Source of the DNA: an uncultured Victivallales bacterium
GTDB taxonomy: Bacteria > Verrucomicrobiota > Kiritimatiellia > UBA8416 > CAZWPN01
Reading direction: 5' to 3'
Assembly (NCBI GenBank): GCA_964635275.1
Contig: CAZWPN010000004.1
Span: forward strand, 502 to 64,501
Length of the DNA stretch: 64,000 bases
Below, piece after piece: positions 1 to 64,000 of this stretch. How positions within the stretch are numbered: the stretch's first letter is position 1; each line of letters starts with the position of its first letter. Both the position numbers and the translations under genes were made by a program. Under the pieces are notes generated by a model. It made no database searches, was not told the DNA's origin, and saw only the letters and a list, made by a program, of their open reading frames with translations.

Positions 1-228
1 TACAGCAGCTCCGCGCTCCTATTTGTAGCCACGGCAGTCTCTGCCCTGCTCCGCGCTCTCTGTGCCTCTGTGAGAGTTCTTCCGTAACTTATTCTGAAGA
101 TCACGCCGCTTGCAGCCGTCTAAGGAATGACTACAATGCCGTCAAGACGTGCGGCATGGATGTCGCGGGGCGGATATCCGGCTCTGCCGGGCCGTCGAGC
201 GGATCGCAGGACTACAGGGGGAATGACC

Positions 229-3200
229 ATGAGAAGATGCGGGGTCGTGGTGGGAATGTTGACGGTTGCGCTTCTGGGCATTGCGGCAACGCCGGACGTG
301 CGCAAGGATCTATGGAAGAAGGTGGATGAGGCGCAGCAGAAAGGCCTGCCAAAATCAGCCATAGAGCAACTCAATCCGATCATCGAACAGTGCCTGAAGG
401 ACAAGGCCTATCCGGAGGCCATCAAGGCCATCACCCGCAGGATCGCGCTGGAGGGGAACATCGAAGGCAACAAGCCGGAGGAGAAGATCACACGGCTCCA
501 GGCCGAGATCGAAAAGGCACCTGTTGAGATGAAACCGATGATGGAGGTCATCCTCGCCAACTGGTACTGGCATTACTTCCAGCAGAACCGCTGGCGCTTC
601 GCGCAACGCACGCAGACCGCCGAAGCACCGGGCAAGGACTTCACCACATGGGATCTACCGCGCATCCTCTCCGAGATCGGGAAGCATTTCGAGACGGCGC
701 TGGCAGCGGAAGAACAACTGAAGAAGATCCCCGTGGCCGAGTACGACGTCCTGCTCACCAAGGGCAGCGTGCCGGACACCTACCGCCCCACCCTCTTCGA
801 CTTCGTGGCGCACGATGCGCTGGAGTTCTACCAGTCCGGCGAGCAGGCAGGGGCGAAGGCGGAGGATTCGTTCGAGATTGCGGCGGACAGTCCGGCCTTT
901 GCCGCCGTGACGGATTTCCTGGCGTGGAAACCGACCACAACCGACGACCAGTCCGTCACCCTAAAGGCCCTGCGCCTCTATCAGAACCTGCTGGCTTTCC
1001 ACACGGACGACAAGGATCCGACGGCTTTCATCGATGCCGACCTGCTGCGGCTGAACTTCGCCTACAACAAAGCCGTCGGCGAAGGCAAAGACGACCGCTA
1101 CGAGGCGGCCTTGAAGCGGTTGGCGGACGTATGGGGCGACCACGAAATCAGCGCTCGCGCCCTGTGGCATTGGGCGACTGTCCTGAAAGGACAGGAGGAA
1201 CTCACCGAGGCGCATGCGCTGGCCAAGCGGGGATACAATGCGTTTCCGAAGAGTTTCGGTGGGCAAATGTGCTGGGATCTAATCCTGGAGATCGAGTGCG
1301 AGCACATCGCCATAGCAACAGAGCGAGTCTGGAACGAGCCCCTGCCTGACATCGCCCTGACCTACAAGAACATCACCAACGCGCACTTCCGGGCCATCGC
1401 CTGGAACTTCGAGGATCGCCTTGGCAAAGGATGGGCCGGAGAGAACTTGCAGGACCAGGAAAGAAGCACCGTGCTAGCCCGCAAACCGGATCTGGAATGG
1501 TCGTGCGACCTGCCGGCAACTACAGATTACCGCATCCGCACCGAGACCGTCCGGGCGCCGAAGGGCCTCAAGCCCGGCTTCTACTTCATCGTGGCGAGCC
1601 CGGATCCTGAGTTCCGCGACAAGGATAACGTAGTAACCTACGCGCCGGTATGGGTCAGCGACCTTGCCATCGTCATGCGCAACCGGAACGGTGCCGGAAC
1701 ACTCGACGGGATGGTGCTGGATGCACTCACCGGAGTCCCTGTCAGCAACGCAACCGTACAGGCATGGGTGTACAACAACAGCAACAAGTACGCGCCGGGG
1801 GCTTCCACGACAACCGACGCTGATGGACTGTTCCGTTTGCCCAGGAACCCGCAATCGAACGTGATCGCGATCGCGCGGCGGGGTGAACACTCGCTGGCAA
1901 CGCAGGCCTATTGGTCCTACCAGCACAACTACAAACAACAGCCCTACGTCCACACCGTCTTCTTCACGGATCGCAGCCTCTACCGTCCCGGCCAGACGAT
2001 CCAGTTCAAAGGGATTTGCTACCGCGTGGACCAGGAAAAGGACCTGTACGAAGTGGCGCCCAACCAGTCACTGACGGTGCTCTTCAACGACGTCAACGGG
2101 AAGGAAATCGCGCGGCAGAGTGTCAAGGCCAACGCATGGGGCTCCTTCAGCGGCAGCTTCACGGCCCCGCGCAGCGGACTGACCGGCCGGATGACGATTC
2201 ACATTCCGGATGAGATCGGACGCGGATATGCCCAAGTCAGCGTGGAGGAGTACAAGCGTCCGAAGTTCCAGGTGGCTGTGGAAGCACCAAAGGATGCCGC
2301 CAAGCTGGACGAGTCGGTCGAGGTCAAAGGCAAGGCCACCGCCTACACGGGTGTGGCGATCGGCGGTGCCAAGGTAGCCTGGCGCGTCACGCGTGGCGTC
2401 CAGTATCCCGTGTGGTGGTACTGGCGCTGCTGGTGGTATCCACCCTACTTCGGCGAGGTGCAGGAAATAGCGCACGGCAAGGCGTTGACCGAGTCCGACG
2501 GCACCTTCAAGGTATCTTTCGTCGCCAAGCCCGATCTTTCGGTCGAAAAAGACAGCGAACCGACCTTCATCTATACAGTCTACGCGGACGTGACCGATAC
2601 CACCGGCGAGACGCGCAGCGCGCAGCGGATCGTGAATGCGGGCTACACGGCGCTGGCGGCTTCGCTAACCGCCTCGCCGTGGCTGGAGGCTGGGAAACCC
2701 GTTGATCTCGCCATTCGCACCGCGTCGCTTGACGGCGTTGGGCAGGCGGCCAATGGCATGTTGAAGATCTACACACTCAAGCAGCCGGACAGGCCGGCCA
2801 GGCCGAAAATCCTGTCGGAACAGCCGTCACCCTATCCGGCGGGGCGCAGCGTACGCCGTGGGATCTCGCGCAGACCCGTTGTCACGACGGGCAAACGCCC
2901 CGAGCCCAAGCCCGATCTGTCGAATCCCAACTCGTGGGAACTGGGCGAGATGGTGAAGCAGATGCCGTTCAAGACGGACGAATCCGGCAGCCAGACCCTG
3001 CAAGCCGATCTCAAAGCCGGCGTCTACCGCGCGATGCTGGAGACTAAGGACCGTTTCGGCAAGGCGGTTACGGCCATGCTGCCCGTGCAGGTTGTGGACA
3101 TCAAGGCCGGCCGGTTCGCTGTAAAGATCCCGAACCACGTAGCCGCGCCAAAGTGGAACATCGAACCGGGCGAAACCTTCCTGATGCTGTGGGGCACGGG

Positions 3201-6200
3201 ATATGACCAGGGCCGCGCGTATATCGAAATCGAGCACCGGGGCAAAGTGGTAAAGGCGTTCTGGACCGCGCCCGAAAAGACGCAGGAAGTGGTCGAGCAC
3301 GAAGTGACCGAAGCCATGCGCGGCGGATTCACCGTGCGGACGACCTATGTGCGGGAGAACCGCGGGTATATCCAGCAGTCTCAAGTCGCGGTCCCATGGA
3401 GCAACAAGAAACTCGAAGTCAAGTGGGAGCGGTTTGTCTCGAAGCTCGAACCTGGACAGAAGGAAACATGGACCGCGGTTGTTAGCGCAGGGAAGAGTGG
3501 AAGCTCCAATCTTCCGGCATCCCAATCTTCCAGTCTCCCCGTCCCCGCGGAAATGGTTGCCGCGCTCTATGATGCGTCCCTGGATGCCTACCTCCCGCAC
3601 GGCTGGATGGACCAGTTCAATATCTGGCGGATGGACAGATGCGACCTGAACGCCGATTTCCAGAATCGGGCGGCATCATTCAACCACTGGTACGGTTTCT
3701 GGATGCCCGACTTCAAGCATGTCCAAATGACCTACCGGGATCTGCCTCCGGAGATCGTCGCCAATCTCTGGGGCTACGAATATTTCAACGCCAATAGGGT
3801 GATGAGGAAGATGGCTGGTGGCCGTGGCCGGGCACTCGCTGCCGGGGGAGAAATGGATGCCATGCCGATGGCCGCCATGGCCGCGGCGCCCCTTGGCGAC
3901 CTAGCCGAAGCTGGCGGCGAATCTGCCAAGGCTGAGAAAAAGAAACTTGCGTCCGACAAAAGCAAACCTGGCCTAGCCGGAACACCCGAACCTGGAGACC
4001 CGAGTGGCGCGGCGCCTGACCTCAGCAAGGTAACCGCCCGCAAGAACCTGAACGAGACGGCCTTCTTCTTCCCGCATATCCTCGCGGACAGCAACGGTGT
4101 GCTGCGCATGGAATTCACCATGCCGGAGGCACTGACGGAGTGGAAGTTCATGGGATTCGCCCACGACGCGGCTCTGCGCAGTGGCAGCTTGCAGGACAAG
4201 GCAGTGACGGCAAAGGAACTGATGGTCGAGCCCAACCCGCCGCGGTTCGTGCGCGAGGGTGACGAGATCGAGTTCACGGTCAAGGTCAGCAACCGGTCTG
4301 CCGCGCGGCAGACCGGCAGCGTGCGCCTCACGTTGAGCGATGCGCGCACGCTGAAGAGCGTGGATGCGGATGTCGGCAACCGAAAGCCCGATCAACCCTT
4401 CGAGGTGCCGGCGGGCGAGTCGCGCACGTTCTCCTGGCGGCTGACGATCCCGGACGGGCTAGATCACCTGACGTACAAGACTGTGGGCAGCACCGGCCGC
4501 CTGAGCGACGGCGAGGAGAACTACCTGCCGGTGTTGAGCCGCGGAATCCTCGTTATCGAGTCCAAACCGCTCCCGATCCGCGGCAAACAGACCAAGGAGT
4601 TCACGTTCGCCAAACTGCTTGATTCCGGAAAGTCCAAGACGCTGCGGAACGAAACGCTGACCGTGCAGATGGTCAGTCAGCCGGCGTGGTATGCCGTCAT
4701 GGCCCTGCCCTATCTCATGGAGTTCCAGCATGAGTGCACGGAGCAGACATTCAACCGCCTCTACGCCAATGCGCTGGCAAGGCATATCGCGGCGAGCGAT
4801 CCGAAGATCCGGCGCGTGTTCGACCAGTGGAAGGGTACGGAGGCGCTCGACAGTCCCATGGAGAAGAACCAGGACCTCAAGTCCGTCATGATCGAGGAGA
4901 CGCCATGGCTGCGGCAGGCGAAGAAGGAGAGCCAGGCACGCCGCGACGTTGCGATCCTCTTTGACGAGAACCGCCTCAACGACGAGACCGCCCGCCTGCT
5001 CAAACGTATGGCGGACCTCCAGAGGGGAGACGGATGCTGGCCGTGGTTCCCCGGCGGAGGCCGCAACCAGTACATCACGCTCTACATCACCACCGGCTAT
5101 GGCCGGTTGCGGAACCTGGGCGTCAAGGGTATCGACGTGGCCTGCGCATTGAAGTCGCTCAACCAACTCGACGCCTGGGCGGACGAGTGGTACCGCGACA
5201 TCCTCCGCTACGGCAACAAAGACCAGAACCACCTGAGCACCACCGCGGCGTTATACCTCTACGGGCGCAGCTTCTTCCTGCAGGATCAGGCGGTGGACGC
5301 CCGGCACAAGGAGGCGGTTGACTACTGGCTCGGCCAGGCAAAGCGGTACTGGCTGGAGCTCGACAACCGCCAGTCGCAGGCGCATCTCGCCGTCGCGCTC
5401 AAGCGATGGGGCGACAAGGATACCGCGCTCGCCATCATGGCCTCGATCAAGGAACGGTCCGTCACGAACGAGGAGATGGGCATGTTCTGGCGGGAAACCG
5501 AGTTGTCGTGGTGGTGGTACCGCGCGCCCATCGAGACGCAGGCGATGATGATCGAGGCGTTCGATGAGGTGCTGGGCGACGCCAAGGCCGTGGAGGAATG
5601 CCGGGTGTGGCTGCTCAAGCAGAAGCAGACGCAGGACTGGAAAACCACCAAGGCCACGGCTGACGCGATTTACGGGCTGCTCCTGCATGGGCAGAACTGG
5701 CTCGCTTCCGACGCGCTGGTTGAAGTCTCGCTAGGCGGCAATCCCATCAAGCCTGAAAAGGTCGAAGCCGGCACCGGGTTCTACGAGCAGCGGTTCGTCC
5801 GGAAGGAGATTGTGCCGGAGATGGGCAAGATCACCGTCAAGAAGACAGACGAAGGCGTCTCATGGGGCAGCGTCCACTGGCAGTACATTGAGGACATGAG
5901 CAAGGTTACGCCGCACGAAGGCACGCCGCTCAAGCTGGTGAAGAAGCTGTTCGTCAAGGAGAACACCAAGAAAGGCCCCGTGCTCAAGCCGGCGACAGGT
6001 CCACTGGCGGTGGGCGACGAACTGGTCGTACGGATCGAGCTGCGGGTGGATCGCGACATGGAATACGTCCACCTCAAGGACCAGCGCGGCAGCGGTACGG
6101 AGCCGGTGAACGTGTTGTCACAGTATCGCTACCAGGACGGTCTGGGTTATTATGAGAGCACAAAGGACACTGCAAGCCACTTCTTCATGGACTACCTGGC

Positions 6201-6339
6201 CAAGGGCGTCTACGTGTTTGAGTACTCCTCGCGCATCCAGCACAAGGGCAAGTACCAGACAGGCATCGCCTCCGTGCAATGTATGTACGCCCCCGAATTC
6301 AACAGCCACTCGGAGAGCTTCGTGCTGGAAGTGAAATAA
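229..6339 (+). CDS. Alpha-2-macroglobulin family protein, thioester-containing (~2,036 aa secreted giant)
   Basis: A 6.2-kb single ORF. A signal-peptide-like N-terminus (MRRCGVVVGMLTVALLGIAATP) follows an AGGGGG RBS 8 nt upstream of the ATG at 229; the ORF-track start at 127 is less likely. The canonical CxEQ thioester motif (MEFQHECTEQTF, nt ~4735-4746) is present, together with the typical A2M C-terminal region. Codon usage matches the high-GC host. Confidence 0.85.
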   Translation: MRRCGVVVGMLTVALLGIAATPDVRKDLWKKVDEAQQKGLPKSAIEQLNPIIEQCLKDKAYPEAIKAITRRIALEGNIEGNKPEEKITRLQAEIEKAPVEMKPMMEVILANWYWHYFQQNRWRFAQRTQTAEAPGKDFTTWDLPRILSEIGKHFETALAAEEQLKKIPVAEYDVLLTKGSVPDTYRPTLFDFVAHDALEFYQSGEQAGAKAEDSFEIAADSPAFAAVTDFLAWKPTTTDDQSVTLKALRLYQNLLAFHTDDKDPTAFIDADLLRLNFAYNKAVGEGKDDRYEAALKRLADVWGDHEISARALWHWATVLKGQEELTEAHALAKRGYNAFPKSFGGQMCWDLILEIECEHIAIATERVWNEPLPDIALTYKNITNAHFRAIAWNFEDRLGKGWAGENLQDQERSTVLARKPDLEWSCDLPATTDYRIRTETVRAPKGLKPGFYFIVASPDPEFRDKDNVVTYAPVWVSDLAIVMRNRNGAGTLDGMVLDALTGVPVSNATVQAWVYNNSNKYAPGASTTTDADGLFRLPRNPQSNVIAIARRGEHSLATQAYWSYQHNYKQQPYVHTVFFTDRSLYRPGQTIQFKGICYRVDQEKDLYEVAPNQSLTVLFNDVNGKEIARQSVKANAWGSFSGSFTAPRSGLTGRMTIHIPDEIGRGYAQVSVEEYKRPKFQVAVEAPKDAAKLDESVEVKGKATAYTGVAIGGAKVAWRVTRGVQYPVWWYWRCWWYPPYFGEVQEIAHGKALTESDGTFKVSFVAKPDLSVEKDSEPTFIYTVYADVTDTTGETRSAQRIVNAGYTALAASLTASPWLEAGKPVDLAIRTASLDGVGQAANGMLKIYTLKQPDRPARPKILSEQPSPYPAGRSVRRGISRRPVVTTGKRPEPKPDLSNPNSWELGEMVKQMPFKTDESGSQTLQADLKAGVYRAMLETKDRFGKAVTAMLPVQVVDIKAGRFAVKIPNHVAAPKWNIEPGETFLMLWGTGYDQGRAYIEIEHRGKVVKAFWTAPEKTQEVVEHEVTEAMRGGFTVRTTYVRENRGYIQQSQVAVPWSNKKLEVKWERFVSKLEPGQKETWTAVVSAGKSGSSNLPASQSSSLPVPAEMVAALYDASLDAYLPHGWMDQFNIWRMDRCDLNADFQNRAASFNHWYGFWMPDFKHVQMTYRDLPPEIVANLWGYEYFNANRVMRKMAGGRGRALAAGGEMDAMPMAAMAAAPLGDLAEAGGESAKAEKKKLASDKSKPGLAGTPEPGDPSGAAPDLSKVTARKNLNETAFFFPHILADSNGVLRMEFTMPEALTEWKFMGFAHDAALRSGSLQDKAVTAKELMVEPNPPRFVREGDEIEFTVKVSNRSAARQTGSVRLTLSDARTLKSVDADVGNRKPDQPFEVPAGESRTFSWRLTIPDGLDHLTYKTVGSTGRLSDGEENYLPVLSRGILVIESKPLPIRGKQTKEFTFAKLLDSGKSKTLRNETLTVQMVSQPAWYAVMALPYLMEFQHECTEQTFNRLYANALARHIAASDPKIRRVFDQWKGTEALDSPMEKNQDLKSVMIEETPWLRQAKKESQARRDVAILFDENRLNDETARLLKRMADLQRGDGCWPWFPGGGRNQYITLYITTGYGRLRNLGVKGIDVACALKSLNQLDAWADEWYRDILRYGNKDQNHLSTTAALYLYGRSFFLQDQAVDARHKEAVDYWLGQAKRYWLELDNRQSQAHLAVALKRWGDKDTALAIMASIKERSVTNEEMGMFWRETELSWWWYRAPIETQAMMIEAFDEVLGDAKAVEECRVWLLKQKQTQDWKTTKATADAIYGLLLHGQNWLASDALVEVSLGGNPIKPEKVEAGTGFYEQRFVRKEIVPEMGKITVKKTDEGVSWGSVHWQYIEDMSKVTPHEGTPLKLVKKLFVKENTKKGPVLKPATGPLAVGDELVVRIELRVDRDMEYVHLKDQRGSGTEPVNVLSQYRYQDGLGYYESTKDTASHFFMDYLAKGVYVFEYSSRIQHKGKYQTGIASVQCMYAPEFNSHSESFVLEVK

Positions 6340-6815
6340 ACGCCGGATCGGCATATCCGGATATTTTGAACGCCGAAGGTAGCGAAGGCAGCAAAGGGGT
6401 GGGAAGGCATGCCGGCTATCCAATGGCGGCGATAGTCGGACGACCGGAGGTGATGGATGCAGCCCAGCGCAGTTTCATCAGCAGCACTTTCTGGACCGAC
6501 CGGATAGGACCAGCCGCCGCCATCGCCACTATCCGCAAGTGTCTGCACCACGACGTAGAGCGGCACCTGACGGATACCGGCATTCGTGTGCAGAAGGGCT
6601 GGCAATCGGCGGCGGATGCCGCCGGGCTCGCCATTCACGTCGGCGGAATTCCCGCGCTCAGCCATTTCGGCATTGACGGAAAGGAAGCAAATGTGGCCCG
6701 AACATACTTCACTCAGATCATGCTGGAAAGCGGGTTCCTGGCCGGCACCGGTTTTTACCCGATGCTTGCGCACACGCCAGCCATTTGCCCGCCCCAAAGC
6801 GAGGATCAGGATTGA
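6340..6815 (+). pseudogene. Class-III (PLP-dependent) aminotransferase, C-terminal remnant only
   Basis: Homology to aminotransferase class III begins abruptly near the SKGVG/ISSTFWTD region, about residue 270 of a ~430-aa enzyme, immediately after the A2M stop codon. No N-terminal two-thirds is encoded upstream in any frame. Confidence 0.5.
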
Positions 6816-6854
6816 GCCCCTTGCATAAACTCGCCATTTCGCTACACTGTCGGC

Positions 6855-7616
6855 ATGAATGAACCCGCCATCCATATCGAGAACCTCACCGTACGCTTCG
6901 ATGGCCCTGGTGGAACCATTACCGCCCTTGACCGGCTGAGCTTGCACATTGAGTCCGGCCGCGTGTTCGGTTTCCTAGGCCCCAACGGTGCCGGAAAGAC
7001 CACGGCCATTCACGTGTTGCTTGGATTTGTGGAAGCCACCAAGGGGCAAGCTGCCCTGTTTGGCCGTGACGTCAGACAATCGATCGCACGACGACGGATC
7101 GGATACCTGCCGGAGCACCCGGACCTCTACAGGTTCCTTACCGGCCGTGAACTGCTGCGCTTTGCGGGCCGCCTCGCCGGATTGGGTGGACGCCCTTTGG
7201 AGACCCGCATCGGCGAGGTCCTCCGCGAAGTGAGCCTGGAGGATGCCGCCGACCGGCGGATCGGCGCGTACTCGCGCGGCATGCGGCAGCGCATAGCGCT
7301 GGGGCAGGCCATTGTGCATGACCCTGACCTCCTTATATTGGACGAGCCTACCAGCGGGCTGGATCCTATAGCCAGACAGTCGGTACGCAACATGATCCGC
7401 CGATGGCGCGATCGCGGCAAGACGGTATTCTTCTCGTCGCACGAACTTTCCGAGGTGGAATTGGTATGTGACGAAGTCGCCATCATGGTCAACGGACGCC
7501 TCGCTGCATCCGGCACGCCCGCCTCGCTTGTCAAGCCTGGCGAGCGGCTCGAGCCGTACTTCATGAGGATGGTCGGTGCGCTGCCGGAAAGCGACGGAAA
7601 GGAATCTGGTCAATGA
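6855..7616 (+). CDS. ABC transporter ATP-binding protein
   Basis: Walker A GPNGAGKTT, ABC signature YSRGMRQRIALG and Walker B LLILDEPTSGLD are all present. Confidence 0.9.
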   Translation: MNEPAIHIENLTVRFDGPGGTITALDRLSLHIESGRVFGFLGPNGAGKTTAIHVLLGFVEATKGQAALFGRDVRQSIARRRIGYLPEHPDLYRFLTGRELLRFAGRLAGLGGRPLETRIGEVLREVSLEDAADRRIGAYSRGMRQRIALGQAIVHDPDLLILDEPTSGLDPIARQSVRNMIRRWRDRGKTVFFSSHELSEVELVCDEVAIMVNGRLAASGTPASLVKPGERLEPYFMRMVGALPESDGKESGQ

Positions 7617-8401
7617 AAGTGTTGGCGATCGCCGTCGTCGTATGGCTCGACAGCCTGCGGCGGAAGGACGTGTACGTGCTCCTTGTGATGCTGGCCGGGC
7701 TTCTAGTCGCTCTGGGCTCGATAGACCTGTTCGGCCTCGGCGGCGCCGCACTATATGTGCTGGATATAGGCCTTCTGTTCTGCTGGCTGTTCGGATGGAT
7801 ACTCGCCATAAACGCCGGCTGCCGCGAACTGCCGCAGGAGGAGAGCCGCGGGACAGTATACATGCTTCTGGCAAAGCCGGTTAGCCGACTGGAACTGGTT
7901 GCAGGGAAGTGGCTTGGCGCCTGGAGTGGCGTAGTCACTGCTATGCTCCTATTCTACGCGGCCACGGCACTGCTGGCCCTTGTGCGTGGGGCGACGTTCA
8001 GCGTGCACACCCTAATCCATGCCTGGCTTCTGCACGCTGTTGCAATGGCCATTCTAACGGCGCTCGGCATGGCCGTGTCGACACGCCTCAACAGAGACGC
8101 AGCCACGACGCTCGCCGGCGTGCTGAGCGCCGCTGCATTCGTCCTGGTACCGCAAGTCCCTGAACTGGTGATGCACGGCGCGCCATGGACGCAGACCCCG
8201 CTGATCGCCGTGTATTTTCTGCTGCCGCACCTGGAACTGTTCGACATCCGTCAGCAAGTCGTCCATGGCCACACCGGACTGGATTTCCGGACGCTCCTGG
8301 CCTTGGTTGCTTACGGTATGACCTGTGCCGCAGCACTGGTTATGGTAGCCTGGCTGGCATACCGGGAGAAGCGATTCGATCGGGCCGCACTGACGGAGTG
8401 A
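7613..8401 (+). CDS. ABC-2 family transporter permease
   Basis: Polytopic hydrophobic protein. Its start overlaps the ATPase stop (ATGA), indicating translational coupling. Confidence 0.75.
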   Translation: MKVLAIAVVVWLDSLRRKDVYVLLVMLAGLLVALGSIDLFGLGGAALYVLDIGLLFCWLFGWILAINAGCRELPQEESRGTVYMLLAKPVSRLELVAGKWLGAWSGVVTAMLLFYAATALLALVRGATFSVHTLIHAWLLHAVAMAILTALGMAVSTRLNRDAATTLAGVLSAAAFVLVPQVPELVMHGAPWTQTPLIAVYFLLPHLELFDIRQQVVHGHTGLDFRTLLALVAYGMTCAAALVMVAWLAYREKRFDRAALTE

Positions 8402-8405
8402 TGGC

Positions 8406-9254
8406 ATGATGCGACGCCCCATACTACCATGGCTGGTGCTCATACTGCTCACTTCAGCGGCTTTCGGACTGGCTTGCCGTCTTGTACCGGCGGGCAGTCA
8501 TACCAGCGGTTCAAAGCACGCCTCGATGGCGAGCCGTTTTTTCACGGCCAGCAGGTCGGGCATGGGCGCAGCAGCCATTCGACAGGCCGACCTCTATCTT
8601 CACCGCGGATTGGAGGCCGCACCGCCGGCAGCGTTCAGTAATACCTGGTTCCAGCGAATGGCCGCGCGAGTGTCCATTCGCGGCGTTATGCACCGAGAAG
8701 GCGAGTCAACCCGCGAGGTGGTGCCGTGGCTGTGGTTCGGAACAGCCCTGGACCCGGATAACAAGGACTACGCGCTCCTGTCCATATACTGGCTCAAGGC
8801 TGCTGGCAGGGATGATCTGGCCATGGGCGTTCTCCGAAATGCATTGATCCGGGAGCCTCGATCACCGGAACTGCATCTTGAGCGCGCCCGGCTTCTGCTG
8901 CGCGGCGGAAGAATCCCCGAGGCAGCGCGGGCCCTGGATGCCGGCCTGATCTGCACGGCAGGGACCCCAACCAGCAATACCAACACCGTCAAGAAGACGC
9001 TGTGCACCTACCGGTCAATCATCTTCGAGTACGAGGGTGACACCAACGCCGCCATCGCCTGCCTGTCCAGCGAAGATGAGCATTCACCGGACGTTATCGC
9101 GCGTGTGGCCGACCTTCGAAGCAACCGCCAACCTGCAGTGTCGGCCGCCGCCCTCCTCAGCAACCTCGTGCACGTGGCCCATCGATGCGAGGACCATTAT
9201 GGGGGGCATGACGACGATGAGCACACGGAAGAGCCGCTAGGTGGTAAGCCTTGA
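8406..9254 (+). CDS. Hypothetical membrane-anchored protein with TPR-like helical region
   Basis: N-terminal hydrophobic segment followed by a TPR-like helical segment (LERARLLLRGGRIPEAARALDAG). It starts 5 nt after the permease stop. Confidence 0.5.
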   Translation: MMRRPILPWLVLILLTSAAFGLACRLVPAGSHTSGSKHASMASRFFTASRSGMGAAAIRQADLYLHRGLEAAPPAAFSNTWFQRMAARVSIRGVMHREGESTREVVPWLWFGTALDPDNKDYALLSIYWLKAAGRDDLAMGVLRNALIREPRSPELHLERARLLLRGGRIPEAARALDAGLICTAGTPTSNTNTVKKTLCTYRSIIFEYEGDTNAAIACLSSEDEHSPDVIARVADLRSNRQPAVSAAALLSNLVHVAHRCEDHYGGHDDDEHTEEPLGGKP

Positions 9255-9310
9255 GGTTTGATTGGTTGTAAACTGGAAAGGAAACGTGGCCTAATGGCCG
9301 GGAGGTTGGC

Positions 9311-9820
9311 ATGAACGAATGGATGCAGGAAACGCTGCGAATTATTCAACTGATATTGCGACAACAGGATAGCGTACCGCGTATCGCTATTTCCGCCGCG
9401 GTGGCATCTATCGTGTTTCTTGTGCTTCTGCGACTAGTGAGTGTTGCTTTTCGCATTCTAACGGTAAGTTGGCTCCAGCGTCTGGCGGCGGCCGTTATCG
9501 TTCTGGCCGTTCCTCTGGCCGGAGCCGTTGCGACATCCCTGTACGTTTGCCCGCGAATGACCACGGACACTCTCAAGATGGCTGCCATCATTGCCGGTCC
9601 TGCCGTTGCATTGCTGCTCGTGGCCACACCGCTGGCCATGTTGGTCCTGCGAGCCCGTTTCTTCCAAACACTCGGCACCGTCGTCCTTTGCATGGCTGGC
9701 GCATGGGGGGCGCTATTGCTCTCTAACGCTACGATCAATGCATTCAAGGAAGGCTCGCGCCAGGCCGGTAAAGCAGTGGAGCACAGGGCCGACATAGACA
9801 AACTTCTCGGGAAGCCCTGA
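9311..9820 (+). CDS. Hypothetical integral membrane protein (about 4 TM)
   Basis: GGAGG RBS and four hydrophobic helices. Confidence 0.5.
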   Translation: MNEWMQETLRIIQLILRQQDSVPRIAISAAVASIVFLVLLRLVSVAFRILTVSWLQRLAAAVIVLAVPLAGAVATSLYVCPRMTTDTLKMAAIIAGPAVALLLVATPLAMLVLRARFFQTLGTVVLCMAGAWGALLLSNATINAFKEGSRQAGKAVEHRADIDKLLGKP

Positions 9821-9840
9821 AGAGAAAGCAGGCTGAATCC

Positions 9841-10830
9841 ATGCATGGAGTCCGATCAACGACTTGGGCTGCCCCACTCTGCCTGATCGCCGTGCTCGTT
9901 GGTGCAACCGGCGCCAGAACCGCTTCCGCCGGCCCTCTCCAAGTACATACCATCGGCCCGCTTTTGGTGGCACGACCCAGCGCAACGGAGGTGTTGAATC
10001 CTTCGGCATTCCACGACGACTCATGGCTGGTCCAGATGAACATGCAGTGGGGCAACGTCTGGATTCTGAAGCCGGACTTCTATATGGTCGACTGCGAGTG
10101 GGCGTTCCCAACGCTAACACTTGGACATCGCTGGGCAGACAACTGGACGGCGGCAATGCGCATTCCCGTGGTCATACGATGGGCCGGCTTCGCTGACTCG
10201 GCGATTGAGCGCTTCCACGCATGCTTCAGTCTGCCCAATCATCAACGAGACCAATTCCCGGAAAACCGGTCCCTTGTCGCAGTGCGAAACGGAGACCATT
10301 CGTTTCAGATCAGTGGCAGCCATGTCGGCATCGGCGATATCGAGCTGCTAACATCCTGGCGGGCAGTGGACGATGCCCGCTTCATCCCGGGCGTAGTCTT
10401 TCAGGCATCCTGGCAACTGCCAACGGGAGACGAGACAGAACTCGAGGGAACGGGGGACTCGAGCTTCACCGCCTCCATTTTGATGGAAAAGCGCTTCGGG
10501 ACCAGTCCCTTCTCGCTATTCGGCGGAGGAACATTCACGTACCGATTGGCTGAGGAAATAGCAGCCGTCGCAATCCGGCCTACCGGGTACTCCGGACTAT
10601 TGGGGTGCGAGGTCGCCTTGGACACTTGGGATGTCGTTGTTCAGGGAGCGAGTTACTCCCCGGCGGGAAGGGACTACTACGCATTCTCCCGCAATGCGCT
10701 TGAAGCATCATTGGGAGTACGCAAACATATCGGCCGTTCGACTCTTGAGTGTAGCCTGACGGAGAACGTGAAGTACTTCAGCAGCGGCAGCGATATCGGC
10801 GCGCAGATTGGCTGGAATCGGTCTTTCTGA
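9841..10830 (+). CDS. Putative outer-membrane beta-barrel protein (secreted, hypothetical)
   Basis: Signal peptide ending ARTASA. Alternating amphipathic strands and a C-terminal aromatic residue (..IGWNRSF) typical of an OMP. Confidence 0.5.
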   Translation: MHGVRSTTWAAPLCLIAVLVGATGARTASAGPLQVHTIGPLLVARPSATEVLNPSAFHDDSWLVQMNMQWGNVWILKPDFYMVDCEWAFPTLTLGHRWADNWTAAMRIPVVIRWAGFADSAIERFHACFSLPNHQRDQFPENRSLVAVRNGDHSFQISGSHVGIGDIELLTSWRAVDDARFIPGVVFQASWQLPTGDETELEGTGDSSFTASILMEKRFGTSPFSLFGGGTFTYRLAEEIAAVAIRPTGYSGLLGCEVALDTWDVVVQGASYSPAGRDYYAFSRNALEASLGVRKHIGRSTLECSLTENVKYFSSGSDIGAQIGWNRSF

Positions 10831-10860
10831 CACTGACGTCGCGACAGGAGAGGAGCAAAC

Positions 10861-11928
10861 ATGATCAACAGCCAGAATCTCTTGGTGACCGGGGGCTTTG
10901 GTTTCATCGGTGCCAATTTCATCCGTCACCTTCTGGAAGAGACTGGATTCGCCGGACGGGTCGTCAACGTGGACAAACTGACTTATGCGGCCAACCCATT
11001 GAGTTTGCGCGATATAGAAGAGCGCTTTGCGGAACGTTATGTTTTCGAAAGGGCCGACATATGCGACCGGCCGGCCATGGAAAAGGTGTTCGATGCGCTT
11101 CGGATTGATACCGTCGTGCACTTCGCAGCAGAGTCTCATGTGGACCGCTCCATCACAGGGCCGGATGCGTTCATCAAGTCCAACATCATTGGGACCTACG
11201 TCTTGCTGGAAGTATGCCGCGCCCGGAAAGACCGTATCCGCCGCTTTCACCACATTAGTACTGACGAGGTCTTTGGAAGTCTGGGAGACAAGGGGTATTT
11301 CGTCGAAGACACGCCTTACCATCCCAACAGCCCCTACTCCGCCTCAAAGGCAGCCTCCGACCACCTGGTCCGGGCGTACCATTCGACCTTTGGCCTGCCG
11401 GTGACAATCTCCAACTGCTCGAACAACTTCGGGCCATTCCAGTTTCCTGAGAAACTGATACCGCTGATGATTCTCAACGCATTGGAAGGCAAACCCCTGC
11501 CAGTCTACGGAGACGGCCTCAACGTTCGCGACTGGCTCTACGTCAGTGACCACTGCACGGCGATCCATGCCATCCTCACGAAAGGAGAAGAGGGTGAAAC
11601 CTATAACGTAGGCGGTCGCAACGAGATGCCAAACCTGACCGTTGTTCAGATGATCTGCGACCGGGTTGACGAAATGGCATCCCCTCTTGCCTGTGGCCCT
11701 CGACGCAGCTTGATAACCTTTGTCAAAGATCGTCCCGGCCATGACCGCAGATACGCCATTGACTGCACGCGAATAACGTCCCGACTGGGATGGCAACCGG
11801 CAGAGTCCTTCGACACCGCCCTTCAGAAAACCGTTCGCTGGTATCTCGACAACGATCAGTGGGTCGCTCAGATTCGTACCGGTCAATACGCAGAGTGGAT
11901 CCAAAACAACTACTCCGGGCGTTCATAG
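10861..11928 (+). CDS. rfbB: dTDP-glucose 4,6-dehydratase
   Basis: Rossmann motif TGGFGFIGANF, catalytic YSASKAASD (YxxxK), a strong RBS (GAGAGGAG) and full-length similarity to RmlB. Confidence 0.9.
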   Translation: MINSQNLLVTGGFGFIGANFIRHLLEETGFAGRVVNVDKLTYAANPLSLRDIEERFAERYVFERADICDRPAMEKVFDALRIDTVVHFAAESHVDRSITGPDAFIKSNIIGTYVLLEVCRARKDRIRRFHHISTDEVFGSLGDKGYFVEDTPYHPNSPYSASKAASDHLVRAYHSTFGLPVTISNCSNNFGPFQFPEKLIPLMILNALEGKPLPVYGDGLNVRDWLYVSDHCTAIHAILTKGEEGETYNVGGRNEMPNLTVVQMICDRVDEMASPLACGPRRSLITFVKDRPGHDRRYAIDCTRITSRLGWQPAESFDTALQKTVRWYLDNDQWVAQIRTGQYAEWIQNNYSGRS

Positions 11929-11973
11929 TCCGAACATCGCCAGGCCGACCGCCGCCTATCGGGAGAGCAACCC

Positions 11974-12151
11974 AAAACTGCGGGAGTTGGAAGACTGGAA
12001 GGATGGAAGATTTGGGCAAGCCCTTGAATCCGTGGCCGATTCACACGCGCTGCGCGCGTGCATGAGTTCACGCTTCTTTTGATGTTTCCTCCTGCCTATT
12101 GCCGTGCTGAATACCCCGGCAGGCGCGCCTTCCCCACCCTTCCTGTCCTCC
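11974..12151. repeat. Dispersed ~180-bp intergenic repeat, copy A (MITE-like or structured-RNA element)
   Basis: About 85% identical to 37122..37313; the shared core is AACTGCGGGAGTTGGAAGACTGGAAGG...GCAAGCCCTTGAATCCGTGGCC...GTGCATGAGTTCACGC. A 1-nt indel between copies argues against protein coding. The termini are inverted (GGAAGACTGGAAGG / CCTTCCAGTCTTCC). Confidence 0.7.
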
Positions 12152-12158
12152 GCAGTTC

Positions 12159-12815
12159 ATGGAGCAATCAGCGCTATGGACGTCCGTCGCGAAAATGGGT
12201 TATAATTCCCCTGTGAGCACGTTGCCACACCCAAGCGTCTTGGACCTCGTAGCTGTGGGCTTCATCGTGATGAATGCCCGGGTCGGCTATCGGCGCGCCG
12301 TACCCGGCGAGTCTCTCAAGTTGATAGCGCTGATTCCCGCCTGTCTAGTTTTCGCTATGACGGTTCAGCCGGTCAGCCGCTTTGCAAGCCGTTTCAACGC
12401 ACTCGGCATTCCAGCCGAATCGCGCCCGGCAATCGGTTTGATTTCCACGGCTATCGTGTCCCTGATTGTCCTGGCCATCTTCCGGCGGATTATTTCCAGC
12501 TTTCTGCATCCGCCATCACCGCGTCACAAGGCAAAGGTCGGCAACATGATCGCAGCGACTGTCTACGCGGCTCTCTTTGTACTTCTGACTTGGGGTGCCA
12601 TGGGCTTATTGCCCGTGCAGGAGCTGAATGATCGCTTTACCCGTGACTCCATCATCGGCCGGAGCATGGCCTCCGCGCTGCCTGCTCTCAAATCTCGGAT
12701 ATCGAGCAAAGGCGAGAGCAGCCGTCGTTCCAATCCGCCCGCCGCATCGTCAAAGCGATCGGTATTCGGAACGTTTCGGGAAGGCCAGAACTCGCGCACC
12801 GACATTCCCCAGTAG
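12159..12815 (+). CDS. CvpA-like membrane protein (start uncertain)
   Basis: N-terminal LDLVAVGFIVMNARVGYRR resembles the CvpA family signature, and the protein is hydrophobic with a charged C-terminal tail. The true start may be internal (12195 or later). Confidence 0.45.
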   Translation: MEQSALWTSVAKMGYNSPVSTLPHPSVLDLVAVGFIVMNARVGYRRAVPGESLKLIALIPACLVFAMTVQPVSRFASRFNALGIPAESRPAIGLISTAIVSLIVLAIFRRIISSFLHPPSPRHKAKVGNMIAATVYAALFVLLTWGAMGLLPVQELNDRFTRDSIIGRSMASALPALKSRISSKGESSRRSNPPAASSKRSVFGTFREGQNSRTDIPQ

Positions 12816-12887
12816 CCCAAATGGTATGGCGTTGCCCAACCTGAGCATTTACGCCGGCGTTTTTGTAGTGTAGAGTACTGTCCCTTC

Positions 12888-14726
12888 ATGAGCGGCATGG
12901 TTTCAAAACAGACGCTGGACGATATTCGATTCCGTAACGACATTGCGGACGTGATCGGATCCTATTTCCAACTGCAACGGGCCGGGGCGGCATTCAAAGC
13001 CCTGTGCCCCTTCCACAAGGAGAAGTCCCCCTCGTTCAACGTCAATATCCAGCGCCAGATCTACCACTGCTTCGGGTGCGGCGCTGGTGGGGACGTGTTC
13101 GGTTTTGTAATGCAGTACGAGGGCGTCGATTTCATGATGGCTGTGCGCATGCTCGCCGAACGCGCCGGCGTCCGTCTGGAGCTTGATGCCTCGGCCGGCG
13201 ATACTTCCGAAAAGGCGATTCTCTACAAACTGCACGCGGAACTGGCCGAATTCTACCATCGGGTGCTGGTGGAGAGCCGGCTGGCCGAGCCGGCGCGTGA
13301 GTACTGCGCAAAGCGCGACCTGAACGACGACATCAGAAAGATGTTCCTGATCGGATACGCCCCAAACCGGTGGGATACCGTGCTCCAGTGGGCCGACAAG
13401 CACAAGCACCCTCACGCCCTTCTGGAAACCGCGGGGCTGCTGGCTAAGCCAACAACACCCGGCGCACGTTCCGAATACTACGACCGATTCCGTAATCGGC
13501 TGATGTTTCCCATCCGTGATGAACAAGGCCGCGTGATCGCTTTCAGCGGACGCGTGCTCGACCCCGATGCCAAGGAAGCCAAGTACGTCAACAGCCCCGA
13601 GACGCCGATTTTCCAGAAGGGACGCGTGCTCTACGCACTGGACAAGGCGCGCAAGCCCATGGTCGACGCTCGGGAAGCCATCGTGTGCGAAGGCCAGATT
13701 GACGTTATCCGCTGCCACCAGGCAGGCTTCCACAATGCGGTGGCCGCCCAGGGAACCGCTTTCACCGAGGACCACGTCAGGACCTTGCGCCGCTACGCAG
13801 ACAGCGTCGTCCTGGTGTTCGACTCTGATCGCGCCGGTCAGGACGCGGCTATCCGGGCCTCCGGCACATTCATGTCGGCTGGAATCGCCGTGCGCGTCGC
13901 TTCCGTCCCCGCCGGCGAGGATCCGGATTCGTTCATCCGCAAACAAGGAGCTGACGCTTTCCGCCGTATGATAGACACTTCCACTTCCGCCGTGGCCTTC
14001 CAGATAAAGGTGTTGTCCGGACGCGAGAATGCCCACTCGGAGATTGGCGTCATGCGAATCGCCAAGGCAGTGCTTCAAACCATCCTCCACACGCCAAACG
14101 AAGTTCAAAAGGCCAAGTTGATTCAGGAAGCAGCCGAGCAACTGAGGATCCCGGCTTCCGCGCTCCAACGGGACCTGAACGCCATGGTCCGCCGTGCCCG
14201 CCCCTCTTCCGCCGCCGACGCGGGCGTACCCACCACAGCTGCCGCCACACCCAGAGCGGTTGATGAAGTGCGTCTTTGCGAACACCTGGCTCGAATTCAG
14301 GACAGCCCGGCACTGGCCCAACTCATCGAAAAATACCTGCCGCTCCACATGATCAGCGACCCGGACTGCAGGCGTTTTGCCGAGGCGGCGCTTGAACTCG
14401 GCCGGACCGGCCGCCCCATACCCGAAACACTCAGGGCCTCCGGCGATGCCTCTGAGGAACTGCTTCGGTTCGCGGCCGCCGTTCAGATGGCCCCAGACCG
14501 CGCCGGCAGCCGGGAGTTTTCTGTGGAGGACGCGGCGAAAGGACTCATCCTGTCGATCTGGCAGCGCCGCCTGAAGGAAGAACGCCGGGTGATCGAAGAG
14601 GAATGCGCGAGAACGGGAAGCCAGGCGGCGGAATCCCGACGGCATCAGGCAACGATGGACCTGAAGACCCTGCGCTCCTGGCAGGATGGGTCCGCGCTAA
14701 TTGAGATCCGCCTCCATTCTGCGTGA
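12888..14726 (+). CDS. dnaG: DNA primase
   Basis: Zinc-binding region CPFHKEKSPSF...CFGCGAGGD and a TOPRIM motif (EGQIDVI...DSDRAGQ). rpoD does not follow. Confidence 0.9.
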   Translation: MSGMVSKQTLDDIRFRNDIADVIGSYFQLQRAGAAFKALCPFHKEKSPSFNVNIQRQIYHCFGCGAGGDVFGFVMQYEGVDFMMAVRMLAERAGVRLELDASAGDTSEKAILYKLHAELAEFYHRVLVESRLAEPAREYCAKRDLNDDIRKMFLIGYAPNRWDTVLQWADKHKHPHALLETAGLLAKPTTPGARSEYYDRFRNRLMFPIRDEQGRVIAFSGRVLDPDAKEAKYVNSPETPIFQKGRVLYALDKARKPMVDAREAIVCEGQIDVIRCHQAGFHNAVAAQGTAFTEDHVRTLRRYADSVVLVFDSDRAGQDAAIRASGTFMSAGIAVRVASVPAGEDPDSFIRKQGADAFRRMIDTSTSAVAFQIKVLSGRENAHSEIGVMRIAKAVLQTILHTPNEVQKAKLIQEAAEQLRIPASALQRDLNAMVRRARPSSAADAGVPTTAAATPRAVDEVRLCEHLARIQDSPALAQLIEKYLPLHMISDPDCRRFAEAALELGRTGRPIPETLRASGDASEELLRFAAAVQMAPDRAGSREFSVEDAAKGLILSIWQRRLKEERRVIEEECARTGSQAAESRRHQATMDLKTLRSWQDGSALIEIRLHSA

Positions 14727-14867
14727 CACGTCTTAATCGCATGGCATAATACGCGCGTGCAGCAATGGAGCATTGGGCCTGCATTGTAGTGCTGGTCGAA
14801 GCTGGCGGGGATGCGGTACGAAGTGTGGATTTGTTTGCAATAGGATCCGTCAAACGAGGAGCATGTT

Positions 14868-16130
14868 ATGAAGACTGATTTGATTGAAAAAGCCTATGCT
14901 ATCGCCAACGAAACGTATGCCGAATACGGCGTGGACACCGAGCAGGCGATTCTGCGCCTGAGCAAGGTGCCCGTTTCCATCCACTGTTGGCAGGGCGACG
15001 ATGTGGGCGGCTTTGAGCACGCCGGCGAGTTGGATGGAGGCCTCGTCGCCACAGGGCACTACCCGGGGAAGGCCCGCAACGCCGACGAATTGCGCAGCGA
15101 CCTGTCGAAGGCGATGACCCTCGCACCTGGCCGACATCGCCTCAACCTCCACGCGATATACGCCGAAACCAACGGCCGAAAGGTGGAGCGCACCGACCTC
15201 ACTTTCGAGCATTTCACGCGCTGGGCGGACTGGGCAGCCGAGAAGGATATCGGCCTGGATTTCAACCCATCCTTTTTCGCCCACCCCAAGGCCGCGTCGG
15301 GCCGCACCCTCACGCACCCCGATAAAGATATCCGGCGTTTCTGGGTGGAGCACGGAATCGCCTGCCGCCACATCGGTGAGGCTTTTGGCCGCCGCCTGAA
15401 GGATCCGTGTATCACCAACGTCTGGATCCCGGACGGATCCAAGGATAGCCCGGCTGACCGACGCACCCCGCGATTGCTGCTCGAAGAATCACTGGACGAG
15501 CTCTTCGCACGCGCGATCGATCCCGCGTTCAACCTCGACGCCGTCGAGAGCAAGCTGTTCGGGATCGGTTCAGAGTGCTACGTGGCCGGTTCGCACGAGT
15601 TCTACCTCGCTTACGCAGTGCGCAACGAGAAGATGCTTTGCCTCGACATGGGGCATTTTCACCCTACCGAGTCGATTGCAGACAAGATATCGTCCTTGCT
15701 CGTCTTCCTCGATGGACTGCTGTTGCACGTCAGCCGCGGGGTGCGGTGGGACAGCGATCATGTGGTTATCTTTAACGACGAATTGCGCGCCCTGTGCGAG
15801 GAGGTAGTCCGTATCGGCGCCTTGGATCGCGTTCATCTGGCCTTGGACTATTTCGACGCCAGCATCAACCGGGTGGCCGCCTGGGTCATAGGGGTCCGAA
15901 GCCTGCAGAAAGCCCTCCTGGCCGCGCTTCTGGAACCGCAGGATGCAATGCGCGAGGCCGAGCGAAAGGGAGACATGACTGCGCGCCTCGCTTGGATGGA
16001 GGAAGCCAAAGCCCTGCCGGCGGCCGCCGTCTGGGACTCCTTCTGCCTGCGCAACAACGTCCCCGTCGGTCCGGCCTGGCTGCAGGAAGCTCAACAATAC
16101 GAGCGCGATGTCCTGAGCAAGAGGCAGTAG
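14868..16130 (+). CDS. rhaA: L-rhamnose isomerase
   Basis: N-terminal PVSIHCWQGDDVGGFE matches E. coli RhaA (PVSMHCWQGDDVSGFE). The length (420 aa) also fits. Confidence 0.85.
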   Translation: MKTDLIEKAYAIANETYAEYGVDTEQAILRLSKVPVSIHCWQGDDVGGFEHAGELDGGLVATGHYPGKARNADELRSDLSKAMTLAPGRHRLNLHAIYAETNGRKVERTDLTFEHFTRWADWAAEKDIGLDFNPSFFAHPKAASGRTLTHPDKDIRRFWVEHGIACRHIGEAFGRRLKDPCITNVWIPDGSKDSPADRRTPRLLLEESLDELFARAIDPAFNLDAVESKLFGIGSECYVAGSHEFYLAYAVRNEKMLCLDMGHFHPTESIADKISSLLVFLDGLLLHVSRGVRWDSDHVVIFNDELRALCEEVVRIGALDRVHLALDYFDASINRVAAWVIGVRSLQKALLAALLEPQDAMREAERKGDMTARLAWMEEAKALPAAAVWDSFCLRNNVPVGPAWLQEAQQYERDVLSKRQ

Positions 16131-16136
16131 AGCATC

Positions 16137-16790
16137 ATGAGTGCCGTGCGCGAAGAACTGGTGGGTTACGGTGTAAGGATGGTCCGGGCAGGACTGGTCG
16201 CCGGAGCCGGTGGCAATATCAGCGCCCGCGAAGGCACAATCGTGTGGATGAAGCCCAGCGGCGTTGCCATGGATGATATGACTCCGGACGACCTCGCCGG
16301 CATGGATATGAACCTTGGCAGACAGATCAGGGGCTTCAAGAAACCCACCTCCGAAGTCAACATGCACCTTGCCATCTACCGGAAACGTCCGGACATTACC
16401 GCCATCTTCCACTCGCACTCTCCATGGGCATCTGGAGTTATCAGCGGCGGTGTCGAACTGAGGCCAATGTTCGCGGAATTCGTATGCGACCTCGGCTGCA
16501 CCGGCACACTCCCCTACATCACGCCCACAACCCAGGAACTCGCCGACAGAGCGGCGGAAAAGGCCGCTTCGTGCGACACCATATTTCTGGCCAACCACGG
16601 CATTGTGGCCCTTGGTGTCACAATGAAACAGGCCTACTACCGCTGCGTCGTGGTCGAGGACGCCGCCAAGTCACTCGTGGCAGCCGCCGTAGTCGGGAAG
16701 CCTCAGTTCCTTACACCTGCGCAGATCGCGGACCTGATGGCATTGGATGGCGCGAAACACCGTATTTCAATGATGGAGGGAAAGCAATGA
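16137..16790 (+). CDS. Class II aldolase (rhamnulose-1-phosphate / fuculose-phosphate aldolase type)
   Basis: Class II aldolase/adducin motifs GNISAR, PSG and HSHSP are present, and the gene sits between rhaA and rhaB. Confidence 0.75.
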   Translation: MSAVREELVGYGVRMVRAGLVAGAGGNISAREGTIVWMKPSGVAMDDMTPDDLAGMDMNLGRQIRGFKKPTSEVNMHLAIYRKRPDITAIFHSHSPWASGVISGGVELRPMFAEFVCDLGCTGTLPYITPTTQELADRAAEKAASCDTIFLANHGIVALGVTMKQAYYRCVVVEDAAKSLVAAAVVGKPQFLTPAQIADLMALDGAKHRISMMEGKQ

Positions 16791-18292
16791 TCACGAAGCG
16801 GTTCATGGCAGTAGACCTTGGCGCCTCGGGTGGAAAGTGCTTTGTCGGCACATTTGAGCAGGCCGGCTTCCACATGAAGGAAATCCACCGATTTCCCCAT
16901 GAAGGCGTGAACTTCCACCTGCCAGACGGCAGTGGCGCAATCTCCGAGCGGGCCCACTGGGACGATACTCACCTCTACCGCAACATCGTCCTCGGCCTGG
17001 AATCATGCCGCCGCGACGTCGGCCCCGCCTTGGACGGCATAGGAATTGACACCTGGGGCGCTGATGGGCAGTTCTTTAGCGCGGACGGCGAACTCCTCGC
17101 AAAGATCTACTGCTACCGTGACCACCGGCTAGACCGGATGATCGAGCAGGTCAAGGCGCGTATTTCGGCGCGCCGTGTCTACGAGATCACCGGCATCCAC
17201 TTCCAGCCATTTAACGTCAGCAACCAACTCCTGTGGTGGATGCAGAACCGCAAGGACCTGCTTCGCCCGGGCTGCTTCTATCTCCCGATCCCATCCGTAT
17301 TCTACTTCTATCTCGGCGGCGTGAAAGCCGTTGACTCCTCTTGGGCCAGCGTTACCCAGCTCATGGATGCACAACGCAAGTGCTGGAGCCCAGAGATCCT
17401 TGCCGCATTGGGCATCCCGCAGGAAGTCCTTCCAGCCATCGTCGCGCCCGGAACCGTTGTCGGCCGCATGACCGCACCGCTCGCCAAGGCTATCGGATTG
17501 AATGAGGTTCCGCTGATTGCAGTTGGCGGACACGACACGGCAAGCGCCTTTGCTGCCGCCCCGGTGGACAATACAGATGACGCCCTTATCATCAGTTCAG
17601 GCACATGGTCGCTCGTCGGCAAACTGATTCCTGTTCCTATCACCAGCGAAGCCGCAATGGCGGCGAACGTCAGCAACGAAGGCGGTATCGGTAACGTCAG
17701 GTTCCTGAAGAACTGCATGGGACTGTGGCTCGTTCAGGAACTCCGGCGCGGCTGGCGCGCAGCAGACGGAAAGGAACTGTCATGGGACGAAGTCGGCCGA
17801 TTGATCGAATCGGCAAAGCCGTTCACGGCCTTCGTGGACCCTGACGACTCATCTTTCTACAACCCCGCCAGCATGGAGAATGCCTTCGCGGAGTTCTGCA
17901 GGAAGACGGCGCAACCAATTCCGGCGGATCGTGGAACATTCCTGCGGGTCGCCATGGAGAGCCTTGCACTCAAATATCGAATGGTGAACGAACAGATTTC
18001 GGCTGTGTGCGGGAAGCCCTCGAAGGTCGTTCACATCGTGGGTGGCGGAAGCAAGGACAAGCTCCTCAACCAGTTTGCCGCTAATGCAGTCGGGCTGCCG
18101 GTCCTGGCTGGACCCGAAGAGGCAACGGCCGTCGGAAACCTGATGGTTCAAGCCATGGCCTCTGGTGTGATTCGCTCACTCCACGAAGCCCTGCCCATCA
18201 TCCGCAAGGCGTTTCCCATTGGCGAGTACCGCCCACAGAACGCAGAAGAATGGTCTGCGGCGTATGGCCGCTTCCGACGTATTGTGGGGTAG
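16787..18292 (+). CDS. rhaB: Rhamnulokinase (FGGY carbohydrate kinase)
   Basis: FGGY motifs AVDLGASGGK, GGHDTASAF and GTWSL. The start ATG overlaps the aldolase stop (ATGA) and is preceded by a GGAGGG RBS; the upstream extension of the ORF-track entry (16424) is discounted. Confidence 0.85.
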   Translation: MITKRFMAVDLGASGGKCFVGTFEQAGFHMKEIHRFPHEGVNFHLPDGSGAISERAHWDDTHLYRNIVLGLESCRRDVGPALDGIGIDTWGADGQFFSADGELLAKIYCYRDHRLDRMIEQVKARISARRVYEITGIHFQPFNVSNQLLWWMQNRKDLLRPGCFYLPIPSVFYFYLGGVKAVDSSWASVTQLMDAQRKCWSPEILAALGIPQEVLPAIVAPGTVVGRMTAPLAKAIGLNEVPLIAVGGHDTASAFAAAPVDNTDDALIISSGTWSLVGKLIPVPITSEAAMAANVSNEGGIGNVRFLKNCMGLWLVQELRRGWRAADGKELSWDEVGRLIESAKPFTAFVDPDDSSFYNPASMENAFAEFCRKTAQPIPADRGTFLRVAMESLALKYRMVNEQISAVCGKPSKVVHIVGGGSKDKLLNQFAANAVGLPVLAGPEEATAVGNLMVQAMASGVIRSLHEALPIIRKAFPIGEYRPQNAEEWSAAYGRFRRIVG

Positions 18293-18528
18293 CGAATAGC
18301 CAAGCAGCGACGCGCCTAAGAAGACGTCTCTGGCTACCAGGCTTTGCCCCAAGTAGCCCGCGACCTGCGTGCAACTCATGCCATGAGTCACAAGCATCAC
18401 TCCGTGGAGCCGATGGTCGCAGCGAGACTCTTCAGAGCGCTGAATCTCCTGCTACACGGCAATCTGCATGCTCTGGCAATCCGCCACTTCGAGCTTGCGC
18501 ACTGCAACACGAATACGGAAGCGTTCTA

Positions 18529-19263
18529 CTAGGGCCGATTTGCGGCGATAACATCCTCATTGAAGCAGGCCCTCACGCTTTGCCCCGGCGGCACAACCAG
18601 AAAGTCGTCATTCCACTTACCGTCCACCAATCGCTGGAGCAGGTCAAGCGATCCATGCAATACGTCGAAGGTCCAGCCCCGTTCCGCCGCCTCGCCGCGC
18701 GCCTGCTCCTGAAAACGGTCATCCTGCGCGAGCCCCATGTGGATAAATGTCAGGCGAGAGTAGTTCTGCACCCAGGCACCCATTGTCTCGGCGATATACC
18801 GGGCATTCTCCTCCCCATACTGCTCGACGAGTTTATCGTACTGGGTGGACATGCCAAGCTTCTGCTGGATATTGATCTCGCCGGCTCCCTCGGAGTCCGC
18901 ATGCTCAATCCAGCCGCTGGTCCGATAGTAGGTTCCGGGGTTCGCGTCGAAATAGGCCCGGTATTTTCTGCGATCCCCCATGAACAGCGTCATGCAATCA
19001 TGGGCCTTTGGTATGACGAGCGGCGCGTTTCGTGCGGTCAGTCCCGCCAAGCCATTGTTGCACAAGCCATAGGCTAGCAACACCGCCGAACAACTTTCCG
19101 GAACGGCGTCCACACTGGTCTGAATCCGGGCAAGCATCCGTTCCGCCCCCAGGTCGTGCAACCCCTTCGGCAGAAACTCCAGGTCACAGGTCGATGGAGT
19201 TCCGGCTACCAGGTGACAGATCTCTCGAAAGAAGACTTCACAGGCCAGGACCTTATATCTCAT
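18529..19263 (-). CDS. Hypothetical protein (possibly DUF1638-like)
   Basis: Clean 244-aa ORF opposite an artefactual + ORF. The N-terminal MRYKVLACEVFFREI pattern is reminiscent of DUF1638, a family I recall as often adjoining corrinoid methyltransferase systems; I cannot verify this. Confidence 0.45.
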   Translation of the reverse strand: MRYKVLACEVFFREICHLVAGTPSTCDLEFLPKGLHDLGAERMLARIQTSVDAVPESCSAVLLAYGLCNNGLAGLTARNAPLVIPKAHDCMTLFMGDRRKYRAYFDANPGTYYRTSGWIEHADSEGAGEINIQQKLGMSTQYDKLVEQYGEENARYIAETMGAWVQNYSRLTFIHMGLAQDDRFQEQARGEAAERGWTFDVLHGSLDLLQRLVDGKWNDDFLVVPPGQSVRACFNEDVIAANRP

Positions 19264-19374
19264 CGCACCCTCCGAAGAACGATCGCGGGAGTCTAGCAGT
19301 CACCATGAGACACAGCAATTCCCATTATGGCGGCGCCCCCGCGCGCCCTTTTGTAGTGGGAACGCGCAAGGCGA

Positions 19375-19488
19375 CAAGGGGACACGACATAATGAGAATT
19401 GCCAACGGAGGCAGGGCAAGTCATTTCGCACGGATCTGGCCGTCAGAAAACTCTTGTTTCTCTGACAGGGGACACGACATAATGGGAC
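19375..19488 (+). promoter_or_regulatory. Two 20-bp direct repeats (AGGGGACACGACATAATG) 91 bp apart upstream of hup
   Basis: Exact repeat seen at 19377-19394 and 19468-19485. Each contains a CATAAT -10-like hexamer. Confidence 0.4.
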
Positions 19489-19542
19489 CGTGGTTCGGGA
19501 TAGTCCCGGGCGCACGTACCTCAACAACAAATAGGAGCGGGC

Positions 19543-19815
19543 ATGACAAAGTCTGAGACGGTTGCAGTTCTCGGCGAAAAATCGGGTCTGACCAAGGTTC
19601 AAGTCGATGGCTTGTTGGACGCACTGGCCAACCTGGCGTATGCCGAGGCAAAGAATGGCTTCGCCATCCCCGGCATCGGCAAACTGGTTCTCGTGCAGCG
19701 TGCGGCAAGGGCGGGACGTAACCCAGCCACAGGCGAGACAATCCAGATACCGGCAAAGACGGCAGTCAAGTTCCGCGTCGCCTCAGCTTGCAAGGAGGCA
19801 GTGTTGAAGGCGTAA
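19543..19815 (+). CDS. hup: DNA-binding protein HU
   Basis: 90 aa with the HU/IHF fold signature (GFAIPGIGKLVLVQRAARAGRNPATGETIQIPA). Confidence 0.9.
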   Translation: MTKSETVAVLGEKSGLTKVQVDGLLDALANLAYAEAKNGFAIPGIGKLVLVQRAARAGRNPATGETIQIPAKTAVKFRVASACKEAVLKA

Positions 19816-19851
19816 GGCTCCATTGCCTTCCGCCACCGCACACCCAGTCTG

Positions 19852-22002
19852 ATGTCACACAATCGCTATCTGCTGCCCGCGCTCTCCGGTTTGGGCGTGG
19901 TGGTTCTGCTGTGCACCGCTTCGACGCTCACTCCGAAGAGCCAGTACGGCGACGTCGGTCGTCTGGTGGCCCGGCGCCTGCCCCGCGAGCACCTGCTTCG
20001 CATGCCGTTTGACGACGCCATGTCCCAGCGGGCGTGGTCGAATTATGTCACAGCTCTGGACTATGATCGCTCGTACTTCCTGGCCGACGATATTCAGCTG
20101 TTCAGGACCCGCGAGAAGCGGCTCGATGATATGGTCTACGGGGGTGACGTAAGTTTCGCGTTCGAGGTCTTCGAGATTTATAAGGAACGAGTCAGGGACA
20201 GGGTTCGATTCGTCAGCGAACTTCTGAAGACACCGCCGGCGCTTGACATTGAGGAAGTTTACCGATGGAAGCGCAAAGACGCGCCTTGGCCCGCCGACCG
20301 CAAGGAATGGGATGATATCTGGCGGCAAAGGATAAAGAACGAATACCTTGCCCGCAGCGTGTCTGCAGCGCAGGAGGCCGCAACGAATCCGGTGCCCACA
20401 GCGGCAGCCACGACCAACACACCTCCTATTCTGCCCGAGGAATGGATTAGAAAGCGGTATCAGCAGGTCCTGACGACGCTGGAGGACAGCGATGCCGACT
20501 GGTTGCTTCAGGTCTACCTTTCCTCCTTCGCCCGGGCGTACGACCCGCACTCCGACTACATGTCGCCGGCAGCAGTGGAGGACTTCGGCATCGAGATGAA
20601 GCTTTCTCTCGTTGGCATCGGCGCCGTGCTGGGGTCGGAAGACGGGGCGGCAAAGGTCATCCGCCTTATCCCCGGAGGACCGGCGGACCGGGACAAGCGT
20701 GATGTCCATCTCCAGCCTAACGACAAGATCATCGCCGTGGCCCAAGGCGATGCCGAAGCGGTCGATACGCTTCACTGGCCCCTGAGCAAGGTGGTGAGGC
20801 TGATCAGAGGCGAGCGTGGCAGCAAGGTGGTGCTCACGGTCATTCCGGCCTCCGATCCAACAGGCACCACGACGCGCCGCATAGATATCATCCGGGACGA
20901 GGTGAAACTCGAGGAACAGGCGGCTAAGTCGCGCATCGAAAACGTCAAACTCGCCGATGGCACGGTACACAAGCTGGGCGTCGTTCAGTTACCTGCCTTT
21001 TACGCCGACATGAAAGCCGGGGCCACGGGCGAACAGGACTACAAGAGTTCAGCCCGTGACGTGGAGAAAGCGGTTCTGGACCTCAAACAGGGCGGAGCTG
21101 AGGGCATTATTGTAGACCTCCGCAGCAATGGCGGCGGCGCTTTGCTGGAAGCAGTGCGCATGACCGGTCTATTTATCGGAGTCGGCCCGGTGGTTCAGGT
21201 AAAGGAAGGGTTGCGCACTCGTGTCATTCCGGATTCCGATCCCAGGATTGTCTATTCCGGGCCGCTAGTCGTACTCGTCAACCGCCTGAGCGCCTCGGCC
21301 TCCGAGATCTTTGCCGGGGCACTCCAGGACTACGGTCGGGCACTCGTCATCGGTGATTCCAAGACCCATGGCAAGGGGTCGGTGCAATCCATCATTGAAC
21401 TCGACCGAGAAAACAGGATGGGGTCGCTCAAGGTCACCACCGCATCCTACTTCCGCGTGTCCGGCGGATCCACCCAATTGAAGGGCGTCACGCCCGACAT
21501 CGTCCTTTCCTCTCCACTTGATTTCTATCCGGACCTTGGCGAGGAAAAACTGGCCTACCCCATACCTTGGACGACCGTCCCCTCCGTCGTGACAACCAAC
21601 CACCAGGAGTTGACGGAGTTCATTCCAACACTGCGGGCGAATTCGGAAAAGCGCCGGGCTGCCGATTCCCACTTTACCGCGTACGGCAAACTTCTGGCAC
21701 GACTCGAAACCATGAACAAGACCACCGAGGTGCCTCTTTCTCTGAAAGCGCGGCTGCTCATGGCAAAGTCAGAGCGGGAATTGCAGGACCTGCAGAAGGA
21801 AACGGAGGACGCCGAAGACGTGGGCGAGGACGCGCCAGAAGACAACAAGGCGCGTAAGCCGGACCTGATTCTGGACGAGGCCCTGCGTATCCTTGCCGAT
21901 CTGGCCAAACTTCAACCCGTGGCACCCCAAGCCGCCCTATACCCGCAAAATGCGGAGCGACGACCCGCAACATCCATATTGGACTGGATGCAAGGGTTGT
22001 GA
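19852..22002 (+). CDS. prc: Tail-specific / C-terminal processing protease (S41 family)
   Basis: PDZ region and S41 catalytic region (VDLRSNGGGAL; LVNRLSASASEIFAGALQD...GDSKTHGKGSVQ), with an N-terminal signal anchor. Confidence 0.85.
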   Translation: MSHNRYLLPALSGLGVVVLLCTASTLTPKSQYGDVGRLVARRLPREHLLRMPFDDAMSQRAWSNYVTALDYDRSYFLADDIQLFRTREKRLDDMVYGGDVSFAFEVFEIYKERVRDRVRFVSELLKTPPALDIEEVYRWKRKDAPWPADRKEWDDIWRQRIKNEYLARSVSAAQEAATNPVPTAAATTNTPPILPEEWIRKRYQQVLTTLEDSDADWLLQVYLSSFARAYDPHSDYMSPAAVEDFGIEMKLSLVGIGAVLGSEDGAAKVIRLIPGGPADRDKRDVHLQPNDKIIAVAQGDAEAVDTLHWPLSKVVRLIRGERGSKVVLTVIPASDPTGTTTRRIDIIRDEVKLEEQAAKSRIENVKLADGTVHKLGVVQLPAFYADMKAGATGEQDYKSSARDVEKAVLDLKQGGAEGIIVDLRSNGGGALLEAVRMTGLFIGVGPVVQVKEGLRTRVIPDSDPRIVYSGPLVVLVNRLSASASEIFAGALQDYGRALVIGDSKTHGKGSVQSIIELDRENRMGSLKVTTASYFRVSGGSTQLKGVTPDIVLSSPLDFYPDLGEEKLAYPIPWTTVPSVVTTNHQELTEFIPTLRANSEKRRAADSHFTAYGKLLARLETMNKTTEVPLSLKARLLMAKSERELQDLQKETEDAEDVGEDAPEDNKARKPDLILDEALRILADLAKLQPVAPQAALYPQNAERRPATSILDWMQGL

Positions 22003-22808
22003 ACATACGCTTCTGGAAGATGCACGGAGCCGGAAACGACTTCGTCCTCTTTGATGATCGAGCAACGAACTTTCCCGTCGATGACCCGACGTGGATTGCG
22101 AGCATCGCAGCCCGCCGCACCGGGATCGGGTGCGAGGGCGTCATCCTGCTCCAGCCTTCGAACAGGGCCACGTTCCGCATGCGTTTCTTCAATCCGGACG
22201 GCAGTGAGGTGGAAATGTGCGGCAACGGCGCGCGCTGTATCGCCCGCCTGGCCAACGACATCGGGGCGGCCCCCAGAACAATGACTATCGAAACAGCGGC
22301 GGGTATTCTTCAGGCGGAAGCCATGGGCGACGAAGTCCGGCTCGGAATGACCACCCCGAGAGACTGGCGAATGAACCGTACGCTCCAGTTTGGCGACCAG
22401 TCGCTGAACTACCACTTCGTCAATTCCGGCGTGCCCCACGCCGTGGTCGAGACAGCGGATCTCGACCGCTGCGACGTGCGGCGTATCGGCGCCGGGATCC
22501 GGCACCACGCCGACTTCGCTCCGGCGGGCACCAATGCGGATTTCATCCGCATCACCGGCCCTCAATCGCTGCGCATACGGACTTACGAGCGTGGTGTCGA
22601 AGACGAATCCGGCGCATGCGGAACAGGAATAGTCGCCGGTGCACTGGTGTCGGCAAAAGCGGGAGCAGTCAAGCCTCCGGTCACTATCACCACCCCGAGC
22701 GGCCACAACCTGATCGTGGACTTCCGGCTGACTTCAACGGGCGCGAGCAACGTTACCCTGCTGGGTCCAGCCGTGCACGTCTTCCACGGAACCGTAAATC
22801 ACCCCTGA
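21999..22808 (+). CDS. dapF: Diaminopimelate epimerase
   Basis: MHGAGNDFVLFD start; catalytic cysteines in MCGNGARC and GACGTG. The start overlaps the prc stop. Confidence 0.9.
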   Translation: MNIRFWKMHGAGNDFVLFDDRATNFPVDDPTWIASIAARRTGIGCEGVILLQPSNRATFRMRFFNPDGSEVEMCGNGARCIARLANDIGAAPRTMTIETAAGILQAEAMGDEVRLGMTTPRDWRMNRTLQFGDQSLNYHFVNSGVPHAVVETADLDRCDVRRIGAGIRHHADFAPAGTNADFIRITGPQSLRIRTYERGVEDESGACGTGIVAGALVSAKAGAVKPPVTITTPSGHNLIVDFRLTSTGASNVTLLGPAVHVFHGTVNHP

Positions 22809-22824
22809 CGACTCTGCCAGGGAC

Positions 22825-23682
22825 TCACACGCCGCTGAACGCGGAAAATCCGCCATCCACGGGGATGATCGTTCCGGTGACAAACCCGGCCGCATCGTCG
22901 GAAACGAGCCATAGCAGCGCCCCCACCAGATCTTCGGGCTTCCCAAACGCTCCCATCGGCGTATGCCCGATAATCGTCTGCGCACGCGGCGTCAGCGAAC
23001 CGTCCGGCCGTGTCAGGAGAGACCGGTTCTGGTCGGTCAGAAAGAATCCCGGCGCAATGGCGTTGACCCGTATGCCCGCCTTGGCCATGTGAACAGCCAG
23101 CCAGAGGGTAAAGTTGCTGACAGCCGCCTTGGCTGCGCTGTAGGCCGGAATCTTCGTAAGAGGCTTGAATGCGTTCATCGATGAGATGTTGATGACCACA
23201 CCATGCCGCCGTTGCGCCATGGCCCGGGTAAAAGCCTGGGTGGGAAGCAGCGTGCCCAGAAAGTTCAGATTGAATACGAACTCAATGCCCTTTGGGTCCA
23301 AGTCGTAGAACGTCACAAAATCCCGGTTTTCTTTGAGCAAATCATCGGGGTTGAGGTGCTCCATGGACGTGGTGCCCTTGGGATGATTGCCGCCCGCGCC
23401 ATTGATCAGAATGTCCACGGGTCCCAACTCCTTCTCTATCTGCGCGTTAGCCGATTCCAGACTCGCGCGTTCTAGCACATTGCACGCGACTCCGATCGCC
23501 CGGCCCCCGTTGGCGCTGATGGTCTTCGCAACCGCTTCCGCGGCCTCCAGTTTCAGATCGGCAACAGCCACGGCTGCGCCGCACTCCGCCAGCGCCCTGG
23601 CCATGGCGGAGCACAATACGCCGCCTCCGCCCGTTACCACAGCCACCTTGCCCTTCAGATCCACCCGGAATGGTACTGTCAT
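22825..23682 (-). CDS. SDR family NAD(P)-dependent oxidoreductase
   Basis: Glycine-rich Rossmann motif VAVVTGGGGVL and catalytic YSAAKAA (YxxxK). Confidence 0.8.
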   Translation of the reverse strand: MTVPFRVDLKGKVAVVTGGGGVLCSAMARALAECGAAVAVADLKLEAAEAVAKTISANGGRAIGVACNVLERASLESANAQIEKELGPVDILINGAGGNHPKGTTSMEHLNPDDLLKENRDFVTFYDLDPKGIEFVFNLNFLGTLLPTQAFTRAMAQRRHGVVINISSMNAFKPLTKIPAYSAAKAAVSNFTLWLAVHMAKAGIRVNAIAPGFFLTDQNRSLLTRPDGSLTPRAQTIIGHTPMGAFGKPEDLVGALLWLVSDDAAGFVTGTIIPVDGGFSAFSGV

Positions 23683-23730
23683 CTTCTTCGCTCTCTTTCT
23701 TGTTCTGCCCTCACAGACTCGTGCCCGCGC

Positions 23731-25002
23731 TCACGTAAAACGGTCCCGGTGTGCCCATAGCCCGATCGCCGGGTTGCTGATAAAGAAGACTTCCTCCCCG
23801 TCAGGCATCCTGTTGACACCATCCCTCAGCCGCGTAGGATCGTAACGCTTCTGCATCGTTGCCAGATCGGCGAAGCGGAAACCAACACCCTCGACTTCAG
23901 CCTGCGTCAAGTGCACTGTGCAGTAGGTGACCTTAAACCGTCCTTCTGATGAACCATGAATCAGGTGGGCAGCGGCGCTCAGGTTCTGCTTAAGGTCAGC
24001 ATTCTCACGCACCGCCTGCAACACCTTCGGAGTCCCTACGTACCCGTAGCGCCGGATCAGCCGGTCAATCTCAGGATCTTCTCCGAACTCCCTCACGCCG
24101 GGCGCCAGCACCACCAACTCGCCGCCGTCGGCAATGGCCATACGCGTGCGGTAGATACTCTTGTTTCCGAGCCAGGTGCTTTTGAATTCGTGCGGGTCGA
24201 GATACACAACCACCTTGTGCTGGGGCTTTTCAAGCATCTCGAAATTTACCTGCAAGGAAAGGGCCGCCGCACGCGTGAAGCATGCCTCGTCATCGCCCAC
24301 GAACAACCCGCGAGTCTTCAGGGCTCCGTCACTGTCGCGTCCAACCACCGTGTGCACATACACTATGGGAAGACTCTTGGCGAAGTGCTCCGACGCGTAG
24401 TTCAGAATACGGCGAACCGGAGTGTCTGCCCGGCCCATCATCCGCTCCATTCCGTACGCCGCACCGATAAAATGACTCTTGTTGATTCCGTCTGCACCTC
24501 CCGTGCCGACAAAGATGTTCTTGTTGTAGTTGGCCATGCCCACCACTTCGTGCGGCACGACCTGCCCTATGGACAGGATCAGATCATGGCCCCCATGGGC
24601 CAGCAGGTTGTCGACCTGCGCAGGCCAGGAGAAGTCCGCCGCATTCCCCGAAACTTCGCGAACATAATCCGCTGGCACCTCACCAAGCGTCGTGATGCCG
24701 TCCCGCCAGTTGTGGACGCGGAATAAGCCCTGTGGCACTTCGCCGAACATCGCCCGAAGTTGGGCCGGCGTCATTGCCGAATGCGTTCCGATCGCCGGCA
24801 GAATGTCAGTCAGGGCATCCCCATAGTGCTTCCATGCCCACCGGGTCAGGTTGCCCGCCCGTGAATGGGACCGTGTGTGATCGGGTGGAACCGCCAGGAC
24901 CTTGTTCCGCTTTCCGATCCGCTTCAGGGCCGCAATCAGACCCTCTTCCAAGTCTCGATCCGTCAGGACGTCCTTCGCCGAACCCCGTTCGTAGTACAGC
25001 AT
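23731..25002 (-). CDS. LarA-like (lactate racemase N-terminal domain / DUF2088) protein
   Basis: 423 aa. The N-terminal domain and overall length resemble nickel-dependent racemase/epimerase LarA-family proteins. Confidence 0.55.
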   Translation of the reverse strand: MLYYERGSAKDVLTDRDLEEGLIAALKRIGKRNKVLAVPPDHTRSHSRAGNLTRWAWKHYGDALTDILPAIGTHSAMTPAQLRAMFGEVPQGLFRVHNWRDGITTLGEVPADYVREVSGNAADFSWPAQVDNLLAHGGHDLILSIGQVVPHEVVGMANYNKNIFVGTGGADGINKSHFIGAAYGMERMMGRADTPVRRILNYASEHFAKSLPIVYVHTVVGRDSDGALKTRGLFVGDDEACFTRAAALSLQVNFEMLEKPQHKVVVYLDPHEFKSTWLGNKSIYRTRMAIADGGELVVLAPGVREFGEDPEIDRLIRRYGYVGTPKVLQAVRENADLKQNLSAAAHLIHGSSEGRFKVTYCTVHLTQAEVEGVGFRFADLATMQKRYDPTRLRDGVNRMPDGEEVFFISNPAIGLWAHRDRFT

Positions 25003-25242
25003 CTCTGCGCCCTTTCAATACGACCCCGCAGCGGCAATGAAAGCACGATGAACTCTCCAGATCAAGTCCTGTTCTAGCGCCCAAACACTTAATGTCGATT
25101 GGCAGACTGCCTGCGCCTACCCGGCTCAGCCGGAGGCGCGTTCAGTTTGCCTTTCGATAGCGCATTTATGACGCTGGTTTGTGTTGCAGCGCGTCGTTGT
25201 TGCGGCTATCCTTAGTGCCATGTTGTCACAGTACACCATCTT

Positions 25243-26457
25243 ATGAAACGCGGATTCATTGATAAGCTGGTTGATCGGCTGGACAAGATTGACCCACGCA
25301 GCCTGCAGCCCCATTTCCTTAGGCTCATTCAGGAGAAGGGTCTTCTGGAGACTATTTTCCAGTCCATACAGGAAGGGATGCTCGTCATTGATGGATCGGG
25401 CCGAATCACTTATGCAAACCGGGCCGCCGAGCAGTTCCTGGGGTTTTCCATTGATTCAGCACGGGGGCGCCCAGTCGCAAATTATCTGAAAGACATTGAC
25501 TGGAACCGCGTTCTAAAACTTGACGTCGCGGAGTGGTCCAAGTTGATCACTCAGGAAATCGAGATCACCTACCCCACCCGGCGGAACTTGAGTTTCTACG
25601 TGGTGCCGCTGAACCCGGATGCCGCCGGGGAGAACGGCGCCGTAGTGATGCTGCGCGACATCAGCAGCCAGCGTCAGCATGAGGCATCTCTTCTCGAGTC
25701 AGAACGCATGAACGCGATCAAACTTCTGGCCGCCGGCGTGGCCCACGAAATCGGTAACCCGCTTAATGCGCTCAACATTCACCTGCAACTGCTCGATCGC
25801 GAATTGAACGCCGTACCGCCTCCTGAACAGAACAACCTTAAGGAGCTTGCTCAAATCGCGCGCAACGAGGTGGCAAGGTTGGACCTGATCATCACCCAAT
25901 TCCTCCGAGCCTTACGTCCCAGCAAGCCGGAGATGAGGCCGTCTGATGTTCACGACATCCTGCAGGAGACGCTGGCCATCCTCAAGCAGGAGATCGCGGA
26001 CCGCAACACCCAAGTCGAAATCCAGCGCGTGCGGGAAATCCCAAGGGTCAATGTAGACCGCAACCAGATGAAGCAGGTGTTCTTCAACGTCATCCGCAAC
26101 GCCATTCAGGCCATGCCGGGCGGCGGCGCACTGCGGATAGCGCTCTCAAGCACCGATCGCTTCGTGGCCATCGTGTTTCAGGACACCGGCGTTGGAATCA
26201 AATCCGAAGATCTTGGACGCGTGTTCGAACCCTATTTCACCACGAAAACCGACGGATCCGGTCTCGGCTTGATGATCGTTCAACGCATCGTGCAGGAGCA
26301 CGGCGGACATATCGAGATCGCCAGCAGACACAACTGCGGCACCGTCTTCACCATCCTCCTGCCGCTGGATGAGCCCCGGATGCGACTGCTGGAGGCACCG
26401 GGAACAAAGAGTCACAAGTCGACCAGGGGTGCACCGTGGTCAGCACCGCAAGGATAG
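25243..26457 (+). CDS. PAS-domain sensor histidine kinase (NtrB/AtoS-like)
   Basis: PAS region (GMLVIDGSGRITYANRAAEQFLGF), HisKA H-box (AHEIGNPLNAL) and HATPase motifs (DTGVGI...GSGLGL). Confidence 0.85.
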   Translation: MKRGFIDKLVDRLDKIDPRSLQPHFLRLIQEKGLLETIFQSIQEGMLVIDGSGRITYANRAAEQFLGFSIDSARGRPVANYLKDIDWNRVLKLDVAEWSKLITQEIEITYPTRRNLSFYVVPLNPDAAGENGAVVMLRDISSQRQHEASLLESERMNAIKLLAAGVAHEIGNPLNALNIHLQLLDRELNAVPPPEQNNLKELAQIARNEVARLDLIITQFLRALRPSKPEMRPSDVHDILQETLAILKQEIADRNTQVEIQRVREIPRVNVDRNQMKQVFFNVIRNAIQAMPGGGALRIALSSTDRFVAIVFQDTGVGIKSEDLGRVFEPYFTTKTDGSGLGLMIVQRIVQEHGGHIEIASRHNCGTVFTILLPLDEPRMRLLEAPGTKSHKSTRGAPWSAPQG

Positions 26458-26463
26458 GCTGTC

Positions 26464-27873
26464 ATGACTTTAACTCCGGGAAAACGCACTGTATTGATTG
26501 TGGACGACGACCGGAACACGCGCGACGGGCTTGGCCGCGCGCTTCGTTCGGGCTTTCATGTTCTGATCGCCGAAAGCGGAGAACGCGCGCTGGACATGAT
26601 GGGGTCGCAGACCGTGGACATAATGTTGAGCGATGTACGCATGCCGGGCATGGACGGCATCACACTGCTCCAGAGAGCCCTGGCGCGGAGCCCTCGGCTC
26701 ATTTGCATACTCCTGACCGCCTATGGGAACGTCGAAGTGGCCGTGGAGGCCATGAAGAGGGGCGCATATGACTTCCTGATGAAACCTGTCAACCTGGATC
26801 ATCTGGACCTCCTGCTGAAGAGGGCATTGCACTCCCGCGATATGGAGACTGAGAACACGGAGTTGCGGCAGCAGTTGGACGACCGGTTCGGCATGGAACG
26901 GATCATTGGCGAGGCGCCTGCCATGCAACAGCTCTTTGACATTATCCGCCAGGCCTCGCCGACACAGGCCACAGTGCTGATCCAGGGAGAGAGCGGTACG
27001 GGGAAGGAACTCGTCGCCCATGCCATCCACCGGCTGAGTACCCGCACCAAGGGGCCATTCATCCCGGTGCACTGTGCCGCCTTGTCATCTACGCTTCTGG
27101 AAAGTGAGCTTTTTGGCCACGAAAAAGGCGCCTATACCGGCGCGGCCAACCAACGGCACGGCCGGTTCGAAATGGCAGATGGCGGCACACTGTTTCTCGA
27201 CGAAATCTCGGAGATTGACCCCTCGGTTCAGGTCAAACTCCTGCGCGTTTTGGAAGAGCGTCGGTTTGAACGCGTCGGTGGGTCGGCCAGCATCGAGGTT
27301 GATATCCGCCTGATTGCCGCCACCAACCGGGATCTGAAGGCCCTCGTGACCGCTGGAAAATTCCGTGAGGACCTTTTCTTCCGTCTAGACGTCGTGAACA
27401 TCCGGCTGCCGCCTCTGAGGGAACGTCTCGCCGATGTACCGATGCTCTTCCGCCATTTCCTCACCGAATTCAACCAGAAGAACGCCCGCAACATTGAAGG
27501 TATCACGCCGGACGCCCTGCATATCCTCTGCGCGCATTCCTGGCCAGGCAACGTGCGAGAGCTGCGCAATACCATCGAGAAGATGGTCGTGCTCTCGCGC
27601 GGCCCTAAGCTAACCGCTCGTGATATTCCGCCCAGCGTTCGCGATGCAGCTCAACGGGTGACCGCCGCCAGCGACGTCGCGCCAGCCGACACCGGATCAA
27701 TCGCCGAAGCCGAGACCCGCATGATCAAGGCCGCCCTGGAGAGAAACAACAGCAACCGCACCCGGGCCGCCTTGGAGTTGGGAATCAGTCGGCGCACGCT
27801 CCACCGCAAACTGCGGGAACTGGGTGCCAACGAAACATCCGATATCGCGGCCGCAACAGACATAGCTCCATGA
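26464..27873 (+). CDS. Sigma-54-dependent response regulator (NtrC family)
   Basis: REC domain, AAA+ Walker A GESGTGKE, an enhancer-binding-protein motif (GAYTGA variant of GAFTGA) and a C-terminal HTH. Confidence 0.85.
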
Positions 27874-27910
27874 GCAGCAGCGCAGAGGCGCAACCGGTGA
27901 GGGTGAAATC

Positions 27911-29638
27911 ATGACCGCGGAGTCACAAGTCCGGAAGATCATCTGGCCAGCGGGAGAGAACCTGGCCGGAAGCGTCTTGCAGTTCGGCGCAGCGGCCATG
28001 GTGGCTGTCGCAGTCCTCGCGGCGTTCGCATGGTTCCGGTTTGCGGGCATACACGACTCTCATGCCATGGAGCAGTGCAGCCTGGCGCGCAACCTGGCTG
28101 AGGGGAAGGGATTCAACGCAACCTGTGTCCGCCCTGCCGAGATCGCCATTCTGCAGCGGAGCGGCCGAGTGGTTGATCTCCGCCGTTTCCCGGATATCCG
28201 ACAGGCGCCGGCCTACCCTGTAGCGCTGTCAGGCGCCATGCGTCTCGTTCACCCACGAAACGAAGCGCATCCCAGGTCCGGAATATTCCGCCCGGAAACA
28301 GCGTTGGTCGTCCCATTCGGCATACTTTGCACACTGGCCAGCGCGGCACTGGTCTACCTGAGCGGCAGGAAGTGGTTTTCGGACGAAACCGGACAGACTG
28401 CCGCTGTCGCATTCCTCATCTGGGAGCCGGTCCTCGCGGCAAGCATCTCCGGCGGCAGCCTGCCATTCCTCACCTTCACGTTCTCTCTAAGCCTCTGGCT
28501 TGCTGTCACCGCCGCCAACGCCTGCAACCAACAACGATCCGCCGCATTGTGGGCACCCGCCTTTGCCGCCGGGGGCTGCCTCGCCGGCGTCACCTTCCTC
28601 GGTGCCTACGTGCTCTGGCCCCTGATTCCCGGCATGGCATTCCTGAGCGCCTGCCTGTGCGACAGGCGGCGGGGGATCGCCTTCGCAATCACCCTTGCGG
28701 CAGGCGGCCTCGCGATTGCACCATGGCTGCAGCGCAACCTCGCGGTCGCCGGTCATCCCCTCGGATCGGCCCCCTGGTCACTGCTGAACGGAACCTCACT
28801 GTTCACAACGGGTGGATGGGACGCCGCCATGGCCGCCCTGCCTGTCCGATCGGAGATGGTCGCCGCAATTCAGGCCAAGTTCATGGCCAACATCCCGATT
28901 CGAATCGAATCGATCTTCCTTCTGATGGGCGGCACAGTACTGGCCGCATTCTTCTGTGTGGCTTTCTTCATTCGCTTTGACAGTGAATCCGCCAACCGTT
29001 CCCGCTGGCCTGTTCTGGCAATGCTGGCGGCGGTCCTGATCTCAAGCGCCTTTGGCGATGAACGGTCCGCCTTGCACCTCCGCGTCTTTCTGCCGCTGGC
29101 CGCCGCATTCGGTACTGCCGCAGTCTTTGTCATCGCGGAGCACCGTGACTATCTGCTGCCCGCAACCCGTTCGCTGATTGTCTGGAGCGTGGTCGGGCTG
29201 AACGTGCTGCCCCTGGTTCTCAAGGTGTGGGGAACTGCCCCTGTCTCTCCATACCCTCCATGCTTTGCGCCGCTGAACACATATGCAGCGAAGCAGCTCC
29301 ATGATTCGGAAGTTCTTTGCACGGACATACCGTGGGCCACGGCATGGTATGCCAACCGGCTTTCCATCCTGGTACCCGAGAGCGTGAACATGCTCGAAAA
29401 GCTGCGCGCTACTTTCCCGTCGATCCAAGGGCTGTACCTCACTACCGAAACCAAGCGTGGCGCGTCCGTCACCCATGGAAAGACTACTGAAGAAAGCGAT
29501 TGGGGCCGCTTGCTAGCTGGGTGGGTGCCTTCCGGTTTCCCTATGACCAACGGCTTCCGCCTGCCGCCGGGGACCCGTGACCAAGTACTCCTGTTCGACG
29601 GATCACGACAGACTGGCATCCCTGCCGTCAGTCCATGA
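27911..29638 (+). CDS. Polytopic membrane protein, GT39/PMT/ArnT-like glycosyltransferase fold (putative)
   Basis: More than 10 hydrophobic helices. An N-terminal loop (HAMEQCSLARNLAEGKGF) resembles GT-C family 39/83 mannosyltransferases. Confidence 0.5.
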   Translation: MTAESQVRKIIWPAGENLAGSVLQFGAAAMVAVAVLAAFAWFRFAGIHDSHAMEQCSLARNLAEGKGFNATCVRPAEIAILQRSGRVVDLRRFPDIRQAPAYPVALSGAMRLVHPRNEAHPRSGIFRPETALVVPFGILCTLASAALVYLSGRKWFSDETGQTAAVAFLIWEPVLAASISGGSLPFLTFTFSLSLWLAVTAANACNQQRSAALWAPAFAAGGCLAGVTFLGAYVLWPLIPGMAFLSACLCDRRRGIAFAITLAAGGLAIAPWLQRNLAVAGHPLGSAPWSLLNGTSLFTTGGWDAAMAALPVRSEMVAAIQAKFMANIPIRIESIFLLMGGTVLAAFFCVAFFIRFDSESANRSRWPVLAMLAAVLISSAFGDERSALHLRVFLPLAAAFGTAAVFVIAEHRDYLLPATRSLIVWSVVGLNVLPLVLKVWGTAPVSPYPPCFAPLNTYAAKQLHDSEVLCTDIPWATAWYANRLSILVPESVNMLEKLRATFPSIQGLYLTTETKRGASVTHGKTTEESDWGRLLAGWVPSGFPMTNGFRLPPGTRDQVLLFDGSRQTGIPAVSP

Positions 29639-29653
29639 CAACTTCCGCGCCAT

Positions 29654-30934
29654 TCAGGCACTCCAAAGAGCCGCCGCCATCGCGCGGATATGTGCCGGCG
29701 TCGTGCCGCAGCACCCGCCCAGGATGTCGGCTCCTGCCGCTCTGACCTGCAGGGCGTACTCCGCCATAATGGCCGGTGTCTGGGGAAACACGTCGCGGCC
29801 ATCCACGTGGACAGGAGCGCCTGCATTCGCATGGACAATGACTGGGACTCCAGGCACTGCCGCGCGAATGTCCCTGACAATATCGACCATACGATCCATT
29901 CCGTTTCCGCAATTGGTGCCGACAATGTGGGCTCCAGCCTCCACCATGGCCAACGCCATCTCTCCGGGGGCAACACCCATCATCGTCCGGTACTGGCCGT
30001 GCACCGTCCGCTCGAAGGTGAATGTGCACAGAACCTCGAGTCCCGTGTTTTCGCGTGCCGCCTTCACGGCCAACGCACCCTCGTCCAACGCGGCGAACGT
30101 TTCGATCAAGCAGGCGTCAGCACCGCCGGCCTCGAGCGCCTTTGCCTGATCCCGGAAAGAGGCATAAAGCTCATCCTCGGAGACATCACCCATCAGCAAC
30201 ATCTTCCCCGTAGGCCCCATGGATGCAATGACATGACGGTCCGGCCCGGCCGCCTCTCTCGACAACCGGGCGGCCGCATGGTTGAGCTCCGCCACGCGGT
30301 CCTGAAGCCCGAAGTGAAGCAGCTTGAAACACGATGCCCCGAAACTGTTCGTTTTGACCATCTCAGCGCCGGCATCGACATACTGCCGAGCAACGTCCCG
30401 AACCGCATCGGAATGCTCAACGCACCAGAGTTCTGGACACTCGCCGGGCTTCAATCCCTTTTGCTGAAGGATCGTGCCCCAGCCTCCGTCCGAAATCATT
30501 ACCTTCCCGTCCTTCAACTTGTCCACAATACGCTTCATCCCTGCCTCCATGGGAATCGCCCTGGAGGCGCTTGCCGCCAGAGCCCGCCTTATCTCCGCCA
30601 AGAGAACATCTGACGACTGCGTCTTGGACACGACCGCAACGCCAGGATAGCGCAGATGAATATCGTGCAAATCCGCCCGCGCCGTGAAAACGACAACGGG
30701 GATAGGCCGGGCCACGCGAGTCGCCATGACGCTCAGGAACGTGAACCCATTCATCCCGGGCATGTTGACGTCCAGCAGCACCAGATCCACATGGTGCCGG
30801 GACACATGCCGCAGGCCATCGTCTGCATTGTGGACCGCTACAACCTCATAGCCATCGAATCGCAAACGATCACCCACCGCCATCGCTATGCGGGCGTCGT
30901 CGTCAATAAACAGAACTACCGGCTTGAGACGCAT
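29654..30934 (-). CDS. Response-regulator receiver domain fused to homocysteine S-methyltransferase (Pfam S-methyl_trans, MetH N-terminal-like) domain
   Basis: REC: VLFIDDD...LVLLDVNMPGMNGF...VVFTARAD. Methyltransferase: ISDGGWGTILQQKGL...AGAEMVKTNSFGAS...GTNCG...GGCCGTTPAHI, i.e. the zinc-binding Cys triad as in MetH. Likely start MRLKPV at 30934, after a GGGTGGA RBS. Confidence 0.75.
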   Translation of the reverse strand: MRLKPVVLFIDDDARIAMAVGDRLRFDGYEVVAVHNADDGLRHVSRHHVDLVLLDVNMPGMNGFTFLSVMATRVARPIPVVVFTARADLHDIHLRYPGVAVVSKTQSSDVLLAEIRRALAASASRAIPMEAGMKRIVDKLKDGKVMISDGGWGTILQQKGLKPGECPELWCVEHSDAVRDVARQYVDAGAEMVKTNSFGASCFKLLHFGLQDRVAELNHAAARLSREAAGPDRHVIASMGPTGKMLLMGDVSEDELYASFRDQAKALEAGGADACLIETFAALDEGALAVKAARENTGLEVLCTFTFERTVHGQYRTMMGVAPGEMALAMVEAGAHIVGTNCGNGMDRMVDIVRDIRAAVPGVPVIVHANAGAPVHVDGRDVFPQTPAIMAEYALQVRAAGADILGGCCGTTPAHIRAMAAALWSA

Positions 30935-31049
30935 AACATCCACCCTACCCGCAGGCATGGTACAGCGAGTCTCCGCGCTCCGCCACAAGAAAAAAGACCC
31001 TGGCAACCCGCAGGTCGCCAGGGTCTCATATTCGATCCGTCGTACGGTC

Positions 31050-31685
31050 CTATTTCTTCAGCAGGGATTTGGCCAAGTCCGCAGCCGACGCCGCATCAGG
31101 AGCGTACCCGTCTGCCCCGATCTCATTGCAGAAAGCCTGAGTCACCGGAGCACCGCCTATTATGACCTTTGTCTTGCCAGCGAGGTCCGATCCCTTGACA
31201 GCCTCCACAACGGCTTTCATGTTTGTCATGGTGGTTGTCAACAGGGCCGAGATACCGATAATGCTCACGCCATGGTCGCGAGCCGCCTGAACGAACTTCT
31301 GGGGATCCACGTCGATGCCAAGGTCCATGACCTTGAAGCCAGCCCCTTCCAGCATCATGCCGACCAGGTTCTTGCCAATGTCGTGAAGGTCACCCTTCAC
31401 CGTCCCGATCGCCGCCACTCCAATCGGCTGCACACCGGCCAAGGTGAGTTTGGGCTGCAAAATGCTCATGCCCGCCTTCATGGCGCGTGCGGCGATGAGA
31501 ACTTCTGGAACATAGACCTCGTTCTTCTTGAACCGTTCGCCAATCACGCTCATGCCGGACAACAAACCCTCGTTCAGAATCTTTGACGGCGCAATCCCCT
31601 CGCTCAATGCCTTTTCCACCAACGCCTTCACGTCGTTGGCCTTCCCCTTCATCAAACTTTCGGACATGCTCACAAGAACGCTCAT
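31050..31685 (-). CDS. Corrinoid (cobalamin)-binding protein, MtbC/MetH B12-domain type
   Basis: B12-binding cap plus Rossmann fold with the DxHxxG motif (GDLHDIGKNLV), followed by S-x-L and GG motifs. A GAAGGAG RBS lies 6 nt before the ATG at 31685. It sits immediately upstream of the REC-methyltransferase on the same strand. Confidence 0.8.
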   Translation of the reverse strand: MSVLVSMSESLMKGKANDVKALVEKALSEGIAPSKILNEGLLSGMSVIGERFKKNEVYVPEVLIAARAMKAGMSILQPKLTLAGVQPIGVAAIGTVKGDLHDIGKNLVGMMLEGAGFKVMDLGIDVDPQKFVQAARDHGVSIIGISALLTTTMTNMKAVVEAVKGSDLAGKTKVIIGGAPVTQAFCNEIGADGYAPDAASAADLAKSLLKK

Positions 31686-31828
31686 TCGATCTCCTTCACT
31701 TGACTCCAAACGTGCTCGGCAGCACCCATCGCGCTGCGACACCACACGCCGGACAGGTGCGTACCATACGCTATACCCCACTAGCACACTAGCAAATTGC
31801 ACAAGACAACTATAACGATTATGCTGGT

Positions 31829-33088
31829 TTGCAGATAAATAATGTGGCAACTATACGCAGGTACGGCGATTTCAAGGTCCTCGCTATGGCGATTCTGTCA
31901 CGAAGGTTGATGGGCGATGTGGCGCGCGAGTACCAATCCATTTTCGGATTGAAGCCCGCATTCCTTAGTCTGTCCGGCGGCGTGCTGCATGGGTCCGAAC
32001 CCATCGGAGCCGGCCCTGCCGGGCGGCGCAAGCGGCACACTGCCCTCCAGGAAAGCATCAGCACCGGCGAGCCTTGCGTGTTCCATCCGCTGCCAGGAGT
32101 GACTTCGTGGATACTGGCGCTGGAGGATCACCGCCTGATCCACGGTGCGGCTGTGGCTGGCGAGATCCTCACGGACCAGGGCAAAGGGCAGCGAAGTGGA
32201 GCAGTCGACTATCTCGTCTCACACGGTTGGGATGGCGATGCGGCAAAGACCGTCGGCAACAGACTGGCCGTCTGGCCTGAGGTTCGTGTGCGTGAAGCCG
32301 CCGTCGGCCTTGGTGATGTCTTCTACCGCATCAGCGGATGGAAACCGCTTCTGATGACCGAGAACCGCCTGAAAATACGGCAGCAGAAGCAGATCAGCCA
32401 GTCGATTGACGACTTGCGTCGCAGCGGCCGCCCCGCGCTTTATGCCTTCGAGAAAGAACGCATGTTGCTCACGCATATCCGGGCAGGCGACCGTCCTGCC
32501 GCCCGCCAGATACTCAATGAAATGCTGGCCACCATATTCCTCTCTTCGCCGCAACAGGTCGTGTTACGTGCACGGGCCATCGAGCTGGTCAGTTACCTGA
32601 CTCGTGCCGCGATCGAAGACAACGCATTGCTGGAACCGCTCATCGAGCGCAACCACGCATGGACGGAAAGGCTGGTGAGGGCGCGCAGTTTCGAGGAACT
32701 CTCAAGGATTATTTCGAGCGCCATGGACGACTTTATGGATGCGATCGACCTTCATGGAATGAACCGTACCAATACCAAGGTGCGTGCGGCGCTTGACTAT
32801 ATTGGCGAACACTATGGCAAGAAACTGTCCCTGCGCTACCTTGCCGCACATGTCGGTCTCAGTCCATCCCGACTGTCACACCTCGTCCGCAACGTCACCG
32901 GCAAGTCGCTGACGGAGGTTACCCAGCAGGTCCGTATCCGCCACGCGCAACACCTCCTGGAGCGGACAGACCAAAGTTGCACTGAGATAGCCTACGAGGT
33001 GGGCTACAACGACCAGAGCTACTTCATTAAGCACTTTCGCCGTCTGACAGGAACCACACCGCTGAAATACCGCCAACACCGCCCTTAG
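31829..33088 (+). CDS. AraC family transcriptional regulator (start possibly 31886)
   Basis: C-terminal AraC-type double HTH (SLRYLAAHVGLSPSRLSHLVR...YFIKHFRRLTGTTP). It is divergent from the corrinoid operon. Confidence 0.8.
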   Translation: MQINNVATIRRYGDFKVLAMAILSRRLMGDVAREYQSIFGLKPAFLSLSGGVLHGSEPIGAGPAGRRKRHTALQESISTGEPCVFHPLPGVTSWILALEDHRLIHGAAVAGEILTDQGKGQRSGAVDYLVSHGWDGDAAKTVGNRLAVWPEVRVREAAVGLGDVFYRISGWKPLLMTENRLKIRQQKQISQSIDDLRRSGRPALYAFEKERMLLTHIRAGDRPAARQILNEMLATIFLSSPQQVVLRARAIELVSYLTRAAIEDNALLEPLIERNHAWTERLVRARSFEELSRIISSAMDDFMDAIDLHGMNRTNTKVRAALDYIGEHYGKKLSLRYLAAHVGLSPSRLSHLVRNVTGKSLTEVTQQVRIRHAQHLLERTDQSCTEIAYEVGYNDQSYFIKHFRRLTGTTPLKYRQHRP

Positions 33089-35217
33089 ACAGACTGAGAG
33101 TCGTCACCGTCGGGATCCACCTCATCCAGCGCCTCAATAACCATGGCCGTCTGCTGTAGCTGCGACCAGAGTCGAGTCAGGTTCGCCTGAAAGATGTCGA
33201 CGACTTCCGGGTCGAATTGTCGTCCACGGCCCTCGACAATCTGCCGGACAATCTCGTCCCGCCGCATCCCCTTGCGGTAAATCCGGTTCGCGCACATGGC
33301 ATCGTAGGCATCGGCCAACGCAAAAACCCTTGCTAGCAACGAAATATCAGTTCCCTTCAGACCGAATGGATAGCCGCTGCCGTCGTACCGCTCATGGTGC
33401 TCAAGGACAACATGGGCTGCCCCGCTCAGCGTCCGGAATGGCTTCAGCATGGCATAGCCGATCTGCGGGTGTGTCCGCATGATCCCCCACTCCTCGTCGG
33501 TGAACGCCTCGCTCTTGTTGAGAACAACGTCCGGTATGCCCAGCTTGCCGATATCGTGCAGCAAAGCGCCCTCGGCCAGGTCGGAAAGCTCATCCTGCGT
33601 CATGCCCATGGCGCGGCCCAGCGAAACCGCCATGCGCCTGACATTCTCACAATGCACACGAATTCCCGGTTCGTGCGCCTCCAGAATCGTAATAAGCATG
33701 TCGGTGATCGACTGGACGTCCTGGGCAACCGCCACCGTCAATGGCGCGATATCCGCCTCATTCTTTTCCCGCCGAAGCGACTGAAGCGATACCGAGCCGG
33801 TATGCCCGTCACCGGAGAGAGCAAAGACGCAATCGCGGCCCTGTTTCTTTGCGCCATACAGGGCCCTATCCGCCCGATGCATCAAACGGTCACTCTGAAG
33901 CGTCAGGGTCTCCTGAGCCGTAACAGCTGAAACCCCGACAGAAACCGTGACCCTTAAATTCGCTGTGTCGCGGCAGAACACATGTTGCCGGACCCGTTGT
34001 ATGAGGTCGTCCGCTCGGCTTCGGGCCTGGTCCACATCCGCGCCAGGCATGATCATCACCAGTTCGTCACCCCCGTACCGGGCCGAGACGTCCCGGTCGC
34101 TCGCCACCTCACGCATCAGTGTGGCCAGCTCTTGAAGAATCATGTCGCCCACAGGATGCCCATAGGTATCGTTCAGGCTCTTGAAATGGTCGGCATCAAG
34201 AACAAGTATACCAACGGACTCTCCCTCCTGCCGGGCCGCCGCCCAGATCCTACGGATGGCGTCGCGGAGACCGCGTACATTGTACAGTCCCGTCAATCCA
34301 TCCGACAGCGCCTGGTGCTGTATTCGGCGAAATGCCACCAGCACCGTGGAAACATGATTGGCAGCGTGGTAAAGGAAGAGCAGATCGGTTTCAGCGTAAG
34401 CAACGCCCGGTTCCAGGCCAAGCGTTAACAGGCCATGAATCTCTCCTCCGGCAACAACGGGCACCGTTGAACACTGAGATGGAGCCGATTGCCCGTCAGA
34501 CCGGTCCGTGAGCCCCTCGGTCTGCACCGTGACGCCACCCTCCATCGCATGCCCGCTCAGCGCCCGGTATCGCTCCAACATATGGTCCCTCAACAGCCCC
34601 ATGTACGCAACTGTGACCGGCTTGAGGGCATAGAGAACCATGCTGGGCTTTTCGTCCTCAATTGAAAAGATCCCAACGGCGGCGGCGTTGAACCTCTCCG
34701 CCAATCCTCCGCTTAGCGCGCGAAGGGCCTCGGCCAACGTGCCAGACCGAATCGCCACCGTCGTCAATTGCCGGAGAATGCGCAGTTCGGATTCCAGGTG
34801 TTGCAGAGAAAACGGAACAGAACGCGCCAGATGCTCACGGCCCTTCCGGACTTCCTCCATAACCCTGGAGACCAACTCCTGACGCTCAAACGGTTTGAGG
34901 ACAAAACTCCGCACGCCGAAGCGCTCTGTCTGCTCGCGGGCCTCGGGCGTTAGGTGCCCCGTGACAACCACAATGCCCATCCACGGCCACATCTTGAGCG
35001 CCACTTCCAGGAAGGCGATGCCGTCCATTCCGCTCATCCGCAAGTCCACGACAACCACGTCGAACTCTTGTAGGAGGAGCGCCTGCAGCCCTTCGCGGCC
35101 ATCCTCCGCCATCTCCACGACGCAGCCCGCATTCCGAAGTATGCTCGCCATCAGCTGGCGTATCGGTGCCTCGTCATCAATGACCAGTGCGCGAACCTGA
35201 CTCGTTTTCTCCGCCAC
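33085..35217 (-). CDS. Response regulator with REC, sensory middle region, GGDEF (GGDEL variant) and HD-GYP domains
   Basis: REC (VIDDEAP...VVVDLRMSGMDG); GGDEF domain (DGLTGLYNVRG...LDADHFKSLNDTYGHPVGD...RYGGDELVM); HD-GYP (HDIGKLGIPD...HHERYDGSGYP). Confidence 0.8.
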   Translation of the reverse strand: MAEKTSQVRALVIDDEAPIRQLMASILRNAGCVVEMAEDGREGLQALLLQEFDVVVVDLRMSGMDGIAFLEVALKMWPWMGIVVVTGHLTPEAREQTERFGVRSFVLKPFERQELVSRVMEEVRKGREHLARSVPFSLQHLESELRILRQLTTVAIRSGTLAEALRALSGGLAERFNAAAVGIFSIEDEKPSMVLYALKPVTVAYMGLLRDHMLERYRALSGHAMEGGVTVQTEGLTDRSDGQSAPSQCSTVPVVAGGEIHGLLTLGLEPGVAYAETDLLFLYHAANHVSTVLVAFRRIQHQALSDGLTGLYNVRGLRDAIRRIWAAARQEGESVGILVLDADHFKSLNDTYGHPVGDMILQELATLMREVASDRDVSARYGGDELVMIMPGADVDQARSRADDLIQRVRQHVFCRDTANLRVTVSVGVSAVTAQETLTLQSDRLMHRADRALYGAKKQGRDCVFALSGDGHTGSVSLQSLRREKNEADIAPLTVAVAQDVQSITDMLITILEAHEPGIRVHCENVRRMAVSLGRAMGMTQDELSDLAEGALLHDIGKLGIPDVVLNKSEAFTDEEWGIMRTHPQIGYAMLKPFRTLSGAAHVVLEHHERYDGSGYPFGLKGTDISLLARVFALADAYDAMCANRIYRKGMRRDEIVRQIVEGRGRQFDPEVVDIFQANLTRLWSQLQQTAMVIEALDEVDPDGDDSQSV

Positions 35218-35329
35218 TTAAGCCACTCCTATACAAAGACAACCACTCTATGCCGTTCTTCATTCGCTGGCGCATGAGGTCGGATGGCGAGGCAAGCTCA
35301 ACGCCTGCGGCAGCCCGACCGGACTCGGA

Positions 35330-36511
35330 CTACTTAGCGACTTCCGCATCTCTGCCGACGTCCGCCATCGCGGACTGAAGGCCCAGGATGCTGTACGACG
35401 TGACCAGCACCGGGTTACCCTCCCAAAAACGACCGCTGGTCTTGTTGACCCAGAAGCCCTCGTCCGGCTTATCGCCCCTTTGCTGGCAGGCGGCCACCTT
35501 GCCCACGTACTCGGACCGCCAGTTGACCGCTCCCCGATCTTTGACCGGCACGGTATCCACCCCGTACGCCGACAGAGCGCGGCTCATGACGTTGTAGTAG
35601 AAGTAAAGCCCGCTGGGACCGACGCCCGGGTTTTCCTCGAGCGTCCAGTGGCGCGTGGCCCAGTCGAATGCCGAACGGACCCGCGTGTCATCACGGCTGA
35701 GATCCGCATAGATCAGGCTCAACAACCCGGCATAGGTCATCGTTCCCGATGAGCGCAGGACAACGGTGCCATCCTTGCCTTTGTCAGTCCCAAAGATGGA
35801 ACCACCCGAAGCGTAGGTAATGCCGCCCGCATTGTCTTCGCCGGCGGCGGTGGAATTCTGCAACCTCTCGATGAACGCAATCGTCTTCTTCCAGTCGAGT
35901 TGCGCCGGCTTCTCGCCCTTGCGGCGGGAGTCCTCCGCATCGGCGGTCAGTTTCATCGCCTGGATGGCCATCATGGTGTTCTGGATGTCGGCGTGGACGA
36001 AGCGCGTGGTGCGGCTGTACCCAAAACCGCCGTCGGTATCGTCGCCGGACTGGATCTGCGAGCCGGCGATAAAAGTGCGGGCTCTGAGGATGATCGGGGT
36101 AAGCGCCGGGTCCTTGACTGCATGGAGAGCCACCATGCACACGGCCGTATTATACGTTGTCAGCCCACCGGTCAGCAGTGTGGATTTGTATATTCCGCCG
36201 TCCTTCTGCACGCACCCCAGAAGGTACTGCACCGCATTCGAGACGCAGGCGTCGCGGCGCGGGTGCCTGCTTTGCGCGAACGCCCACAGGGGAAGTCCCG
36301 TCAGCGCGGGGTAACTGCGGTCGGACCACGACCCTCCAGAGTCCTGAAGACGGGCAAGCCAATTCAGCCCTCTCTCGACGGCGATCCGACCCTGCTGCTC
36401 AACGGCCGTCGTCTGCGCCGGTTGACCAGCCTGACTGCGAAAAGTGGCGGCAAGAAACGCCACCGTACAGAAGGCAATGGCACAAGCGTTCCGAAGTCTG
36501 CGTATCATCAT
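35330..36511 (-). CDS. Secreted prenyltransferase / squalene-oxidase-repeat (terpene-cyclase-like) protein
   Basis: Signal peptide (MMIRRLRNACAIAFCTVAFLAATFRSQA) after a GGAGGA RBS. Repeated QxxxGGW-type motifs (LQDSGGSWSD, QKDGGI, QIQSGDDTDGGFGYS). Confidence 0.6.
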   Translation of the reverse strand: MMIRRLRNACAIAFCTVAFLAATFRSQAGQPAQTTAVEQQGRIAVERGLNWLARLQDSGGSWSDRSYPALTGLPLWAFAQSRHPRRDACVSNAVQYLLGCVQKDGGIYKSTLLTGGLTTYNTAVCMVALHAVKDPALTPIILRARTFIAGSQIQSGDDTDGGFGYSRTTRFVHADIQNTMMAIQAMKLTADAEDSRRKGEKPAQLDWKKTIAFIERLQNSTAAGEDNAGGITYASGGSIFGTDKGKDGTVVLRSSGTMTYAGLLSLIYADLSRDDTRVRSAFDWATRHWTLEENPGVGPSGLYFYYNVMSRALSAYGVDTVPVKDRGAVNWRSEYVGKVAACQQRGDKPDEGFWVNKTSGRFWEGNPVLVTSYSILGLQSAMADVGRDAEVAK

Positions 36512-36566
36512 AGTGGCGGTCCTCCGCGTCGGTCCGGCAGGCCAATCCACCCGGAGGGCTGGACTG

Positions 36567-36976
36567 ATGGCCGTCCTTGTCAGAACCTTCTGCTACAGAG
36601 ACTTTGCCAGTTTACCCGCCGTAGTCAAGATGCTTCGTGAGTCCCTGATCCTCGACTACCGCAACTTCGAGCAGGTAGTCCGCAAGGCGCGGATGGCGTG
36701 TTTCAACAGCGGCCAGCGGGTCGAGGATCATTTCGTTGACATCACCGAAATGATCGAAATCGGGAAGGGCGGAGGGAGGTGGCCGTCACGCTTCTGTCGC
36801 GCTATGCCTGCTACCTAGTGGTTCAGAACGCCGATCCGGCCAAAGACATCGTGGCAATGGGCCAGACTTACTTCGCCGTCCGGACTCGGCGGCAGGAACT
36901 GACCGATCAGGCAATCGAAGACGAACGCCGTTTGCGGAATTCTTGCGGCAGCACACCGGCGCAGCTTCGTGCTGTG
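36567..36976 (+). pseudogene. DinD-like (DNA-damage-inducible protein D family) remnant, frameshifted and 3'-truncated at tRNA-Val
   Basis: Two adjacent frames (36567-36818 and 36779-36976) together align to E. coli DinD (..DYRNFEQV..A..ACFNSGQ...[15 protein letters not shown] | [36 protein letters not shown]). The frameshift is near 36785. Homology stops where the tRNA begins, about half the length of DinD. Confidence 0.6.
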
Positions 36977-36980
36977 AATA

Positions 36981-37055
36981 TGGTGGGCACTAGAGGATTT
37001 GAACCTCTGACTTCTTGCGTGTGAAGCAAGCGTTCTCCCACTGAACTAAGTGCCC
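36981..37055 (-). tRNA. tRNA-Val (anticodon CAC), CCA encoded
   Basis: Cloverleaf read directly from the sequence: acceptor GGGCACT/AGTGCCC, D-stem GTTC/GAAC, anticodon arm CTTGC-TTCACAC-GCAAG, T-arm AGAGG-TTCAAAT-CCTCT, then A + CCA. Confidence 0.85.
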
Positions 37056-37121
37056 GCGCTCTGTGACGGCGTACAAAATGCCAAAACGACAAACTAAAGT
37101 CAATGCCCGGTGTAGGCCCAA

Positions 37122-37313
37122 AAAACTGCGGGAGTTGGAAGACTGGAAGGTTGGAAGATTGGGCAAGCCCTTGAATCCGTGGCCGCTTCACACGCCCGGC
37201 GCACGTGCATGAGTTCACGCACTGCTTGATGTTTCATCCTGCCCATGACCATGCTGAACGCCCCTGTGGACGCGCCTTTTTCATCCTTCCAGTCTTCCAC
37301 CCTTCCAAATCTT
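37122..37313. repeat. Dispersed ~180-bp intergenic repeat, copy B
   Basis: See copy A (11974..12151). Terminal inverted segments (GGAAGACTGGAAGG ... CCTTCCAGTCTTCC) could form a long hairpin. Confidence 0.7.
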
Positions 37314-37331
37314 CGCGGTTCAGGGTAGGCC

Positions 37332-38555
37332 CTATGAGGTCTGTAGAAGGGACACGTCCACGCGTTGCGTGCGCTCATCGAGCAGTTTGGCAAGGTAATC
37401 CGCGAGATCCCGTTCGTACTCCGTGTCCAGGTTGGCGTGCACCAACTGCTTGTCAATGACCAACCACCCATCGTCACCAACCTCAGCCTCCCGCGCCGTG
37501 GCGTAACGTTTTGCCGGGTCGGGATCAAGAAACCGCGAAATGATGCCGACCAATTTGCGGTTGGCCAGCACATACGCCGGCAGCATGTCGGGAAGCCTCT
37601 CCTGCAGGTGGAGTTTGAGATCCAGAAGATCGGCCTCGGCTATCCCATCGTCCGACGTCAGTGGCTCGCCACGCAGAAGCTCCAGCGCCACCAGCCCCAG
37701 GCTGTAAAGATCCGAACGCATATCCGGCGGCTGCCGCCGATGGCCCTCCGGCGACATGTACAGGGGAGACCCAAGGAGAAACGATTGATGTTCCCCAATC
37801 ATCACGGCGCGGCCGAAGTCCACCAGGCGGACGGTTCCCAGTCGGTCAAGCATGATGTTCCCCGGCTTCATGTCGGAATGAAGGAAGTTCATCTCATGCA
37901 AGCGTTCCAGTCCCTGCAGCGCCTCGCGCATGATGAAAACGACAAAACCTGGCTGAAAGCACATGCGATCGCCGTCCAATCGAAACAGTGGGCGTATCAA
38001 CTTGTTCCACTCGCGCGCGCCACACTTCCGGCGGACAATCTCCAGATGATCCTTCCGCAGCAACCTGCCCAGATCGATTCCGTTGATGGCCTCCATCTGG
38101 ACATACCCGATACCGTACGTTTCCTCGTAGGAGTAGCTCCACACCAGGTTAGGACAGTGTACTCGCTCCAGCTTGGAAACCTGCGAGGCGATTCGCCCCA
38201 TGTCAGTCCAATACTCTTCGGGAGAGCGATAGAGATCCGGATCAAACACCTTGATGGCGTGCTCGGTAATGCAGCCGCGCGCGCCCTGCCGCAGCGCAAG
38301 AAACACCTGTCCCTGCCGCCCGCGCCCCAATTGATAAAGAAACTGGTATGCCACCGGATAGTAGATGGCCTTCGACTTCACGATGGTTGCGTAGTTGTGC
38401 CTGAGTTGGTCCATGGTCATGCGAACAGCGGGCGGCTGACCATTTGAGCTGACCGGATGCAACGACATCCCCCCCTGCTCCGCGCCGGTGAGATCGATTA
38501 TGGCGACATCCCTCTCTGTGCTCTTGATTTCCATGCGTCTGAGATAGTAGACCAT
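37332..38555 (-). CDS. Serine/threonine protein kinase with ~200-aa uncharacterised C-terminal region
   Basis: Hanks kinase motifs: GRGRQGQVF (P-loop), HSDMKPGNIML (catalytic loop), DFG, SPE. The start is probably MVYYLRRMEIK (38555 or 38534), since the longer ORF-track N-terminus is hydrophobic junk. Confidence 0.75.
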   Translation of the reverse strand: MVYYLRRMEIKSTERDVAIIDLTGAEQGGMSLHPVSSNGQPPAVRMTMDQLRHNYATIVKSKAIYYPVAYQFLYQLGRGRQGQVFLALRQGARGCITEHAIKVFDPDLYRSPEEYWTDMGRIASQVSKLERVHCPNLVWSYSYEETYGIGYVQMEAINGIDLGRLLRKDHLEIVRRKCGAREWNKLIRPLFRLDGDRMCFQPGFVVFIMREALQGLERLHEMNFLHSDMKPGNIMLDRLGTVRLVDFGRAVMIGEHQSFLLGSPLYMSPEGHRRQPPDMRSDLYSLGLVALELLRGEPLTSDDGIAEADLLDLKLHLQERLPDMLPAYVLANRKLVGIISRFLDPDPAKRYATAREAEVGDDGWLVIDKQLVHANLDTEYERDLADYLAKLLDERTQRVDVSLLQTS

Positions 38556-38691
38556 CCGTGCACGGGTTACACCAAAAAACAAGAATCTCGATTGCGACAG
38601 TTCTCCTTGACGTCCACGGGGTGTTTGTGGATACTGAGCTGTTGGGTCAAGACAGACAAGACGTTTGACAACAACTCCGAGAGGGGCCATC

Positions 38692-39099
38692 ATGAAGAAG
38701 GTGATTCGCAGCAAGAAACCTGTACAAACAACCCGAGCGAAAAAAACGAAAGCCCGTTTGCCAATCCGCAAGACAGTAGTCCCAGCGACTCAAGAGAAGG
38801 CAACCCGGAAACCGGCTCGCCGAAGGGCGGCGTTCGAAACCCAGGTTTTGCCCTTGCAGATGCGGACCGAACCGGCGCAGTTGCTGACGTTTCCAACGCT
38901 CCCTTCCATACCGACGCCACCGGCCGCCACACCAAAACACACACAGGAAGACATCCGCAGCCTGATTGCGCGAGAGGCATACTTCCTGGCCGAGAAGGAT
39001 GGGTTCCGAGGGGATCCCGCCGCTTACTGGGTGGAGGCGGAGATCCAGGTTCTGGCTTCGCGGGAAAGCCGCACCGAGCGCGTCTCCTGCGGCGGTTGA
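38692..39099 (+). CDS. Lys/Arg-rich hypothetical protein with C-terminal DUF2934-like motif
   Basis: Strong RBS (GAGAGGGG) before the ATG at 38692. C-terminal IAREAYFLAEKDGFRGDPAAYWVEAE matches the DUF2934 signature. Confidence 0.55.
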   Translation: MKKVIRSKKPVQTTRAKKTKARLPIRKTVVPATQEKATRKPARRRAAFETQVLPLQMRTEPAQLLTFPTLPSIPTPPAATPKHTQEDIRSLIAREAYFLAEKDGFRGDPAAYWVEAEIQVLASRESRTERVSCGG

Positions 39100-39328
39100 C
39101 AGCCTTCGTGTTCCGGGCATGTCTGGGGAGAATGCCGAACCGTAAACCGAGCGCGAGCCCCACCCCGTCATCAGGACGCCACGATCCTGAACGCGGGATC
39201 TATTGGTTGTGGCGAGTCCGCAAAGCCATGTAGCGTGGTGCTGTGGGCGAACATTCGAAAAGTGACGCATAAACCGTTGCATCGCCACGGTTATTCCACT
39301 AGAATGGCCTTTCAACGCGAGGGGGCGT

Positions 39329-40717
39329 ATGCTCAAGTTCAACAGCGGTTCAAACACCTACGACGGCGACTCGTTTTCGATGCAGTTCGAGGACAGTGAT
39401 CAGCCGGATCTGTTTCGCGACTATTTTCCATACTCCGAGGTACCGCGCATAGGGTTCAACCACAGGTTGAGTCCCATGCATATGCCTGCCAACATATGGA
39501 TCACGGATACTTCGTTCCGCGACGGCCAGCAGTCCATGCCACCCTACACCGTGAAGCAGGTTGTGGATCTTTTCACGCTGCTCCACCGCCTCGGCGGGCC
39601 GAAAGGACTGATCCGGCAGGCTGAGTTCTTTCTTTACACGAAGAAAGACCAGCAGGCCATTGCCGAAGTCAAGGCCCTCGGAGCAGCCTACCCCGAAGTA
39701 ACCGGTTGGATTCGTGCGCTTCAGAAAGATGTGGCGCTGGTGAAGAGTTTTGAACTGAAGGAAACGGGCATCCTTACCTCAGTGTCGGACTACCATATTT
39801 TCCTGAAGTTACGCAAGACCCGCCGCCAGGTCATGGACGACTACCTGCGTACCGTCAGAGAGTGCCTGGAACTCGGAATAACGCCGCGCTGTCATCTCGA
39901 AGACATCACGCGGGCGGATTTCTACGGATTCGTGGTCCCGTTCGTTTACGAATTGATGAAACTCGCTGACGAAAGCAAGTCGGTCATCAAGATTCGAGCC
40001 TGTGATACGCTCGGTCTAGGCGTTCCTTACCCCGGCGTTTCCCTTCCGAGATCGGTCCCGGGCCTGATCTATGGATTGCAGTATTATTCCGGCGTACCAA
40101 GCGAGTGGCTGGAGTGGCACGGCCACAACGACCTCCACTTGGTAACAGCCAACGCCGTCACCTCATGGCTCTACGGGTGCAGCGCCGTCAACGGCACCAT
40201 GCTCGGCATCGGCGAGCGCACCGGTAACCCGCCGCTGGAGGGTATGATCATGCAATACCTCCAGTTGCGCGGAAACGATTGCTCGGTGGACACAACGGTA
40301 ATTTCAGAGATCGCAGAGTACTTTGAAAAGAACCTGGGGTTTGCCATCCCGGCTAACTACCCGCTGGTAGGCAAAGACTTCAACATGACTCGGGCAGGCA
40401 TTCACGCAGACGGCCTGCTGAAGAACGAGGAAATCTACAACATTTTCAACACAGCCAAGTTGCTGAACCGGCCTGTGTCGGTAGCCATCACCGACAAGAG
40501 CGGATTGTCCGGGATTGTGCTTTGGGTCCACAACAAGATCGGACGTGGCGCTGCGTCCATCCTTACCAAGGATCACCCCGGAATTGCCCGGATTCACAAG
40601 TGGATCACCGAACAATACGAGGAAGAACGGACCACCAGCATATCGGACGCCGAGATGCTGGCCCAGGTGCGCATCCATCTGGCCGACTGGATCCGGGAGA
40701 GCGGTTTTGAAGTATAG
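39329..40717 (+). CDS. DRE-TIM metallolyase, 2-isopropylmalate/homocitrate/citramalate/Re-citrate synthase family paralog (no LeuA regulatory domain)
   Basis: Motifs ITDTSFRDGQQ and HGHNDLHLVTANAV. 462 aa without the C-terminal LeuA dimer domain. A canonical leuA is present separately at 56966. Confidence 0.7.
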   Translation: MLKFNSGSNTYDGDSFSMQFEDSDQPDLFRDYFPYSEVPRIGFNHRLSPMHMPANIWITDTSFRDGQQSMPPYTVKQVVDLFTLLHRLGGPKGLIRQAEFFLYTKKDQQAIAEVKALGAAYPEVTGWIRALQKDVALVKSFELKETGILTSVSDYHIFLKLRKTRRQVMDDYLRTVRECLELGITPRCHLEDITRADFYGFVVPFVYELMKLADESKSVIKIRACDTLGLGVPYPGVSLPRSVPGLIYGLQYYSGVPSEWLEWHGHNDLHLVTANAVTSWLYGCSAVNGTMLGIGERTGNPPLEGMIMQYLQLRGNDCSVDTTVISEIAEYFEKNLGFAIPANYPLVGKDFNMTRAGIHADGLLKNEEIYNIFNTAKLLNRPVSVAITDKSGLSGIVLWVHNKIGRGAASILTKDHPGIARIHKWITEQYEEERTTSISDAEMLAQVRIHLADWIRESGFEV

Positions 40718-41267
40718 CGTCCTGGCATTCGGAGCCCCCGCGCTCCGCCGGAAGTCAATACCTGTACGGGAAGTCACGGATGCGGTACGGCGCCTCGCCC
40801 GCGAGATGCTGCGCACGATGTATGCCAGCAACGGAGTGGGACTCGCTGCCGAACAGATCGGTCGCACTGAGGCGCTCTGCGTGATTGACATCCCACCGGA
40901 TCAGGACAAGGATTCGGACACCGAGCAGCGCGAGAACCCCGACGTCAGCATGCCACTCATAATGATCAACCCACGGATATCAAAAATGTCCGGGGAGCAG
41001 GTCGGGCGCGAGGGATGCCTGAGTTTTCCTGACATATCCGTTTCCATCAGGCGTGCACGGGAAGTTACCGTATCTTTCACCAACCTTGAAGGCCGGAGCC
41101 AGACGGTGAAGGCAATGGGCCTTCTAGCCCGGGCTGTCCAACACGAACTCGACCACCTCGATGGGGTACTTCTAGTCGACCGCATGTCCCCGGTGCAGAA
41201 ACTTGCCGTAGCCGGGAAGCTTCGCCGCATCAAGAAAGAGTCTGAGACAGCGCCTATTCCGAAATGA
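40707..41267 (+). CDS. def: Peptide deformylase (TTG start)
   Basis: Aligns colinearly with E. coli PDF from residue 1 (…RKSIPVREV…MYASNGVGLAAEQ, EGCLS, HELDHLDG). This requires the TTG at 40707, which overlaps the upstream stop. Confidence 0.8.
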   Translation: MKYSVLAFGAPALRRKSIPVREVTDAVRRLAREMLRTMYASNGVGLAAEQIGRTEALCVIDIPPDQDKDSDTEQRENPDVSMPLIMINPRISKMSGEQVGREGCLSFPDISVSIRRAREVTVSFTNLEGRSQTVKAMGLLARAVQHELDHLDGVLLVDRMSPVQKLAVAGKLRRIKKESETAPIPK

Positions 41268-41277
41268 CATCCCTTTA

Positions 41278-42186
41278 TCAGGTCGGCGGGGCCTGATTCT
41301 CCGGCACGGCGGAAGGTGTGGCAAAGGCAATCGCGGGAGCGTCAGACGGCGCGGCACTTTCATCAGTCGCTCTCGACGCCACAGCATTGGCGCTACGCGC
41401 GCGCTCTCGCTTCATGAATTCCTTTGCCAACCGCCGGTAGGCAAGCGAGCCGACCGAAGACGAATCGTAGACGATCACCGGCTTCCCGAAACTGGGGGCC
41501 TCGCTCAACCGCACGGTTCTCGGCACTACGGCGGCATACACGGCATCCGGAAGATGCTGCCGGACTTCCGCAACCACCTGCGCCGAAAGATTGGTCCTGC
41601 CGTCGTACATGGTCATGACCACGCCTTCAAGGGCCAGCCCCGGATTGGTTCCGTTCTCACGCAACTGACTGATCAGCCGCATGATCACGCTCAGCCCTTC
41701 CATCGCGTAGTACTCGCACTGCATTGGGATCAGGATCGAGTCGGCAGCGGCCAAGGCATTGATCGTCAGTATGCCCAATGACGGCGGACAGTCTACAAGG
41801 ACGTAATCGAATACGCGCGACTCGACGATCGGGCGAATCGCCCGGCGGAAGCAGTGCAGATAGTTGTCCATCCGCGCCACGTCAATCTCAGCGCCGGCGA
41901 GGTCGATTTCGGAGGGAATGATGTTGAGGTTTTCGACCTCGGTGCCCTGAATCAGATTGCCCACGAAGTCCTGGTCAAGCAGCGCCCGGTAGATGCTTCG
42001 CCCCGGCTCGCGGGCGATGCCCAAACCACTCGTCGCGTTGGCCTGCGGATCCAGATCCACGACCAGCACAGCCTTGCGCAACTCCGCCAGACAAGAGGCG
42101 AGATTGACCACCGTGGTGGTCTTGCCCACGCCGCCTTTCTGGTTGGCGACCGCGATCACCCGCGTTGCGTTAGCCGATCTGCTCAC
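41278..42186 (-). CDS. ParA/Soj-family ATPase (orphan, no parB nearby) with low-complexity C-terminal tail
   Basis: Deviant Walker A: IAVANQKGGVGKTTT. Confidence 0.8.
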   Translation of the reverse strand: MSRSANATRVIAVANQKGGVGKTTTVVNLASCLAELRKAVLVVDLDPQANATSGLGIAREPGRSIYRALLDQDFVGNLIQGTEVENLNIIPSEIDLAGAEIDVARMDNYLHCFRRAIRPIVESRVFDYVLVDCPPSLGILTINALAAADSILIPMQCEYYAMEGLSVIMRLISQLRENGTNPGLALEGVVMTMYDGRTNLSAQVVAEVRQHLPDAVYAAVVPRTVRLSEAPSFGKPVIVYDSSSVGSLAYRRLAKEFMKRERARSANAVASRATDESAAPSDAPAIAFATPSAVPENQAPPT

Positions 42187-42192
42187 TGTGCC

Positions 42193-42747
42193 TCAGCGTT
42201 TCGCGCCGATCATCCCGGCCGCCCTTGCGTATTCAAAGATGCCGCCAGCCTCCACCACAGGCGCGACGGCGCCCAGCGGTTTCAGCTCATATCGCCGGCC
42301 GCTGGGAATATGCACCAAAACAGCCGCACCCACATCCACTTCCACCTCGTCGCCGGTCTTCACCCATTCGCAGACCCGCTCGGACGACTCCAAGGGATAC
42401 AGTTCACCCGTGGCTACCGCGTTCCGGAAAAAGATGCGCGCGTACGATTCAGCAACGACGGCGTGCACACCCGCCGCCCCAAGACAGATAGGAGCATGCT
42501 CACGCGACGAGCCGCAGCCAAAGTTCAGCCCTGCCACGATCACGCGGTAGGGCGACAGGGATGCCCCTTCCGGAACAAACGGAAGACAAGAATCCGGAAG
42601 GCCGGCCATGGCATAGGATCCAAGCTTTCGATACTCGTCTGGCAGGGTTGGCACAAGATTTAGATACTGGGCAGGAATAATCTGGTCCGTATCAATGTTG
42701 TCGCCGAGCACGTAGGCTGGGCCCCGTATTGTCTGTGTTCTTTTCAT
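42193..42747 (-). CDS. leuD: 3-isopropylmalate/(homo)aconitate dehydratase small subunit (short archaeal-type LeuD)
   Basis: Aconitase swivel-domain homolog of 184 aa, directly downstream of the large subunit. Confidence 0.8.
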   Translation of the reverse strand: MKRTQTIRGPAYVLGDNIDTDQIIPAQYLNLVPTLPDEYRKLGSYAMAGLPDSCLPFVPEGASLSPYRVIVAGLNFGCGSSREHAPICLGAAGVHAVVAESYARIFFRNAVATGELYPLESSERVCEWVKTGDEVEVDVGAAVLVHIPSGRRYELKPLGAVAPVVEAGGIFEYARAAGMIGAKR

Positions 42748-42758
42748 GGTATCCCCAC

Positions 42759-44057
42759 TCAGAGAAACTCCCGAGGATCGGTTATGTGGCCGGTCAGCGC
42801 TGAAGCCGCCGCCGTGAGCGGCGATGCCAGATACACTGACGATCGCTTCGAGCCCATCCGCCCGATGAAGTTACGGTTGGTCGTACTCACCACTACTTCG
42901 TCGCCATGCGTCCTGCCAAAGGTGTCTTCCGGCCCGCCCAGACAGGCGGCGCAGGAGGGCGGCGCTATGTCCTTGCATCCGGCGGCCGCAAAGATCTCAA
43001 CCAGCGACTGACCATCGATGGCGTTCTTCATCAGCCCGTCGGCCACCTCGGAAGTCGCCGGCACCAGAAATGTATCCACACGGACCTGCCGCCCCTTGAG
43101 CAGTCGCGCAGCCATCATGAAATCCGTCAATTTGCCGCCCGTACAGGACCCGATGTAGACCCGGTCCACCCGCACATTCTTTCGTTCGCGGGCCAACGCG
43201 AAATTTGACGGCAGGTGTGGCTCTGCCACACAGGGCTCAAGACGCGACACGTCGTACCGCCACTCGCGCTCCACGACGGCATCCCGATCTCCGAACATGG
43301 GCTCAAACGGCTTGCGGGTGCGCGACCGCACATAGGCAACCGCCTTGTCGTCCGGCTCGATTATCCCGCTCTTTCCGCCCGCCTCTATGGCCATGTTGCA
43401 CAGGGTCATCCTCTCTTCCACGTGGAGAGATTGTACCGCCTCGCCGCAGAACTCCATGGCACGGTAATTGGCGCCGTCCACCCCGATATCTCCTATGATC
43501 TTGAGGATCAGATCCTTGGCCATAAGATACGGGGGCATGACCCCATGAAGCCGAAATCGCAGCGTCGCAGGAACCTTGATCAGCAATTTGCCGGTGCCCA
43601 TGATAAACCCGGCGTCCGTATTGCCGATGCCGGTGGCAAAAGCGCCCAGCGCCCCGTGGGAGCAAGTGTGTGAGTCCGTTCCAAATATGACTTCACCGGG
43701 ACGAACGTGACCCTCCTCAGGAAGCGCGAGGTGGCATACCCCTTTGTACCGGGACGTCCCAGGGTCATAGAAGTAAGGCAATCCCTGGTCCCGAGCGAAT
43801 TCCCTAAGACTATCCACGTTGCGGTGCGCCTTGGTGTCCTCTGTAAAGATATAGTGATCGGGAATGATCACCACCTTCTCGCGGTCCCAGACCCGTGCAT
43901 CGGAACCGAACTCACGCTGGAAAACACCGATGGTGCCGGGCCCGCAAATATCATGCGTAAGGAGGATGTCAGCATTGACCCAGACGTTCTCGCCAGGCGC
44001 CACCCGCGGCACTCCCGCGGCGCGCGCCAGAATCTTCTGTGTAATGGTTGCGCTCAT
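42759..44057 (-). CDS. leuC: 3-isopropylmalate/(homo)aconitate dehydratase large subunit (short archaeal-type LeuC)
   Basis: Aconitase-family 4Fe-4S ligand region (GSCTGG...CLGG) in a 432-aa protein. Confidence 0.8.
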   Translation of the reverse strand: MSATITQKILARAAGVPRVAPGENVWVNADILLTHDICGPGTIGVFQREFGSDARVWDREKVVIIPDHYIFTEDTKAHRNVDSLREFARDQGLPYFYDPGTSRYKGVCHLALPEEGHVRPGEVIFGTDSHTCSHGALGAFATGIGNTDAGFIMGTGKLLIKVPATLRFRLHGVMPPYLMAKDLILKIIGDIGVDGANYRAMEFCGEAVQSLHVEERMTLCNMAIEAGGKSGIIEPDDKAVAYVRSRTRKPFEPMFGDRDAVVEREWRYDVSRLEPCVAEPHLPSNFALARERKNVRVDRVYIGSCTGGKLTDFMMAARLLKGRQVRVDTFLVPATSEVADGLMKNAIDGQSLVEIFAAAGCKDIAPPSCAACLGGPEDTFGRTHGDEVVVSTTNRNFIGRMGSKRSSVYLASPLTAAASALTGHITDPREFL

Positions 44058-44080
44058 GGCCGTCCACCCCGTACTCGTCT

Positions 44081-44785
44081 CTATGGTTTCTTCGCAGCCT
44101 TCAGCAGTGAGAAAAAACGGTCCTGATACTCTTCAAAGAGCCCGTACGACTGCAGCTTCTGTCCCAGTGCCCCCACCAACGACTCGTCCCGGCTGGCGGC
44201 GAGAAAATCGGATTCGATCTGCTGCCGAACCGCACGTTGCACGCCACCCGCATCTTCGAATAAGCGTCGCCGCTCCATCTGTTTGACATTGGTTCCGACC
44301 GACCGCTGAATCACTTCCCAGAACAGCTTGACCAGGCAGACGTCCCAGGGATCGTCTACCCCGACCAGCACCGCGCTGAGAGGGTCGCCCTTCTCCTTGA
44401 CCTCCTTCTGCACCCGATCCGCCACCGATTTGAGGTCGGCTGTAACCACGTGCTCGTTGAAGGACGACTGCTTGAGCACATAACCATACTGGAGAATCCG
44501 AACATCCTTCTCGTGCTCGCGCAGCCAATCGAAGTATTGCGTCGCCTGCTCTCCAAACCCTTCCAGGACCGTTTGCGCGTAGGTTTGCGGGGCGATAATC
44601 TGAGGGGGGTTGGCCTGCATGCGCCCTTCCCTGACGCGTATCTGGTTCACCGCATCCATGGTCTCGGCCACTATGTGATAGTTCAGCACAGTCGAACCGA
44701 ATGTCTCAAGGTGACGGGAAGGCAGGAGCAGAATCTCCGTATTGTTCACCGCATACCAGAAATCAAATGCACTTCGTTCTTTCAT
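44081..44785 (-). CDS. Hypothetical protein, co-oriented immediately upstream of leuC
   Basis: Clean 234-aa ORF with no recognisable motif. Its stop lies 24 nt before the leuC start. Confidence 0.45.
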   Translation of the reverse strand: MKERSAFDFWYAVNNTEILLLPSRHLETFGSTVLNYHIVAETMDAVNQIRVREGRMQANPPQIIAPQTYAQTVLEGFGEQATQYFDWLREHEKDVRILQYGYVLKQSSFNEHVVTADLKSVADRVQKEVKEKGDPLSAVLVGVDDPWDVCLVKLFWEVIQRSVGTNVKQMERRRLFEDAGGVQRAVRQQIESDFLAASRDESLVGALGQKLQSYGLFEEYQDRFFSLLKAAKKP

Positions 44786-44944
44786 GCTTCGATATTATCT
44801 CCGAATCAGCGGGAGAGACAACACTATTGAGCCGCTCGCCGCAAGCCATTTTTCGATCGTCAGACATCCCCAAAGGCGTCCCTGCCCGAGAGTTCCCTCT
44901 CCACTTCAAGAACGTCGTCAAATGCTAATCCTGTCGAGCGCCCG

Positions 44945-45574
44945 TTACAACTGTACGGCCATACCCGCCACATCCCTAAGCCGAACGATATTCCTCAGAC
45001 AGATCCTCGACCATGTTTCCATCCCGGCATCCCGCTTCTCCAACTCAGCCGCAGTGGCGAAACCCGACGACAAAACCGTGTCTTCCAGCGGTGCTACGTC
45101 ATCGCTCCCCACCTGAACCACATGAACAACGCCCAGATGCACCTGCCCTACCGGGTTGGAGTCGTCATTCAGCAGCGCGACCACCCTCTCCTCACAATGG
45201 TCCGGCAGACGCACCTCTTCCTCAAGCTCACGGCGGGCGCCGGCCATATACGCATTTACGCCAGGCCGCCGGTCGAGATCGTTGATGTGACCGCCGACGC
45301 CGATAGACACCCGCGCCACCAGTCTCTCTTCCCCCGAACGATTGCTGCGCACGTAGTACCACACACGGTCGCCATGCATAATGATGTGGTAGGGAATCAG
45401 TTGCTTGTACCGCAGATCGGTCTCCACCGCTCCCCGCGGCAGAAACCGGTGAAAAACGGGATCCATCAGAACCCGCAGGTAAGGCTCCACGTCAAACACC
45501 ATTCCTTGGAATAGGCCCACCGCCTCGATCGCGCTTCGCTCGACCACGAGAACCTTCTCAGCGTCATCTTTCAT
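44945..45574 (-). CDS. Putative NUDIX-fold hydrolase
   Basis: Partial Nudix-box-like motif (GVGGHIND...AGARRELEEEV); the assignment is weak. Confidence 0.35.
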   Translation of the reverse strand: MKDDAEKVLVVERSAIEAVGLFQGMVFDVEPYLRVLMDPVFHRFLPRGAVETDLRYKQLIPYHIIMHGDRVWYYVRSNRSGEERLVARVSIGVGGHINDLDRRPGVNAYMAGARRELEEEVRLPDHCEERVVALLNDDSNPVGQVHLGVVHVVQVGSDDVAPLEDTVLSSGFATAAELEKRDAGMETWSRICLRNIVRLRDVAGMAVQL

Positions 45575-45724
45575 ACTTCAAGTATCCCAGGCTCCAACGC
45601 AAACGCCAGCCGATTGCGGAAGACCTTTCGCGCCACAGCGGAGTTCCTCTCGCCTGGCGGCGATAATGTCCGAGGCGCGGTGCGATGCTTCTCATATCAG
45701 TTCTTCTCGGCCATCAGAAATGAA

Positions 45725-46414
45725 TCAATCCCTTTCGCTGCCGATGAGACGATACACGGCCGCGCCGATCAGAGCGCCAACAACCGGAGCGACCCAGAAG
45801 AGCCACAACTGGCCAATCGCCCAATCGCCGACAAACAAGGCAACGCCTGTGCTGCGAGCCGGGTTGACAGATGTGTTGGTTACCGGGATGCTGATCAGGT
45901 GAATCAGGGTCAGGCCCAGACCTATGGCGAGTGGTGCGAAGCCCTGCGGAGCTCGCTTGTCGGTGGCGCCGAGAATTATGAGCAAGAACATCATTGTCAT
46001 GACAACTTCGCACACCAAGGCAGCCAGCAAGGAATACCCGCCGGGTGAGTGCGCGCCGTAGCCGTTGGAGGCGAAACCCGCCGACACTTCAAAGCCGGTC
46101 GTACCGCTGGCAATAAGATAGAGGACGCCGCCGGCTGCCACTGCGCCCAATACCTGTGCGACAATATAAGGCACGAGATCCTTCGCCGGGAAGCGACCTC
46201 CAGCCCATAGTCCGACCGAAACCGCCGGATTGAGGTGACATCCAGATATGTGTCCTATCGCGTAGGCCATTGTCAGCACGGTCAGGCCGAAGGCCAACGC
46301 AACACCGAGCAACCCGATGCCAACGTTTGGAAAAGCGGCGGCCAAAACCGCACTGCCGCATCCGCCGAGAACCAGCCAAAACGTCCCAATGAACTCTGCA
46401 CCGTACTTCTTCAC
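45725..46414 (-). CDS. aqpZ: Aquaporin Z (MIP family water channel)
   Basis: Two NPA boxes ([10 protein letters not shown] and NPARS) and six TM helices. Confidence 0.9.
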
Positions 46415-46647
46415 GTTATCCTCCTTGTATCAATTGCTGACAACCAGACTTCATCTTCACACCACAATTTCATCGAACCGCCTCGCCCCGTTGCAACCTA
46501 AATCTCCAACTGACCACAGTTGGCCGGATTCGACCGACCTCAGTACTGCGATATGCTTACAACAAATGACATGCGCGAAGTGTGGAGAGACGCGATTTTG
46601 TTGTTGAGAACACATTGTTCTCAGGCTTCTTGTGATGCCATATGAAT

Positions 46648-46722
46648 GGTGGGCCCAGCTGGGGTCGAACCAGCGACCAGAAGATTATGAGTCTCCTGCT
46701 CTGACCAACTGAGCTATGGGCC
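46648..46722 (-). tRNA. tRNA with anticodon CAT, most similar to tRNA-Ile2 (lysidine) / elongator Met; CCA encoded
   Basis: Cloverleaf: acceptor GGGCCCA/TGGGCCC, anticodon loop CTCATAA. The body is very close to E. coli ileX (GGCCCxxAGCTCAGTGGTtAGAGCAGGxGACTCATAATC...GGTCGCTGGTTCaAgTCCAGC), and it is not initiator-type. Confidence 0.8.
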
Positions 46723-46780
46723 CGTTACTCAGGCGGGGATTATCAAGCCACCGCCCAACGCTTTCAAGACTAAAGACGCA

Positions 46781-48166
46781 ATGCCCTTGCAAACCGCCGC
46801 CCACTCTGGCAGGCTCACTCCGTTAACAAACACCCAGGAGTACCAACCAAAGACCATGCGCGCGGGATGCCCAGCCAACGAATGGAAGCCTCAAGTCCTG
46901 ATTCCGGAACCGACAACCGTTCTGGAAAGCCCAAATCCACAGGAGGTCCACTTGGCCAACCCGTCTCTGGCGGCCATGCCAAGCGGACGAATACTTCTCG
47001 CCGTTGACCAGTACGGCCCGGGCGTCAAGCACCTGACCGGAACCAAGGGACGCCACGAGCGGCAGAACCACTGGCTACAGGGGAGAGTCGCTGTTTCATC
47101 CGACAAAGGCCAGACATGGAACTTGAGGTCCGACTTCCCATTCTGCCAGCCGCTACTCTTCCGTGACGGACAAAGCCTCTACATTCTGGGCAACCGGGGT
47201 CCGGCACAGATCATGAAGTCCGCCGACGGTGGCGAAACATGGAGCGGCCCCTCCGAATTGACCGATTCCTCAGCCGGCGGCGACCGGTTCTTCCAACCGT
47301 CGGCAAATATTATCGCAGCGAACGGGCAACTGACCGCAATCCTCCCCATCCTGGCGGACCCCATGCACCGGGGCTCGCCGGCGAGTGTCCTGATCCCGGT
47401 GATCTTCCGTGCGCGTCAGGGATCGGATCTTTCCAGCCGACGGAGTTGGACGGTGACGCCCGTCAACAAGCGCTACCGGGACCTGTTTCCGCCGGAGGCC
47501 GGAGAACATCTCGGCATACCGTTCCATCCGCTTCCGGCATCCGGGCGCGGACAGGATCTTGGCAAAGGCCGCTGGGCCGATCCCCCCGGGTGGGACTGCC
47601 TTCACCTCATTCACATCCCGAAGGCCGACCACTGCTGGCACGACCCGAGCGGACGCACGCTCCTGCTGGTGGGCCGCGCCGAAACGCACCAAAGCCACTT
47701 TGCCGTCATCCTTAAGGCGCTGGACGATGGAGCCGGATCCCTGTCCTTCGAACCAGTTCTCGCACCGTCTGGGCGCCGATGGTCGTTTCTCCACATTCCG
47801 GGAGGACACTTGCCGTTTCGCCTGCTCTACGATGAGGTATCCGGTCTGTTCTGGCTCTTGAGCCACCGGACTTCTGGAAGCATGACCCGGGTGGAATGCC
47901 TGCCCACGGACCATCGTGACCTTCCAGGAATGGAGCGCCATGCACTTCACCTTTCCTGCTCCAACAACCTGGTTGACTGGAGCTTCGCAGGCTTGGTGAC
48001 AGCGGGCGCGAACCCTGTCGATATGCGCTACGAGGCCACCATGGCCATACGCGGCGCCGATCTAGGTGTAGCTTGGTCGGATGGCGCGGGGTTCGGTCGG
48101 CCTGCACGGGGCGCCAACCGTGTTCGCTTCGGACTGATCCCAAACTTCCGCGACCTTGCCGGGTAA
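46781..48166 (+). CDS. BNR-repeat (sialidase/glycoside-hydrolase-like) protein
   Basis: BNR/Asp-box repeats SSDKGQTW and SADGGETW. There is no clear signal peptide at the annotated start. Confidence 0.6.
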   Translation: MPLQTAAHSGRLTPLTNTQEYQPKTMRAGCPANEWKPQVLIPEPTTVLESPNPQEVHLANPSLAAMPSGRILLAVDQYGPGVKHLTGTKGRHERQNHWLQGRVAVSSDKGQTWNLRSDFPFCQPLLFRDGQSLYILGNRGPAQIMKSADGGETWSGPSELTDSSAGGDRFFQPSANIIAANGQLTAILPILADPMHRGSPASVLIPVIFRARQGSDLSSRRSWTVTPVNKRYRDLFPPEAGEHLGIPFHPLPASGRGQDLGKGRWADPPGWDCLHLIHIPKADHCWHDPSGRTLLLVGRAETHQSHFAVILKALDDGAGSLSFEPVLAPSGRRWSFLHIPGGHLPFRLLYDEVSGLFWLLSHRTSGSMTRVECLPTDHRDLPGMERHALHLSCSNNLVDWSFAGLVTAGANPVDMRYEATMAIRGADLGVAWSDGAGFGRPARGANRVRFGLIPNFRDLAG

Positions 48167-48268
48167 AGGCTGGCAGTGCGTCGTACTTAACTAGTCAACA
48201 CGCCTCCAGTTCCAAGAGCCTTTCGCCCCGGTGTCAAATGTCAACCGAGCCGTCAATCCTACAGGCTC

Positions 48269-50905
48269 CTAGGCCCTCTTTCCGATAACGACGTCCTTGA
48301 GCAGATTGACAAGGGCATGGTATTCGAACGGCTTCTGCACAAACCCCGCCAGTTTCGTACCGCCGAACCTGCGGCACGCCTCGCTCTCGTTGTAGCCGCT
48401 GCAGAGAACCACCTTAACATCGGGCCGGATGCAAAGCAGTTGCTCGAATGTCTGCTCTCCATTCAGTCGGGGCATCGTAAGGTCCAGCAAAACCGCGACC
48501 ACCGAGTCTGCATGCTCCCTGAACTTATCCACAGCATCCTGACCGTCCACTGCAGTGACAACGCGGAACCCTATCTTCTCCAGAATCATACGTGAGATGC
48601 TCCGCATGGACTCCTCATCGTCCGCAACCAGAATAGTCCCTGATGCTTGCCAGAAATGAGCCCCCGTGATGATCGACTGCGGCAGATGCTCAATTTCCTT
48701 TTCCGACAAAGGCAGCAGGACCTTGAACGTCGACCCCCTGCCCGGTTCGCTGTAGACATGGATTGCGCCCCGGTGTCCGCGGACAATTCCGAGCACCGCC
48801 GCCAAACCCAGACCGCGCCCGCTCGCCTTGGTAGTAAAGAAGGGGTCAAAGATACGCCCCCTGGTCTCCGCGTCCATTCCGCAACCTGTATCCGACACCT
48901 CAAGAAAAGCGTATGCACCCTCCTGAAGCCCCTCGTTGATGTAAGTCTGAGACAGATAGTTCCTGTCGGCATCGACAATTCCGGTGCGTATGGTGATGGT
49001 TCCCGGCGTATCGCCAATCGCGTCCGATGCATTGGTAATCAGATTCATCAGAATCTGGCGGAACTGCGCCACGTCCACCTCAACGCTGGGCAGTGTTTCG
49101 GCCAGATCATACCGCACAATGGCCTTCTTGCTTATCGAGACCTGGAGAAGGTTGGCCATCTCTCTGACAATCAGATTGAGGTCCACCACCTTGATTACGA
49201 ACTTACCCTTACCTGAATAGGCCAGCAACTGCGACGTCAAATCCGACGCACGGACTGCGGCTCTCTTGATCTCCTCAACAAACGAATACCCGGGAGCTGA
49301 CTGTTCCATGTCCTGCAACGCTAGATCGGCATTGCCCATCACCGCCACAAGCAGATTGTTGAAGTCGTGGGCAATCCCACCGGCAAGGATCCCCAGGCTC
49401 TCCAGCTTTTGCCCCTGAACCATCTGCTGATGCAACTGCCTCTTGTCAGCCTCAACCTGCCGGCGCACCGTAAGATCACGGAACACCATCTGCAGCAGAA
49501 CTTCGCTGCCCATCGTGACCATGGACAGATTCATCTCAGTCTCGACGATAGACCCGTCGAGACGCCGGCACCGCCACTCTGCCACCGACGCCCCCTCGCT
49601 CCGCACCTTATCCATCAGGGCATCCCACAGGGCACGCGACTCCTCGCCCTCAGCTTGCATGGGCGGCAAAAGAGAGGCAAACGGGTGACCGACGATCTGT
49701 TCGCGACTCCCGCCAAACAGGGCCATCGCCCGTGTATTGCAATCCATCACCTGCTGGTCCTTCAGGACTACGAGGGCATCGCCGGCGTTCTCAAACAACG
49801 CGCGGTACCGCCGTTCGTTGTCCCGCAATGACTCCTCCGCCTTCTGCAAATCCCCCAGCATTCGATTGACATCCTCGCTCAGAAGGCTGATTTCGTCTTT
49901 CCCTACCACCGGCAAGCGAATCGCCATGTCCCCTGTCTTCCCGATCCGGCTCATCGTCTCGGCTATCCGGCTGATGCGTGAAACCACCATGGTCTCCAGA
50001 ACACCGAGCACAAGTAGCAACAGGGCAACACCGGTAATACCAACAGATAACATCGCCAAACGGACCGCGCGAAGGCCCTGCTTCATGACTTCGCGCGGCA
50101 GGCTGGCCCGCAGAAGGAGCGCCGCCTGCCCATCCACATCCGACAGGGTCGTATACGCCTTAACCCACTCGGGCGAGCTTCTGTCAAGGTGGTTTGGCGT
50201 CTCCGGCGATATCATGGAAAGCGCCTTCCCGATCCCGCCTGGTAGACCGCTCTCTCTCAGCGGCCAGATATCGAGCGGAATCTGCAATTCCCGCACAAAC
50301 CCCGACAAAACCTGCGCCGTGATCCGCCGGCCCACAATGACGCTCCCAGTAATACGCTCAACGCCGCCCTCTGAAGTAGCAATTGGATGCGAGGCCACTG
50401 CCATCGTTTCGCCTGAAACCACCACCAAACCAGCAGTGCGGTCCCGCGGACCGGCAAAAGTAGTGAACCGTGGCAGAAGCGAGTTCACGACGTCCGGGTT
50501 GAGCTGCGCGACATCCGCACTGTCGGCCCCGCATTGTCCCTGCCAGACAACCTCGCCTCCCTCGCCAACGTAGAGGATCATGTCGACGCGGTTGTCGTAG
50601 AAAACCGAGGGGGGAAAACAGGCGCCGATCTGAGCCCGCTCACGATTGGCCAACAGCAGACGAACATCCCGAAGCGTCGAACAATGGAATGCCACCGCAC
50701 CGACCCGGTCAACCTCGCGACGGAACGCCTCCTGACAGCGGGCGATGTCCCGCTTGGCGCTCTCCTGCTCCAGACGGACGAAGTTCGGAACGACTACCAG
50801 CCGGTTTAACCCGTACTCGAGCACCCCGTAGAAGACGAAGACTGCTAAGACGACAAGGGCTATACGCAATCTGAGCATATGGAGACGTTTCTTCTTGTCA
50901 AACAA
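48269..50905 (-). CDS. Hybrid sensor histidine kinase (TM + extracytoplasmic sensor, PAS, HisKA, HATPase, C-terminal REC)
   Basis: H-box AHDFNNLL, ATP-lid DTGCGMD...GRGLGL, and a C-terminal REC (ILVADDEE...LDLTMPRLNG). Confidence 0.85.
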   Translation of the reverse strand: MFDKKKRLHMLRLRIALVVLAVFVFYGVLEYGLNRLVVVPNFVRLEQESAKRDIARCQEAFRREVDRVGAVAFHCSTLRDVRLLLANRERAQIGACFPPSVFYDNRVDMILYVGEGGEVVWQGQCGADSADVAQLNPDVVNSLLPRFTTFAGPRDRTAGLVVVSGETMAVASHPIATSEGGVERITGSVIVGRRITAQVLSGFVRELQIPLDIWPLRESGLPGGIGKALSMISPETPNHLDRSSPEWVKAYTTLSDVDGQAALLLRASLPREVMKQGLRAVRLAMLSVGITGVALLLLVLGVLETMVVSRISRIAETMSRIGKTGDMAIRLPVVGKDEISLLSEDVNRMLGDLQKAEESLRDNERRYRALFENAGDALVVLKDQQVMDCNTRAMALFGGSREQIVGHPFASLLPPMQAEGEESRALWDALMDKVRSEGASVAEWRCRRLDGSIVETEMNLSMVTMGSEVLLQMVFRDLTVRRQVEADKRQLHQQMVQGQKLESLGILAGGIAHDFNNLLVAVMGNADLALQDMEQSAPGYSFVEEIKRAAVRASDLTSQLLAYSGKGKFVIKVVDLNLIVREMANLLQVSISKKAIVRYDLAETLPSVEVDVAQFRQILMNLITNASDAIGDTPGTITIRTGIVDADRNYLSQTYINEGLQEGAYAFLEVSDTGCGMDAETRGRIFDPFFTTKASGRGLGLAAVLGIVRGHRGAIHVYSEPGRGSTFKVLLPLSEKEIEHLPQSIITGAHFWQASGTILVADDEESMRSISRMILEKIGFRVVTAVDGQDAVDKFREHADSVVAVLLDLTMPRLNGEQTFEQLLCIRPDVKVVLCSGYNESEACRRFGGTKLAGFVQKPFEYHALVNLLKDVVIGKRA

Positions 50906-51553
50906 TCACCCGACACGCCCCGCCAGCCAGAAAAGTCAGCGTCAATACAGCTGCACACACCTGCCGCCTGGCTCCCGAAAGCCTAACGCCGTGCATGATA
51001 GTTTCCAGCCGGCCTAAGCGCAAGCATTACGCAACGATGCGCACGATTGCAGCTATGGCGGTTTCTCGTCGGATCAGCCATAGACAGGCACCCCTTCCTC
51101 CCGAATCATATGGGCGAACCGGCTTGAGGTGGAAGGTCGATCACATCAACAGGCGACGACAGTCAGGGCAACAATTCCCCGTAGAAGGTGAAGAAGTGTT
51201 GAGTTCGGATTCCGTCAATCGCAATCTCAACATCCCTATAGCCAACGTCATTCCGGGCGGCAAAACCGAAAACATACACCCTATTGACGCCCTATTTGGA
51301 CGCCAGTTCTCGTATCGCCTGCCTGTCTTCCATGTTCACCATGCCCCCATTATACGCTACGTCCCAATATGGCAAAAGCATTTGTGAACATATAGAACGA
51401 CGGTGTGGATTTCGACACTAATCAATATTACTCAAACTCAAAATACTCGACAGCTTTGCTCCGCACGCTACTTTAACAAACTCGACACTTAATCTTAAGC
51501 ACTGTCATCATTTATCCGCAAACGTGTTTCTGTCCAATCAGTCGCACGCTACA

Positions 51554-51778
51554 TCACTTGACTTCCGCTTTTTTCTCCACCGCCTTGTTACTGCAACTGC
51601 ACGCAGGCCCCTTGCACAAATTACACTTCGCGGAGTCATCCGTTTTCTCAACTTCACACTTCCGAGTGCTGCATCCTTCTTTCAAAGGGCATTTCCGCCC
51701 AGCACAACATCCAGAAATCATTACGGATGCCCCTATAACCAACGCCACAATAATAACAACCTTTCCGATCGTCCTCAT
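51554..51778 (-). CDS. Small Cys-rich lipoprotein (9 Cys in ~45 aa mature region; metallothionein-like?) in a low-GC islet
   Basis: Lipoprotein signal (MRTIGKVVIIVALVIGASVMISGC) with a lipobox ISG|C. An AAAGG RBS sits 9 nt upstream. The mature part is CCAGRKCPLKEGCSTRKCEVEKTDDSAKCNLCKGPACSCSNK. Gene GC is ~47% versus ~62% for neighbours. Confidence 0.55.
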   Translation of the reverse strand: MRTIGKVVIIVALVIGASVMISGCCAGRKCPLKEGCSTRKCEVEKTDDSAKCNLCKGPACSCSNKAVEKKAEVK

Positions 51779-52042
51779 ATTCATACCTTTCTTTTCTGAC
51801 AATTAACTTACTTAGATTTTATAAGCATGGAGAGTGCCAGCACACGTCACAAAAGAGTCATATGCAATGTAACACTCATGCCATGAATCAGATACGACAT
51901 GTATGGTTGGCGTCTCAAGAAGGTCAATGGCAGCAGGCGACTGTATCTTTCAGAGAGAGCGAGACAGAGTGAGGCGTGCGGGAAACAACAATTGAACCTC
52001 GGCAGGCTAGCCCAGCACCACGGGAATAATGGAAACCCGACG

Positions 52043-52543
52043 TCATCGCTCGATTTGCGCTGCAGCCGAGTTATATATATCCCCGCCGCCCTGAAGGTAG
52101 GATTCAAGGACCGCAACGGACTCGCTCCGCAGAACGTCACGGACGACATCAACGCCTCGCCGCCGCAGGCCTTCGACCCACCGCCGCGGTTTCTGTCCCT
52201 CATCGAAACCGATTGCGCGGGCGTCCGTGTCACGGGCGCCACACACCACGCGCCGCACACCCGACCATGGAATCGCACCCAGGCACATAGCGCAAGGCTC
52301 GGCGCTTGTCACCAGTTCAAAGTGCCGCCCTGGATCCGCTGCCAGATCGTGCGACCCAATCCGCTGCTGAGCCGTGGCCAGCGCAACCATCTCCGCATGA
52401 GCCATCGAACTGCGCCAGGAAACCACGAGGTTCACACCCACCGACACGAGTTCTGGACGGTGCCCGGCATAGACAGCGGCAGCGAAAGGGCCGCCGGTCC
52501 CCCTGGCTATGTTCTGCCCCGCCAACCGCAGCACAAAGCGCAT
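52043..52543 (-). CDS. CDA-family zinc deaminase, guanine-deaminase (GuaD)-like
   Basis: GGPFAAAV, HAEMVAL and PCAMCLGAIPWSGVRR align with B. subtilis GuaD (GGPFGAVI, HAEVTAI, PCPMCLGAIYWARPK), as does DTDA..GFD. Start chosen at MRFVLRLAG. Confidence 0.7.
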   Translation of the reverse strand: MRFVLRLAGQNIARGTGGPFAAAVYAGHRPELVSVGVNLVVSWRSSMAHAEMVALATAQQRIGSHDLAADPGRHFELVTSAEPCAMCLGAIPWSGVRRVVCGARDTDARAIGFDEGQKPRRWVEGLRRRGVDVVRDVLRSESVAVLESYLQGGGDIYNSAAAQIER

Positions 52544-52659
52544 GCGGTCCTCAATCGTTCCCCCCTCGCCACCGTGCCGCCGAACAAAGCCCAACACCCA
52601 TCCAGGAAGCTGCCATCGGATCTCGGATGGACACCGCAAGGTGGAATCCCCATGGAGCT

Positions 52660-53331
52660 TCATTGCCGCGCTCCGGCAGCGTCCATCAGCAGGCGGTAAT
52701 TGTCCGGGATGGGCAGTTCATCGTCCGGTGCCGGAAGCAGGTCGTCCGCCGTGTCCGGCTTTCTGTCCGGGCCGGCGGACTTCACGACAGGCCGTCCATC
52801 CTCCAAACGGTAGATGTAAGGATGCCGCCACGGATCGGGTCTGATCAGCGACACGTAGGGGCCGGACCAGTTGCTTACCCCGGGATTCAACACAAGCGCT
52901 TTGAAGCCGAAATTCGTGGCCGGGTACCCTGCACAGTCGATCCGGTAGAGTTCCAGCCCTGTTCGAAGAGCCGTCACCTCGCTTGACGCCTTCAGCACGC
53001 GATGGCTGAGCGTGGCCGAGAACTTGGTCCCTTTAGACCTCACCGCCAAGGCGCCGCCCACGATGGCTAGTGCCGCAGCCAGCGCAAGCACCTGCGCCGG
53101 CCTCCGGGTGAGAACTCCCGCCGTATTGGGAATAGCTCTGCGCTGACGATCCGCGTCCTTCACAATCCGAAGGCGGGTCATCTTCCGCTTGAGGAACGGC
53201 GTCCGCTGATAGGCCTCGGGTACCTTCATCCGCCGCCCGCAGAACGGACACGGCCCTGAGAGCGGCTTCTCTCCAAGGTCACCCTTGCAGTAGGCGCAGC
53301 GAAATCGAGGCATGCCTACCTCTCCTGCCAC
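52660..53331 (-). CDS. Zinc-ribbon + single TM + type II secretion GspG-like pseudopilin domain fusion protein
   Basis: N-terminal CxxC...CxxC (RCAYCKG...CPFCGRRM) and a TM (LALAAALAIVGGALAV). The C-terminal domain matches the GspG fold (ALRTGLELYRIDCAGYP...FKALV.NP..SNWSGPY...DPW..PYIY......SAGPD.KPDTADD). It lacks the prepilin GFTLxE leader. Confidence 0.65.
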   Translation of the reverse strand: MAGEVGMPRFRCAYCKGDLGEKPLSGPCPFCGRRMKVPEAYQRTPFLKRKMTRLRIVKDADRQRRAIPNTAGVLTRRPAQVLALAAALAIVGGALAVRSKGTKFSATLSHRVLKASSEVTALRTGLELYRIDCAGYPATNFGFKALVLNPGVSNWSGPYVSLIRPDPWRHPYIYRLEDGRPVVKSAGPDRKPDTADDLLPAPDDELPIPDNYRLLMDAAGARQ

Positions 53332-53333
53332 GG

Positions 53334-53744
53334 TCAGGGGTTAACGTTAGACAGCGACTGCGTCGCGAAGTCAATCCGGCGATAGTAGCAGTTGCGCGGC
53401 TCTCCCCGGCTGTTCTTGGTGTGGCAGATGCCGCCGCGGCGCGGCCGCACCTTGTACAATAGCGAGTTCTGCTCACAGTTGACAAAAGCCGACACCATCT
53501 CAAACGTTTCTCCCGACGTCTTGCCCTTTTCCCAAAGCTCGTTGCGGGAGGTACTCCATAGCACCAGCGTTCGCGTCTCCAGCGAAATGCGCATCGCCTT
53601 CTCATTCGTATAGGCGACGAGGATCACTTCCCCCGTGTCCGCATTCTGGACGGCCACGGGAATCACGTTCTTGCAGACAGACGCGATCGTGGCGATCTTT
53701 GCGAAATCCAACTTCAAAGTCGCTGTTTCTTCCAAGTCACCCAT
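53334..53744 (-). CDS. hisI: Phosphoribosyl-AMP cyclohydrolase
   Basis: HisI signature (VILVAYTNEKA...TRTLVLWSTSRNELWEKG.TSGE...C..NSLL.KV....G..CH). Start chosen at MGDLEE after a GGAGAGGAG RBS. Its stop is 3 nt from the next start. Confidence 0.8.
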   Translation of the reverse strand: MGDLEETATLKLDFAKIATIASVCKNVIPVAVQNADTGEVILVAYTNEKAMRISLETRTLVLWSTSRNELWEKGKTSGETFEMVSAFVNCEQNSLLYKVRPRRGGICHTKNSRGEPRNCYYRRIDFATQSLSNVNP

Positions 53745-53835
53745 GTTCACGTTCTCCTCTCCACATAGGGGCCAAACAATGCGCTTCACTGCCGTACGGC
53801 CCCAGCCGGCAGCTAGCACGCTACAGAAAAAGCAG

Positions 53836-54420
53836 TCAAGCCAGTTTCCGGATAACGGTCCGCACCACTCCGCCTATTTCCATGGAGCGCTGTGGCCGTA
53901 TCGGCCGGTAGTTGCGATTGGCTGGCTCAAGCCGCACCCCGCCATCGTCCCTGACAAAGTACTTCATCGTCCATTCGCCATCCACCTGGGCAACAACAAT
54001 ATCGTTGGTCTTTGGATCCACGCCACGTTCCACAAGCACAAGGTCGCCCGGATAGATCCCTGCCTCACTCATTGAGTCGCCGGTCACTTTCAGCATGAAC
54101 GTCGCCTCGGGCTTCTCGATCAGGAATTCGTCGAGGCTGAGCGTGTCCAGCAACTCCTCCTCGGCAGGTGAAGGAAATCCGGCCGCCACGGATCCCAGCA
54201 TGCGAAGAGCTCCGGTCAGCTTCTCCGTCGCCGCGACCTTGTGCCCTTTCCTCGCCACATAGCCATGCTGTTCCAGCTTCTTGAGCAGGCCATGCACCGC
54301 GTTCTTCGAACTGTATCCGAATAACGCCAGCATCTCATTGTAGCCGGGAAAGCGCCGCTCACGGGCATGAAAGGCCCGCAGCGTCGCCACTTTCTCCCTG
54401 ATATTGATTTCTCTTGGCAT
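53836..54420 (-). CDS. lexA: LexA repressor
   Basis: N-terminal winged HTH and a C-terminal S24 peptidase domain (VTGDSM...K). Confidence 0.9.
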   Translation of the reverse strand: MPREINIREKVATLRAFHARERRFPGYNEMLALFGYSSKNAVHGLLKKLEQHGYVARKGHKVAATEKLTGALRMLGSVAAGFPSPAEEELLDTLSLDEFLIEKPEATFMLKVTGDSMSEAGIYPGDLVLVERGVDPKTNDIVVAQVDGEWTMKYFVRDDGGVRLEPANRNYRPIRPQRSMEIGGVVRTVIRKLA

Positions 54421-54452
54421 TGCAGATCCAGCTTTAGTCCGGATTTATAACT

Positions 54453-54464
54453 GAACCGAAGTTC
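54453..54464. promoter_or_regulatory. Putative SOS box GAACCGAAGTTC (GAAC-N4-GTTC palindrome), 33 bp upstream of the lexA start codon
   Basis: Perfect inverted repeat of the CGAAC/GTTCG-type LexA operator core. It is adjacent to the palindromic TTATAA, a possible -10. Confidence 0.5.
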
Positions 54465-54485
54465 TTTATCAATCAGAATTCCCGT

Positions 54486-54520
54486 GCTTGACGAAGATCG
54501 AGGTCTTTAGCATAATTTTA
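54486..54520 (+). promoter_or_regulatory. Sigma-70-type promoter TTGACG-17-CATAAT for the ilv leader
   Basis: Near-consensus hexamers with 17-nt spacing lie a few nt upstream of the leader ATG. Confidence 0.6.
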
Positions 54521-54525
54521 GACAC

Positions 54526-54630
54526 ATGAGTTCAACAGGTTCCAACGCGACGCTGTCAACGATCATCCTACCGGTCGTTGTAGGGGTGGTCGTTCTCCGC
54601 CTTACCGGGGCGGTGAGCGTCGCGGCGTGA
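54526..54630 (+). CDS. ilv operon leader peptide (34 aa: MSSTGSNATLSTIILPVVVGVVVLRLTGAVSVAA)
   Basis: Short ORF with a 14-codon run dominated by Ile/Leu/Val. It lies between the promoter and a rho-independent terminator, directly upstream of ilvB. Confidence 0.7.
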   Translation: MSSTGSNATLSTIILPVVVGVVVLRLTGAVSVAA

Positions 54631-54675
54631 GGAGCCCGTAATCGCAATCTTCACGAAGCGAGAGACGCCCACCGC
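54610..54675 (+). promoter_or_regulatory. Antiterminator pairing: GCGGTGAGCGTC (54610-21, end of leader ORF) with GACGCCCACCGC (54664-75, 5' arm of the terminator)
   Basis: 11 of 12 complementary. The pairing is mutually exclusive with the terminator stem. Confidence 0.55.
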
Positions 54676-54701
54676 AAACGATGCGGTGGGTTTTTGTTTT
54701 T
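54664..54701 (+). terminator. Attenuator (rho-independent terminator): CCCACCGCA-aacga-TGCGGTGGG followed by TTTTTGTTTTT
   Basis: Perfect 9-bp GC-rich stem with a U-tract, 28 nt upstream of the ilvB ATG. Confidence 0.7.
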
Positions 54702-54728
54702 AGAGGAGCGAAAAACAAGGAGACAGTC

Positions 54729-56447
54729 ATGAGAACGGGTGCTGAGTGCGTGGTGAAGGGGCTGGAACGTGCGGGTGTGACCACCGTGTTCGGTCTGCCG
54801 GGCGGCGTGATTCTTGACGTTTTCTCCCGTCTTTATCACTCCAAGATGGAGTTCGTGTTGACCCGTCATGAGCAGGGCGCCACGCACATGGCCGACGGAT
54901 ATGCCCGGGCCACAGGCAAGGTTGGTTGCTGCGTCGTGACCTCCGGTCCTGGCGCCACTAATGCCGTTACCGGACTGGCCACGGCCAACATGGACGGCGT
55001 CCCCATTGTCTGCATCACAGGGCAGGTCCTCTCCACCATGATCGGAAACGATGCCTTTCAGGAGGCGGATATCGTGGGGATCACCCGTGCAATCACCAAG
55101 CACAACTACCTGGTCAAGAATGTGGACGACCTGCCCCGCGTCATGGCCGAAGCGTTCCACATTGCCTCGACCGGCAGACCCGGCCCGGTGCTCGTGGATG
55201 TGCCTAAAGATGTGCAGAAGGCATCAACGAAGGCCGACTTTCCCGCAGAAGTCAGCCTGCGCGGCTACCGCCCTACCGTGCAAGGCCATCCCAAGCAGAT
55301 CGAAAAACTGGCTCATGCCATTCAGCACTCCAAGCGTCCCCTGCTCTACGTGGGCGGCGGCGCTATTGCCAGCGAGGCAACCGCAGAACTGACGGAACTG
55401 GCCCGAAAGGCGCAAATCCCCGTGACAACGACGCTTCTGGGGCTGGGCGCCTTCCCTGAGACCGATCCTCTGGCGCTGCGCATGCTCGGCATGCACGGCA
55501 GCGTCGCCGCCAACATGGCCGTGAGCCACTGCGACCTCCTGATCTCGGTAGGCGCGCGATTCGATGATCGCGTGACAGGCAAGGTTTCGGAGTTCGCTCC
55601 GGGCGCGGTAAAGGCCCATATTGACATTGACCCGTCCGCCATTGGCAAAAGCGTGAGCATTGATATCCCTGTGGTAGGGGACGCAAAGCACATTCTGCGG
55701 GACCTCATCCCATTGGTGAAGCCGATGCCCAGGCCGGAGTGGATGGCCGACATCGCCACCTGGCAGAAGTCGCATCAGTTCCAGTTCGATCGCGAGACGA
55801 CCGAATTGCTGCCGCAGTTTGTAATCGAGCAGGTGTACGAAACGACCGGCGGAAACGCCATCATTACCACCGACGTGGGTCAACACCAGATGTGGGCTGC
55901 GCACTTCTACAAGTACACGCAACCTCGGTCATTCCTCTCATCGGGCGGACTGGGCACGATGGGATTCGGACTGCCGGCAGCAATAGGCGCCAAGGCCGGC
56001 CTACGCGACCGCAACGTGGTGTGCCTCTCGGGAGACGGGAGCATCCAGATGAACTTCCAGGAACTGGTTGTGGCCGTGGAGCACGACCTGCCCATCACCG
56101 TGGTCATCCTGAACAATGGCTGCCTGGGCATGGTGCGCCAGTGGCAGGAAATGTTCTACAAGAAGGAGTACGCCGCCAGCCGGCTCGGGCAAAGCCTGCG
56201 GGCCGAGAATGAGCGCATTCCCGCCGGCCGCGAAGGGTACCTGCCGGACTTCGTGAAGATGGCCGAGGCACACGGCGCAATGGGCCTGCGAGTGAGCCGC
56301 AAGAACGAGGTGGCCTCGGCGCTGCGCAAGGCGTTCGGATCCGGACGCCCCACAGTGATCGAATGCATCGTGAAGCCGGAAGAGAATGTTTACCCGATGG
56401 TGCCGCCGGGCGCATCACTGACCGAAATGGTTCAGAGCCTGGCCTGA
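54729..56447 (+). CDS. ilvB: Acetolactate synthase large subunit
   Basis: ThDP/FAD-binding AHAS (GLPGG, GPGATN, GGLGTMGFGLPAAIGA). AAGGAG RBS before the ATG at 54729. Confidence 0.9.
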   Translation: MRTGAECVVKGLERAGVTTVFGLPGGVILDVFSRLYHSKMEFVLTRHEQGATHMADGYARATGKVGCCVVTSGPGATNAVTGLATANMDGVPIVCITGQVLSTMIGNDAFQEADIVGITRAITKHNYLVKNVDDLPRVMAEAFHIASTGRPGPVLVDVPKDVQKASTKADFPAEVSLRGYRPTVQGHPKQIEKLAHAIQHSKRPLLYVGGGAIASEATAELTELARKAQIPVTTTLLGLGAFPETDPLALRMLGMHGSVAANMAVSHCDLLISVGARFDDRVTGKVSEFAPGAVKAHIDIDPSAIGKSVSIDIPVVGDAKHILRDLIPLVKPMPRPEWMADIATWQKSHQFQFDRETTELLPQFVIEQVYETTGGNAIITTDVGQHQMWAAHFYKYTQPRSFLSSGGLGTMGFGLPAAIGAKAGLRDRNVVCLSGDGSIQMNFQELVVAVEHDLPITVVILNNGCLGMVRQWQEMFYKKEYAASRLGQSLRAENERIPAGREGYLPDFVKMAEAHGAMGLRVSRKNEVASALRKAFGSGRPTVIECIVKPEENVYPMVPPGASLTEMVQSLA

Positions 56448-56475
56448 GGTTTGAAACGCAATAAGAGGTGCTGCT

Positions 56476-56952
56476 ATGAAACACGTAATCACTGCACTGG
56501 TGGAAAATCAACCCGGCGTGCTGGCCCGAATCGTGGGCCTGATCTCCGGACGTGGCTTCAACATTGAAAGCCTGAATGTTGCACCAACTCATGACGCAAC
56601 AACTTCCCGCCTGACGATGACCGTACCCGGCGACGACCGCGTCCTGGAGCAGGTGACCAAGCAACTGAATCGTCTGATTGACGTTATCAAGGTCTCCGAC
56701 CTCACACAGGAACGCTACATCAACCGCGAGTTGGTCCTCGTGGAGGTGAGTTGCCCCACGACGAAGCGCGCGGAGATTGTTGCCATAGCCGGCATATACG
56801 AGGCCCGTGTGGTTTCCGTGCAAGCCCGGTCCCTGACTGTCCAGATGGCCGGGAATGAGTGCCGCATCAACGACTTTCTGGAAATGCTGCGGCCCTACGG
56901 CATCATAGAGGTATCGCGGTCAGGAGTAATCGCGGTCGCACGCAGCGAGTAG
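56476..56952 (+). CDS. ilvN: Acetolactate synthase small (regulatory) subunit
   Basis: ACT domain (HVITALVENQPGVLARIVGLISGRGFNIESL). Confidence 0.9.
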   Translation: MKHVITALVENQPGVLARIVGLISGRGFNIESLNVAPTHDATTSRLTMTVPGDDRVLEQVTKQLNRLIDVIKVSDLTQERYINRELVLVEVSCPTTKRAEIVAIAGIYEARVVSVQARSLTVQMAGNECRINDFLEMLRPYGIIEVSRSGVIAVARSE

Positions 56953-56965
56953 CCAGGAAGAACCA

Positions 56966-58528
56966 ATGAGTACAACTACATCCAAGGATCGGGTGCTGAT
57001 CTTCGATACAACGCTGCGCGACGGGGAGCAAGCGCCCGGCGCCAGCCTGAACCGCCGCGAGAAACTCGAAATCGCGCACGCCTTGGCGACCTTGAACGTG
57101 GACATCATCGAGGCTGGGTTTCCCATCGCCTCGCCGGATGATTTCGAAGCTGTCCGCGTCATCGCCGAGAGCGTCCGCGGACCGACCATCGCCGCCCTCG
57201 CCCGCACCGTTGAGAAAGATATCGAGCACGCAGGCCGGTCTCTCGCGTCGGCTCCAAAACGCCGCATCCATACCTTCAGCTCTGGAAGCGACATTCACTT
57301 GAAGAACATTCTCAAGGCGACCCGGGAGCAGAACATCGAGCGCTCGGTCCGGGCCGTGAAGTTCGCGCGCACCTTCACCGAGGACGTGGAGTACTCCGCA
57401 CAGGACACCACTCGCTCGGACCGCGAATACCTCGTGGACCTGTACGGATCCGTAGCCGAGGCCGGCGCCGTGACTCTCAACATTCCCGACACGGTGGGCT
57501 ATGCCGTTCCCGACGAGTATGCAGACCTGATTGCTTATCTGACCGACCGGATCAAGGTTCCCGGCATCGTCTTCTCGGTTCACTGCCACGACGATCTGGG
57601 CCTGGCCGTGGCCAATTCACTCGCCGGCGTGAGGGCGGGCGCAAGGCAGGTCGAGTGCGCCATCAACGGCTTGGGTGAACGCGCGGGTAACACCTCGCTG
57701 GAAGAAATCGTCATGGCAATACGCACACGCCAGGACGCACTGAAGGTCCACACCACCGTCAACACGCGTGAAATCTACAAAACCAGCCGCATGGTCAGCA
57801 GCATGACCGGCATAGCCGTTCAGCGCAACAAGGCCATCGTGGGAGCCAACGCTTTCGCCCATGAATCGGGCGTGCATCAGGACGGCATCCTGAAGGAGCG
57901 CACAACCTACGAGATCATGCGCGCTGAGGACATCGGCATCGAGGGATCCGAACTGGTGCTGGGCAAGCACTCCGGCCGACACGCGTTCCGCGACAAGCTT
58001 ACCCGCATGGGAGTCACACTCAACGACGCGGAGGTCGAGCGAACGTATAACCGGTTCATCGAACTGGCGGACAAGAAGAAGCACGTCTACGACGACGACA
58101 TAATGGCCATCGTCCGGGAAGGTTTCGATGTGCATCCCAACGCCTATGAGCTCGACTACCTCCACGTCTCAGCCGGCACTGGCACCGTCCCGACGGCTAC
58201 GGTCCGGCTGCGCAAGGGCGACAAGGTATATCAGGAAGCCGGATGCGGGGATGGCCCCGTGGATGCCACGCTTAAGACGATTGACCGGATCACCGGCGTT
58301 TCCGGGCGCCTGCTGGACTTTACCCTCCAGTCTGTCAGCACGGGCAAAGACGCACAGGGCGAGGTGAATTTACGGGTCGAATTCGATAAAGGCGGCATCA
58401 TGAGTGCCAAGGCGGCGAGCACCGACATCGTAGAGGCCGGCGCCAAAGCCTACCTTTCCTGCATCAATCGCCATTTTGCCGTCAACCCGGATGCAGCAAA
58501 GGCCCGAAAGGTCAAGAGGCCGCTATGA
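56966..58528 (+). CDS. leuA: 2-isopropylmalate synthase
   Basis: FDTTLRDGEQ and HCHDDLGLAVANSLAG, plus a C-terminal LeuA allosteric domain, in a 520-aa protein. Confidence 0.9.
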   Translation: MSTTTSKDRVLIFDTTLRDGEQAPGASLNRREKLEIAHALATLNVDIIEAGFPIASPDDFEAVRVIAESVRGPTIAALARTVEKDIEHAGRSLASAPKRRIHTFSSGSDIHLKNILKATREQNIERSVRAVKFARTFTEDVEYSAQDTTRSDREYLVDLYGSVAEAGAVTLNIPDTVGYAVPDEYADLIAYLTDRIKVPGIVFSVHCHDDLGLAVANSLAGVRAGARQVECAINGLGERAGNTSLEEIVMAIRTRQDALKVHTTVNTREIYKTSRMVSSMTGIAVQRNKAIVGANAFAHESGVHQDGILKERTTYEIMRAEDIGIEGSELVLGKHSGRHAFRDKLTRMGVTLNDAEVERTYNRFIELADKKKHVYDDDIMAIVREGFDVHPNAYELDYLHVSAGTGTVPTATVRLRKGDKVYQEAGCGDGPVDATLKTIDRITGVSGRLLDFTLQSVSTGKDAQGEVNLRVEFDKGGIMSAKAASTDIVEAGAKAYLSCINRHFAVNPDAAKARKVKRPL

Positions 58529-59397
58529 CACAGCCTCCTATCAGCGGGCACACACGGCACTACGCCGTACTCGGACATCCGGTCGGGCACTCGCTGTCGC
58601 CCGCCATGCACAATGCCTCCCTCCAAGCACTGAATCTCGACGCAGTCTACCTCGCGTTCGACGTGCATCCCGACAGGCTCATGACTGTTCTCCCGGCCAT
58701 GCGCGACATGGGTTTCGGCGGAGTGAATCTCACTGTGCCGCTCAAGGAGGTCGCGTTCCGGGGGCTAAGCGATCTGGATGAGTCGGCCCGCCGCGTCGGC
58801 GCCGTCAACACCGTCGAGTTCCGCCCGGATGGCGTACTGCGGGGACACAACACCGACGGCGCCGGCTTCCTTCTTGCGCTTCGCGAAGCCTTCGGAACAG
58901 GCGTTGAGGGTCTTTCCGTGTTCATCGCCGGTTGTGGAGGCGCAGGCCGGTGCATCGCCATCACCTGCGCCGCGGCCGGCGCCGGCACCGTGAGCCTCGC
59001 TGACGCCGATGCCCAGCGACCCCGCAAGGTTGCCTCCGAGATCGCCGCCATTTCAAAGACAACCCTGGCGGTGCCCCTGCCATCAGCAGGCGAAGCATGG
59101 CTTGCCGCCGCCCGCAAGGCGGATATCGTCGTCCAGGCGACCCCCATGGGCATGCACAAGGAAGATGGAAGCCCACTACCCGCGGAGGCGTTCCGAAAGG
59201 GACACATGGCCTACGACCTCGTCTACATGTATCCCGAAACCGCATTCATGCGCGCCGCGGGCGGCGCAGGAGCCAGAACCGCAAACGGGCTGGGAATGCT
59301 CCTGCATCAGGGCGCCCACGCCTTCTCGATATGGACCGGCCGCCAGGCTGACGTGAGAAGCATGCGAGAAGCACTGGAGCGGGCGGTTTTCTGTTAG
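58525..59397 (+). CDS. aroE: Shikimate dehydrogenase
   Basis: SLSPAMHNA, NTDGAGF and a Rossmann GCGGAGR. The start overlaps the leuA stop. Confidence 0.85.
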   Translation: MTQPPISGHTRHYAVLGHPVGHSLSPAMHNASLQALNLDAVYLAFDVHPDRLMTVLPAMRDMGFGGVNLTVPLKEVAFRGLSDLDESARRVGAVNTVEFRPDGVLRGHNTDGAGFLLALREAFGTGVEGLSVFIAGCGGAGRCIAITCAAAGAGTVSLADADAQRPRKVASEIAAISKTTLAVPLPSAGEAWLAAARKADIVVQATPMGMHKEDGSPLPAEAFRKGHMAYDLVYMYPETAFMRAAGGAGARTANGLGMLLHQGAHAFSIWTGRQADVRSMREALERAVFC

Positions 59398-59537
59398 AAG
59401 GCGTCCCCGACGTCCAGCCACCCTTGGCCACGGATGCGACCGCTACTAAGCAATGGCCTCAGCAGAACCGCCGTGCGCCCGTTGGATCGATCTTCTCTGT
59501 TCTTGCTTCACGCCGGATTTGCGGCAGAATACCGCAC

Positions 59538-60428
59538 ATGAACTTGACCGATATGCTGACCTACCAGCCATTCCACGGGCTCGCCTCCCTTTGCGTCTTC
59601 GTTTGGGGCGCGTGCATCGGCAGCTTCCTCAATGTCTGCATCTACCGCATTCCACGGGAACTTTCCATCGTTCGGCCGCGCTCCGCGTGCCCCGATTGCG
59701 GGTCTCCCATCCCCTGGTACATGAACATGCCAATCATCAGCTATCTGGTGTTAAGGGGACGCTGCAGCTCCTGCAAGACACGAATCTCACCTCGCTACGT
59801 CCTGGTCGAGGCGCTTACCGGAGTCCTGTTCCTGCTCGTCTGGCTTAAATTCTCGCCCTTCGGCATGCCGCCCCTCGGGCTCGCACCCGCCGAGAATGTC
59901 TGGATGATTCCCGTATACTGGATGGTAGTGGCAGGTCTGATTCTCGGGACATTCGTCGATTTCGAGCACCTGATAATACCCGACCGTGTGACGCTCGGCG
60001 GGATCGTTGCCGGCCTTGTCCTCAGCATGGTGGTCCCGTCGCTGCACGGCGAATCGCACGTACTGCGAAGTCTCATGCACTCGGCCATCGGCGCTTGGGT
60101 GGGTTGGTGCCTGCTGTGGGCTGTTGCCGTCCTCGGGGAGTGGCTCTTCAAGAAGGAGGCCATGGGCTTTGGCGACGTCAAACTTCTCAGCGCCATTGGC
60201 GCCTTCTTCGGATGGCAAGCCGTGCTGTTTAATGTGATCGTTTCGTCCCTGGCAGGGTCACTCGTCGGCGTCACTCTGGTCATCTTCGGTCAGCGTTCGA
60301 TGCAAAGCAGGATTCCGTACGGCCCCTACATCGCTTTGGCAGCCCTGATCTGGATGTTCTGGGGACACTCGCTCTGGGCTTGGTACGTACGCATGATCCT
60401 CTTCCGCGACGCTTCGACGCCGTTGTGA
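59538..60428 (+). CDS. pilD: Prepilin peptidase (A24 family)
   Basis: N-terminal zinc-binding CPDCG...CSSCK and the polytopic A24 core with catalytic Asp residues. Start chosen at MNLTDML. Confidence 0.8.
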   Translation: MNLTDMLTYQPFHGLASLCVFVWGACIGSFLNVCIYRIPRELSIVRPRSACPDCGSPIPWYMNMPIISYLVLRGRCSSCKTRISPRYVLVEALTGVLFLLVWLKFSPFGMPPLGLAPAENVWMIPVYWMVVAGLILGTFVDFEHLIIPDRVTLGGIVAGLVLSMVVPSLHGESHVLRSLMHSAIGAWVGWCLLWAVAVLGEWLFKKEAMGFGDVKLLSAIGAFFGWQAVLFNVIVSSLAGSLVGVTLVIFGQRSMQSRIPYGPYIALAALIWMFWGHSLWAWYVRMILFRDASTPL

Positions 60429-60494
60429 TCCGGATGTCTTTCTTGAGGTTCCTGTCCAAAACACGCCTTGATTGCGCTGCCCCCATGCGGGCCC

Positions 60495-61310
60495 TCAGGC
60501 CAAGCCCCAGCCCAGCGGACGTTGGGCACCTGTTCTTACAGCATTGCGCAGGCTGCGCCCGACATACTTTTGCGCTCCACCGACGGCTTTATTCAGGGGC
60601 TCCCCCAGTGCCAGGAAGGCGGCTACCGCCGCCGAGAAGGTGCAGCCGGTTCCGTGTGTTTGCGCCGCCTTCACGCGCATCGAGTTGAACACCCGCATCC
60701 CGCTTGCATCGCACAGCATGTCGTAGACGAGCACCCCTTCCAAGTGCCCCCCTTTTACCACCACCGCCGTTCCATAGCGGTCGGCGAGTTCACTGGCCGC
60801 GGCTTTGACCTCGCCAAGAGTCCTGATCGGGCGCGACAGCAGCGCTTCGGCCTCCGGCAAGTTGGGGGTAAACACCGTCGCTTTCGGCAGCAGCAGGCGT
60901 GTTAGTGCACGCTCCGCGTCCCGCCGGAGCAGCCGTGAGCCGGATGTGGCCACCATCACCGGGTCCACCACCAGCACATCCAAACGGAACTCATCAACCG
61001 CAGCAGCCACCGCCTCAATAATTGCAGACGAGTAGAGCATCCCCGTCTTTACAGCTGCGACAGGAAACCCATCGCACACCGCACGGATCTGGTCACGCAC
61101 CATCCGCGGTCGGACGGCATCAACGCCCATGACGCCGGATGGGTTTTGCGCGGTAATACAGGTGATCGCCGAAGTGCCGAAAACGCCCAGAGACGCGAAA
61201 GTCTTGAGGTCAGCCTGGACTCCTGCCCCGCCCCCGCTGTCCGATCCGGCAATCGTCAGGACAACCGGCACATCGCCACGGCTACCAAGCGATCGAACGC
61301 TTGCCTTCAT
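60495..61310 (-). CDS. thiD: Hydroxymethylpyrimidine/phosphomethylpyrimidine kinase
   Basis: PfkB-fold ThiD ([21 protein letters not shown]...VKTGML; C-terminal [12 protein letters not shown]). Confidence 0.85.
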
Positions 61311-61374
61311 TTTGAATACCCGGCCTTGATTGGCATCCGATCATCAACATCGGCGGCCCGCACAATGCCCAGCC

Positions 61375-62604
61375 CTACCGTATCTGGCCGGCGCGGGCCA
61401 GGGCCAGGGCTTCCACACTCTGGATTTCGACAAATCCCTGGGAGCTCACCGGGTTGAGTCCTGCACTGGCTTCCATCGAGGAATCAGCTTCGTTGTACAG
61501 CGACGCCTTCACACCTGTCAACTCATGGAAAAGAACATTACCCTTGTAGAGCCCCACCTTCACCGTTCCGGAGGCATGTTGCGATAGCACTCGGATCGCC
61601 GCCCGCGCCGCCTGCGTCGCTGGATCGAAATAGCGGCCATCGTAAATCTGGTCGGCTACCAGTTTCGACAGCGGCAGAAAAAGCAGCGTGCTGCGCCGGT
61701 CCATTACCGCCTGGTAGACGAAGCGCAGGCATGTGCCCAGCAACTCCATGCCGGGCGCCTCGTATACACCCCGGCTCTTGGTCCCAACCACGCGGTTCTC
61801 CAGCGCATGCCGCATGCCGACCCCGTTGCGCCCGCCGATCTGGTTCGCCATGCCCATGGCTTCCACAGGAGTGACGTCCCTCCCGTTGATCTGCACCGGA
61901 CGCGCCTTCTCGAACCTGACCGCAACCTCCTCGACTTCATCCGGCGCCTGCATCGGCCACACCCCCATAGTGGGCTGCACGATGGTCATCGGCGTCTCCA
62001 TGCTCTCAAGATCCTCCGCCTCGTGCGAAAGACCGGCAAGGTTCGCATCGGTGGAATACTTCTTCTTGCCGCCGACCGGCGCCGGGATGCCCCGCGACAC
62101 CAGAAACTCCGCCATCTGGGTGCGGCCCGGGAACTGCCGGAGCAGGTCGGGGTCGCGCCAGGGAGCGTAAACTTTGAACTCCGGTGCCAGCACGTTCGTG
62201 TAGCGCTCGAACCGCATCTGGTCGTTACCGCGCCCGGTGGCCCCGTGCACCAGCACCGTGCAGCCGCGCTTCTTCATCTCGGGCAGGAGCCCACGGACTG
62301 TCACGGCCCGCGCGATGCCGGTGGAATTCCAGTATCCACCGTCGTACATAGCCTGGGCCTCAAGCACCTCGAAACACGCCTCGGCCATGGGAGCCTTGAG
62401 GTCCACTACGAAGGTCTCCGCCCCGCAAGGCGCCATGCGCTTGACTACTTCGTTGATGTCCTTCTCGTCCGGCTGCCCCAGATCGGCGGTGAAACAGACG
62501 ACGTTGACGCCTTCGTCCACCAACCGCCGAGCAACCGTCCGGCTGTCCAGTCCGCCCGAAACGCAGATACCTGCCTTGTGCCCCTTGAGTTCGCACAGCC
62601 GCAT
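61375..62604 (-). CDS. argG: Argininosuccinate synthase
   Basis: PP-loop SGGLDS; 409 aa. Start chosen after a GGGGGTGA RBS. Confidence 0.9.
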   Translation of the reverse strand: MRLCELKGHKAGICVSGGLDSRTVARRLVDEGVNVVCFTADLGQPDEKDINEVVKRMAPCGAETFVVDLKAPMAEACFEVLEAQAMYDGGYWNSTGIARAVTVRGLLPEMKKRGCTVLVHGATGRGNDQMRFERYTNVLAPEFKVYAPWRDPDLLRQFPGRTQMAEFLVSRGIPAPVGGKKKYSTDANLAGLSHEAEDLESMETPMTIVQPTMGVWPMQAPDEVEEVAVRFEKARPVQINGRDVTPVEAMGMANQIGGRNGVGMRHALENRVVGTKSRGVYEAPGMELLGTCLRFVYQAVMDRRSTLLFLPLSKLVADQIYDGRYFDPATQAARAAIRVLSQHASGTVKVGLYKGNVLFHELTGVKASLYNEADSSMEASAGLNPVSSQGFVEIQSVEALALARAGQIR

Positions 62605-62648
62605 ATAGTCACCCCCCTGCCTGTTGCGGATCCTCACCACGCCGCTGA

Positions 62649-64000
<1,352 letters not shown>

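Follow-up and report, generated by a model that had tools for sequence, protein, structure and literature searches.

The closest described systems to the locus reported here are the split, cobalamin-dependent methionine synthases. In Phaeobacter inhibens a three-part enzyme of this kind (PGA1_c13370, PGA1_c13350 and PGA1_c16040) has been shown genetically, and DUF1638 is cofit with its function (Price et al. 2018, PMC5764234). The same three modules, named MtgE, MtgC and MtgD in R. pomeroyi, constitute genetically a methionine synthase, and a single corrinoid protein of Ruegeria takes part in the demethylation of glycine betaine as well as in methionine synthesis (Mausz et al. 2025, PMC12478193). 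Split, modular B12-dependent methyltransferases have recently been shown to use common corrinoid and methyltransferase modules for making methionine and for demethylating osmolytes.

Here we describe a locus from an uncultured bacterium of another phylum, probably a member of the PVC group, contained in a 64-kb window (the whole stretch of DNA that was analysed). It resembles these split enzymes in that the homocysteine-binding methyltransferase (MT, PF02574) and the corrinoid protein (PF02607 and PF02310) are encoded by separate genes, in that its syntenic relatives possess a PF00809 pterin methyltransferase, in the presence of DUF1638 in the window, and in the RACo/RamA-like activator found beside other members of the MT family. 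It differs in several respects: the homocysteine module, for which no receiver is described in the Phaeobacter and Ruegeria systems, carries a fused N-terminal receiver (REC) domain; no pterin module exists at the locus or within the 64 kb; a divergent AraC regulator is present; and the NCBIfam scores fall under the equivalog cut-offs. With MetH (T. maritima 1q7m; E. coli) it has in common the homocysteine barrel with its Cys3 zinc site, as well as the B12 cap and the B12 domain with the DxHxxG motif, but MetH is a single chain, whereas here the modules are on separate polypeptides, the REC is on the homocysteine module, and the folate and AdoMet-reactivation domains are absent. As in the MtaABC and MtgABC systems and the O-demethylases, a stand-alone corrinoid protein would carry the methyl group between two methyltransferases; its best NCBIfam matches are MtgC and MtbC, and URO-D genes are neighbours in some relatives. 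Unlike in those systems, the acceptor is a MetH-type homocysteine barrel, not MtaA or a pterin module, and there is no substrate methyltransferase in the window. What appears to be new is the REC fused to the homocysteine module, the three-part split methionine synthase being already known.

Several response regulators have an enzyme as output, among them CheB (REC-methylesterase), PleD and WspR (REC-GGDEF) and RpfG (REC-HD-GYP). In such phospho-controlled enzymes a canonical N-terminal receiver is followed by a short flexible linker and a catalytic domain, and the REC-MT protein is built alike. Its output differs, since it would be a B12-dependent methyl-transfer module that docks with a separate carrier protein, and it has neither a conserved family nor an assigned kinase.

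The REC-MT gene (29654..30934, minus strand; Pfam and NCBIfam) encodes 426 amino acids if translation begins at the likely start, ATG 30934. The open reading frame extends to 31006 (29654..31006, minus strand, 450 aa), with an alternative ATG at 30958 (434 aa), and its longest start, TTG 31006, falls within a hairpin described below. An earlier note on this DNA had proposed a canonical phospho-accepting receiver followed by a zinc-dependent thiol methyltransferase of the MetH-N-terminal/BHMT type, and Pfam profile searches bear out both domains, their boundaries and their order. In the 450-aa frame, Response_reg covers residues 31-138 (E 1e-17; 64.7 bits, cut-off 30.2), while residues 170-447 match S-methyl_trans over the whole 283-position profile (E 2e-65, 221.6 bits). 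REC and barrel share one frame in the 426-aa protein. The full-length AF2 prediction gave no usable inter-domain geometry, its REC part being modelled with no alignment depth (pLDDT 30-72).

The REC domain (aa 1-124; 30563..30934, minus strand; Pfam E 1e-17) covers profile positions 1-109 of 111 and presents the complete active-site set, namely the acidic pair D11/D12 (within a D11/D12/D13 run), the phospho-acceptor D55 (codon 30770-30772), T84 and K104. The first four align with D12/D13/D57/T87 of CheY, and K104 with the conserved lysine of 13 REC homologues. Modelled by itself with AF2 from a 14-sequence alignment (pLDDT 87.8, pTM 0.83), the domain is predicted to adopt the canonical (beta-alpha)5 order, five strands alternating with five helices in a flavodoxin-like fold. 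Profile, five residues and predicted fold together point to a true receiver rather than a pseudo-receiver. No close relatives of it were found in a word-indexed search, where the best match (P0121) is 36% identical; this protein is a stand-alone receiver of 135 aa that ends just past the same LLAEIRRALA helix. A metagenome pattern scan, swamped by the generic DVNMPGMN motif, returned only partial matches of at most 43%. A copy from a neighbouring regulator was ruled out, given that the domain matches itself alone in a tblastn search of the 64-kb window, the next-best match being 29% identical (E 0.01). No histidine kinase could be assigned as its partner; the kinase/sigma54 regulator pair in the neighbourhood is also found in fusion-free relatives.

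The MT part (aa 133-426; 29654..30538, minus strand; S-methyl_trans E 2e-65) is a MetH-type, homocysteine-binding zinc methyltransferase TIM barrel, predicted by AF2 with pLDDT above 90. Its zinc ligands C342, C408 and C409 (NCG ... GGCCGTTP) show no variation in either of two alignments (A1 and A3), and all positions invariant in 13 stand-alone homologues are unchanged in the fused barrel. The closest solved structure is the homocysteine domain of T. maritima MetH (1q7m, E 1e-39), and the barrel is nearer to MetH homocysteine domains than to BHMT or MmuM; it remains below the cut-offs of betaine-homocysteine S-methyltransferase (NF005718, 243.5 bits against 338) and of the YitJ-type bifunctional MT/MTHFR (NF006396, 246.2 against 453). 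From homology and synteny, we infer methionine-synthase chemistry for the locus.

The corrinoid protein of 211 aa (31050..31685, minus strand), preceded by an AAGGAG Shine-Dalgarno site upstream of its ATG, combines a B12 cap and a Rossmann B12 domain (B12-binding_2, E 9e-22; B12-binding, E 5e-26). The B12-binding protein with a DxHxxG motif that had been recognized earlier is thus recovered, with DLHDIG containing His101 (codon 31383-31385), SAL at 146 and GG at 177. Among solved structures, 1y80 is the nearest to it (E 8e-62). Its best NCBIfam matches, MtgC and MtbC and not MetH, are all below their cut-offs, and the MtgC scores (218 against 370 bits for NF047996, 190 against 310 for NF047995) describe a related non-member. 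The earlier note had also read this gene and the REC-MT gene as a two-gene operon. This is doubtful, because the two are separated by a GC-rich, intrinsic-terminator-like hairpin (30994..31027, minus strand), with a 15-bp stem including 9 G-C pairs, a 4-nt loop and a T-run (TTTTTTCTT) after it. The element is conserved: three relatives (L002, L011 and L038) have an equivalent hairpin with a T-run directly 3' of their corrinoid gene, and L004 has one ahead of its MT gene.

Taken together, these features could be accommodated by the following model, to which we give an even chance of being correct. The locus would be a trimmed copy of the three-part cobalamin-dependent split methionine synthase. 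The corrinoid protein would bear the methyl group on cobalt (His-on, through DxHxxG), and the MT barrel would activate homocysteine with its Cys3 zinc site and accept the methyl group of the methyl-corrinoid, yielding methionine and Co(I). Re-methylation of the corrinoid would depend on a module encoded elsewhere, a role that in relatives would be played by the MeTr-like pterin-binding methyltransferase encoded immediately downstream. In this lineage, a single-domain response-regulator segment would have ended up immediately upstream of the MT start codon and would now read through into it; phosphorylation of D55 by a histidine kinase would tune the work of the barrel with the methyl-corrinoid protein, either by steric gating as in CheB or by phospho-dependent dimerisation, while internal initiation at a kept Shine-Dalgarno/ATG might yield an unregulated short form. 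Phospho-control of methyl transfer by the REC is plausible, though speculative. The boldest form of the proposal, that this would be the first two-component phospho-relay acting directly on a cobalamin methyl-transfer module, with phospho-D55 gating the docking between barrel and carrier and so letting an environmental signal switch, post-translationally, either methionine synthesis or the partition of corrinoid-bound methyl groups between methionine and other sinks, is tentative and, in our estimation, rather unlikely.

The junction allows these ideas to be set against a less eventful history. The linker (aa 125-132, SRAIPMEA-G; 30539..30562, minus strand) is predicted to be disordered, pLDDT being below 50 at residues 125-130 in the full-length AF2 model and at 127-132 in the REC model. 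It contains a GGAGG Shine-Dalgarno site (30544-30548), with a spacing of 5 nt to the ATG that was the ancestral start of the MT (30536-30538). This ATG is in frame with the REC and opens the barrel; homology to stand-alone relatives starts exactly there, and the REC-encoding segment of about 400 nt directly precedes it. Since both signals are kept in frame, a REC-less enzyme of 294 aa can probably still be made from the internal start, and their retention would fit a recent and possibly neutral read-through. According to this alternative, a small stand-alone REC gene would have inserted into the gap that separates the MT gene from the corrinoid gene, after which either its stop codon was lost or an ATGA stop/start overlap disappeared through a 1-nt indel. 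Catalysis would fall to the 294-aa MT made from the kept Shine-Dalgarno/ATG, and the REC would be idle in methyl transfer or act only as a single-domain regulator. In line with it, a TGA in the +1 frame overlaps the ancestral ATG, that frame stays open for 17 codons upstream, the nearest REC homologue (P0121) is a stand-alone protein, and no more than a single strain has the fusion. Against it speak the intact fold and five active-site residues of the REC, its GC content by codon position (0.70/0.41/0.70), similar to that of the MT part of the host gene, and the fixation of the fusion in the three read sets sampled. Nevertheless, an intact receiver, matching GC and fixation do not separate a neutral from an adaptive origin, and a young, functionally neutral read-through, though somewhat unlikely in our estimate, stays a strong rival.

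The distribution of the fusion weighs in the same discussion. The unusual character of the architecture, anticipated in the earlier note, holds within the scope of our searches: no REC-MT fusion appears in other strains among the 120 closest homologues, the 80 species-level loci or the 150 cluster representatives, and no description of a REC-S-methyl_trans architecture was found in the literature. The closest MT (L004, 82% identity) has no REC. A custom REC HMM applied to six-frame ORFs of 83 loci detected no stand-alone REC gene within 600 nt upstream of the MT; in two loci (L071 and L039) a small REC is encoded farther upstream, at about 1.1 kb, and is just 28% identical. A junction query (the REC joined to the 46 N-terminal residues of the MT) retrieved no two-domain protein, a weak negative given that the parent protein was missed too, and one apparent candidate (P0304) was rejected as an over-called N-terminus only. 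Confined as it is to one strain, the fusion offers no evolutionary evidence of maintenance by selection.

Should the regulatory model be true, a REC on the homocysteine module would constitute a direct post-translational switch at the methyl-corrinoid branch point, and REC-MT a new output class for response regulators. The locus could also be seen as a snapshot of the origin of a REC-enzyme fusion, in which a small response-regulator segment reads through the ribosome-binding site and start codon that belong to the target gene. As the fusion is known from a single strain of an uncultured organism, the finding carries limited weight.

The source of the methyl group must be considered in the light of the relatives. 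L002 and L003 share the flanks of the locus (histidine kinase, sigma54 response regulator, a 575-aa membrane protein and AraC) and present the order AraC <> corrinoid - MT - Pterin_bind - ApbA. The Pterin_bind gene is immediately downstream of the MT in L002, L003, L011 and L049, and the product of the L002/L003 gene resembles the methyl-THF:corrinoid methyltransferases 4o0q and MeTr. The absence of a pterin or substrate-methyltransferase partner from the window, reported previously, stands: neither tblastn with a relative's pterin subunit nor Pfam on nearly all ORFs found one in the 64 kb, the ApbA gene of the relatives' cluster is missing from both locus and window, and no URO-D, MttB or RACo genes lie within 64 kb, so that the pathway cannot be closed from the window. 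With no pterin gene at the locus, the module that re-methylates the corrinoid would have to be encoded elsewhere. The accompanying statement that the methyl donor is unknown holds in that no partner is found in the window, but the syntenic cluster points to a methyl-THF module, and synteny with the three-part split methionine synthase suggests that the donor is most simply such a module encoded elsewhere.

It is improbable, but worth considering, that the corrinoid/REC-MT pair belongs to another corrinoid methyl-transfer route, in which the REC would tie flux to an environmental signal; a remote substrate-specific methyltransferase feeding a homocysteine or other thiol sink, or an AraC-induced catabolic system, would be examples. 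An inducer-style AraC regulator is kept beside the cluster in relatives, URO-D-type (MtaA/CmuA-like) methyltransferases adjoin MT family members in L078 and L047, the best NCBIfam matches of the corrinoid protein are methylotrophic, and the Ruegeria corrinoid protein has the double service mentioned above (PMC12478193). These points are countered by the proximity of the barrel to MetH homocysteine domains, by the lack of a substrate methyltransferase in the window, and by the corrinoid matches being all below cut-off. The neighbours of other family members favour the methionine-synthase reading: in L070 a RACo/RamA-like activator gene is flanked by the corrinoid gene and the MT gene, and in L047 a Met_synt_B12 activation domain adjoins the MT.

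The loss of the pterin and ApbA genes, the former also missing beside the MT of L004, might instead indicate a decaying, non-functional remnant, with the fusion as a step of pseudogenisation. We consider this very unlikely: both ORFs are intact, the invariant MT positions are unchanged, neither the zinc motif nor the B12 motif has been lost, and most of the 80 species-level loci have an MT with no adjacent pterin gene. The MT of L004 is itself intact, and therefore the two-gene arrangement persists over about 18% protein divergence. Finally, although short G and C runs at the junction, where a 1-nt shift would recreate the ATGA overlap, could suggest a sequencing or assembly artefact in which an indel merges two separate ORFs, this is effectively refuted by the in-frame junction, with no stop between REC and MT, which is identical in three independent assemblies (SRR12261225, SRR35365923 and JGI 3300045131) as well as in the NCBI record. 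The identical protein is called in the JGI, NCBI (as the 434-aa call) and two Logan assemblies, and L167 and L168 match the fusion DNA at 100% identity, with one base, outside the gene, differing in L001.

Returning to the surroundings of the putative split methionine synthase, the AraC-family regulator diverges from the corrinoid gene as first described. It has 400 aa (31886..33088, plus strand; HTH_18 E 1e-25, HTH_AraC; called as a gene in the JGI contig), starts at ATG 31886, the longest ORF beginning at TTG 31829, and shares 57% identity with its syntenic counterpart in L002. Its N-terminal part of about 300 aa matches no Pfam family even at E 5; a PocR sensor domain was sought and rejected at that same threshold, being weakly present in the L002 regulator alone. 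Inducer-type AraC regulators are uncommon in methionine biosynthesis, and the presence of one here may be a sign of a catabolic or other function. No riboswitch or leader RNA reached Rfam gathering thresholds in the window, and nothing credible was seen around the locus at E <= 1. The DUF1638-like gene previously noticed at 18.5 kb does encode such a protein (244 aa; 18529..19263, minus strand; PF07796, E 1.2e-37), and it lies 11 kb away from the REC-MT locus, outside any operon with it.

A single protein encoded at 29654-31006 (-) joins a receiver (REC) domain to a zinc-dependent homocysteine methyltransferase (MT) domain, as the earlier note had claimed: Pfam finds both (Response_reg, E 1e-17; S-methyl_trans, E 2e-65, the latter full-length), and the receiver residues and the three zinc cysteines are intact. 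The TTG at 31006 sits within a hairpin and was discarded as a start, so the true start of this REC-MT gene is ATG 30934 (426 aa, the JGI call) or ATG 30958 (434 aa, the NCBI and Logan calls). The receiver active site is complete (D11/D12, D55, T84 and K104) and its predicted fold is the canonical (beta-alpha)5 (AF2 with a 14-sequence alignment, pLDDT 87.8); a bona fide receiver, not a pseudo-receiver, is supported. In the MT half, C342, C408 and C409 are all kept, and every position invariant in 13 stand-alone homologues is unchanged. Among solved structures, T. maritima MetH comes closest through its homocysteine barrel (1q7m, E 1e-39), followed by BHMT and MmuM; the MetH/BHMT-type assignment proposed earlier holds for MetH, with BHMT ranking behind it.

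The fusion, in frame, survives comparison across read sets. Contigs from SRR12261225 and SRR35365923 are 100% identical in DNA at REC-MT, the JGI 3300045131 contig shows a single mismatch, outside the gene, and the NCBI record holds the 434-aa call; given this agreement among separate contigs, an indel artefact is ruled out. All these copies correspond to one strain, and they are therefore uninformative on selection. A fused or adjacent REC domain was found in none of the best 120 homologues, in none of 80 GTDB species-level loci (upstream open frames plus a REC HMM) and in none of the best 150 representatives drawn from 1.84 billion clusters at 50% identity, so that the presumed rarity of the architecture is borne out. 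A junction-centred search, weak in that the parent protein itself was not recovered, gave no REC fusion, and full-text literature searches turned up no publication in which a receiver domain is connected to this methyltransferase domain. N-terminal extensions of the MT domain are generally rare: they occur in 3 of the best 150 representatives (P0196, P0217 and P0272), as AAA_33 kinase-like, LMWPc (low-molecular-weight phosphotyrosine phosphatase) and Virulence_fact domains. In a Lentisphaerales MAG (L042, ~5190-6843(+)), a HypB/UreG-like GTPase frame runs stop-free and in frame into the MT gene, which may reflect either a further fusion or a fault in the assembly or at the stop codon.

The junction suggests how the fusion may have arisen. 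Homology to every stand-alone relative begins exactly at ATG 30538 (MKRIV...), an ancestral start preceded by 396 nt of coding sequence for the REC domain plus a linker of 8 residues. This linker retains a GGAGG five bases 5' of the ancestral ATG, which is itself overlapped by a TGA in the +1 frame. The closest REC homologue, P0121 (36% identical), is a stand-alone receiver of 135 aa, encoded after a histidine kinase gene, that ends just past the same LLAEIRRALA helix. Codon-position GC is equal in both halves of the gene; no REC paralogue was found in the window, and neither a word-indexed search across 5.8 billion proteins nor a metagenome pattern scan gave close REC relatives. We infer, as the simplest history, that a single-domain response-regulator gene would have landed in the stretch from a terminator-like hairpin to the MT gene, and that subsequent loss of its stop would have given rise to the REC-MT read-through.

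The earlier note's observation is upheld, and its interpretation in part. Control of methyl transfer by REC phosphorylation, as the note envisaged, would be plausible but is speculative. AF2 gives no inter-domain geometry for REC-MT, as the fusion lacks co-evolving relatives. A strong rival is that the fusion is a neutral and recent read-through, a possibility favored by the retention of the internal Shine-Dalgarno site and ATG, and by a distribution restricted to a single strain.

Upstream of REC-MT lies the expected corrinoid protein (31050-31685 (-), 211 aa), with B12-binding_2 and B12-binding domains, the motif DLHDIG (His101) and an AAGGAG ahead of its ATG; an AraC regulator (31886-33088 (+)) is indeed divergent from it. 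The two methyl-transfer genes had been described as a two-gene operon. They are co-directional and adjoining, but a terminator-like hairpin (30994-31027 (-); a GC-rich 15-bp stem followed by a T-run) separates them, and they probably do not form a simple, equally expressed operon. Equivalent hairpins exist 3' of the corrinoid gene in L002 (~7905-7945), L011 and L038, and 5' of the MT gene in L004 (~14-50), the position of hairpin and T-run being kept among these PVC relatives. Given this conservation, carrier and methyltransferase may be expressed differently or transcribed as separate units. A riboswitch was looked for and none was detected.

The genomic context points to the ancestry of the pair. 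In L002 and L003, the nearest relatives of useful contig span (MT 68% identical), the same flanks as in the window (PAS histidine kinase and sigma54 response regulator genes plus that of the 575-aa membrane protein to one side, AraC to the other) enclose corrinoid, MT, Pterin_bind and ApbA genes. The core of AraC divergent from corrinoid, MT and pterin genes is also found in MAGs of Victivallales and of other PVC bacteria (L011, L049, L038, L055 and L005), and the pterin subunit of the relatives resembles methyl-THF:corrinoid methyltransferases (4o0q, MeTr). The module set matches the split methionine synthase in three parts that genetics established in Phaeobacter inhibens (PMC5764234), and that is named MtgC/MtgD/MtgE in Ruegeria pomeroyi, where the corrinoid and pterin modules double in glycine betaine demethylation (PMC12478193). 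That the corrinoid protein and the MetH-type methyltransferase descend from a split methionine synthase cluster is well supported. Unlike those systems, the homocysteine module here carries the REC fusion, and therein lies the novelty, the split cobalamin-dependent methionine synthase itself being already known. DUF1638, also cofit with the split enzyme in P. inhibens (PMC5764234), is present as reported (18529-19263 (-), E 1.2e-37); two long plus-strand frames (18250-19556(+), GC3 0.53-0.55) without family matches overlap this genuine gene, a place where longest-ORF picking is misleading.

The window's own locus lacks the pterin and ApbA genes, and a convergent membrane-protein gene follows directly after the MT stop. 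The lack of a pterin partner observed earlier was confirmed by tblastn and Pfam, which found no pterin, URO-D, MttB or RACo genes in the whole 64 kb. The closest MT (L004, 82% identical) is likewise pterin-less, and has no REC. A methyl-donor module is probably encoded elsewhere in the genome. In other lineages, the MT family is accompanied by a corrinoid protein and a RACo/RamA-like activator (Tichowtungia, L070:3944-6001(+)), by a corrinoid protein and a URO-D-type methyltransferase (Bacteroidales, L078:4871-5902(+)), or by a Met_synt_B12 activation-domain protein, URO-D and a corrinoid protein (Leptospirales, L047:6994-8969). From these differing neighbours it follows that the family is a general methyl-corrinoid:homocysteine end module with varying donor partners, which suggests that the donor modules feeding methionine synthesis are interchangeable. 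A catabolic or alternative-donor role for the corrinoid/REC-MT pair is a less likely alternative, suggested by the AraC gene alongside it and by the URO-D proteins next to the MT in other lineages.

The membrane protein (27911-29638(+), 575 aa) is multi-pass and has no Pfam match in the window copy; its syntenic homologue in L002/L003 matches PMT_2 (glycosyltransferase 39-like) weakly. Together with the kinase/sigma54 regulator pair, it is kept beside the methyltransferase cluster. A 710-aa REC-GAF-GGDEF-HD-GYP (HD_5) protein (33085-35217(-)) is convergent with the AraC gene, with a 4-nt end overlap, its slot in L002/L003 being occupied by a PAS-GGDEF protein. Neither a CHASE4-HAMP-PAS hybrid histidine kinase with a C-terminal REC (48269-50905(-), 17 kb from the locus) nor a Ser/Thr protein kinase (37332-38771(-), 6 kb away) can be linked to REC-MT. 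The window also encodes an alpha-2-macroglobulin-like bacterial protein of 2070 aa (127-6339(+); MG2, A2M and bMG10 domains), and two tRNA genes (36984-37055(-) and 46650-46723(-)) are its sole Rfam matches at the gathering threshold.

What the first reader, a model, noticed from the sequence alone, without database searches (positions are those of the whole stretch)
50906..52042. Low-GC (~45-47%) islet encoding a Cys-rich lipoprotein upstream of a hybrid histidine kinase
In a ~62% GC genome, about 1.1 kb drops sharply in GC. It contains one convincing gene: a 74-aa lipoprotein precursor whose mature 50 aa hold 9 cysteines in CxC/CC/CxxxC spacing, suggestive of a metal-binding or disulfide-knotted peptide. 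Its A/T-rich codon usage (AAA, GAA) is foreign to the host. The downstream gene on the same strand is a large hybrid sensor kinase. Short AAACTCGACA repeats occur in the spacer.
Basis: seen in the sequence. Interest (0 to 1): 0.55.

Follow-up and report, generated by a model that had tools for sequence, protein, structure and literature searches.

The report
Foreign islet with OmcA-like cysteine-rich lipoprotein
A roughly 1-kb low-GC stretch is a lineage-specific insertion between two conserved housekeeping-side genes; it carries a dead antitoxin gene and one intact orphan gene for a tiny cysteine-rich lipoprotein whose cysteine pattern matches the chlamydial envelope protein OmcA, which is modestly interesting but rests on a single sequence.

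Summary
Window 51150-52000 is the lowest-GC stretch of all 64 kb (43-47% against 59.7%). On the minus strand it contains a 74-codon ORF (51778..51554) with a textbook lipoprotein signal peptide and 9 Cys in a 51-residue mature peptide.

Relatives keep the order lexA-hisI-pseudopilin-deaminase-[slot]-CHASE4 hybrid kinase. Their slot holds either a 173-nt spacer or a CheY-like gene. Here it holds 1162 nt of unrelated DNA, so the islet is an insertion and is not tied to the kinase.

The small ORF has no detectable homologue in any search. It is nevertheless intact beside a dead gene, has a Shine-Dalgarno site, codon periodicity and a sigma-54-like promoter motif.

Eight of its nine cysteines coincide, ungapped from the lipidated Cys, with those of Chlamydia psittaci and C. 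abortus OmcA (p about 1e-4). An OmcA profile scores it above 1999 of 2000 shuffles. It fails Pfam's OmcA model, lacks the invariant non-Cys residues and has no omcB neighbour.

Verdict: a probable real, horizontally acquired, OmcA-like disulfide-rich lipopeptide. Function and expression are untested. Interest is moderate.

The parts
50881..52042 (.). The islet: 1162 nt filling the slot between the deaminase stop and the likely true start of the hybrid kinase (ATG 50880, MLRLRI...). The same slot is a 173-nt spacer in relative L009 and a CheY-like gene in L010-L013.
   Evidence: Synteny and blastn break-points. No similarity to the L009 spacer and no REC remnant. GC and CAI.
51824..51839 (-). 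Candidate sigma-54 promoter, TGGCACTCTCCATGCT (GG-N10-GC). Its 3' end is 45 nt upstream of the ATG at 51778.
   Evidence: It is the only match with <=1 mismatch in 64 kb, but 2.4 such matches are expected by chance per window. The motif is not enriched at 2 mismatches. An NtrC-type activator is present in the window and rpoN in relative L010. Position and strand fit, but function is inferred only.
51786..51791 (-). Shine-Dalgarno-like GAAAGG, 7 nt before the ATG at 51778.
   Evidence: Read directly from the sequence.
51554..51778 (-). Small ORF of 74 aa encoding a Cys-rich lipoprotein precursor. Signal peptide 51778..51710, lipobox I-S-G-C with the Cys codon at 51709..51707, mature 51-aa peptide 51709..51557, stop 51556..51554. 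Alternative upstream starts are ATG 51784 and TTG 51802.
   Evidence: ORF and sequence. Lipobox and Cys statistics. Purine at codon position 1 is 0.73 against 0.55-0.57 in the other frames. No homologue found. OmcA-like framework.
51412..51487 (.). Three TCGACA copies spaced exactly 35 nt apart, in the spacer between the small ORF and the pseudogene. They could be operator remnants or chance.
   Evidence: Count is not significant. The RNA fold of this spacer is no better than shuffles (z = 0.7), and no terminator was found.
51074..51342 (-). Pseudogene of an MntA/Pol-beta-type nucleotidyltransferase (type VII toxin-antitoxin antitoxin). In-frame stops at TAG 51294..51292 and TGA 51165..51163, plus a frameshift near 51110-51125. 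The GS...DxD motif has degenerated to GF...DVE. A TATAAT box lies at 51354..51349. No HepT partner was found.
   Evidence: Translations. Pfam PF18765 E = 1.3e-5, 25.7 bits, model positions 3-88 of 93. NCBIfam MntA E = 1.5e-3. PADLOC PDC-S09 E = 1.8e-5, and 4.9e-5 for the unspliced single-frame translation.
48269..50880 (-). Flanking host gene: CHASE4-HAMP-PAS-HisKA-HATPase-REC hybrid histidine kinase. The listed ORF runs to TTG 50905. Alignment to the L009 orthologue favours ATG 50880 as the start.
52043..52663 (-). Flanking host gene: TadA-like nucleoside/cytidine deaminase, the last gene of the conserved lexA-hisI-T2SSG-deaminase block.

Best explanation
The low-GC islet is the remnant of a horizontally acquired DNA segment. 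It was inserted, in this lineage only, between a TadA-like deaminase gene and a CHASE4 hybrid histidine kinase gene.

The islet contains two things. One is a dead MntA-type antitoxin gene whose toxin partner is gone. The other is an intact, independently expressed orphan gene for a 74-aa prolipoprotein.

Inferred mechanism for the gene product:
1. The precursor is exported by Sec.
2. It is diacylglycerol-modified on Cys24 by Lgt, cleaved by signal peptidase II and N-acylated.
3. This leaves a basic 51-residue lipopeptide anchored on the periplasmic side of a membrane. With Cys rather than Asp at +2, the E. coli rule predicts the outer membrane.
4. Its eight remaining cysteines follow the same framework as the chlamydial 9-kDa outer-membrane lipoprotein OmcA (C-C-x4-C-x5-C-x4-C-x10-C-x2-C-x6-C). 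They are expected to form intra- or intermolecular disulfides, so the peptide would act as a small disulfide-cross-linked envelope component.

The gene is not functionally tied to the kinase downstream.

Shown: the composition, the insertion, the pseudogene, the ORF features and the framework match. Inferred: expression, lipidation, localisation, disulfides and function.
For: Insertion:
- The gene order lexA-hisI-T2SSG-deaminase-[slot]-kinase is conserved in five related contigs.
- The slot is 173 nt in L009 (kinase 67% identical) and a CheY-like gene in L010-L013 (48-49% identical). It is 1162 nt here.
- The islet shows no similarity to either slot content.
- It has the lowest GC in the window and a CAI in the lowest 0.5% of host chunks.

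Pseudogene: three independent profile libraries hit the same frame, which carries two stops and a frameshift.

The small gene is probably real:
- It has a Shine-Dalgarno site at -7.
- It has a canonical n-h-lipobox signal peptide, seen in 0.5% of random ORFs. Its Cys content is seen in 0.08% of random ORFs.
- It shows purine-at-position-1 periodicity.
- The ORF is intact although the neighbouring 91-codon gene has three disruptions. P(intact) is about 0.09 if both decayed at the same rate.
- The only sigma-54-like site with <=1 mismatch in 64 kb sits 45 nt upstream on the right strand. The window also encodes a sigma-54 activator.

OmcA-likeness:
- BLASTP to verified C. trachomatis OmcA gives 33% identity over 60 aa with pairwise E = 1e-4.
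- Mature-to-mature Smith-Waterman gives z = 4.1, while seven other Cys-rich decoys give z from -1.2 to 1.8.
- hhalign against 11 verified OmcA sequences gives probability 65% and E = 6e-5.
- An HMM built from those 11 sequences scores the ORF 18.6 bits, reached by 1 of 2000 shuffles that keep the signal peptide.
- Eight of nine Cys coincide without gaps with C. psittaci/C. abortus OmcA when anchored at the lipidated Cys. Random placement reaches this in 1e-4 of trials.
- OmcA is a proven lipoprotein, about 15% Cys, that is disulfide-cross-linked in the chlamydial outer membrane complex (PMC1403754, PMC2811131).
Against: - No homologue of the small ORF was found anywhere: 5.8 billion clustered proteins, 1.84 billion representatives by full phmmer, GTDB genomes, metagenomes, viral contigs, plasmids and phages. 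Conservation and purifying selection therefore cannot be shown.
- ORF length is not significant.
- Pfam Chlam_OMP3 (PF03503) does not hit even at E <= 10.
- The invariant OmcA residues RIVD, Cys8, FEDP, AP and Cys21 are absent.
- No omcB-like gene is nearby.
- Cys-rich proteins are notorious for spurious similarity (PMC1403754), and OmcA was chosen from memory, so the p-values are partly post hoc.
- The sigma-54 motif is not enriched, and no upstream activator site or terminator was found.
- No integrase, tRNA target or flanking repeats mark a mobile element.
- The AlphaFold single-sequence model is uninformative, with pLDDT 51.
- The host taxon could not be established.
Confidence: 0.55

Rival explanations
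1. The small ORF is a spurious open frame in decaying, non-functional inserted DNA. The islet is simply a dead toxin-antitoxin remnant, and AT-biased mutation explains the low GC.
For: No homologue was found in any database. About one ORF of this length per kb is expected by chance at this composition. The neighbouring gene is demonstrably dead. Three frames are open over the same 250 nt. The structure prediction has low confidence.
Against: The joint occurrence of a canonical signal peptide plus lipobox (0.5% of random ORFs) and a Cys fraction of >=12% (0.08%), with all Cys after the cleavage site, is very unlikely for noise. The ORF also has a Shine-Dalgarno site at the right distance and codon-position periodicity. 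Its cysteine framework matches OmcA at p about 1e-4. It is intact next to a gene with three disruptions in 91 codons.
Confidence: 0.25
2. The ORF is real but encodes a periplasmic, lipid-anchored metal-binding (metallothionein-like or copper/zinc-buffering) peptide rather than a disulfide-cross-linked structural one.
For: CC, CxxC and CxC motifs and 17.6% Cys in the mature part resemble metal-thiolate cluster proteins. If the host is an anaerobe without an oxidising periplasm, the thiols would stay reduced (inference).
Against: No Pfam, NCBIfam or PDB similarity to any metallothionein or metallochaperone was found. Alignment to recalled SmtA gave z = -1.2 and to MT2A z = 1.8, against 4.1 for OmcA. 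There are no His residues and no metal-resistance genes or metal-responsive regulator in the neighbourhood. Known bacterial metallothioneins are cytoplasmic (established knowledge).
Confidence: 0.12
3. The ORF encodes a secreted cationic Cys-rich antimicrobial or bacteriocin-like peptide, or another addiction or defence accessory brought in with the toxin-antitoxin cassette.
For: The mature peptide is basic (12 K/R against 7 D/E) with 8 free Cys, like eukaryotic defensins and myticins. The only Pfam match below E = 1 is Myticin-prepro, at E = 0.27. It sits next to a defence-type MntA remnant that matches PADLOC PDC-S09.
Against: The Myticin hit is far below threshold, at 11.9 bits against a cutoff of 28.5. 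The lipobox predicts a membrane-anchored product, not a released one. No immunity, transporter or maturase gene is nearby. Alignment z-scores to a recalled defensin and a recalled approximate myticin-like peptide were about 0. PADLOC and PHROGs give nothing for the ORF.
Confidence: 0.05

Closest known systems
[quoted passage not shown]
   Same: Both are short precursors (74 aa here, 87-90 aa for OmcA) with an SPII signal peptide and a lipobox followed directly by a second Cys (…S-[GS]-C-C…). Both have a Cys-rich, Lys-rich mature peptide. The cysteine framework 1, 2, 7, 13, 18 is shared with 10 of the 11 OmcA sequences aligned, and positions 1, 2, 7, 13, 18, 29, 32 and 39 are shared ungapped with C. 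psittaci and C. abortus. Profile and pairwise scores are well above shuffles.
   Different: It fails the Pfam model. It lacks the invariant RIVDCCFEDPCAP block, Cys8 and Cys21. It lacks the C-terminal third of OmcA (…GPQ.KG…DGRCKQ). No omcB partner gene is adjacent. The host is a roughly 60% GC bacterium with full amino-acid biosynthesis and sigma-54, not a chlamydia. The gene sits in a foreign islet rather than in a core late operon.
MntA-HepT (MNT-HEPN) type VII toxin-antitoxin modules / PADLOC candidate defence system PDC-S09
   Same: The minus-strand frame 51342..51074 matches Pol-beta/MntA nucleotidyltransferase profiles over nearly their full length. Such cassettes are typical cargo of mobile islands (established knowledge).
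   Different: The gene is inactivated by two stops and one frameshift, and GS is mutated to GF. No HEPN toxin could be recognised in the remaining 190 nt. There are no close relatives in plasmids.
Bacterial metallothioneins (SmtA/BmtA family)
   Same: They are small, with about 9 Cys and CxC/CxxC motifs.
   Different: There is no sequence or profile similarity. Metallothioneins are cytoplasmic, lack a signal peptide and use His ligands, and this peptide has none.
Classical genomic islands
   Same: The islet has deviant GC and codon usage, is absent from syntenic relatives and carries toxin-antitoxin cargo.
   Different: It is only about 1.1 kb and has no integrase, no tRNA target and no direct or inverted terminal repeats. 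It looks like a heavily eroded remnant.

Membership tests
Bacterial lipoprotein precursors (SPII / PROSITE PS51257-type) | N-terminal basic n-region, uncharged hydrophobic h-region, and a lipobox [LVI][ASTVI][GAS]C with the Cys at position 15-35 | tested here: met
   MRTIGK / VVIIVALVIGASVMI / I-S-G-C24. The regex form of the rule matches. Only 0.5% of random ORFs of islet composition match.
Bacterial lipoprotein precursors (SPII / PROSITE PS51257-type) | Actual diacylglyceryl modification and signal peptidase II cleavage | not testable with these tools
   This needs palmitate labelling, globomycin sensitivity or mass spectrometry.
OmcA / Chlam_OMP3 (PF03503) | Score at or above the Pfam gathering threshold (25 bits) | tested here: not met
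   No PF03503 hit even at E <= 10. Genuine OmcA scores 128.9 bits.
OmcA / Chlam_OMP3 (PF03503) | SPII lipoprotein with Cys-Cys at +1/+2 and about 15% Cys | tested here: met
   …ISG-CC…. Cys makes up 12% of the precursor and 17.6% of the mature peptide. OmcA properties are taken from PMC1403754.
OmcA / Chlam_OMP3 (PF03503) | Conserved cysteine framework of the mature peptide | tested here: inconclusive
   Eight of nine Cys coincide ungapped with C. psittaci/C. abortus OmcA (p about 1e-4). Positions 1, 2, 7, 13 and 18 are shared with 10 of the 11 aligned OmcA. OmcA's invariant Cys8 and Cys21 are missing here. The home-built HMM gives 18.6 bits, reached by 1 of 2000 shuffles. hhalign gives probability 65%.
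OmcA / Chlam_OMP3 (PF03503) | Invariant non-Cys block R-I-V-D-C-C-F-E-D-P-C-A-P | tested here: not met
   The corresponding residues here are A-G-R-K-C-P-L-K-E-G-C-S-T.
OmcA / Chlam_OMP3 (PF03503) | Co-transcription with the large Cys-rich protein gene omcB | tested here: not met
   The Pfam scans of the large ORFs of the window found no Chlam_OMP6/OmcB-like protein. The next gene is a pseudogene, followed by a histidine kinase.
MntA-type nucleotidyltransferase antitoxin (type VII TA) | Profile match to the Pol-beta/MntA NTase fold | tested here: met
   PF18765 E = 1.3e-5, at 25.7 bits just under the GA of 26.9, as expected for a pseudogene. NCBIfam NF047752 E = 1.5e-3. PADLOC PDC-S09 E = 1.8e-5.
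MntA-type nucleotidyltransferase antitoxin (type VII TA) | Intact reading frame with the catalytic G-S…D-x-D/E motif and an adjacent HepT (HEPN) toxin | tested here: not met
   There are two in-frame stops and a frameshift. The motif reads G-F…D-V-E. No HEPN-like sequence was found downstream. It is therefore called a pseudogene.
Sigma-54-dependent promoter | A -24 GG / -12 GC element (TGGCAC-N5-TTGCW) at a suitable distance upstream of the gene, with an activator available | tested here: inconclusive
   TGGCACTCTCCATGCT is a 1-mismatch match whose 3' end is 45 nt before the ATG. It is the only such site in the window, but 2.4 are expected by chance. An NtrC-type activator exists at 26464..27873. 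No upstream inverted repeat was found.
Bacterial metallothionein (BmtA/SmtA) | Profile or sequence similarity, and a Cys/His zinc-cluster motif | tested here: not met
   No Pfam hit. z = -1.2 against recalled SmtA. The peptide contains no His.
Horizontally acquired island | Deviant composition, and absence from the same site in relatives | tested here: met
Horizontally acquired island | Mobility hallmarks (integrase, tRNA target, terminal repeats) | tested here: not met
   None were found. The nearest tRNA is at 46650-46723, beyond the kinase.

The most novel reading that the evidence does not exclude
The small ORF is a true, expressed, distant relative of chlamydial OmcA. That would make it the first OmcA-type cysteine-rich envelope lipoprotein outside the Chlamydiae. 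It would exist as a stand-alone gene without omcB, in a free-living roughly 60% GC bacterium, acquired by horizontal transfer. The 43-48% GC of the islet would fit a chlamydia-like donor.

This would mean the building block of the disulfide-cross-linked chlamydial outer membrane complex is older or more mobile than thought. It could then be studied in a non-obligate-intracellular host.
Probability: 0.35. Interest if true: 0.62.

Novelty: new variant of a known kind. Interest (0 to 1): 0.42.

Why it matters
OmcA has been regarded as Chlamydiaceae-specific. Even the annotated 'OmcA' of Protochlamydia is not detectable by BLAST (PMC1403754).

A lipoprotein with the same lipobox-CC start and the same cysteine spacing in an unrelated, biosynthetically complete bacterium would bear on the origin of the chlamydial disulfide-cross-linked envelope. 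It would also offer an easier system for studying how such lipopeptides fold and cross-link.

More modestly, the locus shows how a tiny orphan gene can persist intact inside an otherwise decayed toxin-antitoxin insertion. It also shows that a suggestive neighbour, here a hybrid kinase, can be coincidental.

If the ORF is not expressed, the finding is an ordinary eroded insertion.

Tried and rejected
Homologue searches with the small ORF all returned nothing:
- word-indexed search of 5.8 billion proteins
- full phmmer against 1.84 billion representatives
- Pfam, NCBIfam, PHROGs and PADLOC
- PDB sequences
- GTDB genomes, metagenomes and viral contigs
- plasmids and phages by tblastn, and the whole islet by blastn against plasmids

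Exact-sequence look-ups of window proteins failed. A 99.9% identical strain contig (L016) ends 29 nt inside the islet, so it gives no comparative data.

Other checks that led nowhere:
- A remnant of the CheY-like gene seen in relatives: none.
- Similarity of the islet to the L009 spacer or to the rest of the window: none.
- Paralogous small Cys-rich lipoproteins in the window and 16 fetched loci: none.
- Rfam at gathering and at E <= 5: only two tRNAs elsewhere and snoRNA noise.
- Terminator scan and RNA fold of the spacer: nothing.
- Inverted or direct repeats upstream of the promoter: none.
- TCGACA/AAACTCGACA repeats: not above chance by count.
- HepT remnant after the pseudogene: not detectable.
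- MntA pseudogene against plasmids and PDB: no useful hit.
- AlphaFold2 on the single sequence: pLDDT 51, with only the signal-peptide helix predicted, so no fold search was run.

Attempts to name the host organism failed, through cluster names, sample accessions in papers and NCBIfam on unknown neighbours.

Rejected ideas:
- An operon or functional link between the lipoprotein and the kinase, rejected on synteny.
- A metallothionein, rejected because there is no similarity.
- The plus-strand ORFs 51524..51799, 51558..51806 and 50995..51387 as genes. They have no protein-like features, and the last is antisense to the pseudogene.
Full report
**1. The observation**

The window averages 59.7% GC. 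The 13 lowest-GC 300-nt windows of all 64 kb start between 51151 and 51751, at 43-48% GC. The drop is therefore real and is the most extreme in the window.

MRTIGKVVIIVALVIGASVMISG|CCAGRKCPLKEGCSTRKCEVEKTDDSAKCNLCKGPACSCSNKAVEKKAEVK.

- A GAAAGG Shine-Dalgarno-like site lies 7 nt before this ATG.
- The mature peptide is 51 aa, with Cys at positions 1, 2, 7, 13, 18, 29, 32, 37 and 39.
- Codon usage is foreign to the host. CAI is 0.537 against 0.68 +/- 0.03 for 35 host genes, in the lowest 0.5% of 75-codon host chunks. GC3 is 0.53 against 0.73.
- The gene downstream on the same strand is a CHASE4-HAMP-PAS-HisKA-HATPase-REC hybrid kinase.
- The TCGACA repeats exist at 51412, 51447 and 51482, exactly 35 nt apart. 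By count they are not beyond chance.

**2. What the islet is**

The flanks are core genes. On one side lie lexA, hisI, a GspG-like protein, a TadA-like deaminase, and then ilvBN, leuA and aroE. On the other side lie the kinase, an aquaporin, leuCD and parA.

Orthologues of the kinase were found at 67% identity (P0001) and at 48-49% identity (P0003, P0004). Their contigs all show the same order, lexA-hisI-T2SSG-deaminase-[slot]-kinase. The slot differs:

| Locus | Kinase identity | Slot content |
|---|---|---|
| L009 | 67% | 173-nt spacer, 58% GC |
| L010-L013 | 48-49% | CheY-like receiver gene |
| This window | - | 1162 nt (50881..52042) |

The 1162 nt here have no similarity to either slot content and hold no receiver-gene remnant. 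The islet is therefore a lineage-specific insertion. The kinase is an old resident that exists elsewhere without the lipoprotein.

A near-identical strain (L016, 99.9%) is present in a Logan assembly. Its contig stops 29 nt into the islet.

**3.

The minus-strand frame from 51342 reads:
MVNMEDRQAIRELASK*GVNRVYVFGFAARNDVGYRDVEIAIDGIRTQHFFTFYGELLP*LSSPVDVIDLPPQAGS…
It then shifts frame to …IREEGVPVYG*.

- This matches Pfam Polbeta nucleotidyltransferase at E = 1.3e-5, covering model positions 3-88 of 93.
- It matches NCBIfam MntA antitoxin at E = 1.5e-3.
- It matches PADLOC PDC-S09 at E = 1.8e-5, and at 4.9e-5 without my frame join.
- It is a pseudogene, with two in-frame stops, one frameshift and a degenerate catalytic motif.
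- Its HEPN toxin partner is not recognisable.

Toxin-antitoxin cassettes are typical mobile cargo, which fits a foreign origin. No integrase, tRNA target or terminal repeats remain.

**4. Is the small ORF a gene?**

Against:
- No homologue was found in any resource.
- An ORF of this length is expected about once per kb at this composition.

For:
- A canonical signal peptide plus lipobox occurs in 0.5% of random ORFs.
- A Cys fraction of >=12% occurs in 0.08% of random ORFs and in none of the 443 window ORFs. All the Cys fall after the cleavage site.
- Purine content at codon position 1 is 0.73, against 0.55-0.57 in the other frames.
- The Shine-Dalgarno site is correctly spaced.
- The ORF is intact while the adjacent 91-codon gene has suffered three disruptions. 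P is about 0.09 under equal neutral decay.
- TGGCACTCTCCATGCT at 51839..51824 is the only sigma-54-type site with <=1 mismatch in the window, and its 3' end sits 45 nt upstream on the correct strand. However, 2.4 such sites per window are expected by chance.
- The window encodes an NtrC-type activator, and a relative encodes rpoN.

I put the probability that this is a real gene at about 0.7.

**5. What it resembles**

The start of the mature peptide, lipobox-Cys-Cys, recalled the chlamydial 9-kDa lipoprotein OmcA. I verified my recalled OmcA sequences by exact look-up and aligned eleven of them.

- BLASTP to C. trachomatis OmcA gives 33% identity over 60 aa, pairwise E = 1e-4.
- Mature-against-mature Smith-Waterman scores 64, against 36 +/- 6.9 for shuffles (z = 4.1). 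Seven other Cys-rich peptides used as decoys give z from -1.2 to 1.8.
- hhalign against the OmcA alignment gives probability 65% and E = 6e-5.
- An HMM built from the eleven sequences scores the ORF 18.6 bits. One of 2000 shuffles that keep the signal peptide and lipobox Cys reaches this.

The most telling result comes from anchoring at the lipidated Cys without any gap:

| Protein | Cys positions in the mature peptide |
|---|---|
| C. psittaci / C. abortus OmcA | 1, 2, 7, 8, 13, 18, 21, 29, 32, 39, 43… |
| This ORF | 1, 2, 7, 13, 18, 29, 32, 37, 39 |

Eight of nine positions coincide. Random placement reaches this against any of the eleven sequences in 1e-4 of trials.

Counter-evidence:
- Pfam's PF03503 does not hit.
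- The invariant RIVDCCFEDPCAP block and two invariant Cys are missing.
- There is no omcB neighbour.
- The host is clearly not a chlamydia. It has about 60% GC, amino-acid biosynthesis genes, sigma-54 regulators and several two-component systems.
[quoted passage not shown] I therefore do not file the ORF as a family member. I regard OmcA as the closest known analogue and a possible distant relative.

**6. Mechanism (inferred)**

1. The precursor is exported by Sec.
2. Lgt, LspA and Lnt process it at Cys24.
3. Residue +2 is Cys rather than Asp, so under the E. coli Lol rule the peptide would be sorted to the outer membrane.
4. Eight free Cys allow four disulfides or cross-links to other envelope proteins, as OmcA does in the chlamydial outer membrane complex (PMC2811131).
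5. The peptide is basic, with 12 K/R against 7 D/E.

Rival readings are a spurious ORF (0.25), a lipid-anchored metal-thiolate peptide (0.12) and an antimicrobial or defence accessory peptide (0.05). Nothing links the gene to the kinase.

**7. Novelty and verdict**

- The islet itself is an ordinary eroded insertion.
- The orphan lipoprotein is a new variant of a known kind, the small Cys-rich envelope lipoprotein.
- Its OmcA-like cysteine framework outside the Chlamydiae is the only surprising aspect. It rests on one sequence and on partly post hoc statistics.
- Interest is moderate (0.42).
- The decisive tests are transcript and peptide detection, read mapping in related strains, a framework-pattern search across small ORFs, and lipidation and disulfide mapping.

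Noticed in passing
window 29654-31006 (-) and 31050-31850 (-): A response-regulator receiver domain is fused to a homocysteine S-methyltransferase domain, next to a separate B12-binding protein. This is an unusual signalling-enzyme fusion resembling a split, regulated MetH.
   Followed up: no
window 52660-53331 (-); also L009 455-1108, L010 5529-6182, L016 1103-1756: A GspG/T2SSG-domain protein has an N-terminus with two CxxC pairs (zinc-ribbon-like) and a transmembrane segment instead of a prepilin leader. It is strictly syntenic between hisI and the deaminase in all relatives.
   Followed up: partly
L010 6860-7276; L011 8324-8770; L012 5835-6338; L013 3305-3808: Relatives with a 48-49% identical kinase carry a single-domain CheY-like receiver gene immediately upstream of the kinase. 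It is absent from both the window and L009, so the kinase's probable partner was lost before or when the islet arrived.
   Followed up: partly
window 25243-26457 (+) and 26464-27873 (+): A PAS histidine kinase sits next to an NtrC-type REC-Sigma54_activat-HTH_8 regulator. This shows that the organism uses sigma-54.
   Followed up: no
window 51868-51883 (-): A second, weaker sigma-54-like site (TGGCATGAGTGTTACA, 2 mismatches) lies 44 nt upstream of the better one. It is probably chance.
   Followed up: no
L016 (Logan SRR12261224), aligned to window 54415-52014: A contig from a 99.9% identical strain ends 29 nt inside the islet. This could reflect low coverage, or strain heterogeneity at the islet that breaks the assembly.
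   Followed up: partly
window 51543-51552 and 51462-51471 (with a partial copy near 51357-51363): The exact 10-mer GTAGCGTGCG (minus strand) occurs just after the small ORF's stop and again 81 nt downstream. A third, partial copy GTAGCGT abuts the TATAAT box in front of the MntA pseudogene. About 0.2 such exact pairs are expected by chance in this length (my own back-of-envelope estimate).
   Followed up: no
window 127-6339 (+): A 2070-aa bacterial alpha-2-macroglobulin (MG2, A2M and bMG10 domains) sits at the start of the window.
   Followed up: no
window 46300-46750 and 54250-54700: These are the two other GC dips in the window (49-52%). The first coincides with a tRNA gene (46650-46723) and its intergenic region. 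The second coincides with the divergent lexA / acetolactate-synthase intergenic region. Both look like ordinary promoter regions.
   Followed up: no

Follow-up and report, generated by a model that had tools for sequence, protein, structure and literature searches.

What is a pseudopilin head doing behind a cytoplasmic zinc ribbon and a membrane helix, with no prepilin leader in front of it? A cleavable class III leader is the defining feature of pseudopilins and type IV pilins, and to our knowledge models of pseudopilus assembly hold no place for a subunit that is unable to leave the membrane. The question is posed by a minus-strand gene in the window (the whole 64,000-nucleotide stretch of DNA analysed here). 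As a matter of structure and evolution, its product is very probably a bitopic inner-membrane protein descended from a GspG-type major pseudopilin. The best overall explanation of the protein, held with moderate confidence, is that of an anchored, pseudopilin-derived tether.

The first issue is where the protein begins. The open reading frame at 52660..53331 on the minus strand, which gives 223 amino acids if begun at GTG 53331, is real, but its start most likely lies further in, at ATG 53313. This choice is preferred because a GGAGAGG precedes the ATG and the N-termini of homologues read M-x-x-F-R-C or M-x-F-R-C. The Shine-Dalgarno-like element, read from the sequence, occupies 53319..53325, 5 nt upstream of the ATG, and the resulting coding sequence (52660..53313, stop codon 52660-52662) specifies 217 residues; the numbering of ribbon, helices and head below follows this form unless stated. 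Codons 1-28 differ from those of the homologous locus L001 by 11 synonymous and 5 non-synonymous changes and from those of L003 by 9 and 6, respectively. Since synonymous changes outnumber non-synonymous ones, the ribbon region is, judging from these comparisons, translated and under purifying selection. Gene callers begin about one-third of the database entries at a conserved internal Met29, including P0001, which is identical to the window protein. Such a start would make the product an ordinary pseudopilin with a mis-called N-terminus and a cryptic prepilin leader, the very case that the earlier note had singled out as damaging to its proposal. The probability of this reading is negligible, and it was rejected: the motif G-[FM]-[ST]-L-x-E is absent after Met29 in all members, the 28 upstream codons are conserved, with four Cys that never vary and more synonymous than non-synonymous change, and every family locus inspected by eye can be extended to an ATG further upstream, which brings the ribbon back.

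By profile match and structural model, the C-terminal half of the protein is a GspG-type pseudopilin head with the alpha/beta fold, as had been claimed from the sequence at the outset. The head spans residues 102-196 (52726..53010, minus strand), with a predicted periplasmic location, and comprises an alpha1C helix and a Ca2+ loop (D183, T188, D190 and D191); it is followed by a variable, poorly conserved tail (residues 197-217, 52663..52725, minus strand) modelled as a helix at 204-215. The Pfam family T2SSG (PF08334) matches residues 111-196 of the 223-aa translation with E=7.8e-16 and 58.5 bits (cutoff 21). The score against TIGR01710, the GspG equivalog model, is 49.8 bits and thus falls below the cutoff of 88.85, which sets the protein apart from GspG, PulG, EpsG and XcpT. 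An AlphaFold2 (AF2) model built from a 63-sequence alignment reached a pLDDT of 91.4; one built from 6 sequences gave 49 and was discarded. The top 13 Foldseek matches in the PDB are all major pseudopilins (GspG, EpsG, PulG and XcpT), with 25-33% identity and target-normalised TM-scores of 0.51-0.71; against crystal and NMR structures the rmsd is 2.3-4 A. Searches with the family profile agree, retrieving GspG chains of the PDB at E=1e-21 to 7e-18, and BLASTP against classical GFTLIE pseudopilins yields 33-34% identity over residues 73-203.

Conservation within the head is uneven. In PulG, calcium is ligated by D117, D124 and D125, and the contacts between E44/D48 of subunit P and R87/R88 of subunit P+1 are essential for assembly (PMC13081927). 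The calcium ligands are shared by the window family, with Asp at the three corresponding columns in 63/63, 61/63 and 63/63 members. The inter-subunit salt-bridge set differs: Arg occupies the E44 position in 34/63 members, Thr, Asn or Ser the R87 position in 50/63, and Leu, Val or Ile the R88 position in 35/63, although prepilins sampled from metagenomes as a control set also vary at E44 and R88. Only the D48 position is kept, remaining acidic in 46 of the 63.

The segment that joins head to ribbon is a single hydrophobic helix at residues 72-95 (53029..53100, minus strand; also helical over 72-95 in the AF2 model), seen as one Kyte-Doolittle peak of 2.2 that begins at residue 73. The net charge is, as family means, about +10 (+10.2) before this helix and -2.4 after it, and because of this asymmetry the topology is predicted to be N-in/C-out; the single transmembrane segment and the orientation proposed in the earlier note both fit these data. 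Its description of the helix as "ordinary" did not hold. The segment aligns with PulG residues 4-25 when the family profile is compared with the PDB (PulG 5wda, E=1.3e-21, transmembrane segment included) and with alpha1N of classical pseudopilins in pairwise BLASTP, the two registers differing by 3 residues. Spacing is also pilin-like: Pro72 and Gly86 lie 14 residues apart in 56/63 members, and Gly86 is followed by Tyr/Phe123 after 36-38 residues in 49/63, compared with 36 in PulG, so that the hydrophobic helix is as long relative to the head as in GspG, PulG, EpsG and XcpT. On the strength of this alignment and of a helix-to-head spacing within about 1 residue of PulG, the helix is best described as a retained pilin alpha1N.

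What distinguishes the segment from its counterpart in these pseudopilins is the loss of the processing signals, a central claim of the earlier note that is upheld across the family. The motif G-F-T-L-x-E occurs neither in the window protein nor in any ribbon-bearing relative, and a Pfam search of the window protein returned no N_methyl (PF07963) match. Pro72 stands where Gly(-1) would be, Phe(+1) and Glu(+5) are absent, and in both possible registers Pro and hydrophobic or polar residues fill the columns aligned with -1 and +5. The gene for a prepilin peptidase of the PilD/GspO type is present in the window, close to the predicted 59.5 kb, at 59424..60428 on the plus strand (A24_N_bact, E=8e-35; Peptidase_A24, E=2e-19), where it is context unlinked to the ribbon gene. 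Because of the lost leader residues and the lost Arg87/Arg88 contacts, the protein should be neither cut by this PilD nor built into a pseudopilus.

Cleavage by a different enzyme has a very slim likelihood. The helix could serve as a Sec signal with a long n-region, from which signal peptidase I would free a soluble periplasmic GspG-like domain; the window protein does carry Ala88-Leu89-Ala90 immediately ahead of Val91, where the hydrophobic stretch ends, and there are soluble relatives with tandem heads and Sec-type signals. In most members, however, the helix does not end in an AxA-type sequence but typically in L-V-G/S-R, with a conserved Arg, Lys or Gln at position 92, and a signal peptide that is to be discarded would hardly warrant a conserved zinc ribbon and an n-region of 70 residues.

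The cytoplasmic portion begins with a CxxC-x12-CxxC motif at residues 6-25, contained in a predicted ribbon of residues 1-30 (53224..53313, minus strand). Cys6, Cys9, Cys22 and Cys25 are invariant in 63/63 homologues, and the model places short beta strands here with pLDDT of about 91-95. Taken together with the charge distribution, these features bear out the proposed N-terminal cytoplasmic ribbon: motif and model indicate that the N-terminus is a C4 zinc ribbon of two CxxC knuckles and a short beta hairpin, for which zinc binding is predicted. No single Pfam family covers residues 1-100. Weak, generic matches are spread among 29 members over DZR_2 (21/29), Zn_ribbon_4 (15/29) and Zn_ribbon_3 (14/29, best E=1.3e-6), and in the PDB the full ribbon is best matched by YfgJ (E=0.004) and 2jrp (E=0.04), both small zinc proteins, and the TFIIE-alpha zinc ribbon is matched in part (E=0.0025). 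The ribbon is followed by a highly charged, net-basic helix at residues of about 36-62 (53128..53208, minus strand; helical at 40-60 in the AF2 model), in which the five closest members share R43, R47, I50, R56, Q57 and R59. The generic ribbon anchors described by Zn_ribbon_3, DZR and DZR_2 similarly place CxxC-x(n)-CxxC at the extreme N-terminus, ahead of a transmembrane helix and an extracytoplasmic domain. They differ in that the family matches their models weakly and diffusely and has its own signature, M-x-F-R-C-P-Y-C...C-P-x-C-G-K-x-M-x-x-P, together with the charged helix.

A cytoplasmic domain predicted to bind metal, a basic helix, one transmembrane segment and a periplasmic domain also recall membrane-tethered regulators of the anti-sigma or ToxR-like kind. 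The head would then sense, for example, the pseudopilin pool or calcium, and the ribbon and basic helix would bind nucleic acid or sequester a transcription factor, in keeping with the net charge of +10 on the N-terminal part, with the lexA gene two genes upstream in the window and with a sigma-70-family gene two genes upstream in L002 and L004. This function is improbable. Such neighbours are inconsistent across the family, Sigma70_r4 and Peptidase_S24 each appearing in 2/117 flanking ORFs, and among curated models the ribbon fits generic zinc ribbons, with no match to zf-HC2 or to any DNA-binding family.

The architecture is widely shared. A word-indexed search found five relatives, and the idea of a rare protein was discarded when an exhaustive HMM search returned >100 clusters at 50% identity (122 at E<1e-30), most of the 122 matching profile positions 3-198. 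The earlier note's suggestion to look for homologues with the same order of ribbon, membrane helix and GspG head thus uncovered a large conserved family rather than a one-off. In a neighbour-joining clustering of 63 sampled heads, that of the window included, 61 fall into one clade. Members read M-x-F-R-C-P/A-Y-C ... C-P-x-C-G-K/R-x-M-x-x-P, then a charged helix, R-K/R-P, a transmembrane helix, Gly 14 residues on and a T2SSG head, and the window protein fits throughout. They belong to Lentisphaerota and Kiritimatiellota; the nearest named relatives come from metagenome-assembled genomes of Victivallales, Lentisphaerales and Kiritimatiellae. No published description of the architecture was found in the literature on pseudopilins, zinc ribbons, Lentisphaerae and Kiritimatiellae, and the family is a sizeable, undescribed one in Lentisphaerota and Kiritimatiellota.

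The genes around the locus were examined for clues to a partner. Directly upstream on the same strand is hisI (53334..53744, minus strand; stop codon 53334-53336), encoding a 136-aa phosphoribosyl-AMP cyclohydrolase (PRA-CH, E=5e-21; 1ZPS, E=1e-19). The 20-nt gap between the hisI stop and ATG 53313, instead of the 2-3 nt implied by the longer frame, and the gene's own Shine-Dalgarno element run counter to the translational coupling across 3 nt that had been proposed. The placement in a lexA-proximal gene string is sound: profile matches confirm hisI and, upstream of it, lexA (53836..54420, minus strand; TIGR00498, 119 bits against a cutoff of 110.95). Downstream, the ATG of a gene with the cytidine/deoxycytidylate-deaminase fold (52043..52663, minus strand; dCMP_cyt_deam_1, E=2.5e-12) and the stop codon at the end of the ribbon gene overlap as ATGA; L001 and L003 have this neighbour too. 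Scanning for promoters and terminators revealed no minus-strand terminator between lexA and the deaminase-fold gene and, in the same stretch, a weak promoter-like site within hisI and nothing else. There is a weak indication that the run from lexA to the deaminase-fold gene may constitute a single operon.

Across the family loci, which were gathered with a 10-sequence alignment, hisI stands out: it lies directly upstream on the same strand in 27/35, and the other neighbours all vary. Of about 45 classical pseudopilin loci, 0 have hisI upstream. Such a bias could mean that HisI and the ribbon protein interact physically or in regulation, with HisI recruited, for instance, to the membrane. The neighbouring HisI has N-C-E-Q-N in place of the D-C-D-G-D of 1ZPS and scores below NCBIfam cutoffs. 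Its interpretation as a neofunctionalised paralogue was rejected on finding the same variant at the end of a hisD-C-B-A/F-I operon in L093. That operon has no ribbon gene, unrelated genes follow the variant in L094 and L095, the L030-L036 subclade and L034 have no hisI nearby, and the adjacency may be synteny inherited within one lineage, all of which leaves a HisI-coupled function very unlikely. Members of the hisI-less subclade adjoin TPR proteins and, in the Pfam census, probably MotA/ExbB-type genes, on the opposite strand and hence uninformative.

A second comparison concerns secretion genes. In a census of 117 flanking ORFs from 26 family loci, none of the 25 most frequent Pfam families belongs to a type II secretion system (T2SS) or type IV pilus (T4P), and gsp genes are thus missing from the common neighbours. 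By contrast, 26 classical gspG control loci (128 ORFs) contain T2SSF (12), T2SSE (11), N_methyl (10) and T2SSJ (5). As a consequence of this difference, the link between the family and a secretion machine is one of ancestry. The head could have been exapted for general binding or structural duties in the periplasm, stabilised by calcium and no longer tied to type II secretion or to pili; ribbon and helix would then be just one of several interchangeable anchors. The empty loci and the lost polymerisation residues favour this possibility, as do the TPR proteins, which are the only other recurrent neighbours (about 8/117 flanking ORFs). Further, one protein (P0007) carries three heads and others (P0109, P0120 and P0135) bear tandem heads behind Sec-type signals, from which it is evident that the head can work outside any filament. 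Proteins of the L044 type repeat the three-part plan of ribbon, transmembrane helix and T2SSG head with a different ribbon motif, CxxCGYxL..CPECG. Unlike the heads of the window family, theirs cluster with classical pseudopilins, and unlike most family loci, their genes stand in a tandem array with hisI not nearby; the architecture looks like an independent origin, in which a different ribbon was fused to such a head. Exaptation of this kind is nonetheless only a minority prospect. A pilin-like helix length and a conserved alpha1 Gly, kept at about 30% identity, would be needless in a mere anchor, and no result points to a ligand or an alternative partner.

The anchored tether is the preferred description, and its derivation can be outlined. 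The short class III leader, with its Gly-1, Phe+1 and Glu+5 signals, has given way to about 70 residues of basic cytoplasmic extension that start with the C4 ribbon, a feature foreign to GspG, PulG, EpsG and XcpT. The hydrophobic alpha1N helix persists as a predicted permanent signal-anchor, and the periplasmic head has kept the GspG fold and calcium site and lost the Arg87/Arg88 and Glu44 inter-subunit contacts. Our best guess is that the protein would function as a stationary transmembrane tether, by analogy with FlaF of the archaellum. The head would bind a partner in the periplasm, the likeliest candidates being pseudopilins and the base or platform of a machine for type II secretion or type IV pili, and the zinc ribbon, spaced from the membrane by the charged helix, would bind a cytoplasmic one. 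That the partner is the pseudopilus machinery is a tentative suggestion. Rather unlikely is the bolder proposal of a new class of bacterial type IV filament component, an anchored "stop" or "anchor" pseudopilin docked at the pseudopilus base. Docking would occur through the alpha1N-like helix and the GspG head. The ribbon would link the filament with a factor in the cytoplasm and in this way determine filament length, hold the filament in place or signal its state across the membrane.

FlaF is the closest known case for this possible mode of action. It consists of an archaellin domain without a class III signal peptide and has been proposed as a static anchor; like FlaG, it pairs a filament-subunit-like domain with an uncleaved N-terminal helix that holds it in place (PMC4425475). 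There are also differences. FlaF has a beta-sandwich, archaellin-like fold without sequence relation to the window protein, lacks a cytoplasmic domain, is encoded within the archaellum operon and has a known partner, the S-layer.

The broader interest lies in a conserved family of the PVC clade that keeps the GspG head, calcium site and alpha1 geometry and has exchanged the leader for a cytoplasmic zinc ribbon. If still tied to a secretion or pilus machine, these proteins would be a bacterial counterpart of archaeal FlaF and a handle on the control of pseudopilus length or anchoring; if not, the pseudopilin head would prove reusable on its own in the periplasm. A practical consequence concerns annotation: members appear in databases as "hypothetical" or "GspG", and the latter label, together with the frequent truncation at the internal Met, causes T2SS components to be miscounted in Lentisphaerota and Kiritimatiellota genomes.

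The minus-strand open reading frame at 52660..53331 encodes 223 residues when counted from its GTG, the start implied by the coordinates in the earlier note. An ATG at 53313, six codons inside this frame, is preceded by GGAGAGG at a 5-nt spacing, and the N-termini of relatives lie at the equivalent ATG (M-x-x-F-R-C or M-x-F-R-C). We therefore take the coding sequence of this ribbon gene as 52660..53313, and residue numbers refer to the resulting 217-residue protein. The upstream hisI, previously placed 3 nt away, ends with a stop codon at 53334-53336, leaving a 20-nt spacer to the ATG. Profile matches place lexA just upstream of hisI, in line with the lexA-proximal gene string of the earlier note. 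At its other end, the stop codon of the ribbon gene overlaps the ATG (ATGA, 52660-52663) of a cytidine/deoxycytidylate-deaminase-fold gene (52043-52663, minus strand), the product of which gives weak TadA/RibD-like matches far under the NCBIfam cutoffs. L001 and L003, the loci closest to the window, have this neighbor too. A terminator scan found no minus-strand terminator between lexA and the deaminase-fold gene, and hisI and the ribbon gene are probably co-transcribed.

The N-terminal C4 zinc ribbon claimed in the earlier note is borne out by an alignment of 63 family sequences, in which all four Cys are invariant, as are P131, D160, W162, Y168, G181, D183, and D191. Residues 1-100 fall outside every Pfam and NCBIfam model; the ribbon gives only weak matches scattered across generic Zn-ribbon models in Pfam and, in the PDB, to small zinc proteins (YfgJ, TFIIE-alpha). 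A database entry identical to the window protein (P0001) starts at Met29 (codon 53227-53229), a conserved Met following C-P-x-C-G-K/R-x. P0003, P0005, and about 30 of the best 150 profile matches are likewise called from the internal Met and lose the ribbon. A reading in which the protein truly begins internally and the upstream start is mis-annotated is rejected, because the 28 upstream codons are constrained and extension of four Met29-started loci upstream by eye regained the ribbon in all four. Across codons 1-28, the window differs from L001 by 11 synonymous and 5 non-synonymous codon changes and from L003 by 9 and 6, respectively; the excess of synonymous changes indicates that the ribbon is translated and under constraint.

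The C-terminal part of the protein matches Pfam T2SSG (PF08334) with E=7.8e-16 and 58.5 bits (cutoff 21), but scores only 49.8 bits against the GspG equivalog TIGR01710, under its cutoff of 88.85. The head is thus GspG-like, whereas the protein as a whole falls short of GspG status. AF2 prediction from 6 sequences reached a pLDDT of 49; from 63 family sequences it reached a mean pLDDT of 91.4 and a pTM of 0.61. The latter model contains short strands in the ribbon (residues 1-30), a highly charged helix (residues 40-60), a helix corresponding to the sole hydrophobic segment (residues 72-95), a loop of lower confidence (residues 96-101), the alpha1C helix (residues 102-127), two strands (residues 167-171 and 174-179), and a short C-terminal helix (residues 204-215). 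The best 13 Foldseek matches of the model in the PDB are EHEC GspG, EpsG, PulG, and XcpT (E 2.6e-5 to 6e-3; target-normalized TM-score 0.51-0.71), with rmsd values of 2.3-4 Å against the crystal and NMR structures among them, and no significant PDB match of any other type was obtained. The predicted fold is therefore pseudopilin-like, as had been proposed.

Alignment of the family profile to full-length PulG (5wda) spans PulG residues 4-126, membrane segment included, and sets a conserved family Gly opposite Gly14 and a hydrophobic column opposite Glu5. BLASTP of the window protein against classical metagenomic GFTLIE pseudopilins gives 33-34% identity over residues 73-203, again including alpha1N, with a 4-residue gap that brings Gln74 opposite Glu5. 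Because the two alignments place Glu5 differently, the alpha1N register is uncertain by 3 residues. In both registers, Gly(-1), Phe(+1), and Glu(+5) are missing, in keeping with the reported absence of a class III prepilin signal, and no ORF of the 64-kb window contains a class III prepilin motif. The prepilin peptidase reported at 59.5 kb is present at 59424-60428. Prepilin peptidases need Gly at -1, and pseudopilin assembly needs Glu5; since both are missing, the ribbon protein should be neither processed nor polymerized.

Pro72 is found in 46 of the 63 family sequences and Gly86 in 56, with a spacing of exactly 14 residues in 56. The distance from Gly86 to the aromatic residue at 123 is 36-38 residues in 49 of 63, and that from Gly14 to Tyr50 in PulG is 36. 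By these alignments, the membrane helix is a relic of pilin alpha1N, and the family retains the pilin lollipop geometry overall. The description of a single, ordinary transmembrane helix thus holds as to number, with one Kyte-Doolittle peak (2.2, from residue 73; family mean 2.4), but not as to kind. Mean net charge is +10.2 over the ~70 residues before the peak and -2.4 after it, supporting by the positive-inside rule the predicted N-in/C-out topology, in agreement with the earlier assignment. A Cys4 ribbon also fits a cytoplasmic location.

Four highly conserved PulG residues, without which assembly and secretion fail, are paired across subunits: salt bridges link E44 and D48 of subunit P to R87 and R88 of the P+1 subunit (PMC13081927). 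At the corresponding family positions, E44 is replaced by Arg in 34 of 63 sequences, with Glu outside the five commonest residues; D48 remains Glu or Asp in 46; R87 becomes Thr, Asn, or Ser in 50; and R88 becomes Leu, Val, or Ile in 35. The E44 and R88 positions vary in a metagenomic prepilin-type control set too, which carries Asp48 in 34 of 43 and Lys87 in 31 of 43 sequences. The Ca ligands of PulG are kept, with Asp at the positions of D117 (63/63), D124 (61/63), and D125 (63/63).

Genomic context was compared at 35 family loci with upstream sequence, obtained by exact-protein look-ups and scans of genome and metagenome collections. At 27 of these, the gene immediately upstream, in the same orientation, is hisI (gaps of 10-537 bp), with a product 57-93% identical to the HisI of the window. 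With up to 5 kb upstream covered, hisI is absent from L030-L033, L035, and L036 (a subclade), L034, and L044, and it is near none of ~45 classical pseudopilin loci. Among 117 flanking ORFs at 26 family loci, PRA-CH (18) and TPR families (~8) occur, and the 25 commonest Pfam families include no type II secretion or type IV pilus family. A control census of 128 ORFs at 26 classical loci returned T2SSF (12), T2SSE (11), N_methyl (10), MshEN (9), T2SSJ (5), T2SSM_b (4), Secretin (3), GspH (3), and PilN (3). The closest classical relatives are therefore genuine gspG genes in gsp clusters, and the ribbon family has moved out of such clusters. TPR-repeat genes are the only recurrent neighbors besides hisI (L006:1914-3179, L008:9193-10452, L024:5696-6958, and upstream in L030, L032, and L033). 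In L006 the start of the TPR gene overlaps the stop codon of the ribbon gene, and the subclade without hisI has, divergently upstream, a gene for a ~950-residue TPR protein.

In place of the V-D-C-D-G-D-A of M. thermautotrophicus HisI (1ZPS), which we take to be the Mg-binding Asp triad, the window HisI (53334-53744, minus strand) reads V-N-C-E-Q-N-S; its last Cys is also preceded by an insert of 5 residues, and its score falls under both NCBIfam HisI cutoffs. A paralog with a new function was considered and rejected, as the variant is very common (6067 matches at E<1e-10; 71-92% identity across the best 120 clusters) and closes a hisD-hisC-hisB-hisA/F-hisI operon in L093 (hisI at 6001-6468), where a DUF4282 gene follows. 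Its neighbors in L094 and L095 are lexA upstream and unrelated genes downstream. Pairing with the ribbon gene is thus frequent, yet either gene also occurs without the other. We treat the pairing as conserved synteny, and a real interaction with HisI carries only a small probability. The same-strand lexA-hisI order of the window (53334-54420, minus strand) recurs at L094:5323-6411 and L095:4011-5050, on unrelated long contigs; in L034, lexA and the ribbon gene are adjacent but lie on opposite strands.

In the preferred reading, the ribbon protein acts as a stationary transmembrane tether that its alpha1N-derived helix would keep in the inner membrane. The calcium-stabilized head would display a pseudopilin-like surface in the periplasm, and the ribbon would be offered to a cytoplasmic partner, seated on a ~20-residue charged helix that contains many Arg, Lys, Glu, and Asp residues and gives the impression of a stiff spacer. 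FlaF, an archaellum protein with an archaellin-like domain but without a class III signal peptide, proposed to be a static anchor (PMC4425475), provides a precedent. Given the conserved alpha1 geometry, the partner in the periplasm may still be pseudopilin-handling machinery. Gene context lends such a partner no support, however, and reuse of the head for a purpose unrelated to secretion is therefore nearly as likely as the tether; a regulator-like role, a HisI-linked function, and release of the head by signal peptidase are rated lower. The interpretation in the earlier note is supported once corrected for start codon, nature of the membrane helix, and family context.

A word-indexed homolog search returned only five relatives, including the window-identical P0001. 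An exhaustive profile search over 1.84 billion cluster representatives returned 7478 proteins at E<1e-3, mostly via the GspG head, and 122 at E<1e-30. Of the 150 best matches, most span profile positions 3-198, ribbon included, and ~90 carry CxxC-x(10-20)-CxxC near the start; those lacking the motif are mostly fragments or start exactly at the conserved internal Met. Named sources are metagenome-assembled genomes of Victivallales and Lentisphaerales (both Lentisphaerota) and Kiritimatiellae, all of the PVC group, and members are named "hypothetical protein" or "type II secretion system protein G." The parts (GspG head, zinc ribbon, pilin helix) are known. No description of their combination, its conservation, or its separation from gsp operons was found in Pfam, NCBIfam, or the full-text literature within reach, which leaves out most subscription journals. 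What appears new is the combination, conserved in >100 clusters of two PVC phyla apart from gsp operons, an architecture that would surprise specialists in secretion and pili.

A neighbor-joining tree built on 128 head domains groups 61 of 63 family heads in one clade that otherwise holds only the three heads of P0007, itself a ribbon protein; this rough distance tree over ~95 residues suggests a single origin. P0007 (L012:7001-8398) joins a ribbon and transmembrane helix to three tandem GspG heads. Two heads follow a Sec-type or lipoprotein-like signal in P0109, P0120, and P0135, two occur without an obvious N-terminal signal in P0132, and P0144 has five partial copies; GspG heads are also found without any pilin-type helix (P0007, P0109, P0120, P0135, P0144). 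L044 (4497-6581 and 8100-8957) contains a tandem array of three TM-T2SSG paralogs, two with a CxxCGYxL...CPECG ribbon. Because their heads cluster with classical pseudopilins, L044 points to a second, independent ribbon-TM-pseudopilin fusion. Two more membrane proteins near this array carry the same ribbon. In the window, a small ORF (51554-51802, minus strand; 82 residues) has a lipoprotein-like N-terminus (…SVMISGC), 11 Cys, and no Pfam match, and a CHASE4-HAMP-PAS-HisKA-HATPase-receiver hybrid histidine kinase (48269-50905, minus strand) is placed the same way with respect to the ribbon gene in L001 (1902-4511), the closest relative.
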